From Akkermansia muciniphila ATCC BAA-835 (GTDB taxonomy: Bacteria > Verrucomicrobiota > Verrucomicrobiia > Verrucomicrobiales > Akkermansiaceae): 32,000 nt of DNA. The position numbers were made by a program, and so were the translations under genes. The stretch covers positions 1,950,001 to 1,982,000 of the forward strand of contig NC_010655.1 in the NCBI RefSeq assembly GCF_000020225.1, read 5' to 3'. The notes under the pieces were generated by a model. That model was not told the origin of the DNA, ran no database searches, and worked only from the letters and a program-made list of their open reading frames with translations. Below are positions 1 to 32,000 of this stretch, one piece after another. Positions within the stretch are counted from its first letter, which is position 1; every line of letters starts with the position of its first letter.

Positions 1-1
1 C

Positions 2-1300
2 ATGCCTTTCTCGGAACGGGGGGACAGCGGTATCAACATCACCGCCTCCGGGGAATTTTTACTGGGGGGAACCATTGGAATTGCGGATACGCTGGATGAT
101 TACGCCTCCGCCGCCTGGGGAAGGGACAGGGAGTTTGTCATTTTTAATATGGATTCTTCCAGCAAACGGCCGCAAGGAGAGCTGAAAGGGGTTATTTCCA
201 ATACGACCCAGTCATCCACGGTTGATTCTCCCTATACCTACGGCGGTACCTGGGAATATGAATGGCGCGACATGGATGGAGATGGAGAAGATGACCAGCT
301 GTTGGCAATTTGGAAACATGAAGCCGGATGCCGCCCGGATCAGGTCCGTCCGGAGCAGGCTGGAGAGCTTGCTCTCAATTCCCTTTGGAGTTCCGCTTCA
401 AACGCGGCTTCTCTTGGGAATACTGCGTTGGCGCAGTTAACCCCGGTGCGGTTGTATCAGCGGTATGCACGCAATGTATGGGGAATGGGGCTGGGGGATT
501 TCGCCCGCCAGCGTTCCCGGGGCGGCGTAGATGGTTATGACTATGACGGGGGCGGATATTCCGTTGGCATGGATTCCGATTTTGGAGGAAAGAGCGGGAT
601 ATGGGGGATAGCGTTCGGACAAATGCACGGTTTCAGCAGGAGCCGGGATTTTAATGGGAGGATTACCCAGGATTCCCTGATGGGGAGCATTTATTGGGGG
701 CGGATATTCCGCTCCGGCGAGCGTTCCCTGTGGACGGTGAAAGCCGATCTTACTTGGGGAATGACTGATAACTGCATGAAAAGCCGGTTCAGCAACGGTA
801 TGGACGCTCATGGGGAATGGAACAACAGAACGTGGCTGGTCCAGGCGGAAGTTTCCAGAAGCATTCAGTATGCAGGAGGATGGACTGTGTCTCCGTTTTT
901 GAGGATGGAGTTTACACATGGCACGGAGGCTTCTTTTCTTGAAGACGGCAGCTATGCCAGAAAATTTGAAGGAGCGGTTTTGCGCCGGTTGTCCATCCCG
1001 GCAGGTGTGAGTGTTGAGAGAAGTGGTGACTGGAAAGGCAGGCACTGGATGCAGGTGCTCCGCCTTTCCTATGTGGGAGATGCTATTCAGGATGTGCCGG
1101 AGGCTTCCGTTTACAGCATATACAGCGACATTTTCTGGAGGGCCCGTGGTGTCCAACCAGCCCGCCATGCCGTACGCGTGGAGTATGATGCCGCCTTGCA
1201 GTGGAATGACCGCTGGACGGTTTATGCCGGTTATGGCATGGAAGCCCGGGGAAGCTCCGTGTACCACCGCATAAATGCGGGCGTATCCAGGGCGTTTTAG
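2..1300 (+). CDS. Autotransporter-type outer-membrane beta-barrel protein, C-terminal part (5' end lies outside the window)
   Basis: The ORF is open from the window edge. The last ~280 aa are Gly/aromatic-rich with an alternating beta-strand pattern (GYDYDGGGYSVGMDS, WGIAFGQMHGF, VRVEYDAALQW). The protein ends in ...NAGVSRAF; a terminal Phe is typical of OMP/autotransporter barrels. Stop TAG at 1298-1300, followed by a hairpin terminator. Confidence 0.75.
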   Translation: MPFSERGDSGINITASGEFLLGGTIGIADTLDDYASAAWGRDREFVIFNMDSSSKRPQGELKGVISNTTQSSTVDSPYTYGGTWEYEWRDMDGDGEDDQLLAIWKHEAGCRPDQVRPEQAGELALNSLWSSASNAASLGNTALAQLTPVRLYQRYARNVWGMGLGDFARQRSRGGVDGYDYDGGGYSVGMDSDFGGKSGIWGIAFGQMHGFSRSRDFNGRITQDSLMGSIYWGRIFRSGERSLWTVKADLTWGMTDNCMKSRFSNGMDAHGEWNNRTWLVQAEVSRSIQYAGGWTVSPFLRMEFTHGTEASFLEDGSYARKFEGAVLRRLSIPAGVSVERSGDWKGRHWMQVLRLSYVGDAIQDVPEASVYSIYSDIFWRARGVQPARHAVRVEYDAALQWNDRWTVYAGYGMEARGSSVYHRINAGVSRAF

Positions 1301-1320
1301 GAAACGTCAGCACGGATAGA

Positions 1321-1358
1321 AAAAAGGGCACGTTTTCGAAGGAAACGCGCCCTTTTTT
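1321..1358. terminator. Bidirectional intrinsic terminator between the convergent autotransporter and malQ genes
   Basis: AAAAA-GGGCACGTTTTC-gaa-GGAAACGCGCCC-TTTTTT. This is a ~12-bp stem with one G.U pair and one A/C mismatch. It is flanked by an A-run on the left and a T-run on the right, so it reads as hairpin plus U-tract on both strands. Confidence 0.75.
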
Positions 1359-1395
1359 GATACTGCGGGGGGGATGTTCCGGCAGGGGGGGACAG

Positions 1396-3267
1396 CTACA
1401 ATGTTTTGCCGTTCGGCCACATCAGCATCCGTTTCAGGAAGCGTTCGTTGTTGACGGTGATCTTCGGGAAGAGGCGTTTGCTGGATTCCTTGAGCGCCCT
1501 GATGGCGTCTTCACCCTGCAGCGGCGTGCGGCCAGATTCGTCGATGATGGTGCGCAGCCATGCGGTCTGTGGCATGCCGCATGCTTCCACGGCCTTGAAG
1601 GGCATGCGTTCCCTCCAGTTGGTCCCTCCCGTAGTGCCGGGAATATTGAGCCGTTTGTTGATGCCGAAGAGAGCAGGCCAGAGAATGGCCGCATAACGGG
1701 AACGGGAACGGAACAGAGCGTTGTACATGGCCGTCTTGATTTCCTGGTTCCAGTAGGAAAGACAGGTTTCAGGCTGCATGCCGGAGAAATCCGCAAACCA
1801 TTTCAGAAGGCGCGCTCCGTCCTCCGCCTGGCGCACGATGTTTTCCTGTTCCGGGCTGGACGGCGTTTTTGGGGAGCCGTTCTCCCACAGGCCCAGCTTG
1901 CGGGCGCGTTCGATTTTCGCGTAGCTGTCGTTCCATGTCTGCATGATGGTTTCGAAATCATGCGTTCCGAACGCCGCAAAGGAGCATTCGTGATATTCTT
2001 TTCCAGACGTAATGGTTCCGTCCGCCTTGATTTCCCAGTGGGGAATTTTGAAACCGGGGATATCCAGCTGCCGCATGTTCGGGCGCACGTAGTCCGGAAC
2101 GCAGCCCAGGTCTTCCCCCACCACGCTGACGCCGGGGGCGGCGGAAAGCAGAAGGCGCAGGTACAGGTCCCCGTCCGCCAGGTTCATGTTGCGGTCCGCT
2201 GCATTGTCATCCCCGCGCGGCTTGAAGCCGGGCAGCCTTCCGCCCGTTCTCTGGGCAGCCTGATCGGGGGAAAGCGGCAGGAAGACCCCGTTTTCCGTGG
2301 GTTTCCACGGGAAGGAGTAAATGCGGTAAAAGCCCAGGATGTGGTCGATCCTGTACATGCTGAAAATCTTGGTGCAGTATTTTACCCGGCGGCGCCACCA
2401 GGCGAAGTTGTCCTGCGCCATGACATCCCATCTATACAGCGGAATGCCCCAGTTTTGCCCCCATTTGGCCGTGAATGGGTCTTCCGCATAGCTGCCTTCC
2501 GCCGGGGCTCCTCCGCACCATTCCGTGTCAAACAGGTGGCGTTCAAAAAAGACGTCGGCGCTGGAAAGGGAAACGCCAATGGGGATATCCCCCATCAGCT
2601 TCACATTGCGTTCGTCCGCATAAATACGGATGAATTCCCACTGTTTTTCACAGAGCCACTGGAGCCAGCGGGCAAAATCCTTTTCTTCCTCGTAATCGGC
2701 GGCAATGGCCTTGGCCCGCGCCGGATCCTGTTCCGGCCAGTGCCACCAGATTTCCGTGCCGAACAGGTCGCAGAGAATCTGGAAACAGACAAAGTCTTCC
2801 AGCCAGCTCCCCTGTTCTTTCACCCATTCCCTGAATTTGGGCATAATGCACTCATATTCCGGCTTGGTTTTGAAATTGTTCCAGGCTCCCCGCAGAATCC
2901 ACATTTTCCAGAATCTGACCTTGGGGTAGTCCACCAGATCCGGGCCGGAGGGCTGTTCCCACGGCAGCGTGTCCCCCGTTTCATTGAATACGCGTTCTTC
3001 CAGGCCGGGTATGGTCCAGGGTTCCAGGGAAAGGTACAGGGGTTCCAAAGCTACGGAGCTGATGGCGGAATAGGGAGAGGGGCATTCGTCCCTGCCCAGG
3101 GCATTGACGGGGAGCAGCTGGAGGAACCCCACATGGGCATCCGCCGCCCAGTCAATCCATTGGCGCAAGGCCGTCAGGTCCCCGATTCCGTGGTCATTGT
3201 TACGGCGCAGGGAGAACAATGGCAGAACTACGCCGGCTAATCTTTTCTCATCCATATCAGAACGCAT
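1396..3267 (-). CDS. malQ: 4-alpha-glucanotransferase (amylomaltase, GH77)
   Basis: 623-aa ORF. The N-terminus AGVVLPLFSLRRNNDHGIGDLTALRQWIDWAADAHVGFLQLLPVN is the typical GH77 opening. Further family-like blocks: YRIDHILGF, WGIPLYRWD, VVGEDLGCVP, FGTHDFET. An alternative ATG lies 4 codons downstream (3255). Confidence 0.9.
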   Translation of the reverse strand: MRSDMDEKRLAGVVLPLFSLRRNNDHGIGDLTALRQWIDWAADAHVGFLQLLPVNALGRDECPSPYSAISSVALEPLYLSLEPWTIPGLEERVFNETGDTLPWEQPSGPDLVDYPKVRFWKMWILRGAWNNFKTKPEYECIMPKFREWVKEQGSWLEDFVCFQILCDLFGTEIWWHWPEQDPARAKAIAADYEEEKDFARWLQWLCEKQWEFIRIYADERNVKLMGDIPIGVSLSSADVFFERHLFDTEWCGGAPAEGSYAEDPFTAKWGQNWGIPLYRWDVMAQDNFAWWRRRVKYCTKIFSMYRIDHILGFYRIYSFPWKPTENGVFLPLSPDQAAQRTGGRLPGFKPRGDDNAADRNMNLADGDLYLRLLLSAAPGVSVVGEDLGCVPDYVRPNMRQLDIPGFKIPHWEIKADGTITSGKEYHECSFAAFGTHDFETIMQTWNDSYAKIERARKLGLWENGSPKTPSSPEQENIVRQAEDGARLLKWFADFSGMQPETCLSYWNQEIKTAMYNALFRSRSRYAAILWPALFGINKRLNIPGTTGGTNWRERMPFKAVEACGMPQTAWLRTIIDESGRTPLQGEDAIRALKESSKRLFPKITVNNERFLKRMLMWPNGKTL

Positions 3268-3597
3268 TACTTGAGCGGTTCCCCCGGATGGACCTGCGTC
3301 AGCCGTTGGAACAGTAAGCGCCAGAATAGCATTTCCGGCAGGAAGGCGGCAAGCTTAATACGTTGTCTCCGCGCCATGCTTTGCGGTTTTTCCTGGGAAC
3401 TGGAGCAGGGGGGACGGTAAGACAGGCTGTTTATTTTCCGCCGCAGAAATAAACGCCTCACCGGGAATCCGATTATTTGTTCGGGATGCAGTTCGGAAGC
3501 GGCATGGTTTTCTCTGCGGGAAACAGCATGAACCGGAGGGAAAGGCGGAATTTTTCTTTTAGAAACAGTCTCTGGCGAAGACAGGCGCAAATTCTGC

Positions 3598-3626
3598 TTC
3601 CATCCGTAATCCCCGGCAATTAAGAT
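3598..3626 (+). promoter_or_regulatory. Candidate sigma70-type promoter for the lipoprotein gene (TTCCAT-17-TAAGAT)
   Basis: -35-like TTCCAT at 3598-3603, a 17-nt spacer, and -10-like TAAGAT at 3621-3626 (GATAAT at 3624-3629 is an alternative). The ATG at 3636 lies only 6-9 nt past the -10, which implies a very short or absent leader. Found by eye only. Confidence 0.3.
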
Positions 3627-3635
3627 AATCTGCAA

Positions 3636-4244
3636 ATGAAATTGCTTTTTCTCCCTTCCGCTTTGCTGGTGTTGCTGGCCTCCTGCGGTCCGAACAAGCA
3701 TGTGAATGCCTGGGACCGCCAGAGTTCTGCGTTGGATCCCGTGGGAATCACTTCCAAGAAAATGGCGGCTAAAAACAAGGCGGAGCAGGCATTTTACAAG
3801 CCTGGGGAAGCCGTTACGTTCAAGAAGGACAGAATGATGGTGTTTGAACAGAATCCGGAAAGTAATTTTTCCACAAGCGGAACCGTCAGGGGTGGGGTGA
3901 AAACCGGGAAGGTGCTGGTCTGCGGGGACTTGTTCGCCAAAGTCGAATTTGAAGACGGCAGCCAGGGTTACGTAAGCCTCTCGGAGATTGTTAATCCGCA
4001 GGAAATGATGGGTTTTTATCCTGTTTCCGCTTCCGATCTAATTGGTCCGGACGGAGCTTTGCTTCCTTTGCCCTCAAACATGGGCGCCGTCAGCCCGGAA
4101 GCCGCCGCTTCCCGTGAGCTGGATATATCCCGGATGAATACCTCTCTGGTTCCTGTTCCGAATTCCGTTTCTCCGTCGGGAGCTGCGTCTCAGGAAGCTC
4201 CTCCGGAAAACGTTCCCCTGCCTGAATCCAGCGTGAAGCAGTAG
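3636..4244 (+). CDS. Hypothetical lipoprotein (possible SH3-like beta domain, Pro/Ser-rich tail)
   Basis: The N-terminus MKLLFLPSALLVLLASCGPNK has a signal peptide and a lipobox (LLAS-C). The central GKVLVCGDLFAKVEFEDGSQGYVSLSEIV resembles bacterial SH3-type domains (weak). No family was recognised with certainty. Confidence 0.65.
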   Translation: MKLLFLPSALLVLLASCGPNKHVNAWDRQSSALDPVGITSKKMAAKNKAEQAFYKPGEAVTFKKDRMMVFEQNPESNFSTSGTVRGGVKTGKVLVCGDLFAKVEFEDGSQGYVSLSEIVNPQEMMGFYPVSASDLIGPDGALLPLPSNMGAVSPEAAASRELDISRMNTSLVPVPNSVSPSGAASQEAPPENVPLPESSVKQ

Positions 4245-4358
4245 GGCCTTTGCAGAAAATCCGGAAAGCCGGGCGGAAAACAGGAGGCAATATACGTCGG
4301 CCTGCGCTTCGCCTGTATTTTTGTTCCCGGGTTCTTTCCGACAGGCACGGAAGCAATT

Positions 4359-5717
4359 TTATTCCGCCGTCAATTCATACGCAACGGCATCCGTTACGGT
4401 GACAGTGGCGAATTGCCCGACGGGCAGCGTCAGAGGAACGGAGACGGTTCCGTCAATGTCCGGAGCATCCCATTCCGTTCTGGCGACTCCGGGAGCATCC
4501 ACCAGCACGCGTATTTGCCTGCCGATTTGTTCCTGGCCCGTTTCCGAAGCGAGACGCGCCAGCAACAGGGTGGCTTCATTGTAGCGGCGAGCCTTGGTGC
4601 GGTGGTGCACCTGGTTGGGCATCTTGTAGGCTTTTGTCCCTTCCTCCCGTGAGAAGGTGAAAATGCCGGCGCGTTCAAAACGGAATTCCTCGATAAACTC
4701 CATCAGTTCCTGATGGTCGTCTTCCGTTTCTCCGGGGAATCCGGTGATGAAGGTGGTGCGGATGGCGATGCCCGGAACGGCCTTCCGGATATTCCGGAGC
4801 AACGTGCGGATATAGTTTCCGTCCGTTACGCGCTGCATGGCGTCCAGCATATTATCGGAAATATGCTGTAGGGGAATGTCTACATAGCGGGCCACTTTGG
4901 GGCATTCCGCGATGGCTGCGGTCAGTTCGTCGCTCCAGTGGGCGGGGTGGGTGTAGAGCAGCCTGATCCAGAATTCTCCCTCAATGGCGTTCAGAGCGCG
5001 GAGCAGGGAAGCCAGGGATTCTCCGCGGGAGGAATCCACCGCGCTGCGGCGGTTTGGGCGCGCATCCGTCCATTTATCCATGCCGTAATAGGTGATGTCC
5101 TGCGCGATGAGGCAGATTTCCTTCACGCCGGACCGGATAAGGGTTTCCGCTTCACGCACTACGTCCTGCTGGGAACGGCTGCGGTGGCGTCCGCGGATCA
5201 TGGGAATGATGCAGTAGGCGCAGCCGTGGTTGCAGCCTTCCGCTATCTTGATGTAGGCCGTGTGCGGCGGGGTAAGGCGGTAGCGCGGCGTGTTCCAGTC
5301 AGGAACGTACCTGCATTTTCCTTCAATGAAGTTCCGGTCCTGTATGGTCCGGTCCATCACTTGAGTGATGATTTCCGGCAGTTTGGTGATTTGGTCCGGA
5401 CCGATAAAGGCGTCCACCTCCGGAAGCAGGGCGGGCAGTTCCTTCCGGAAGCGCTGGGACAGGCAGCCCGCCACGATGAGTTTCTGGTTTTCCGGATAAG
5501 CCCCATTTTCCCGGGCACGCACGATGTCCAGAATGGCATCGATGGCTTCCTGCTTGGCCTGGTCAATGAAAGCGCAGGTATTGACCACCATTACGTCCGC
5601 GAGTTCCGGTTCCGGAGTCATGGTCATGCCGGCTTTTTGCAGGTGGCCGATCATGATTTCAGAGTCAACCAGATTCTTGGGGCAGCCCAGGGAAATGAGT
5701 CCAACGGTGAGAGGCAT
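4359..5717 (-). CDS. rimO: Ribosomal protein S12 methylthiotransferase RimO (radical SAM MTTase)
   Basis: VGLISLGCPKNLVDSE is the RimO-type N-terminus, with the MTTase cysteines (LGC, NTCAF, AGCLSQR). Radical-SAM motif CNHGCAYC, plus a C-terminal TRAM-like segment. I chose the ATG at 5717 (MPLTVGLISLGCPKN). The ORF-track start at 5747 is a TTG that overlaps the nfeD stop (TTGA) and is a possible alternative. Confidence 0.88.
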   Translation of the reverse strand: MPLTVGLISLGCPKNLVDSEIMIGHLQKAGMTMTPEPELADVMVVNTCAFIDQAKQEAIDAILDIVRARENGAYPENQKLIVAGCLSQRFRKELPALLPEVDAFIGPDQITKLPEIITQVMDRTIQDRNFIEGKCRYVPDWNTPRYRLTPPHTAYIKIAEGCNHGCAYCIIPMIRGRHRSRSQQDVVREAETLIRSGVKEICLIAQDITYYGMDKWTDARPNRRSAVDSSRGESLASLLRALNAIEGEFWIRLLYTHPAHWSDELTAAIAECPKVARYVDIPLQHISDNMLDAMQRVTDGNYIRTLLRNIRKAVPGIAIRTTFITGFPGETEDDHQELMEFIEEFRFERAGIFTFSREEGTKAYKMPNQVHHRTKARRYNEATLLLARLASETGQEQIGRQIRVLVDAPGVARTEWDAPDIDGTVSVPLTLPVGQFATVTVTDAVAYELTAE

Positions 5718-5743
5718 GGCAGTAGATAAGAAGCGTGATGGCG

Positions 5744-7180
5744 TCAATCCCCGGAGGGGGAGTCGTCCTTGACGACGACGAGGTCGAATGGCCGGATGTC
5801 CACGACGCGCACAGGGGTACCCTTAATCAGTATGCCTTGTCGAGAGAAAACCTCGCATATTTCGCCATGAATCATGGCTTTTCCATTGGGTTTCAGCTCC
5901 GTGACTGCGTTCCCGCGGTCTCCTACCTGAACGCGCGCGATATTGACCGCTTCCCCGGCGGAACCTCCGCTGACCGTGGCGTTGGTAACGCGGCGCATCA
6001 GGATGGAATCCGGGAGGTATTTCATCAGCAGGGCAATCAGAAGGGAGCCTCCGGTCAGGCCCAGGGCCAGTTTCAGAAGGGGGATGCCCAGGACTGCCGC
6101 CAGCGTGTTGACGTCATCCCACTGTCCGTCCCGGATGATATGGTCCCATTCCCAGGAGCTGACCATGCCGCCGAACAGGGCCAGAAAGATGCAGACGCCG
6201 CCCGCAATGGCCGCAATGAATGTGCCCGGGATAACGAAGAATTCCACGCAAAGAAGGACTATGCCCAGAACGAGCAGGGCCGCCGTCTCATAGCCGGCCA
6301 GATTCCCGGCAATGTTGTTGCCGAAGAAGAACAGGGCAAACGCGGCAATGGCCACAATGCCGCCGATGCCGAATCCCGGCGTTTTAAATTCCATGTAAAT
6401 GCCGCCGATGCCCAGCAGGATCAGGATGGGGGAAGCCCATGCAATCCAGAGGCCGATGCGCTCAAAGGCCGTAGGTTCCGCCGTGACCACGGGGGCATTT
6501 ACTTTCTCCTGGGCCAGCAGGTCCGTGACGGAGGAGGCTGTGCCCTGGGCCAGCAGGGGCCTGCCGTCTTCCAGACGCGCGGCGGCTTCCTTGCCCGTTA
6601 GGGTCAGGAGCGCGCCTTTTTCCAGTTTGACGGGGCCGAACTGCTGTTCCTGGTCGGACGGGATCATCATGGCTTTCACCACTTCCGGGCGGTAACCCTT
6701 TTCCGTCACGACGGAGCGGGTAAAGGCCCAGAAGGCGCTTTCCGCTTTCTTGCGCATGACGGTATCCATTTCCTCTCCGGATGAGGTGATGATGCCCGCT
6801 GCGCCGATGGAGGAGACGGGAGCCATGTAAATTTTGTCGCACGCCGCGGAGATGAGCGCCCCGGCAGACATGGCCCTGGGGTTTACGTAGGCGTAGGTGG
6901 GAATGGTGAGCGGCTGGATGCTTTTCATCATCATCTCGCTGGTCTCCCAGGCCAAACCGCCGGGCGTGTTCAAATCGAATATTACCGCGCGAGCCTGCTC
7001 CTCCTGCGCCCTTTTCAGGATGCGGTTCATGAAGCCGAAGCTTTGTTTGCTGGTCAGGGAGTCCTCCCCTACGGGGATGACGACTACCCTGTCGCGGAAG
7101 GTTTCCTCCGCGGCCGCCCGGAAGGGGGCGCCGGCAAACAGGGCCAGCAAAGCCAGCAACAGAAGGTGAATGCGCTTCAT
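5744..7180 (-). CDS. NfeD-family membrane-bound ClpP-class serine protease
   Basis: Signal peptide MKRIHLLLLALLALFAGAPFRAAA. ClpP/SppA-like domain (AVIFDLNTPGGLAWETSEMM, PRAMSAGALISAACDKIYMAP). A central block of about 5 hydrophobic helices. A C-terminal OB-like NfeD domain (GKAMIHGEICEVFSRQGILIKGTPVRVVD). Confidence 0.82.
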   Translation of the reverse strand: MKRIHLLLLALLALFAGAPFRAAAEETFRDRVVVIPVGEDSLTSKQSFGFMNRILKRAQEEQARAVIFDLNTPGGLAWETSEMMMKSIQPLTIPTYAYVNPRAMSAGALISAACDKIYMAPVSSIGAAGIITSSGEEMDTVMRKKAESAFWAFTRSVVTEKGYRPEVVKAMMIPSDQEQQFGPVKLEKGALLTLTGKEAAARLEDGRPLLAQGTASSVTDLLAQEKVNAPVVTAEPTAFERIGLWIAWASPILILLGIGGIYMEFKTPGFGIGGIVAIAAFALFFFGNNIAGNLAGYETAALLVLGIVLLCVEFFVIPGTFIAAIAGGVCIFLALFGGMVSSWEWDHIIRDGQWDDVNTLAAVLGIPLLKLALGLTGGSLLIALLMKYLPDSILMRRVTNATVSGGSAGEAVNIARVQVGDRGNAVTELKPNGKAMIHGEICEVFSRQGILIKGTPVRVVDIRPFDLVVVKDDSPSGD

Positions 7181-7319
7181 ACGGGCAGGCTAGCATGTTC
7201 CGCTCCCGCGCTCAATGGGGAAATGTGTTCCTCCGGGGCGGGAAGCCGCCGGTGCTGCGCCGTCTTTTCCCTGCCTGTGGAGGCCTTGTTTCCTCGCATG
7301 GCGTTCCGATTCTGTATTC

Positions 7320-7348
7320 TTGTGCACCCGTACCCCTTGTGATAGACT
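7320..7348 (+). promoter_or_regulatory. Candidate promoter for dnaG (TTGTGC-17-TAGACT)
   Basis: -35-like TTGTGC at 7320-7325, a 17-nt spacer, and -10-like TAGACT at 7343-7348. The dnaG ATG at 7360 is 11 nt past the -10. Found by eye only. Confidence 0.3.
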
Positions 7349-7359
7349 GGTTCCGCCTT

Positions 7360-9159
7360 ATGGGAAGGATTGATGAAGACAGTATCCGGCGCGTTCTGGA
7401 GGCCACTGACATTGTAGATGTGGTGGGATCCTATCTTCCCCTGAAAAGGGCCGGTTCCCGGTGGAAGGCATGCTGCCCGTTCCACAATGAAAAGACGCCT
7501 TCCTTTATTGTGGACCAGAGTCGGCAGAATTTTAAATGCTTTGGCTGCGGGGAAGGAGGGTCTGCCATCACTTTTGTGATGAAGATGGAGAACCTGGGAT
7601 TTGCGGATACCGTGCGAAGGCTGGCGGAAAAAGCCGGAATCTCCATTGTGGAGGAGGTCTATGACGCAGCGGAGGAAAGGCGGCGCAAGGCACGCACGGC
7701 TTTGCTGGTGGCCCACAAGAAGGCGGCTGGGTTTTTCCACAGGCTCCTGCTTTGTTCCCCGAAGGCGGCGGAGGCCAGGGCTTACCTGAATTCCCGCGGA
7801 TACGGGGCAGACATGGCGAAACGCTGGCAGGTAGGGTGGGCACCTGACTCCTCGCGGGAGTTTCTGGCCTGGGCCCGCAGGGAGGGGATCCCGGATCAGG
7901 TGCTGATAGATTCCGGTCTCGCCAACCGCGGAGAACGGGGAGATTTGTACGCCCGCTTCCGGGACAGGCTGATGTTCCCCATCAACAATGTGTACGGAGA
8001 ATGTGTGGCGTTTTCCGGCCGCATTCTGCGGCCTCAGGAAAACGTAGGCAAGTACGTTAATTCCCCGGAGACGGCCATTTTCAAAAAGGGGGACGTGGTG
8101 TTTGCCCTGGACAAGGCGCGCGGCCCTATGGGAAAAAGCGGCAAAGCCCTGTTGTGCGAGGGGCAGATAGACGTCATTGCCTGCCACGAGGCGGGTATTT
8201 CTTTTGCCGTAGCCCCTTTGGGGACGGCGTTTACTCCGGAGCATGCCCGGATTCTTTCACGCTATGCTTCACGGATAGTGTTGTGTTTTGACGCGGACAA
8301 GGCGGGCATGGCTGCGGCGGACCGGGCTTTCCGTGAACTGGCCCCTTTTGGCAAGGATATTTACCTGGTGAACCTTCCTGCCGGGGACGATCCGGATTCT
8401 TTCATGAAGAGGGAGGGGAAAGAGGCTTTTTCTGGGATGGTGGAGCGGGCCCGTTCCTTCTTTGAGGTTCGCATTGAACGGGCCAGGGAGAGCGGTTTGT
8501 TGGATGACGCCGCTTCCAGCGCCGCTTTTGCCCGTGAGATGACGGCCCTGCTGGCCTGCATGAGCGATTCGGTGGCCCGGGACCTGGCTACGGCTGACGT
8601 AGCCACGCGCATGCGCATGGCTGCGGATAATTTGCGCGGCGCCGTCAGAATGGCCGGACGCCGGAAGGGGCAGGAACAGGCCCAGTCCGCAGAGCGTAAG
8701 ACGGCTGAGGAGGTTCCGCAGCATCCTCCTGTGAAAATGGATCGCGCCGTGGCCGTGCTCTGTGAACTGGCCCTTCAGAATTCCCGTGCCCAGGGGCTTA
8801 TCGTGGACCGCATTGAAGAATTGCTGGAGCCGATGCGGCTGCTGCAGGGCGGAGGCATCTTAAAAAAAATTCTGGCCAGGCTGCCTTCTCCGGACAGCCC
8901 CGCGGCCGTTCAGGCTTTTCTGGTGTCTCTGCCTCAGCCGGAACGGGATGCCCTGGGCATGCTGAATCTGGAGCCCATACCTATTCCCGATGTGGACAGG
9001 AGCGTACAGGAAGCCTGCTCCGGCATTGCGAAGGCCGCTTTGGAGAGGCACATCGCCTCCCTGATGGCGGAACTGGCGGATCCCTCCACGGATGCTGCCA
9101 GAAGGCTGGAATTGTCCAAACTTAGTGTTGACTTGAAGCGTTTGCTGGGTACAATGTAG
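7360..9159 (+). CDS. dnaG: DNA primase
   Basis: From the ATG at 7360: MGRIDEDSIRRVLEATDIVDVVGSYLPLKRAGSRWKACCPFHNEKTPSFIVDQSRQNFKCFGCGEGG is the canonical CHC2 zinc finger. RNA-polymerase core (MFPINNVYGECVAFSGR) and Toprim domain (ALLCEGQIDVIACHEAG ... VLCFDADKAGMAA). The 55 codons upstream in the ORF track (from 7195) look non-coding. Confidence 0.9.
   Translation: MGRIDEDSIRRVLEATDIVDVVGSYLPLKRAGSRWKACCPFHNEKTPSFIVDQSRQNFKCFGCGEGGSAITFVMKMENLGFADTVRRLAEKAGISIVEEVYDAAEERRRKARTALLVAHKKAAGFFHRLLLCSPKAAEARAYLNSRGYGADMAKRWQVGWAPDSSREFLAWARREGIPDQVLIDSGLANRGERGDLYARFRDRLMFPINNVYGECVAFSGRILRPQENVGKYVNSPETAIFKKGDVVFALDKARGPMGKSGKALLCEGQIDVIACHEAGISFAVAPLGTAFTPEHARILSRYASRIVLCFDADKAGMAAADRAFRELAPFGKDIYLVNLPAGDDPDSFMKREGKEAFSGMVERARSFFEVRIERARESGLLDDAASSAAFAREMTALLACMSDSVARDLATADVATRMRMAADNLRGAVRMAGRRKGQEQAQSAERKTAEEVPQHPPVKMDRAVAVLCELALQNSRAQGLIVDRIEELLEPMRLLQGGGILKKILARLPSPDSPAAVQAFLVSLPQPERDALGMLNLEPIPIPDVDRSVQEACSGIAKAALERHIASLMAELADPSTDAARRLELSKLSVDLKRLLGTM
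9128..9155 (+). promoter_or_regulatory. Candidate rpoD promoter inside the 3' end of dnaG (TTGACT-16-TACAAT)
   Basis: TTGACT at 9128-9133, a 16-nt spacer, and TACAAT at 9150-9155. Both hexamers are 5/6 matches to the sigma70 consensus. Confidence 0.35.
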
Positions 9160-9180
9160 TGCCTCGATACCTCCGGGTAT

Positions 9181-9189
9181 TGATATAAT
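9181..9189 (+). promoter_or_regulatory. Candidate extended -10 element (TGaTATAAT) upstream of rpoD
   Basis: TGATATAAT at 9181-9189 combines a perfect TATAAT with an upstream TG. No good -35 is present. It lies 29 nt before the ATG at 9219 and 8 nt before the in-frame GTG at 9198. Confidence 0.35.
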
Positions 9190-9218
9190 GGTGAATTGTG
9201 CCCTCTTCTTTTCAAGAT

Positions 9219-11285
9219 ATGTCCAAATCCGGTGACCCATCCCCCTCTTCTCCCAAGAAGACTTCCGCCAACAAAAAAGCTTCTGAATCCAAGGAAAAAA
9301 TAGCGGCCCGGCCCGCCGCAAAAAATTCCAAAACCGCTCCGAAGGCGGCTCCTGTCAAAAAAAACTCTGCCAAGGCTGCCGCTCCGGCTGCGGAAAAGGC
9401 CGCCGCCAAGCCCGTTGCGGAAAAAAAGGCCCCGGCAAAAAAAGCGTCTCCGGCTTCTGCCTCCAAGAAGGCGGCGCCGTCCGCCAAAAAGACTCCGGCA
9501 AAGGCGCCTGAAGCTGTCCCTGCCAAGAAAGCTCCAGCCAAGGCTGCGGAGAAGAAGCCGGCTGAGAAGAAGGCCGCCAAACCTGCCGCGAAGGAGGAAA
9601 CGCCCAAAAAATTAAGCGAAATACTGGAAGAGGAACGCAAGAGGGCTGCCAGCCGCAAGATCACGAATCCGATTGACGCTCCGGAAATTCAGGAAAAAAT
9701 CCGTGAACTTATCAAGCTCGCCAAGGAACAGGGGTATCTGACTTTTGACGATATTAATGACTCCCTTCCCAACGACATTGTCGATCAGCAGGATTACGAG
9801 GCCATCATGGACCGCCTGCGCAGCATGGCGTTTGACATCATTGACGCGTCTGATGTGGACAGCTACACGGACCGCACCCGCATCAGCACGGAAGAAGAGG
9901 ACGAAGAGGAAAAGCTCGAAGCCAAGATGGACATTCTGGATGATCCCGTCCGCATGTACCTGAAACAAATGGGCCAGGTTTCCCTGCTTACCCGTGAAGA
10001 GGAAGTGGCCATTTCCAAGAGAATTGAGGACGCGGAACAGAACGTCCAGCGCTGTGTGCACCGCTTCGGTTTCATCGCGAATGCCTATCTGGACGTAGCC
10101 TATCGCCTGCTCGACAATGAGGAACGCTTTGACCGCGTTATCCTTGACAAAAAGATAGACTCCCGTGAGCGCTATATGAAAGGGCTGGCCCAGCTCTGCG
10201 CCCAGATACAGCAGACCCATCAGGACGCATCCGGTTCCTTCCGCAAGCTGTACCGCAGCAAGGAGGCGGCCAAGTCCGTCAAGGCCCGCCAGGCCGAATT
10301 CGACAAAGTTGCCGGCGCTTTGGTGAAGTTCTTCGGTCGCCTGTATTTCAAGCACAAGGTGATTGAGGATTTCTGTTCCATGATTGACGAGGCCCGCGAC
10401 CGCGTGCTCCGCATGCAGAAGAAGGTTGCCCTGGAACCGGACAACAAGGAACTCAAGGAACATCTGGCAGAGCTGGAGCTTCGCATGTGGATGACTGCGG
10501 ATGAGATGGGAGATGCCTACCAGGAACTCCGCAAATGGCTTCGCGAAGCCCGCAGGGCCAAGGATGAAATGGTGGAGGCCAATCTGCGCCTGGTCATTTC
10601 CATTGCCAAAAAATATACCAACCGCGGCCTCTCCTTCCTGGATCTGATTCAGGAAGGCAACATGGGCCTGATGAAAGCGGTGGAAAAATTTGAATACCGC
10701 CGCGGCTACAAATTCTCCACCTATGCCACCTGGTGGATTCGCCAGGCCATCACCCGCTCCATTGCAGACCAGGCCCGCACCATCCGCATTCCCGTGCACA
10801 TGATTGAAACCATCAATAAATTGATGCGCGTGCAAAAGCAGTTGGTGCAGGAGTACGGTAGGGAACCCACTCCGGAAGAAATCGCGGAAGAAATCCATCT
10901 GCCTGTGGAACGCGTGCGTTCCGTTTTGAAAATGGCCCAGCAGCCCATTTCCCTGCAAGCCCCCGTGGGGGATTCCGACGATACCTCCTTTGGTGACTTT
11001 ATTGAAGACAAGGCGGCGGAAAATCCCATGGAGGAAGCCTCCTTCTCTTTCCTGAAAGAAAAAATCAAGGATGTTCTGGACACCCTCACGGATCGTGAAC
11101 GCGAAGTTATTGAACAGCGCTTCGGCCTCCGGGACGGCAGTCCCCGCACTCTGGAGGAAGTGGGCCGCCAGTTCAGCGTCACCCGCGAACGCATTCGCCA
11201 GATTGAAGCCAAAGCCCTCCGCAAGCTGCGCCATCCCACGCGCATCAGCAAGATCAAGGGATTCCTGGAAATGACGGAATCCTAA
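9219..11285 (+). CDS. rpoD: RNA polymerase primary sigma factor (sigma-70) with a long Lys/Ala/Pro-rich N-terminal extension
   Basis: The C-terminal two-thirds carries the canonical regions: 1.2 ([29 protein letters not shown]), 2 ([60 protein letters not shown]), 3 and 4.2 ([30 protein letters not shown]). Start taken as the ATG at 9219 (MSKSGD...); the in-frame GTG at 9198 is an alternative. Confidence 0.93.
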
Positions 11286-11323
11286 CCGGATTTGCGCCGC
11301 ATGCCGTGCTACGCTTTGTGGTC

Positions 11324-12064
11324 ATGAAGACTTGCGTAGCTGCGGTATGCAGCATGTTCATGTTACTGGTTTCCTGTTCCGGCAGCAGGGAATTCAAACC
11401 GGCGTTCAATCAGCCCCTTCAGCCCGTGATGCAGCCGGGCTTTGTGTATGTGGATCAGGTGGCTCCGCTGGTGAAGACTAATTTGAAATATGCCGGGTAT
11501 GACAATTTTGTAGGGCGTCCGCTGGACGGTTACCACGGTCGGCGCGCCATCCTGCGCACCCAGGCGGCGCAGGCGTTGAAAAAAGTCTCGGAAGATTTGT
11601 ATCGTCAGGGTTACCTGCTGGAAATTTATGACGCCTACCGTCCCCATACCGCCGTGCTGGACATTTGCAAATGGGGAGCTGACGACGGGGACCAAAAGAT
11701 GAAGTCCCGGTATTATCCCCATATTGACAAGGCCAAGGTGTTCGGAGACCACTATGTGCGCGATTTTTCGGAACATTCCCGGGGTGTGGCTGTGGATGTT
11801 TCCCTGCTGTACGCCAAGACCGGAAAGCCGGTGGATATGGGCGGCCATCATGACCTGCTGGATCCCAGTTCCACCACAGACTCCACATTAGTGACTCCGT
11901 CCCAACGCAGAAACAGGATGATTCTGAAAACGGCTTTTGAAAAACAGGGTTTTGCCAATTATGCTCCGGAATGGTGGCACTATCGCCTGTTGAATGAGCC
12001 TGAACCTACCCTGCATTATTACTTTCCCGTGTGGGACGGCATGACTTCCGCGGGCAGGCCATAA
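11324..12064 (+). CDS. ddpX: D-alanyl-D-alanine dipeptidase (peptidase M15D, VanX/DdpX family), predicted lipoprotein
   Basis: VanX-family motifs: YDAYRP, SEHSRGVAVDVSL (the SxHxxGxAxD zinc site) and APEWWHY (EWWH). From the ATG at 11324 the N-terminus MKTCVAAVCSMFMLLVSCSG has a signal peptide plus a lipobox (LVS-C). There is no terminator between it and rpoD. Confidence 0.85.
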   Translation: MKTCVAAVCSMFMLLVSCSGSREFKPAFNQPLQPVMQPGFVYVDQVAPLVKTNLKYAGYDNFVGRPLDGYHGRRAILRTQAAQALKKVSEDLYRQGYLLEIYDAYRPHTAVLDICKWGADDGDQKMKSRYYPHIDKAKVFGDHYVRDFSEHSRGVAVDVSLLYAKTGKPVDMGGHHDLLDPSSTTDSTLVTPSQRRNRMILKTAFEKQGFANYAPEWWHYRLLNEPEPTLHYYFPVWDGMTSAGRP

Positions 12065-12244
12065 AAAAATTTTACATATCAAATTTTGTAAAAATTTGTT
12101 TGTTAGCTGAGTGGTCGGCTCCGTGCTGATTCCTATCAAGCAGAATGTAGAAGATCGTACTGACACTTGGAAAGGATACATTAGAGTAGAAAAAGCAGAA
12201 CGGCATTATTTCCTCATCGACGGAGACGATGTTATGACTCTCCA

Positions 12245-12706
12245 ATGGCGCGAGTCATCTATGCGGAAGCCGATACGAAGGGTGCCGAGATAAGGACGAG
12301 TGCATTGGTGATGTTGAATCGTCCCGGCAGCACGAAAGGGAATGCTTATCGAAATCCCTTGTTGAGTATATTGACGGAATTTGGCGAAATCAAAGACGGT
12401 AAGAATCCTGATTGGGCCTCCGTAATAAATCAGCAATATGCCAAGGTTGAAGTGGATGAGTACAGGGATATTGACAGGCTGAGCTGTGAAAAACTGGAAG
12501 AAGCCAGAAAGGCGCTCCTTGAGGTTCTGAGCGGTGGCGTGACTGTTCCTTATGATGAATTTAGAACGGCAGTCACTACTCCCACGCCTCATGTCACTAT
12601 TGGCGGAACTGACTTTTTGACTGAAAAGCAGTATCGGAACTGTATTGTCAAACCAGACGGATGCGATAGTTTGTCTGTCTGGCCCGGTGGACCTTTGGAT
12701 AGATAA
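12245..12706 (+). CDS. SleB/CwlJ-like cell-wall hydrolase domain protein (Hydrolase_2-type), no signal peptide
   Basis: M-ARVIYAEADTKGAEIRTSALVMLNR matches the family-defining opening block of SleB/CwlJ hydrolases (B. subtilis CwlJ: ARLLRAEAEGEG...VGNVGINR; SleB: ANAVYGESRGEP...VAAVILNR). The ATG at 12245 is the first start after an in-frame stop at 12182. A short ORF in another frame (12111-12293) overlaps the start; see findings. Confidence 0.6.
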   Translation: MARVIYAEADTKGAEIRTSALVMLNRPGSTKGNAYRNPLLSILTEFGEIKDGKNPDWASVINQQYAKVEVDEYRDIDRLSCEKLEEARKALLEVLSGGVTVPYDEFRTAVTTPTPHVTIGGTDFLTEKQYRNCIVKPDGCDSLSVWPGGPLDR

Positions 12707-12782
12707 ATCATTCTGAAGCATCATCAGGCGGATCAGGTGATTGAGACTTGAGCCGTCTTTTTGACGAAGTAATATCTGGAGG

Positions 12783-13298
12783 ATGAATGCCTCTCTTAAA
12801 ACGCTTCTTTTCTCTTGCCGCACGGTTCCCCTTGTTATGGCTTTTGACGTGCCTTCTCCCCTTGTCGATCATCCTCCGGTGGATGTTGCCGCCTTGCGTT
12901 TTCACAAGCAGGAGATGACTTTTCTGGAAAACTGTTTCCGGGAGAATCCGGATAACAAAGTAATTTGGCAGGCGGACCATGAAGCCGCATTAGTGTGGAG
13001 AACGCCGAGGGGAGCCAATTTTAACAGTTATGAATTTAAGGCTTTTCTGCGCCAGCAGGACGGTTCATTCATGGAAATGGGGAGGTATTCCGTCATGTCT
13101 AGCTATGGATATTGGGATGAAAAAAATATCCAATTCTCCGATAAAGGATTTCAGGTTGTTTTAATTGCGGATGGAGGAGCAACGCATGCAAGTCATCAGT
13201 TCTATTATTCCCAACCTGCCGCTACCTTTGTTTTCCGGTTGGGCCGGGAAGAGGGCAAATGTTCCAACGAGGAAGTGTGGATGGACAATGGCAGTTGA
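12783..13298 (+). CDS. Hypothetical protein (171 aa), possible partner of the upstream hydrolase
   Basis: Clean 171-aa ORF on the same strand, 76 nt after the hydrolase ORF, with GGAGG directly before the ATG. No motif was recognised. The N-terminus MNASLKTLLFSC is at best a marginal, very short lipobox-like signal. Confidence 0.5.
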   Translation: MNASLKTLLFSCRTVPLVMAFDVPSPLVDHPPVDVAALRFHKQEMTFLENCFRENPDNKVIWQADHEAALVWRTPRGANFNSYEFKAFLRQQDGSFMEMGRYSVMSSYGYWDEKNIQFSDKGFQVVLIADGGATHASHQFYYSQPAATFVFRLGREEGKCSNEEVWMDNGS

Positions 13299-13434
13299 TT
13301 TCCAAACCGGTTTGTCTGCAATATAGGAGGGGAAAAGTGCAGTTTGGATGAACCCCGGCCATTCCTTGACGAAGAGGTTTTTTTGTTGCGGGCGTCTTGG
13401 CCGCGCGTATCGGGGGCCGTAAATACGGATTTTT

Positions 13435-13471
13435 GATGAAAAGGCCGTTCCGCGGTAAAGGCGGAACGGCC
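13435..13471 (-). terminator. Intrinsic terminator of rpiB-glyA
   Basis: Perfect 11-bp stem, GGCCGTTCCGC (13443-13453) paired with GCGGAACGGCC (13461-13471), with a 7-nt loop. On the minus strand it is followed by TTTTCATCAAAAAT. It lies 27 nt after the glyA stop. Confidence 0.65.
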
Positions 13472-13497
13472 TGAAAAGCGTTTATACGCAGGAGATG

Positions 13498-15198
13498 TTA
13501 ATGAGGCAGGCGGAAGTTGCGGTTAAACGCGGAAACTTCTTCCTTAAGCTGGGAGAAGCCTTCCGGATTCGGGCATACCTGGTCACCTACGTACAAGGCC
13601 AGCGCACGCGCAATGAATTCAGCCACCTGTTCCACGTCTTTTTCCTTCATGCCGCGAGTGGTTACGGCAGGCGTACCGATGCGGATGCCGGAAGGTTTCA
13701 TGGGAGAACCCGTGTCAAACGGGATGGCGTTCTTGTTTACGGTGATGCCTACGCGGTCCAGGGCTTCCTGCGCATCTGCACCGTTAATGCCTTTGTTGCG
13801 GAGGTCTACCATGAATACGTGGTTGTCCGTACCGTTGGAGACGACGCGGAAGCCGAGTTCCGCCATTTTGGCCGCCATGGCCTTGGCGTTTTTGACAACC
13901 TGGGCCGCATAGTCCTTGAATTCGGGCTTCAGAGCTTCTCCGAAACAGGCCGCCTTGGCGGCAATGATGTGCATGAGGGGGCCGCCCTGCATTCCGGGGA
14001 AGACGGCTGCATCCAGTTTTTTGGCGTATTCCTCCTTGCAGATGACGAAGCCGCCGCGGGGGCCGCGCAGGGATTTATGCGTGGTGGAGGAGACGAAGTC
14101 CGCATGGGGAACCGGATTCGGGTGCTGCCCCCCGGCCACCAGGCCCGCGATGTGGGCCATGTCCACGAACAGGTAGGCACCGCAGGCCCTGGCAATCTGG
14201 CCCATGCGTTCAAAGTCGATTGTGCGTGAGTAGGCGCTTGCTCCCGCCGTGATCATTTGCGGCTTTACCTCCAGAGCCAGTTTTTCCAAAGCATCATAGT
14301 CAATAGCTTCCGTTTCCTGGGATACGCCGTAGTGAACCACATTGTACAGTTTGCCGGAGAAGTTGGCCCGGTGTCCGTGGGTGAGGTGGCCGCCGTGGGA
14401 GAGATCCATCGTGAGAATGGTGTCGCCCGGCTTCAGAACAGAGAAGTAAACGGCCATGTTGGCCTGGGAACCGGAGTGGGGCTGCACGTTGGCATGATCC
14501 CCGCCGAAAATTTTCAGCACGCGGTCAATGGCGAGCTGTTCCACTTTGTCCACCACCTCGCAACCGCCATACCAGCGCTTGCCGGGATAGCCTTCCGCGT
14601 ATTTGTTGGTCAGCAGGGAGCCCTGGGCTTCCCGGACGGAGGGAGAGGTGAAATTTTCGGAGGCAATCAGCTCAATGTTGTTGCTTTCCCGGCGTCCTTC
14701 CTCCTGGATGAGGCCCGCCAGTTCCGGGTCCGTCCATTGCAGGGGGCTACCGGAGGATTTAACGACGCGGCGTTCATGGCGTCCGCCTTCAAAGTCAGCA
14801 TGCAGCCAGGCGTCCAGGACGTCTTCCACACTTTCATTGTCCACATAGGCGGAAGCCAGGCAGAGCAGGTTGGAATCATTGTGCTGGCGGGAAAGGGCCG
14901 CAGCAGGGGCCGTGCGGCAGAGGGCGGCGCGGACGCCCACCCAGCGGTTGGCGGCAATGCTCATGCCGATGCCGGACCGGCAGATAAGGATGCCGCGGTC
15001 GTTGGTGCCGTCAGCAATGCTGCTTGCGACTGCATTGGCGTAGTCGGAATAATCACAGGAATTTTTGGTCATGGTTCCCATGTCGGTCACTTCATGACCC
15101 CATGCCTTGAGGAGTTCTGCTACGGTTTCCTTGAGATCGACTCCGGCGTGATCCGCGCCGATGGCAATTTTGTATGTCGTATTCATGGTGGTGCTCAT
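13498..15198 (-). CDS. glyA: Bifunctional fusion: ribose-5-phosphate isomerase B (RpiB/LacAB) N-domain + serine hydroxymethyltransferase
   Basis: The N-terminal ~150 aa align by eye to E. coli RpiB ([56 protein letters not shown]). After a short linker (KSSGSPLQW) the sequence continues without a stop into a full SHMT ([32 protein letters not shown]-lysine block [14 protein letters not shown]). Start taken at the ATG at 15198 ([10 protein letters not shown]); the ATG at 15186 is an alternative. The ORF-track start at 15276 is probably too far upstream. Confidence 0.9.
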
Positions 15199-15213
15199 TG
15201 CTGACGGGCAAAA

Positions 15214-15242
15214 ATACTGCCTTATTTCCCTCCGGCTGGCAA
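15214..15242 (-). promoter_or_regulatory. Weak candidate promoter for rpiB-glyA (TTGCCA-17-CAGTAT on the minus strand)
   Basis: On the minus strand, TTGCCA (15242-15237), a 17-nt spacer, and CAGTAT (15219-15214). It sits between the prc terminator and the rpiB-glyA start. The -10 is poor. Confidence 0.2.
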
Positions 15243-15296
15243 GCCCCGGATTCATTTCGGGCTGTTCGGGAGGCACGGCTCCCGGAATTGCCTCGG

Positions 15297-15331
15297 AAAA
15301 AAGAACCCCGGTTCCCTGAATGGGACCGGGG
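15297..15331 (-). terminator. Intrinsic terminator of the tail-specific protease gene
   Basis: Minus strand reads CCCCGGTCCC-attca-GGGAACCGGGG followed by TTCTTTTTT. This is a 10-bp GC-rich stem with one bulged A and a U-tract, 30 nt after the stop at 15361. Confidence 0.75.
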
Positions 15332-15360
15332 CGGCAAGGAGGTTCGCGAGGAGCGAGCCG

Positions 15361-17607
15361 TTATTTTCCGGAGGATTCCAGCTTCAGCATATCCTGGACG
15401 ATGTTGATGCCTTCGCGGAGTTCCGGATCAAGGCCGGAGGGGTATTCCGGGGAGTCGTCCAGTTCTGCCGTGGGGTCTTCCGCCAGGTGCATGAATTGTT
15501 CATTGTCTTTTTCCGGATCCGCCAGGGGCAGCTCCTTGGCGTTGACGTCATCCAGCGTCAGGCGGTAAATTTTGTATTTGGTTGCGTCTTCCCTGGCCAT
15601 TTCCGCGAAGCGGATTTTACGTTCCTTGTTGATGGATTTGCGGCGTTCTTCCAGGGCGGAGTTTTCCTGTTCCCGGATTTTCTTGTTCAGGGAAAGCTTG
15701 TTGTCCTTGATGCGCTGTTTCATCATGGCGATATCTTCCCTGGCAATCTGGAGGTCGCGGTCTTTTTCCACGCGCTTCGCGCTGGCATCTTTCAGCACGG
15801 GCAGCATGGCCGCGATGGAGGAGTCCTTTTTGTAGTTGGTGCAGGGCGTAATCTGGTCATAGGGCATCGCGTAGTCCAGAATGTCTTCTCCCAGCTCGAA
15901 TGCCGCCGTAGCGGTGGGAAGCTGGATATCGCTTTCCACGCCTTTGAGCTGGGTGGAGCCGCCCGCCACACGGTAAAATTTCTGGGTAGTGACTTTCAGC
16001 AGGCCCGCACGGTCTCTGGCCGCGAAGAAAGGCAGGTATTGGCCGATGTCCACAGGCTGCTGCACAGACCCCTTCCCGAAGGTGGATTCATCCCCCACAA
16101 TCACGGCGCGGCCGTAATCCTGAAGGGCCGCGGCCAGAATTTCAGAGGCGGATGCGCTGAGTTTATTAATGAGCACCACAATGGGGCCATTGAAGAGTTT
16201 CTGGCGGTTGTGGGCGGATTTGATATCCACGTTGCCGCGGGTGTCCTTGATTTGTACCACGGGGCCGTTTCCGGTAAAGAAGCCCGTCATCAGGCGCACT
16301 TCCTCCAGGGAACCGCCGCCGTTGCTACGCAGGTCAATTACCAGGCCATCCACATTTTCCTTGTTCATCCGTTCCAGGATTTTTTTGACATCCTTGGCAC
16401 AGCGGCGGTCTCCGCCTTCCATGTCTGCGTAGAAGGAGGGAAGGCTCAGCACGCCAATGCGGTTCCTGCCTTCCGGAGCTCCGGTAAGTTCAATGATTTC
16501 ACCTTTGGCAAGTTCATCCTTCAGAGGTACCTTGGAGCGGGTCAGCGTAATGATTTTGGCCTGTCCGGGGGCGTCTGCCGGCTCTACTTTCAGGCGCATC
16601 TGGGTATTTTCGGCTCCGCGGATCATATCCACCACTTTGTCCAGCTTCATGAACAGGATATCCACCATTTCTCCGGAGTTGTCGGAGTCAATGGCAACGA
16701 TGCGGTCGTTCAGCTTCAATTCTCCGGATTTGTCAGCCGGTCCTCCCACAACGATACCGGTAATTTTGGTGGAACCGTCGTCTTCACTGCCCAACAGGGC
16801 GCCGATGCCGGTGAGTTCCGTACCCATGGAGATTTTGAAACGGTCCACCTGGCGCGCACCCATGTAATCCGTATGCGGGTCATACGTCAAGGCTACGGCG
16901 CTGAGCAGTGTTTCCGCTACGTCTTCCAGATCCGTTTCCTGAATATTGCGTTGAATGCGTTCATAACGCATAAGCAGTTTTTCCTCCGCGGGTTTTTCAT
17001 TGGCCAGGGGATCGGGCTTGTTCTGTTCCTTGGCCAGGCGCGCTACGGTTTCACGGCGCAGGATTTCGGACAGGAGCTGTTCCTCCACCATGTCTTTCCA
17101 GACCTGCTGCATTTCCGCCTCATCCTTGGGCCACGCGGCTGTTTTGCGGCGGGAACGTTCGATAGACTTGTCTTTGTCAAAGGTGAAGCCTCCCTTTTTC
17201 AGCAAATCCCGCGCATAGGAGATGCGCTGCATGGCGCGCTGGCGGTAAAGGGCGTGCATGGCCTGGGCCGCATCCATCATCTGGCCGGACATAAGGTAGT
17301 CGTCCAGCTCCTTACCGTATTTTCTTTTGAGGGCGTCTACGTCCTGCTGGGTGAAGAATATTTTGTTGGGGTCTACCTTGCGCAGGTAGGTTTCCAGGAA
17401 TTTAGTGGATAGTTCATCGCTGAATTCTTTGCGGGAGAAGTGGAAATTCTGGAGCAGCAGGGACATTTGCTTGCCCACCTGGTTGAAGTCCGTAGCCGCA
17501 GAGGCGCAGGAAGTAATGGCGGCTGCGGCCAGGGCCGAGAATGCGGTGAGTCTAATCCAACGGAATGAGTGCATGTTCATAACGGAAAAGGGTGCGTTTT
17601 TTTCCAT
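15361..17607 (-). CDS. prc: Tail-specific (C-terminal processing) protease, peptidase S41A
   Basis: 748 aa with a signal peptide (MHSFRWIRLTAFSALAAAAITSCASA). PDZ block GIGALLGSEDDGSTKITGIVVGGPADKSGELKLNDRIVAID. S41 catalytic blocks DLRSNGGGSLEE, LINKLSASASEILAAAL (Ser) and STFGKGSVQ (Lys). It has the long N- and C-terminal extensions seen in Prc-type enzymes. Alternative starts at M10 and M12. Confidence 0.87.
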   Translation of the reverse strand: MEKNAPFSVMNMHSFRWIRLTAFSALAAAAITSCASAATDFNQVGKQMSLLLQNFHFSRKEFSDELSTKFLETYLRKVDPNKIFFTQQDVDALKRKYGKELDDYLMSGQMMDAAQAMHALYRQRAMQRISYARDLLKKGGFTFDKDKSIERSRRKTAAWPKDEAEMQQVWKDMVEEQLLSEILRRETVARLAKEQNKPDPLANEKPAEEKLLMRYERIQRNIQETDLEDVAETLLSAVALTYDPHTDYMGARQVDRFKISMGTELTGIGALLGSEDDGSTKITGIVVGGPADKSGELKLNDRIVAIDSDNSGEMVDILFMKLDKVVDMIRGAENTQMRLKVEPADAPGQAKIITLTRSKVPLKDELAKGEIIELTGAPEGRNRIGVLSLPSFYADMEGGDRRCAKDVKKILERMNKENVDGLVIDLRSNGGGSLEEVRLMTGFFTGNGPVVQIKDTRGNVDIKSAHNRQKLFNGPIVVLINKLSASASEILAAALQDYGRAVIVGDESTFGKGSVQQPVDIGQYLPFFAARDRAGLLKVTTQKFYRVAGGSTQLKGVESDIQLPTATAAFELGEDILDYAMPYDQITPCTNYKKDSSIAAMLPVLKDASAKRVEKDRDLQIAREDIAMMKQRIKDNKLSLNKKIREQENSALEERRKSINKERKIRFAEMAREDATKYKIYRLTLDDVNAKELPLADPEKDNEQFMHLAEDPTAELDDSPEYPSGLDPELREGINIVQDMLKLESSGK

Positions 17608-18099
17608 TTGGGGAAAAAGCTGGCGCCGGGATGTAAGTGTTACTGATTTGCAGGTGATTGTCTATCTTATAAAACGTCCACATGACGCTATTTTGCTCTC
17701 CTTGTTTCCGGAAGGGGACAAGAGTAAATGGAAGCCGGTTCATCCGGAAATATCCGGCGGCGGCAGGGGGAGGAAAGAAGAGAATTCATGGGTGGATAAA
17801 TCCACCATAAAGTTTGAAATTTTGTGCGGAAGTCCGGCATTTGTCATATTGGAGCTGCATGGAAATGGATTTCATTTTACGGATGTTTTTTTTGCATTTT
17901 TTTCGCTTTTTGTTGTTGCGTGCTTTCTTTGGTTTTCCGTTGCTGCATCCTTCCCGGAGAGGGAAAAGTGGCGGGATGACTGCTTTCCTGTTTGCAGCGG
18001 GGAGGGTGAGGATGGGGAGAACGGACGTTTTCCGAAGAGACGCCGCAGGAAAGGAAGCATTTCAGGATTGAGGTTGCAACGGTTTTCTGTACACTTCGC

Positions 18100-19068
18100 G
18101 TGATGATGAGCATACCGAATCGGGACAAGAGTTTTTCCGGAAGCAAGATGGGTGTTCTGCTGCAGCGTTCATTCAGCACCGTGGTTTTGCTTGGGTTGCT
18201 GGCCGGGGCTTTGTGGTGGGACTGCGAACTTGGGTATTACGGTCTGGTCTGCATTTTCTGTATTTTGGCCGCCTGGGAATGGCGGCACATGCTGCTGCGT
18301 TCCGGAAAAGCCTCCCAGCCGAACTTGAGCTTTCTTTTCGGAGTGGCGTACCCCGTATTGCTGTCCTGGTCATGCTGCATCACTAAATTCCGGGAAAGCG
18401 CCCTTGCGGAACAGGTTTCTTTCCTCATCCCCCTTCCTCTTCTGGTGGCACTTGCCGCTCCGGTCCTCCTGGTAGTGGTTGCCTTCATCCGTGAGATGAA
18501 GCACCCGGTGGATGGAAGCAGGGCTCTCCGTTCCGTGGGTACTACGCTGCTTTCCTTTATTTATCCCGTCTGGCTGTTCTCTTTTGCCATTCTGGCCCTG
18601 CATCTGGCGTATATGAGGGCGGGGTATGTTTATCCGGCCATTGTCATGTGTGTGCTGTGGGTCGTTCTGGTAACGAAGATGGCGGACATTTTTGCCTACG
18701 TGAGCGGGTTCCTGCTGGGCGGCCGCCTTTTTTCCCGCAGGCTCATTCCCCACATCAGCCCCAAGAAAACGTGGGAGGGCCTCCTCGGTTCCTGGGTGCT
18801 GACGAATGCGGCGGCCATAGGGCTGGTTTTCCCGATGTTCAGAATTTCCGTCTTGTCCATAACCCAGGTACTGGTACTGATGGGATGCACATCCCTCATT
18901 TTCCTGCTTTCCGTTTACGGGGATCTGGCCGGGTCCCTGGTTAAACGCAGCCTGGCCATCAAGGATTCCGGTTCCCTGCTGCCGGGGATAGGAGGAATTT
19001 TTGATTTGATTGACAGCCCTTCCTTTACCGTGCCGTTTTTCTGGTTTCTGCTGGCCTGCATCGGCTGA
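18100..19068 (+). CDS. cdsA: Phosphatidate cytidylyltransferase (CDP-diglyceride synthase) family, atypical signature
   Basis: Polytopic membrane protein with ISPKKTWEGLLGS and the C-terminal block GDLAGSLVKRSLAIKDSGSLLPGIGGIFDLIDS. Compare E. coli [33 protein letters not shown]. Possible alternative start at M17 (18148). Confidence 0.78.
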   Translation: MMMSIPNRDKSFSGSKMGVLLQRSFSTVVLLGLLAGALWWDCELGYYGLVCIFCILAAWEWRHMLLRSGKASQPNLSFLFGVAYPVLLSWSCCITKFRESALAEQVSFLIPLPLLVALAAPVLLVVVAFIREMKHPVDGSRALRSVGTTLLSFIYPVWLFSFAILALHLAYMRAGYVYPAIVMCVLWVVLVTKMADIFAYVSGFLLGGRLFSRRLIPHISPKKTWEGLLGSWVLTNAAAIGLVFPMFRISVLSITQVLVLMGCTSLIFLLSVYGDLAGSLVKRSLAIKDSGSLLPGIGGIFDLIDSPSFTVPFFWFLLACIG

Positions 19069-19104
19069 ATGTCCCCGGCACGAACGGATTCCCTGTAACC
19101 CGGT

Positions 19105-21690
19105 ATGGTTTTTTCTTCTCTTCCCATTGAGGAAATCCGCGGAGAATTGATGGAGGCTCTGCGGGTTCCTTCTCCGCGCATTTTGTTGAAAGCTCCTACC
19201 GGCTCCGGCAAGTCCACCGGCGTTCCTCCGATGATGGATGACGCCGGTCTGGGAGACCGTGGCCTGATTGTCGTTGTACAGCCCCGGCGGATGGCCGCTC
19301 GCCTGCTGGCGCGGCATGTGGCCCGGCTGCGCGGGGTGGAGCTGGGAAAAGAAGTGGGGTATGCGGTGCGTTTTGAACGGTACATTTCCTCCCGCACCCG
19401 TATCGCGTACGTGACGGACGGCATGTTGGAGCGCTGGCTGACGGAATGGCCCTCCCTGGAAGGGGTGAGCGCCGTGGTGTTTGATGAGTTCCATGAACGC
19501 AGCCTTTCCGGGGATTTATCCCTGGGGCGTGTGCTGGATCTGCAGGAAGGGCCGCGCCGGGATCTGGCCGTGGTCGTGATGTCCGCCACACTGGAGATAT
19601 CAGGGCTGCGGGAATATATGGGAGGTTCCTGCCGGGTTCTGGAAGCGCAAGGCAGGCAGTATCCCGTGGAAGTCGTTTACCGGGCTCCCCGCCTGGTCAG
19701 TGACGGACGCGGCAGGGTGGCTCCTCCCCCCATATGGGAGCAGGCGGCGGATGTTGTGCGGGAGGCGGTGAGGGAGGATGACTGCGGGGATGTGCTGGTA
19801 TTTATGCCGGGCGTGTATGAGATACGGAAAACGGTGGAGTTGCTGGCAGGAAAGCCGTGGATGAGCGGCCGGGACGTTTTTCCCCTTTACGGGTCTCTGG
19901 CGCCGGAGCAGCAGAATTGCGCCGTGGAGCGGGGGGATATCCCCCGTGTCATTGTTTCCACTAATGTGGCGGAAACTTCCCTGACGATTGAGGGAGTGCG
20001 TACGGTGGTTGATTCCGGGCTGGTCCGCCGGTCCGGATGGGATCCGTACCGGGGGATGGATACGCTGCATCTGGTGAAGATTTCCAAGGCGTCCGCCGCT
20101 CAGCGCGCGGGCCGTGCCGGGCGCGTGGCTCCGGGGCGCTGTTTCCGGCTGTGGAGTGAGGCGGAACAGGCCCGGAAGGAGGATTTTGACCCGCCCGAAT
20201 GTTTCCGGGTGGATCTGGCCGGAGCCGTTTTGAATTTGGCTGCCTGGGGCGTCACCGTACCGGAAAATTTCCGTTGGCTGGATGTTCCTGCCCCCCTGGT
20301 GATGCAGCGGGCCGTGAATTTGTTGGCTGCCCTGGGTGCGACGGAAGAGGATGGAAGCCTGACGGATACGGGAAAAAGGATGACCGCTTTTCCCCTGCCG
20401 CCCCGGCTGGCCCGTCTGATGGTGGCCGGCCAGGATGAACAGTGTGCCGTGGAGCTGGCCGCCGTTGCAGCCCTGATGCAGGGAGAAGGTGTTGCGGTAA
20501 AGGGGGGGCTGAACGATCATTTGCGCGATTCTGCGGATTACACGGATTTCCAGGCGGAGTGGCGCGCGGTGGAGAAGGCTGTGGATGCCGGTTTTGGGGC
20601 GGCGGCGTGTACCCGCTGGGGCATCTCTTCCCGCGGGGCGCGGGAGGCATGGATGGCATACCGGCAGCTTCTATCCGTCGGCAGCCGGGGAAAAGCCCGG
20701 GAAACGCCGGGACCGGATTTTACGGCGGCGCGCCCTGCCGTAGTCCGTGCAATGATTGAGAGTTTTGCGGACCATGTGGGTGTGCGAAATGGCGTGGCAG
20801 CCAATACATGCCGCATGGCCGGCGGGGTGGGCGGCAGGCTGGCGGAAGGAAGCGTGGTGTTTCAAGGAGAGCATTTCGTAGCCGCAGAGGTGGCGGAATT
20901 GTCCGGAAAGGCGGTGGAAACCCGTGTGGGACGCTGTACGCTTATTGCGCCGGAAGATTTGCGTTCCATTTGGCCGGAGCGTTTTTCCTGCGGGGAGGAA
21001 GCCGTCTTCGATGCCGCTTTGCGGCGCGTGCGTCTGCACCGGAAGCTGATGTATGGAGATCTGGTGCTGGAGGATCGTGACCGCGGGGATGCCCCTCCGG
21101 AGCTGGCCGCCCCGGTTTTGGCTGAAAAAGTAGTGGACGGAACCCTGAAGCTGGTGAAATGGAATGATGCCGTGGAACAGTGGATACGCCGTCTTAATGG
21201 TTTGAGCGTTTGGATGCCGGAACTGGAGCTGCCCCGGTTTTCGGAGGAGGACAAGCTGGTCGCCATTTCTTTGGTCTGTGAAGGGGCCGTGGGTTATAAG
21301 GACATCAAGGAAAGGGAAATTATTCCCGTGCTGAGGGATTGGCTTTCCGGCTGGCAGGCGAAGGCGCTGGACGATTATGCCCCGGTAAGCCTCACGTTGC
21401 CCAACGGCCAGCACGCCAAGGTCAGGTACGGGGAGGATTCCTCCCCGGTGATCAGTCTGACGGTGCAGCGCCTGTTCGGCGTGGCGGTTTCCCCACGCAT
21501 TGCCAACGGGGCCGTACCCGTGATTGTGGAGGTGCTGGCCCCCAGCCAGAGGCCGTGGCAGGTAACGGGATCTCTGGAAAGTTTTTGGCGGAACGGATAC
21601 GGGCAAATGAAAAAGGACCTGGCGGGGCGTTATCCCCGGCACCGTTGGCCCGACCCCGGGGAACTGGATTTCCTTCCCCGTTCCCGGTGA
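19105..21690 (+). CDS. hrpB: ATP-dependent RNA helicase HrpB (DEAH box)
   Basis: The opening SLPIEEIRGELMEAL...LLKAPTGSGKST parallels E. coli HrpB. Helicase motifs: DEFHERS, MSATL, STNVAETSLTIEGV, QRAGRAGR. The 861-aa length includes an HrpB-type C-terminal domain. Confidence 0.9.
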   Translation: MVFSSLPIEEIRGELMEALRVPSPRILLKAPTGSGKSTGVPPMMDDAGLGDRGLIVVVQPRRMAARLLARHVARLRGVELGKEVGYAVRFERYISSRTRIAYVTDGMLERWLTEWPSLEGVSAVVFDEFHERSLSGDLSLGRVLDLQEGPRRDLAVVVMSATLEISGLREYMGGSCRVLEAQGRQYPVEVVYRAPRLVSDGRGRVAPPPIWEQAADVVREAVREDDCGDVLVFMPGVYEIRKTVELLAGKPWMSGRDVFPLYGSLAPEQQNCAVERGDIPRVIVSTNVAETSLTIEGVRTVVDSGLVRRSGWDPYRGMDTLHLVKISKASAAQRAGRAGRVAPGRCFRLWSEAEQARKEDFDPPECFRVDLAGAVLNLAAWGVTVPENFRWLDVPAPLVMQRAVNLLAALGATEEDGSLTDTGKRMTAFPLPPRLARLMVAGQDEQCAVELAAVAALMQGEGVAVKGGLNDHLRDSADYTDFQAEWRAVEKAVDAGFGAAACTRWGISSRGAREAWMAYRQLLSVGSRGKARETPGPDFTAARPAVVRAMIESFADHVGVRNGVAANTCRMAGGVGGRLAEGSVVFQGEHFVAAEVAELSGKAVETRVGRCTLIAPEDLRSIWPERFSCGEEAVFDAALRRVRLHRKLMYGDLVLEDRDRGDAPPELAAPVLAEKVVDGTLKLVKWNDAVEQWIRRLNGLSVWMPELELPRFSEEDKLVAISLVCEGAVGYKDIKEREIIPVLRDWLSGWQAKALDDYAPVSLTLPNGQHAKVRYGEDSSPVISLTVQRLFGVAVSPRIANGAVPVIVEVLAPSQRPWQVTGSLESFWRNGYGQMKKDLAGRYPRHRWPDPGELDFLPRSR

Positions 21691-21804
21691 TAAGGAGAAA
21701 GGATTTTTCTGTAACAAAACAGTAGCAAAATCGACCGTTTCCGTGTAAAGAGGCGGTGGTGCAGCTCGCGGATGCCCTCCGCCCACCATTCACAAGAGAC
21801 AGTT

Positions 21805-24045
21805 ATGGACTCAATTTACTGGATTATCATCACAGCCCTGCTGCTTCTGGCGGCATTTGACTTGATCAACGGCGTAGCGAATGACGCTGTCAACTTCCTC
21901 AATTCCGCCATCGGTTCCAAGGCTGCACCCGTGCGGGTGATCCTGACCGTAGCTTCCATCGGCGTGCTGGTGGGGGCCTGTTTCTCCGGAGGCATGATGG
22001 AAGTAGCCCGCAACGGTATTTTTCACCCGGACATGTTCAGTTATCATGAAGTGATGCTGCTTTTCCTGGGGGTAATGATCAGCGAAGTGATTCTGCTGGA
22101 TACCTTCAATACTTTCGGATTGCCTACGTCCACCACCGTTTCCCTGGTATTCGGTATTTTGGGGTCTGCCGTAGCGACGGCCCTGTTCAAGATTTCCAAG
22201 CTCCGCCTGGTTCAGTCCGTGTGGGATTTCATTAATACGGACAAGGCTTTTGAGATTGTCACCAGCATTCTTCTTTCCGTAGCCATCGCCTTTACGGTAG
22301 GCACCATCGTCATGTGGATTTCCCGTCTGGCGTTCACGTTTAAATACCAGTCCCGGTTCAAATGGTTCGGCTGTTTCTGGTGCGGCATTGCCATGACGGC
22401 GATAGCCTATTTTGCCGTTTTCAAGGGCTTGAAAGAGTCTACCCTGATGGAGCCCTCGTTCATCCAATACATTGACCAGAATCTGGGCATGGCCCTGCTC
22501 ACGGCCTTCGGCGGTTTTTCCGTGCTCATGTTCCTGCTTCAGCATTTGTTCATGACGAATATTCTGCGCCTGACCGTTCTGGCGGGCACTTTTTCCCTGG
22601 CCCTGGCTTTTGCGGGCAACGACCTGGTGAATTTCATCGGCGTTTTCATGGGTGGTCTGGATTCCTTCCAGTACGCCAGCAGCGTGGCGGCGGCCGGTGG
22701 CTCTCCCTCATCCATCACCTCCATGGAGTGTCTGATGCCGGGGCAGGGCATGCCGGTAAACCATTATATTTTGTTCGCCGCGGGCTGCATGATGATTTTT
22801 GCCTTGTGGTTCTCCAAAAAGGCAAAAACGGTGATCGCCACCGGCGTGGAACTTTCCAGGCAGGGTGAAGGCGGTATTGAGCGTTTCGGCTCCGTCCCCC
22901 CCGCCCGCGCCATCGTTCGCAGCGCCATCGCCCTGGGACGCGGGGTGAAAAGGCTTATTCCCGCCCGCATGCTGGTGCGCATGAACCACCAGTGGGATCC
23001 CGCCCCCCAGCCCTTGAATCCCAAGGACCGGGTGGCATTTGACCTGATTCGCGCCACGGTGAACCTGACGGTTGCTTCCCTGTTGATTGCATGGGCTACT
23101 GGCAGGCAGCTCCCTCTTTCCACCACGTACGTGACGTTCATGGTGGCGATGGGCTCCTCTCTGGCGGACAAGGCATGGGGAAGGGAGAGCGCGGTTTACC
23201 GTGTAACCGGCGTGCTGACGGTGATTTCCGGCTGGTTCATGACCGGGCTGGCTGCCTTTACGCTGGCCGCCGTCATGGCTACCATCCTGCATTACGGACA
23301 GGTGTACGCCATCTTCGGTCTGCTGGCCCTGGTGGTTGTCATTCTGGTAAAGTCCACCATCATGCACCGCAAGCGGGAAAGCAAGCTTTCCGTAGAGCGT
23401 TTTGACCAGATTACGGAAGAAAATATCCTGGATGTATGCAGCCACCAGATTGTGGACAGCACGCTCAAGCTGCGGGAAATTTACAATGACACCGTGGAAA
23501 ACTTTTTCCAGGGGGACAGGAAGGCCCTGAAAGAACTGGCGGATGCCGCAGAACGGCTGGCCATGACCAGCAGCGAACATCACAAGTACGATATTCTCCC
23601 TATTCTGTACAAGATGCAGTCCCGCTCCCTGGATATGGGCTACCACTTTGTGCAGGCCCTGGAGCATCTGAATGAAGCTACGCAGAGCCTGTCGCAGTTT
23701 TCCGAGTCCATCTTCACGTATGTGGATAATAACCACACGCCGTTTACGATTGACCAGGTGGACGATTTGAAGGAGGTGCATACCGCCCTCATCAAGCTGC
23801 TGGATGAATATTGCAAAATGCTCCAGACGGGGACGTACATTCAGTTCGACTATACGATGGTGGCCCAGGAACAGCTTCTTCAACTGGTGGCAAAGGCCAC
23901 CAAGCGCCAGATCAAGCGGGCCCAGCGCAACCAGACGCGCACCCGTTCCTCCCTGCTTTATCTGAACATGCTTAATGAAATGAGGTTTATGGCCGTGCAG
24001 GTGCGGGCCCTGACCAATGACGAACGAAACTTTGTAGCGGCCTGA
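21805..24045 (+). CDS. PiT-family (PHO4) inorganic phosphate transporter with a ~220-aa helical cytoplasmic C-terminal domain
   Basis: Two PiT-type repeat motifs, INGVANDAVNFLNSAIGS (N-terminal) and AFAGNDLVNFIGVFMGG (second half), and about 10-12 hydrophobic helices. A hydrophilic, helix-rich tail runs from about 23380 (EENILDVCSHQIVDSTLKLREIY ... LLYLNMLNEMRFMAVQV). Start taken at the ATG at 21805 (MDSIYWIII). Confidence 0.8.
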   Translation: MDSIYWIIITALLLLAAFDLINGVANDAVNFLNSAIGSKAAPVRVILTVASIGVLVGACFSGGMMEVARNGIFHPDMFSYHEVMLLFLGVMISEVILLDTFNTFGLPTSTTVSLVFGILGSAVATALFKISKLRLVQSVWDFINTDKAFEIVTSILLSVAIAFTVGTIVMWISRLAFTFKYQSRFKWFGCFWCGIAMTAIAYFAVFKGLKESTLMEPSFIQYIDQNLGMALLTAFGGFSVLMFLLQHLFMTNILRLTVLAGTFSLALAFAGNDLVNFIGVFMGGLDSFQYASSVAAAGGSPSSITSMECLMPGQGMPVNHYILFAAGCMMIFALWFSKKAKTVIATGVELSRQGEGGIERFGSVPPARAIVRSAIALGRGVKRLIPARMLVRMNHQWDPAPQPLNPKDRVAFDLIRATVNLTVASLLIAWATGRQLPLSTTYVTFMVAMGSSLADKAWGRESAVYRVTGVLTVISGWFMTGLAAFTLAAVMATILHYGQVYAIFGLLALVVVILVKSTIMHRKRESKLSVERFDQITEENILDVCSHQIVDSTLKLREIYNDTVENFFQGDRKALKELADAAERLAMTSSEHHKYDILPILYKMQSRSLDMGYHFVQALEHLNEATQSLSQFSESIFTYVDNNHTPFTIDQVDDLKEVHTALIKLLDEYCKMLQTGTYIQFDYTMVAQEQLLQLVAKATKRQIKRAQRNQTRTRSSLLYLNMLNEMRFMAVQVRALTNDERNFVAA

Positions 24046-24086
24046 AGCGGCGGTTCTCTGTTTTTTTCACGTAAGGAAAAAAATTC

Positions 24087-24114
24087 TTGAGCGTTTAATT
24101 CGTGAAGGTATCCT
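24087..24114 (+). promoter_or_regulatory. Candidate promoter of RNA unit 1 (TTGAGC-16-TATCCT)
   Basis: TTGAGC at 24087-24092, a 16-nt spacer, and TATCCT at 24109-24114. The -35 element lies exactly 29 nt before the first stem. Unit 2 has the same spacing (TTGAAC 24273-24278, 29 nt, stem at 24308). Confidence 0.35.
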
Positions 24115-24119
24115 GAATG

Positions 24120-24234
24120 AACAGGGATGTTCGATAAGGGAGGAACGAGAGCTTCCCTTGTCACCAGGAATAACCCTGATTTCATAGGTAGTTAGTTGGA
24201 GCGGCTACGGGAGAAATTCCGTAGCCGCTTTTTT
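24120..24234 (+). ncRNA. Candidate small RNA, unit 1 (nested two-stem fold, conserved 18-nt tail, intrinsic terminator)
   Basis: Outer stem CAGGG (24122-26) / CCCTG (24174-78). Inner stem AAGGGAGG (24136-43) / CTTCCCTT (24152-59). Tail TTCATAGGTAGTTAGTTG at 24181-98. Terminator GCGGCTACGG (24201-10), loop gagaaatt, CCGTAGCCGC (24219-28), then TTTTTT (24229-34). Confidence 0.45.
24181..24198 (+). repeat. 18-nt exact repeat, copy 1: TTCATAGGTAGTTAGTTG (TAG in all three frames)
   Basis: Identical to 24370-24387. The TAG triplets start at motif offsets 5, 9 and 13, so there is one in each reading frame. Confidence 0.95.
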
Positions 24235-24305
24235 GTCTTCCCGGGCCTTGTGTCATACAAAAGAAATAATGTTTGAACATATTTGCCGTGTGTTTGTCTC
24301 ACCCA

Positions 24306-24426
24306 TAACGGTTATGATCCGGATGCAGTGAAAGAGAGAGCGCTTCATCCACTTAAGGACTCAACCGTCTTCATAGGTAGTTAGTTGAACAGCAGCCCCG
24401 GCGAAGGGATTCGCCGGGGTTTGTTC
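24306..24426 (+). ncRNA. Candidate small RNA, unit 2 (paralog of unit 1)
   Basis: Outer stem ACGGTT (24308-13) / AACCGT (24363-68). Inner stem GGATG (24321-25) / CATCC (24346-50). Shared unpaired blocks ATG(T/A)TC, GAGAGC and AGGA(A/C)T. Tail TTCATAGGTAGTTAGTTG at 24370-87. Terminator CCCCGGCGAA (24396-405), loop ggga, TTCGCCGGGG (24410-19), then TTTGTTCATTT. Confidence 0.45.
24370..24387 (+). repeat. 18-nt exact repeat, copy 2: TTCATAGGTAGTTAGTTG
   Basis: Identical to 24181-24198. Confidence 0.95.
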
Positions 24427-24511
24427 ATTTCCGGAAGATGTATTCCGCGCTGTAAACAGCTGGAAGGGAGGGGAAAAGAAAAAATAGGCTGCGTTTTGCC
24501 ACGGGGTTTGA

Positions 24512-24540
24512 TTGACGTGTGGGACGCGTCAGGGCATAGT
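24512..24540 (+). promoter_or_regulatory. Candidate promoter of the thioredoxin-fold gene (TTGACG-17-CATAGT), near-leaderless geometry
   Basis: TTGACG at 24512-17, a 17-nt spacer containing the palindrome GACGCGTC (24523-30), and CATAGT at 24535-40. The ATG at 24549 is only 8 nt past the -10. Confidence 0.3.
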
Positions 24541-24548
24541 GGCAGGGT

Positions 24549-25847
24549 ATGAAGAGAGCGTTTTGCGTGATAGCCGGTGCATGCAGCCTGCTTGGATGGG
24601 CTCCGGCGGACGAGACGGGCATGAACAATGTGCTGGAGGATTGGCGGATGAGGCAGTCCGACTGGGAATCCGCATTGAAAACGGCTGAAAGCGGGGAAAA
24701 AAGGGCGGAATTGATGAAGAACCGTCCGGATGCCGTTCCGGTGGCTCGGGAATTATGGAGGCTGGTAGGGCGCGACCTTCAGAAGCCCGAGACTCAAAAA
24801 TCCTGCCTTCTTCCGGCTGTCGTCTGGTTTCTGGATCATCCCCAGGCTGTAGCGCAGGCGTTCCCCAATGGAGACATGGCCAGGAAAATTGTCGTGTTCT
24901 GCCTGGATTCCCTGGAAAATACGCTGTTCCGGGAACAGGGGGCAGGAAAGGCGGCGTATGCCCTGAGCAATTCCCGTGACCTGCGCTGCCGCGTTATTCT
25001 GGAACAGATCAAGGATTACAACCAGTTCCCTGAGGACCAGGGCCTGGCTTCCCTGGGCCTGGCCATGGTGATGAAGGAAACGACAGGGATGCTTCAGGAT
25101 GACGTCAGGCTGGTGGCGGCCCGCGGAAAATTGCTGAAAGACGCCATTATCAAATGCTATGATTCCAGTTTCGGCCCTATTCCGGTTCAAAATATTGTGA
25201 AGGAGGAACTGTATGAAATACGCAATCTCAATATTGGGCAGACCGGGCCTGAAATCAGCCTTCCCTCTACCGCGGCGTCCGGAAAAGTGACGCTCCCCTC
25301 CGGGAATAAGCCCGTGCTGGTGGTTTTTTGGGATCCGCAGGATATGCGTTCCGTTCAGTTTTTGCAAAAAGCCGCGTCTCTCCGGAAAGAATTTCCCGGT
25401 TTGACGGTGATGCCGGTGGCTCCCGGAAAGAGAGAGAACATAGAAAAGGCCCTGTTGAACTTGAAAATGGATATGCCCTCCCTGGTGGATGAAAAAGCGG
25501 CGGCGTTTAAGGATTACCGGGTGAGGCTCACCCCGCGGGTGTATCTGCTGGACCCTGCGGGGAAAATCCTGATGCGCGGCACGCCGGATATGCTGTTTGA
25601 CGCCAACCTGTACGCGGTCATGGGCAAACTTGAGGGAAAAAAGAAAGAAAAGCCGGATGGGAAAAAGTCTCCCTCCTCCCCTGCTTCCTCCAAGCCTGTT
25701 TCTCCGCCGGCCAGGATTAATTCCCCGGATACGCGCGTTCCCTCTGTTTCCCGGCCTGATAGGCCGCGGCCCGCGTTCCCTTCCGCCCCCTCCGGTGCGG
25801 AGGACCATTCTCTTTCCGCTCCTCCTTTGAGGCCCATGCCTGAATGA
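24549..25847 (+). CDS. Secreted protein with a TlpA/ResA-like thioredoxin fold lacking the CXXC motif, and a Pro/Ser-rich C-terminal tail
   Basis: Signal-like N-terminus MKRAFCVIAGACSLLGWA. The segment GPEISLPSTAASGKVTLPSGNKPVLVVFWDPQDMRSVQFLQKAASLRKEFPGLTVMPV...PRVYLLDPAGKILMRG follows the TlpA/ResA layout (VLVNFWASWCxPC ... P.TFLID..G.I). Here WDPQD replaces WCxxC. The stop overlaps the next gene's ATG (ATGA at 25844-47). Confidence 0.65.
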   Translation: MKRAFCVIAGACSLLGWAPADETGMNNVLEDWRMRQSDWESALKTAESGEKRAELMKNRPDAVPVARELWRLVGRDLQKPETQKSCLLPAVVWFLDHPQAVAQAFPNGDMARKIVVFCLDSLENTLFREQGAGKAAYALSNSRDLRCRVILEQIKDYNQFPEDQGLASLGLAMVMKETTGMLQDDVRLVAARGKLLKDAIIKCYDSSFGPIPVQNIVKEELYEIRNLNIGQTGPEISLPSTAASGKVTLPSGNKPVLVVFWDPQDMRSVQFLQKAASLRKEFPGLTVMPVAPGKRENIEKALLNLKMDMPSLVDEKAAAFKDYRVRLTPRVYLLDPAGKILMRGTPDMLFDANLYAVMGKLEGKKKEKPDGKKSPSSPASSKPVSPPARINSPDTRVPSVSRPDRPRPAFPSAPSGAEDHSLSAPPLRPMPE

Positions 25848-27238
25848 TCCGTTTCATGGAGGGGATTCTGTTGAGAAAGGCCGCGGAGGACGTGGCCCGG
25901 GTTCTTTCCGGAGCAGGACACACCGTATATTTTGTGGGCGGCTGTGTTCGGGACAGGTTGCTGGGATATTCCGTGAAGGATATCGATATTGCCACCTCCG
26001 CCCGCCCGGATGAAGTGTTGCGCCTGTTTCCGGATGCCTGGGAAGTGGGCGCCGCCTTCGGCGTGGTGCTGGTACGCCGCGAAGGTTTTTCCTTTGAGGT
26101 GGCGACCTTCCGCAGAGACGGAAGCTACAGGGATGGCCGGAGGCCGGAGGACGTCTGTTTCACGGATGCGGAAGAAGATGCCCGGCGGCGTGATTTTACC
26201 ATGAACGGCCTCTTTGAAGATCCGTTTTCTTCGCCTCCGGGCCGTGTGGTGGATTATGTAGGCGGAGTGGAGGATATCCGGGCCCGCGTATTGAGGTGCA
26301 TCGGGGAGCCGGACCGTCGTTTTGAAGAAGATTCCCTGCGGCTGATGCGCGCCGTACGTTTTGCCGTTACTAGGGAAGTTCAGGTGGAGAAGGAGACTTG
26401 CTCCTCCATTTTCAGGAACGCTCCGCTGCTGGCCCGGATTTCCCCGGAACGCATCCGGGAGGAACTGGACAGGATTTTATTGTCTCCCGGAAGGAAACGG
26501 GGTGTGGAAATGCTGGTGGAAACGGGGTTGATGAAGCATGTCATTCCGGAAATATACGATATGATAGGCTGTACGCAACCTCCCCAATGGCATCCGGAAG
26601 GAGACGTATACACCCATACGCTGATGATGCTGGATGCGCTGGGAAGGGACGGCTCCCCCGTGTCTTTGAAGCTGGCCCTGGGGGTTCTGCTGCATGACAT
26701 CGGGAAACCTCCCTGCCGTCAGGTGGATGAAACGGGGCGCATCCGTTTTTCCGGTCATGACAAGGAAGGTTCTTCCATGGCCAGGGTCATTTTAAGAAGG
26801 CTGAAATATTCCAATGCCGTGGTGGATGCGGTGTGTTCCATGGTGGAGCGCCATATGCGCTTCATCAACGTGAGGCAGATGAGGAAATCTACGCTGCGAA
26901 TGTTCATGAACGCTCCTCATTTCCGGGATGAACTGGAACTCCACCGCCTGGATTGCCTTTCCTCCAACGGACTGATGGACAACTGGCAATTTGTCAGGGA
27001 CTTCATGGATTCCTACCGGAATGCCCCTCTGGTTCCTCCTCCTCTGGTGACCGGGCGTGATCTGGTGAATCTGGGGCTGTCCCCGGGGCCTGATTTCGGG
27101 AAATGGCTGTCCCGTCTGCAGGAACTTCAGTTGGAGGGAACGCTCCGGACCAGGGAGGAAGCCCTGCTGCAGCTGGGACAAATTGCCCCGGTGGAACAGA
27201 ATGCGCTTGCAGAATACCTGAAAAAGTTAGCATTATAA
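25844..27238 (+). CDS. cca: CCA-adding tRNA nucleotidyltransferase (class II, with HD domain)
   Basis: VYFVGGCVRDRLLGYSVKDIDIATSARPDEV (GGxVRD plus DxD), RRDFTMNGLF, EDSLRLMRAVRF, and the HD block LLHDIGKP. An alternative start lies at M5 (25856). Confidence 0.85.
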   Translation: MIRFMEGILLRKAAEDVARVLSGAGHTVYFVGGCVRDRLLGYSVKDIDIATSARPDEVLRLFPDAWEVGAAFGVVLVRREGFSFEVATFRRDGSYRDGRRPEDVCFTDAEEDARRRDFTMNGLFEDPFSSPPGRVVDYVGGVEDIRARVLRCIGEPDRRFEEDSLRLMRAVRFAVTREVQVEKETCSSIFRNAPLLARISPERIREELDRILLSPGRKRGVEMLVETGLMKHVIPEIYDMIGCTQPPQWHPEGDVYTHTLMMLDALGRDGSPVSLKLALGVLLHDIGKPPCRQVDETGRIRFSGHDKEGSSMARVILRRLKYSNAVVDAVCSMVERHMRFINVRQMRKSTLRMFMNAPHFRDELELHRLDCLSSNGLMDNWQFVRDFMDSYRNAPLVPPPLVTGRDLVNLGLSPGPDFGKWLSRLQELQLEGTLRTREEALLQLGQIAPVEQNALAEYLKKLAL

Positions 27239-27264
27239 GCGTCAAAATTTGATTATTTCAACTC

Positions 27265-29034
27265 ATGCGTCCTGTCATTTATCAACTATTTGTTCGTCAT
27301 TTTTCCAATATGGAGACCCATGGAGTTGACTGGGGGAGCCGGGAAACGAACGGGTGCGGAACTTTTAATGGAGTGACGGATAAAGCCTTACGTGAAATAG
27401 CACGGATGGGTTTCACACACATCTGGCTGACCGGGGTATTGAGGCACGCTACGCAGACGGCCCATCCCGGGCTGGCCGCCCAGCCGGAATCCATCGTAAA
27501 AGGCCTGGCAGGAAGTCCCTATGCCGTGGTGGATTATTTTGACGTGGATCCGGACCTGGCCTCCTCCCCGGAGAAGAGAATGGATGAGTTCAAGGCTCTG
27601 GTAAAGCGTTGCCGGACGGTGGGGCTGCTGCCGATGATGGATTTTATTCCCAACCATGTTTCCCGAGCCTACCTGGCGGACTGGGACGGGCATGACGATT
27701 TTGGAGAAGGAGATGATCCCCATACGTTTTTTTCTCCGGAGCAGGGGTACTTTTACCTGACCTCCAACAGCCTTGGGGACGGTCCACCCCTGCGTCTGCC
27801 GGACGGCCTGTTTGAAGGGGAAATGACGTTCGGCCGTGTGACGGGCAACAATGCCGTTACATGGAATCCCGGCAAGTACGACTGGTATGAAACGGTCAAG
27901 CTCAACTACGGCTATAACTTTATGGCCGGTCTTCCTGCCCTCCGCCTGTTGCCGGGGTGGACCAGCCCCAAGCAGCATGTGCCCAAGACATGGCGCATCA
28001 TGGACGATATCCTTTCCTTCTGGCAAAGCCTGGGCATCGGCGGTTTCAGGTGCGACATGGCCCAAATGATCCCCATGGCTTTCTGGAAATGGGCCATTTC
28101 CCGTTCCCGGGTGCGTCTGCCGGACGTGTTTTTCATGGCGGAGGCATACAACGACCACATGAAAACCACACCCGGCGATCCGTGCGCCGCCCTTCTGGAT
28201 GCCGGATTTAATGCCGTTTACGATTCCGACTGCTATCATCTGGCGCTCCATATGTACACGGAAAATAACTGGGCCAATGACTTCGACCGGCTTTTCCGAA
28301 GCAATCCCATATACATGACCCACGGCGTCCGCTACGTGGAAAACCATGATGAAACGCGCGTGTGCTCCCCTCTTTCCTGGGGCGGCGTGGGGCGCGTTGT
28401 TCTGCCGGCGGTCATGACGCTGGTGTATGCCTCCGGGAGCGGTCCCGTGCTGGTGTACAACGGGCAGGAAGTGGGGGAACGGGCGGAGGGGCCCGGCGGT
28501 TTCGGCGGACATGACGGGCGTACCAGTATTTTTGACTATACCTGCCTCCCCCGGCTCCAGCCCTGGGTGGCGGATGGCCGGTTTGACTCTTCCCTGTTGC
28601 CGGAAGAGTCCGCAGAACTGAGAAATTTTCATCGGAAGCTTCTTCCTCTGATGCAGCATCCGGCGCTGGACCGGGGAGATTTTTACGGCCTGAACTGGGC
28701 TAATATGAAAAACACCACTTTCGGCAGGGAACCGGCGGAAGACACTTCCGGCCACTGGGTATATGCCATGCTCCGGCATGATGCCCGCGCCAGGGCCACC
28801 GTGCTTGTGGTGGGGAACCTTTCTCCAAATATCAATTTCTACAACCTGCGCATTTCCATTCCCCAGCACGCTTTCGGCTGGTGCGGCATCCAGACGGATC
28901 GGGTACGCGTCAGAAACCTGATGGACGCCGAGGGTGAGGACAGGATTTTTGAGCGGCGGGAATTGATGGACTGCGGTCTGTCCCATCCCCTGAAACCGGG
29001 ACATGTGGGCGTGCTGGAACTGTCTGCCGTTTAG
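27265..29034 (+). CDS. GH13 alpha-amylase-family glycosidase (cytoplasmic; no signal peptide)
   Basis: All four GH13 conserved regions are present: I MDFIPNHVS, II GGFRCDMAQMIP, III FFMAEAY, IV YVENHDETR. Substrate specificity cannot be assigned by eye. Confidence 0.85.
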   Translation: MRPVIYQLFVRHFSNMETHGVDWGSRETNGCGTFNGVTDKALREIARMGFTHIWLTGVLRHATQTAHPGLAAQPESIVKGLAGSPYAVVDYFDVDPDLASSPEKRMDEFKALVKRCRTVGLLPMMDFIPNHVSRAYLADWDGHDDFGEGDDPHTFFSPEQGYFYLTSNSLGDGPPLRLPDGLFEGEMTFGRVTGNNAVTWNPGKYDWYETVKLNYGYNFMAGLPALRLLPGWTSPKQHVPKTWRIMDDILSFWQSLGIGGFRCDMAQMIPMAFWKWAISRSRVRLPDVFFMAEAYNDHMKTTPGDPCAALLDAGFNAVYDSDCYHLALHMYTENNWANDFDRLFRSNPIYMTHGVRYVENHDETRVCSPLSWGGVGRVVLPAVMTLVYASGSGPVLVYNGQEVGERAEGPGGFGGHDGRTSIFDYTCLPRLQPWVADGRFDSSLLPEESAELRNFHRKLLPLMQHPALDRGDFYGLNWANMKNTTFGREPAEDTSGHWVYAMLRHDARARATVLVVGNLSPNINFYNLRISIPQHAFGWCGIQTDRVRVRNLMDAEGEDRIFERRELMDCGLSHPLKPGHVGVLELSAV

Positions 29035-29103
29035 AGAAGCGTTCCCTCCGGAGGGAAGCTGCAGCCTTTGCCGATATTTTTTACTCTGCTGGGCGTTTTT
29101 ATG

Positions 29104-29132
29104 ATGACGGGCGGTTTTTAATTCGGTATAGT
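29104..29132 (+). promoter_or_regulatory. Candidate promoter of the secretin gene (ATGACG-17-TATAGT)
   Basis: ATGACG at 29104-09, a 17-nt spacer, and TATAGT at 29127-32, 13 nt before the ATG at 29146. It is preceded by a direct repeat, GGGCGTTTTTA (29091-101) and GGGCGGTTTTTA (29109-120). Confidence 0.3.
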
Positions 29133-29145
29133 CCCGGAAATTCCT

Positions 29146-31671
29146 ATGACTAGACGTTTCCCTCACTCCATGTCTGCCATTCAGCAAATTGCCATGGCGC
29201 TTGCCGTTGCCGGTATTGGAGCCGGCCAGGGGCTGGCCCAGGAGGGGGCAGGGGCCGCACGCCGGGCAGCAGCCCGGATGGAAGAGCAGGCTCAGGCTTC
29301 CATGCTGCTGTTAGGGCAGGCGCGTCAGCAATATTCCGAGGGCAAGTACCAGGAAGCTCTGGACAATTACCGCAGAAGCCTGACTGCGCTGCCCAAATCC
29401 CCCAATATGGAGAAGCGCCGCCGTTTCCTGGAAACCAGCATCGCGGATGCCAGTGTGGCTGTGGCTCAGGAATATATCAAGGCGGGGCGTTACGATGAGG
29501 CCGTCAAGTTGCTGGAAGATGCCCTGAAATCCACTCCGGACCATGCCTTGGCCAGGCGCACGTTGGAAATAGCCCGCGACCCGGTGCGTACGAATCCGGC
29601 ATTGTCTCCGGAACACGTAAAAAATGTAGAGGAAGTCAACCGTCTGCTTCACCTGGCTTTCGGCTATTATGAACTGGGCCAGTATGATGCGGCCCTGAAG
29701 GAATTTACGTCCGTCCTTAAGACGGACCCTTACAATACGGCGGCGCGGCGCGGCATGGAACTGGTTAACCGCGCCAGAACCGCCTATTTTAGCGCTGCCA
29801 GGGATGAAACCCGCAGCAGTGCCCTGGCGGATGTTTCCAGACAGTGGGAGATGCCCGTTCCTTTGACGGAAACACCGGAGGAACCCGCTTCATTTTCCCG
29901 GCCGCTGGATAACCCGGTGGTGAATGTGGACCAGAAACTAGGCATGATCCGCCTGCCCCGTGTGCAGCTGGATGGAGCGACGGTGCAGGAAGCCGTGGAC
30001 TATCTGCGCAGCCAGGCCAGGACGCATGATGCCACGGCCATGACTGCGGCGGAACGCGGCGTGAATATTTCCGTGGATCCCGGTCCTGCAGACAGCGTTT
30101 CCGCCAGGGACGCCGCCGCCAAGAGAATTACGCTTAATCTTCAGAATGTACCTCTTCGTGAGGCCCTGGAATACGTGGCGCGCGCATCCGGCCTTATTCT
30201 GCGGACAAATGCCTTTGGTGCGGAACTGGTATCCAGTTCAGACGGAACTTCCTACATGGTCACCAAGTCCATTACCCTTCCGCCGGGCTTCTTTTCCGGA
30301 TTGTCGGAGGACTCTGGCGCCGAAAATTCAGACCCCTTCAGTTCCGGTGATTCCGGTTCTTCCGGCATGACCCTGAAACGGGTGGATCCGCAAAAGGCGC
30401 TGGCTTCCATGGGGGTGAAATTCCCGGAAGGCAGTTTCATTAAATACAACTCGGGCAACTCCACTCTTCTTTTCCATGGCACGCCCAGAGATTTGAGCAT
30501 GCTGGAGGAGCTGGTAGCGGCCAGGACTGCGGAACAGCCCCTCCAGGTGGTGGTCAGCGCGACCTTTCTGGAAGTCAATCAGACGGACTTGGAGGAATTG
30601 GGCTTTAACTGGATCGTCAATCTGAACCTGGACCCTACCAAGTGGTTCATGGGCGGCGCGGGAACCGATAAAAATGACTATAACAATTCCGTGCTGGACA
30701 GCGCCGCCAATGTGGCCGGAGCCGTCGCTCCCGCAGGAGTGGTGGGCGGGCTGCGTTCCGGCAACCAGGTTTTTACGGAAGATAGCATTGACAGCATGAT
30801 AGAACGCGGCACTTCCGCCAGAAGTTCTGATGCGACCTATGTTCCCGGCGGCGCTCCCAGCATCGTCACTCTGCGCGGCATGTGGAGTCACGCGGATATC
30901 ACGATGATTATGCGCGGCCTGAGCCAGAAAAAAGGCACAGACATTATGCAGCATCCTTCCGTGATTGTGCGCCCCGGTGAAAAAGCCACCTTTTTCAGCG
31001 GCAGGGAACTGATTTACCCTACGGAATATGATCCGCCTGAAGTTCCCAACAGCACGGGCAATAATAATGACTGGGGCGACAATGACAATAACGGCGGCGG
31101 TATTCCGGTCATGCCCATGACTCCCGCCCATCCCTCTGCCTTTGAAACCAGGCAGCTCGGCACGATCTTCAATGTGGAAGTGACCGGCATCAGCGATGAC
31201 AAATCCATCGTGGAAATGACCGTAGTGCCGGAAATCGTGGATTTTGACGGTTTCATCAACTACGGCACGTCGCTTTTCGTTCCCATGGTCTCCCAGGAAA
31301 AGGACGCAAAGGAAGAAGTCGTCATGGTGAAAACTTCAGACAACTTCATTCTTCAGCCCGTGTTTTCCACGCGGCGCCTGACCGCTCCGGTGCGCATAGC
31401 CACCGGCAATACGCTCGTCATCGGCGCCTTGAAAAAATCCACTTCCATTACGTATGAGGATAAAATTCCCGTTCTGGGGGATATTCCCTGGGTGGGGCGT
31501 CTTTTCCGTTCCAAGGGGTCCAAGGAACAGCGCAAGGCCATCATCATCATGGTAAAGGCGGAAGTGGTGGATCCGGGCGGCAAGAAGCTTTATACGCCGG
31601 ATACTTCCATTCCGGACGATGAGGTCCCGGCAGGGGACGCTTCGCTCCCCGCCCTCAGCAATGCCCAGTAA
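29146..31671 (+). CDS. pilQ: Outer-membrane secretin (type II/III secretion / type IV pilus PilQ-like) with an N-terminal TPR region
   Basis: Signal-like AIQQIAMALAVAGIGAGQGLAQ. TPR-like repeats (YSEGKYQEALDNYRRSL, YIKAGRYDEAVKLLEDALK, YYELGQYDAALKEFTSVLK). C-terminal secretin domain with the hallmark IPVLGDIPWVGRLFRSKGSKEQRKAIIIMVKAEVV. An alternative start lies at 29170 (MSAIQQ). Confidence 0.85.
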   Translation: MTRRFPHSMSAIQQIAMALAVAGIGAGQGLAQEGAGAARRAAARMEEQAQASMLLLGQARQQYSEGKYQEALDNYRRSLTALPKSPNMEKRRRFLETSIADASVAVAQEYIKAGRYDEAVKLLEDALKSTPDHALARRTLEIARDPVRTNPALSPEHVKNVEEVNRLLHLAFGYYELGQYDAALKEFTSVLKTDPYNTAARRGMELVNRARTAYFSAARDETRSSALADVSRQWEMPVPLTETPEEPASFSRPLDNPVVNVDQKLGMIRLPRVQLDGATVQEAVDYLRSQARTHDATAMTAAERGVNISVDPGPADSVSARDAAAKRITLNLQNVPLREALEYVARASGLILRTNAFGAELVSSSDGTSYMVTKSITLPPGFFSGLSEDSGAENSDPFSSGDSGSSGMTLKRVDPQKALASMGVKFPEGSFIKYNSGNSTLLFHGTPRDLSMLEELVAARTAEQPLQVVVSATFLEVNQTDLEELGFNWIVNLNLDPTKWFMGGAGTDKNDYNNSVLDSAANVAGAVAPAGVVGGLRSGNQVFTEDSIDSMIERGTSARSSDATYVPGGAPSIVTLRGMWSHADITMIMRGLSQKKGTDIMQHPSVIVRPGEKATFFSGRELIYPTEYDPPEVPNSTGNNNDWGDNDNNGGGIPVMPMTPAHPSAFETRQLGTIFNVEVTGISDDKSIVEMTVVPEIVDFDGFINYGTSLFVPMVSQEKDAKEEVVMVKTSDNFILQPVFSTRRLTAPVRIATGNTLVIGALKKSTSITYEDKIPVLGDIPWVGRLFRSKGSKEQRKAIIIMVKAEVVDPGGKKLYTPDTSIPDDEVPAGDASLPALSNAQ

Positions 31672-31749
31672 CCTTTAACCGGATCAAGACCATTGAAAAA
31701 CAGCGGTTCCGATTTTGAGTCTTCTCCGCCCCAGGGGGCTGATAATATC

Positions 31750-32000
31750 ATGCGTCAGCTGCATGCGTCGGATTCCCACGGAGTAGAACGGAGAAGGGAA
31801 GTAGTAGTGCGCCCGGACGGCAGCAAGGTGATCCGGGTGGAAAAGCGTCGGCGGACTTACAGTGACGACCAGCGGGACGCCAAACAGGCCATGTTGAAAA
31901 ACAAGCGTTTTTTAATAGGCCTTTGCATTCTGGTTCTGCTGGCTGCCGGTGCGCTGGCGGGGACGTATATGTACCGCCTTACTTCTTTCAATACGGAGGA
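31750..32000 (+). CDS. Small bitopic membrane protein, 5' part (continues beyond the window)
   Basis: Not in the supplied ORF track. From the ATG at 31750 I read an open frame to the window end: MRQLHASDSHGVERRREVVVRPDGSKVIRVEKRRRTYSDDQRDAKQAMLKNKRFLIGLCILVLLAAGALAGTYMYRL... It has a basic cytoplasmic N-terminus followed by one TM helix. It lies 78 nt downstream of the secretin on the same strand. Confidence 0.45.
   Translation, partial: MRQLHASDSHGVERRREVVVRPDGSKVIRVEKRRRTYSDDQRDAKQAMLKNKRFLIGLCILVLLAAGALAGTYMYRLTSFNTE

What the first reader, a model, noticed from the sequence alone, without database searches (positions are those of the whole stretch)
24087..24430. Tandem pair of paralogous, terminator-capped structured RNAs with covarying stems and an identical three-frame-stop tail
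The 500-bp gap between the phosphate transporter and the thioredoxin-fold gene has no credible ORF but holds two units of the same architecture about 186 bp apart.

Each unit has, in order:
- a -35-like hexamer (TTGAGC / TTGAAC) exactly 29 nt before an outer stem
- the outer stem: CAGGG...CCCTG in unit 1, ACGGTT...AACCGT in unit 2
- a shared ATG(T/A)TC spacer
- an inner hairpin: AAGGGA...TCCCTT versus GGATG...CATCC
- a shared GAGAGC in or next to the loop, and a shared AGGA(A/C)T before the outer stem closes
- 1-2 nt later, an 18-nt tail identical in both copies (TTCATAGGTAGTTAGTTG)
- a strong, sequence-unrelated intrinsic terminator (10-bp GC stems followed by a T-run)

Both stems have entirely different sequences in the two copies yet remain perfectly complementary, while the unpaired blocks are conserved. 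That is the pattern expected for selection on RNA structure rather than on a peptide.

The tail carries TAG in all three frames. Its reverse complement (CAACTAACTACCTATGAA) looks like a translation-initiation region containing AUG, so it could be an antisense seed that targets start codons.

The layout resembles tandem sRNA paralogs such as PrrF1/PrrF2. A tandem transcription-attenuating riboswitch upstream of the thioredoxin-fold gene is the alternative. I do not recognise the motif as any riboswitch or RNA family I know.
Basis: seen in the sequence. Interest (0 to 1): 0.7.

Follow-up and report, generated by a model that had tools for sequence, protein, structure and literature searches.

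The report
New small-RNA family in Akkermansia
Two neighbouring ~120-base genes in this Akkermansia genome belong to an uncatalogued, multi-copy family of small RNAs that keep the same folded hairpin and an almost unchanging 18-base single-stranded stretch, most likely used to recognise target messages.

Summary
Window 24117-24240 and 24304-24433 (+) are two paralogous RNA genes. Each has a promoter-like site, a three-helix 5' hairpin capped by a GAGAG loop, the identical 18-mer TTCATAGGTAGTTAGTTG, and an intrinsic terminator.

- Family size: I found 53 distinct copies in Akkermansia and relatives, up to 5 per genome, in unrelated gene contexts. The downstream gene is often convergent.
- Structure: stems differ completely between copies, yet 93.7% of cells pair, against 62% when shuffled and 36-45% when slid. 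Compensatory changes occur in 30 of 31 pairs.
- Unbiased test: a plain MAFFT plus RNAalifold run on 12 loci from the same gene neighbourhood (six of them fetched through the neighbouring protein, not the tail) recovers the same fold.
- Tail: it is unchanged where that protein has fallen to 48% identity. It varies only slightly in other clades, and it is predicted to be unpaired.
- Known families: there is no Rfam match, and I found no paper describing it.

Best reading: independently transcribed sibling sRNAs that act in trans through the tail. No target was found, so base pairing is inferred, not shown. A protein-binding role is the main rival. The riboswitch or leader alternative is excluded. 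This is a new family of a known kind.

The parts
24087..24092 (+). Unit 1 -35-like hexamer TTGAGC, preceded by an A-rich stretch
   Evidence: Sequence. The same hexamer and spacing are kept in orthologs L004 and L005.
24109..24114 (+). Unit 1 -10-like hexamer TATCCT, 16 nt after the -35 (sigma-70-like)
   Evidence: Sequence. Orthologs have TATTTT and TATGCT at the same place. Inferred, no transcript data.
24117..24240 (+). Unit 1 sRNA gene ('type A'), about 115 nt
   Evidence: Covariance model built from unit-2 orthologs only matches it full length, 56 bits, E = 1.4e-11. Fold z = -6.2.
24122..24178 (+). Unit 1 5' hairpin domain. P1 is 24122-26 with 24174-78. P2 is 24128-32 with 24168-72. P3 is 24133-43 with 24152-62. 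The loop is 24144-51 (AACGAGAG). A 3' bulge lies at 24163-67.
   Evidence: MFE fold. Structural alignment and pair counts.
24181..24198 (+). Unit 1 conserved single-stranded tail TTCATAGGTAGTTAGTTG (candidate seed)
   Evidence: Mean P(unpaired) is 0.71 for this copy.
24198..24235 (+). Unit 1 intrinsic terminator (15-pair stem plus T6). It probably also terminates the upstream PHO4 gene.
   Evidence: Terminator scan. The terminator is kept in L006 where the sRNA body is lost.
24247..24260 (+). Conserved near-palindromic box CTTGTGTCATACAA upstream of unit 2's -35 (candidate transcription-factor site)
   Evidence: Present in all syntenic orthologs. Present as the exact reverse complement in distant L028.
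24273..24278 (+). Unit 2 -35-like hexamer TTGAAC
   Evidence: It is in 31 of the 33 copies inspected as TTGAAC or TTGAGC (17 of them shown); L024 and L031 unit 1 lack it. The aroA-murA group has TTGATT.
24296..24302 (+). Unit 2 -10-region motif GTCTCAC, 17 nt after TTGAAC. It resembles the E. coli sigma-E -10 (GTCAAA) at the preferred spacing.
   Evidence: The spacer has constant length and variable sequence across 15 orthologs. Sigma-E consensus from PMC1312014 and PMC1804206. Assignment is inferred.
24304..24433 (+). Unit 2 sRNA gene ('type B'), about 120 nt
   Evidence: CM hit of 152.7 bits. Fold z = -4.4. Syntenic orthologs found in 12 loci.
24308..24368 (+). Unit 2 5' hairpin domain. P1 is 24308-13 with 24363-68. 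P2 is 24316-20 with 24357-61. P3 is 24321-30 with 24341-50. The loop is 24331-40 (AAAGAGAGAG). A 3' bulge lies at 24351-56.
   Evidence: RNAalifold on an unfitted MAFFT alignment recovers it.
24370..24387 (+). Unit 2 conserved tail TTCATAGGTAGTTAGTTG (candidate seed)
24388..24427 (+). Unit 2 intrinsic terminator. The core stem is 24394-24421, extended by GAACAGC with TTGTTC.
   Evidence: All 12 terminator pairs covary across the family.
24512..24540 (+). Context: the AhpC/TSA-like gene's own sigma-70-like promoter, TTGACG-N17-CATAGT. It shows that the gene is not led by the sRNAs.
   Evidence: Promoter scan. Conserved in orthologs.
21772..24045 (+). Context: upstream PHO4-family phosphate transporter gene
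   Evidence: Pfam PF01384, E = 2.3e-26.
24549..25847 (+). Context: downstream AhpC/TSA-like (thioredoxin-fold) gene, used as the anchor for unbiased ortholog retrieval
   Evidence: Pfam PF00578, 25.1 bits, just below the 26-bit cut-off. Homologs.

Best explanation
The two units are separate genes for about 115-120-nt non-coding RNAs. They belong to a multi-copy 'sibling' sRNA family of Akkermansia and close relatives.

**Anatomy of each gene**
- Its own promoter.
- A 5' hairpin of three stacked helices (P1-P2-P3) capped by a purine-rich loop ending in GAGAG.
- A 1-2-nt linker.
- An accessible 18-nt stretch, UUCAUAGGUAGUUAGUUG.
- A Rho-independent terminator.

**Proposed mechanism**
- The RNAs act in trans. 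The invariant single-stranded stretch is the seed that base-pairs with one or more mRNAs.
- Its complement, ACUACCUAUGAA, contains AUG, so it may cover a start codon.
- The hairpin and terminator give stability and perhaps a protein-binding platform. The GAGAG loop may be a second contact.
- Paralogs carry different promoters. Unit 1 is sigma-70-like. Unit 2 has TTGAAC-N17-GTCTCAC, which resembles RpoE-type ECF promoters, plus an upstream palindromic box. Different signals could therefore feed one regulon.

**Shown**
- The gene family and its structure.
- Conservation and predicted accessibility of the tail.
- Independence from neighbouring genes.

**Inferred**
- Transcription itself.
- Trans action by base pairing (about 0.5).
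- ECF-sigma control of unit 2 (about 0.35).
For: **Family**
- The exact 18-mer found 19 copies in 14 Akkermansia or Akkermansiaceae loci, with up to 5 per genome.
- A model built only from unit-2 orthologs finds all sequence types full length, with E from 1e-35 to 1e-5. Apart from the members, it found only two weak, degenerate unit-1 remnants in 204 kb.
- The metagenome scan added more members, giving 53 distinct sequences.

**Structure**
- Hand structural alignment: 96.9% of cells paired, against 61.9% shuffled and 30-51% slid.
- CM alignments: 91.4% and 93.7% paired, with 30 of 31 pairs changed on both sides.
- RNAalifold on an unfitted MAFFT alignment of 12 syntenic orthologs recovers P1-P2-P3 and the terminator, with 10 compensated pairs.

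**Tail**
- It is identical in loci fetched through the neighbouring protein at 64, 57, 52, 51 and 48% identity.
- The only variants seen are U13A, G7A, a 1-nt insertion and, at 36% protein identity, +4/-1 nt with the core AUAGGUAGU kept.
- Mean P(unpaired) is 0.73 for the tail against 0.32 for the rest, across all 30 copies.

**Independence from neighbours**
- Contexts are unrelated. The downstream gene is convergent in L002, L008, L009, L018 and L023.
- The AhpC-like gene has its own conserved promoter.

**Not coding, not catalogued**
- There is no conserved ORF.
- There is no Rfam family match.

**Promoter**
- The spacer is constant in length and variable in sequence between TTGAAC and GTCTYAC in 15 orthologs.
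- E. coli sigma-E promoters are GGAACTT-N16-TCAAA with A/T-rich upstream sequence, and they drive the sRNAs RybB and MicA.
Against: - No transcript data were available, so promoters, 5' ends and expression are inferred.
- No target was found. In about 1 Mb of held sequence there were only chance-level 9-mers.
- The one strong start-region duplex in the window was nfeD at -14.8 kcal/mol. It is not conserved in three orthologs, which score -5.9, -6.9 and -10.1.
- Both invariant elements are period-4 purine repeats (GAGAGAG and UAGGUAGUUAGU). That pattern could equally be a protein-binding code.
- Most of the tail's apparent invariance comes from loci found by searching for the tail itself. Only about 10 loci were ascertained independently of it.
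- The ECF reading rests on resemblance to a proteobacterial consensus. Many family members have sigma-70-like -10 boxes instead. The motif is not clearly enriched elsewhere in the held DNA.
Confidence: 0.6

Rival explanations
1. Protein-binding (sponge or cofactor) RNA. The GAGAG loop and the (UAGN)3 tail are repeated recognition motifs for an RNA-binding protein. The family titrates or recruits that protein instead of pairing with mRNAs.
For: The two invariant elements share a period-4 K-A-G-N pattern. No complementary target was found. Multi-copy genes with different promoters also fit titrating RNAs such as CsrB/C or RsmX/Y/Z (my knowledge).
Against: There are only two short motifs per RNA, whereas known sponges carry many. 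GGA motifs in loops are not conserved. A single accessible, near-invariant 12-18-nt stretch next to a terminator is the typical layout of base-pairing sRNAs. The target search covered only a small part of any genome, so its failure says little.
Confidence: 0.2
2. Cis-acting leader. The units form a tandem transcription-attenuating riboswitch or attenuator that controls the downstream thioredoxin-fold gene.
For: In the Akkermansia genus the pair sits on the same strand upstream of the AhpC/TSA-like gene, with terminators that could attenuate.
Against: Other family members lie in unrelated contexts. The next gene is convergent in L002, L008, L009, L018 and L023. The AhpC-like gene has its own conserved TTGACG-N17-CATAGT promoter downstream of the terminator. 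No alternative anti-terminator fold is apparent. In UBA7331 the AhpC-like gene has no such element upstream.
Confidence: 0.03
3. Repeated DNA element or by-product. The units are a dispersed repeat (MITE/REP-like) or merely 3'-UTR and terminator modules, with no function as an RNA of their own.
For: The family is multi-copy and dispersed. Unit 1 starts 42 nt after the PHO4 stop, and its terminator probably serves that gene, since it is retained alone in L006. Unit 1 is degenerate in L016 and L019.
Against: A DNA repeat would keep its sequence, not lose stem sequence while keeping pairing. Copies have no terminal inverted repeats or target-site duplications. The promoter spacer length is conserved. 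Orthologs are stably syntenic across species whose flanking protein is 48-64% identical.
Confidence: 0.05
4. Small-protein gene. The units encode a short peptide that ends in the three-frame stop tail.
For: Unit 1 in the window has a 22-codon ATG ORF ending ...FIGS* in the tail. Some copies have SD-like AAGGAG in the loop.
Against: Eight of the 30 copies examined have no ATG ORF at all. Unit 2's longest is 5 codons. ORFs are not shared between orthologs. Substitutions are pairwise-compensatory, not synonymous. Lengths differ by amounts that are not multiples of 3.
Confidence: 0.01

Closest known systems
RybB / MicA (sigma-E-dependent envelope-stress sRNAs of enterobacteria)
   Same: Both are short, independently transcribed RNAs with a conserved single-stranded seed and a Rho-independent terminator. 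Unit 2 and several paralogs have a promoter resembling the sigma-E consensus, with A/T-rich upstream sequence: (T)TGAAC..-N16-TCTCA against GGAACTT-N16-TCAAA.
   Different: There is no sequence or Rfam similarity. Here the seed lies between a large 5' hairpin and the terminator, not at the 5' end. The phylum is different. Sigma factor, chaperone and targets are all unknown. Many paralogs have sigma-70-like promoters.
Tandem and sibling sRNAs: PrrF1/PrrF2, OmrA/OmrB, Qrr1-5, LhrC1-5, streptococcal csRNAs
   Same: Several paralogous copies occur per genome, some directly in tandem (window; L008). They share an invariant region while the rest diverges, and copies have different promoters.
   Different: The family is unrelated in sequence and structure to all of these. 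In most of them the paralogs stay similar in sequence, whereas here the stems are fully rewritten with compensation.
CsrB / RsmY / RsmZ-type protein-sequestering RNAs
   Same: Both are multi-copy non-coding RNAs with repeated short purine-rich motifs exposed in loops or single-stranded regions, ending in a terminator.
   Different: There is no array of GGA-containing hairpins. Only one loop motif (GAGAG) and one tail are present. No Rfam match.
Riboswitches and attenuators with expression-platform terminators
   Same: Both have a structured domain followed by an intrinsic terminator on the same strand as a downstream gene, as in the window.
   Different: The family is not tied to any gene class. 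It often faces a convergent gene. No alternative fold is apparent, and the downstream gene has its own promoter.

Membership tests
Any Rfam 15 family | Covariance-model score at or above the family's gathering threshold | tested here: not met
   No hits at gathering threshold in the window or in 14 related loci. At E <= 10 there was only noise, mostly from the terminator: L20_leader 19.2 bits against 58.7, Spot_42 13.2 against 80, sodF 15.8 against 46.
Independently transcribed trans-acting sRNA (general class) | Own promoter and own Rho-independent terminator, not tied to a neighbouring gene | tested here: met
   Promoter-like boxes have conserved spacing. Terminators are present and covary. 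Contexts are unrelated and often convergent. Actual transcription was not testable.
Independently transcribed trans-acting sRNA (general class) | Non-coding, with conservation explained by RNA structure and not by codons | tested here: met
   30 of 31 pairs show compensatory changes and 93.7% of cells pair. No conserved ORF.
Independently transcribed trans-acting sRNA (general class) | Conserved, accessible seed with complementary sites in target mRNAs | tested here: inconclusive
   The seed candidate is conserved and accessible. No target was found in the limited DNA available. A whole-genome search was not possible.
Sibling (multi-copy) sRNA families | Two or more paralogs per genome sharing one invariant functional region | tested here: met
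   2 copies in the window. 5 in Akkermansia sp. S24M_St_8. 4 in UBA7331. A further locus lies between aroA and murA in Akkermansia contigs.
Sigma-E (RpoE/ECF)-dependent sRNAs such as RybB and MicA | Promoter matching the ECF sigma-E consensus at the right spacing | tested here: inconclusive
   Unit 2 has TGAACAT-N16-TCTCA, against GGAACTT-N16-TCAAA in E. coli. The motif and spacing are conserved in 15 orthologs. The cognate consensus for Akkermansia is unknown, and unit 1 and other paralogs look sigma-70-like.
Sigma-E (RpoE/ECF)-dependent sRNAs such as RybB and MicA | Induction by envelope stress, repression of outer-membrane protein mRNAs, and Hfq dependence | not testable with these tools
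   No expression data and no complete genome were available.
Riboswitch / transcription attenuator | Consistent position in the 5' leader of a functionally related gene set | tested here: not met
   Neighbours of the other copies include a class IV aminotransferase, a sulfate permease, fructose-bisphosphate aldolase, FabH, an Abi-like protein, aroA/murA and an alanine symporter. Several are on the opposite strand.
CsrB/Rsm-type sponge RNA | Many GGA motifs presented in hairpin loops | tested here: not met
   The only conserved loop motif is GAGAG. GGA is present in the loop of only some copies.

The most novel reading that the evidence does not exclude
The family could be the RNA arm of a stress response in Verrucomicrobia that has not been described. 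In this reading, several paralogs are driven by an RpoE-like ECF sigma factor. Their two invariant period-4 purine motifs (GAGAGAG and UAGGUAGUUAGU) are read by an unknown RNA-binding protein, not only by base pairing. That would make it a new RNA-protein regulatory module in a phylum with no characterised sRNA or chaperone.
Probability: 0.15. Interest if true: 0.8.

Novelty: new member of a known kind. Interest (0 to 1): 0.6.

Why it matters
Akkermansia is one of the most studied beneficial gut bacteria. I found no described regulatory RNA for it or its phylum, either in Rfam 15 or in the searchable literature.

This family offers a concrete, well-supported entry point:
- defined genes
- a defined structure
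- an ultra-conserved 12-18-nt element that can be mutated
- paralogs with visibly different promoters

If the tail is a seed, its targets define a conserved post-transcriptional regulon. If some paralogs are ECF-dependent, that regulon may be linked to envelope stress. In either case the family should be added to RNA family databases, so that Akkermansia genomes and gut metatranscriptomes are annotated correctly.

Tried and rejected
- **Rfam.** No family matched at gathering threshold. The low-score hits only reflected the terminators.
- **Plain MAFFT plus RNAalifold on all seven sequence types.** This failed and predicted only 4 trivial pairs. I therefore made a hand structural alignment. To keep it intact through MAFFT, I padded it with N and added an artificial 25-nt 5' tag. 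The tag is not biological.
- **Targets.**
  - Contiguous anti-seed matches in held DNA were only 9-mers at chance frequency.
  - One match (L018) looked like a lipoprotein start but lies inside a 369-aa membrane protein.
  - The nfeD start region scored -14.8 kcal/mol in the window. The pairing is not conserved in three orthologs, so it was rejected.
- **ECF motif enrichment.** GAAC-N17/18-TCTNA occurs 10 times against 5.7 expected, and almost all occurrences are the sRNA promoters themselves. A stricter scan of about 1 Mb found one extra hit, before an unknown ORF in L064. This neither supports nor refutes the idea.
- **Phage origin.** The 18-mer is absent from IMG/VR.
- **tRNA-linked element.** There are no tRNAs in the window or the loci.
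- **Coding potential.** No conserved ORF.
- **Possible long-range helix.** Some copies show complementarity between the -10/start region and the tail. It depended on including untranscribed flanks and disappeared with model-defined ends.
- **Literature.** Nine searches, including one for the sequence itself, found nothing on this RNA or on Akkermansia sRNAs.
Full report
**Observation**

The 500-nt gap lies between a PHO4-family transporter gene (21772-24045) and an AhpC/TSA-like gene (24549-25847).

| Feature | Unit 1 | Unit 2 |
|---|---|---|
| -35-like hexamer | TTGAGC 24087-92 | TTGAAC 24273-78 |
| Hairpin domain | 24122-24178 | 24308-24368 |
| Tail | 24181-24198 | 24370-24387 |
| Terminator | 24198-24231 plus T6 | 24394-24421 |

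- The 18-mer TTCATAGGTAGTTAGTTG occurs twice, with none expected even at 3 mismatches.
- Both terminators are detected by the scan.
- Both units fold much better than shuffles, z = -6.2 and -4.4.
- One correction: the 'shared spacers' ATG(T/A)TC and AGGA(A/C)T are largely the two strands of a middle helix, P2.

**It is a family, not a local oddity**

- A scan of one genome per prokaryotic species with the 18-mer gave 21 loci.
  - 14 are from Akkermansia or Akkermansiaceae and carry 19 copies with the same architecture.
  - 7 are chance hits (Flavobacteriaceae, Pedobacter and others) with no hairpin or terminator.
- One genome (Akkermansia sp. S24M_St_8) has 5 copies, and UBA7331 has 4.
- The copies fall into seven sequence types whose stems share no sequence. 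All of them fold as follows:
  - P1 (3-8 bp), P2 (3-7 bp) and P3 (9-11 bp);
  - a loop of N3-5 plus GAGAG;
  - a 2-15-nt bulge on the 3' side between P3 and P2;
  - a 1-2-nt linker, the tail and the terminator.

**Structure is under selection**

| Alignment | Cells paired | Shuffled | Slid by 1-3 columns | Pairs changed on both sides |
|---|---|---|---|---|
| Hand structural alignment, 19 copies | 96.9% | 61.9% | 30-51% | 24 of 27 |
| CM alignment, 30 copies | 91.4% | 61.5% | 36-46% | 30 of 31 |
| CM alignment, 53 distinct sequences | 93.7% | 61.7% | 36-45% | 30 of 31 |

- The hand alignment was fitted to each sequence's own fold, so I sought unfitted evidence.
- I fetched orthologous loci through the neighbouring AhpC/TSA-like protein, which does not depend on the RNA sequence.
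- A plain MAFFT alignment of 12 syntenic orthologs was given to RNAalifold. It recovered P1-P2-P3 and the terminator, with 10 compensated pairs. Examples in P3 are G-C to A-U and G-C to C-G.
- A covariance model built only from those 12 unit-2 orthologs finds every other type full length. This includes window unit 1 at 56 bits, E = 1e-11. Beyond the family members, it found only two weak, degenerate unit-1 remnants (L019, L016) in 204 kb.

**The tail**

- Among the protein-anchored loci, the tail is identical where the flanking protein is 64, 57, 52, 51 and 48% identical. The stems and the promoter spacer have diverged in those same loci.
- At 36% protein identity (L027, L028) the homologous RNA has TTCATATATAGGTAGTAGTTG. 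That is a 4-nt insertion and a 1-nt deletion, with the core AUAGGUAGU...AGUUG kept.
- A degenerate metagenome scan followed by the model added:
  - a clade with U13A (TTCATAGGTAGTAAGTTG);
  - one copy with a 1-nt insertion.
- One unit-1 ortholog has G7A.
- With transcript ends taken from the model, the tail's mean probability of being unpaired is 0.73, against 0.32 for the rest, in all 30 copies.
- The three-frame TAGs are a direct consequence of the period-4 repeat UAGG-UAGU-UAGU.

**Independent genes, not leaders**

- Other copies lie next to unrelated genes: a class IV aminotransferase, a Ser/Thr kinase and sulfate permease, DUF3313/DUF4126, FabH, fructose-bisphosphate aldolase, an Abi-like protein, SPFH, aroA/murA and an alanine symporter.
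- The next gene downstream is convergent in L002, L008, L009, L018 and L023.
- The AhpC-like gene has its own conserved TTGACG-N17-CATAGT promoter just before its ATG.
- In UBA7331 that gene has no such RNA upstream.
- No ORF is conserved. Eight of the 30 copies examined lack any ATG ORF, and unit 2's longest is 5 codons.
- Unit 1 is less stable in evolution. It is absent in L006, where only the terminator remains. It is degenerate in L016 and L019.

**Promoters**

- In unit-2 orthologs, TTGAAC and GTCTYAC(C)CATA are conserved. They are separated by a 17-nt spacer (18 nt in the two distant loci, L027 and L028) of variable sequence, which is the signature of a promoter.
- Counted as in E. coli, this is TGAACAT-N16-TCTCA. 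The sigma-E consensus is GGAACTT-N16-TCAAA, with an A/T-rich upstream region and a 5-6-nt discriminator. Such promoters drive the sRNAs RybB and MicA (PMC1312014, PMC1804206).
- Types E and F share this pattern.
- Unit 1, types C and D, and the aroA-murA copies have sigma-70-like -10 boxes, for example TTGATT-N17-TATATT.
- I therefore treat ECF control of unit 2 as a hypothesis (about 0.35). The motif is not clearly enriched elsewhere in the DNA I held.
- A 14-nt near-palindrome, CTTGTGTCATACAA (24247-24260), is also conserved upstream of unit 2. It appears inverted in the distant lineage.

**Mechanism**

The layout is the standard one for base-pairing sRNAs and sibling families: a stable 5' hairpin, an accessible near-invariant stretch, a terminator, and several paralogs with different promoters. 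I commit to that reading at about 0.5 for base pairing and about 0.9 for 'independent structured sRNA family'.

I could not find a target:
- The held Akkermansia DNA gave only chance-level anti-seed matches.
- The single strong start-region duplex in the window (nfeD, -14.8 kcal/mol) is not conserved in three orthologs.

The main rival is protein binding (about 0.2). It is suggested by the shared K-A-G-N periodicity of the loop and the tail.

**Comparison and novelty**

- No Rfam 15 family matches the window or 14 related loci.
- Nine literature searches, including one for the sequence itself, found no description.
- The absence of a paper in this library does not prove that none exists.
- Functionally the family resembles sibling sRNAs (PrrF1/2, OmrA/B, Qrr, LhrC, csRNAs). 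In promoter type it may resemble RybB and MicA. It is not a member of any of these.
- It is a new family of a known kind.

**Limits**

- There were no expression data and no complete genome for target prediction.
- No phylogeny-aware covariation test (R-scape) was run.
- E-values from the model are rough, because calibration was shortened.
- Most copies were ascertained through the tail itself.

Noticed in passing
window 24247-24260: The near-palindromic box CTTGTGTCATACAA lies about 12 nt upstream of unit 2's -35. It is conserved in all syntenic orthologs. It is present as the exact reverse complement (TTGTATGACACAAG) in the distant lineage L028. Type C copies have GTGTTATGACAAAAG at the same position. 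It is a candidate transcription-factor binding site.
   Followed up: partly
window 24512-24540: A sigma-70-like promoter, TTGACG-N17-CATAGT, is conserved across Akkermansia orthologs. It ends only about 8 nt before the ATG of the AhpC/TSA-like gene, which implies a nearly leaderless mRNA.
   Followed up: partly
L038 10293-10417, L097 11531-11655 and similar metagenome loci: A further family member has tail variant TTCATAGGTAGTAAGTTG and a sigma-70-like promoter TTGATT-N17-TATATT. It lies between aroA (divergent) and murA on contigs whose proteins are named Akkermansia sp. The protein cluster sizes (about 900) match those of the window's own genes. The window's species therefore probably has at least a third locus.
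   Followed up: partly
L034 12645-12773, L048 1602-1725, L089 3859-3983: More divergent family members with the U13A tail lie next to a 455-479-aa ORF. In L034 that ORF's protein cluster is named sodium:alanine symporter (Akkermansia sp.).
   Followed up: no
L006 6650-6700 (orthologous to window 24198-24235): In one Akkermansia species the body of unit 1 is gone but its terminator hairpin remains after the PHO4 gene. This suggests that unit 1's terminator also serves the transporter gene. Unit 1 is degenerate in L016 (4052-4170) and L019 (3128-3246).
   Followed up: partly
window 19105-31671 and L022, L024, L025: The gene order HrpB helicase, PHO4 transporter, sRNA(s), AhpC/TSA-like, CCA-adding/poly(A) polymerase-like, alpha-amylase, TPR-secretin is conserved across Akkermansia species whose AhpC-like proteins are only 48-64% identical.
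   Followed up: partly
L029 2124-4826 (UBA7331): Here the AhpC/TSA-like gene follows an RseP-like Peptidase_M50/PDZ site-2 protease gene, with a 3-nt gap and no sRNA. RseP-type proteases belong to ECF sigma activation pathways, so the adjacency may be worth a look.
   Followed up: no
L007 5428-5445, L011, L013, L015 (Flavobacteriaceae): These are chance matches of the 18-mer. On the opposite strand it is the start region of a response-regulator-like gene (CAACTAACTACCT-ATG-AAC...). The anti-seed can therefore look like a real SD-less start region. It is unrelated to the Akkermansia family.
   Followed up: partly
window 7135-7185 (- strand), start of ORF 5744-7180: The start region of an NfeD-family membrane protease gene gives the best predicted duplex with the tail in the window, at -14.8 kcal/mol (about the 1st percentile of background). 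The pairing is not conserved in three orthologs.
   Followed up: yes
L064 3073-3099 (+): This is the only other strict match to TGAAC-N16-18-GTC[TA]NA in held Akkermansia-like DNA. It lies 44 nt before a 403-aa ORF of unknown function (MDNDAKKKVIKDLDN...).
   Followed up: no
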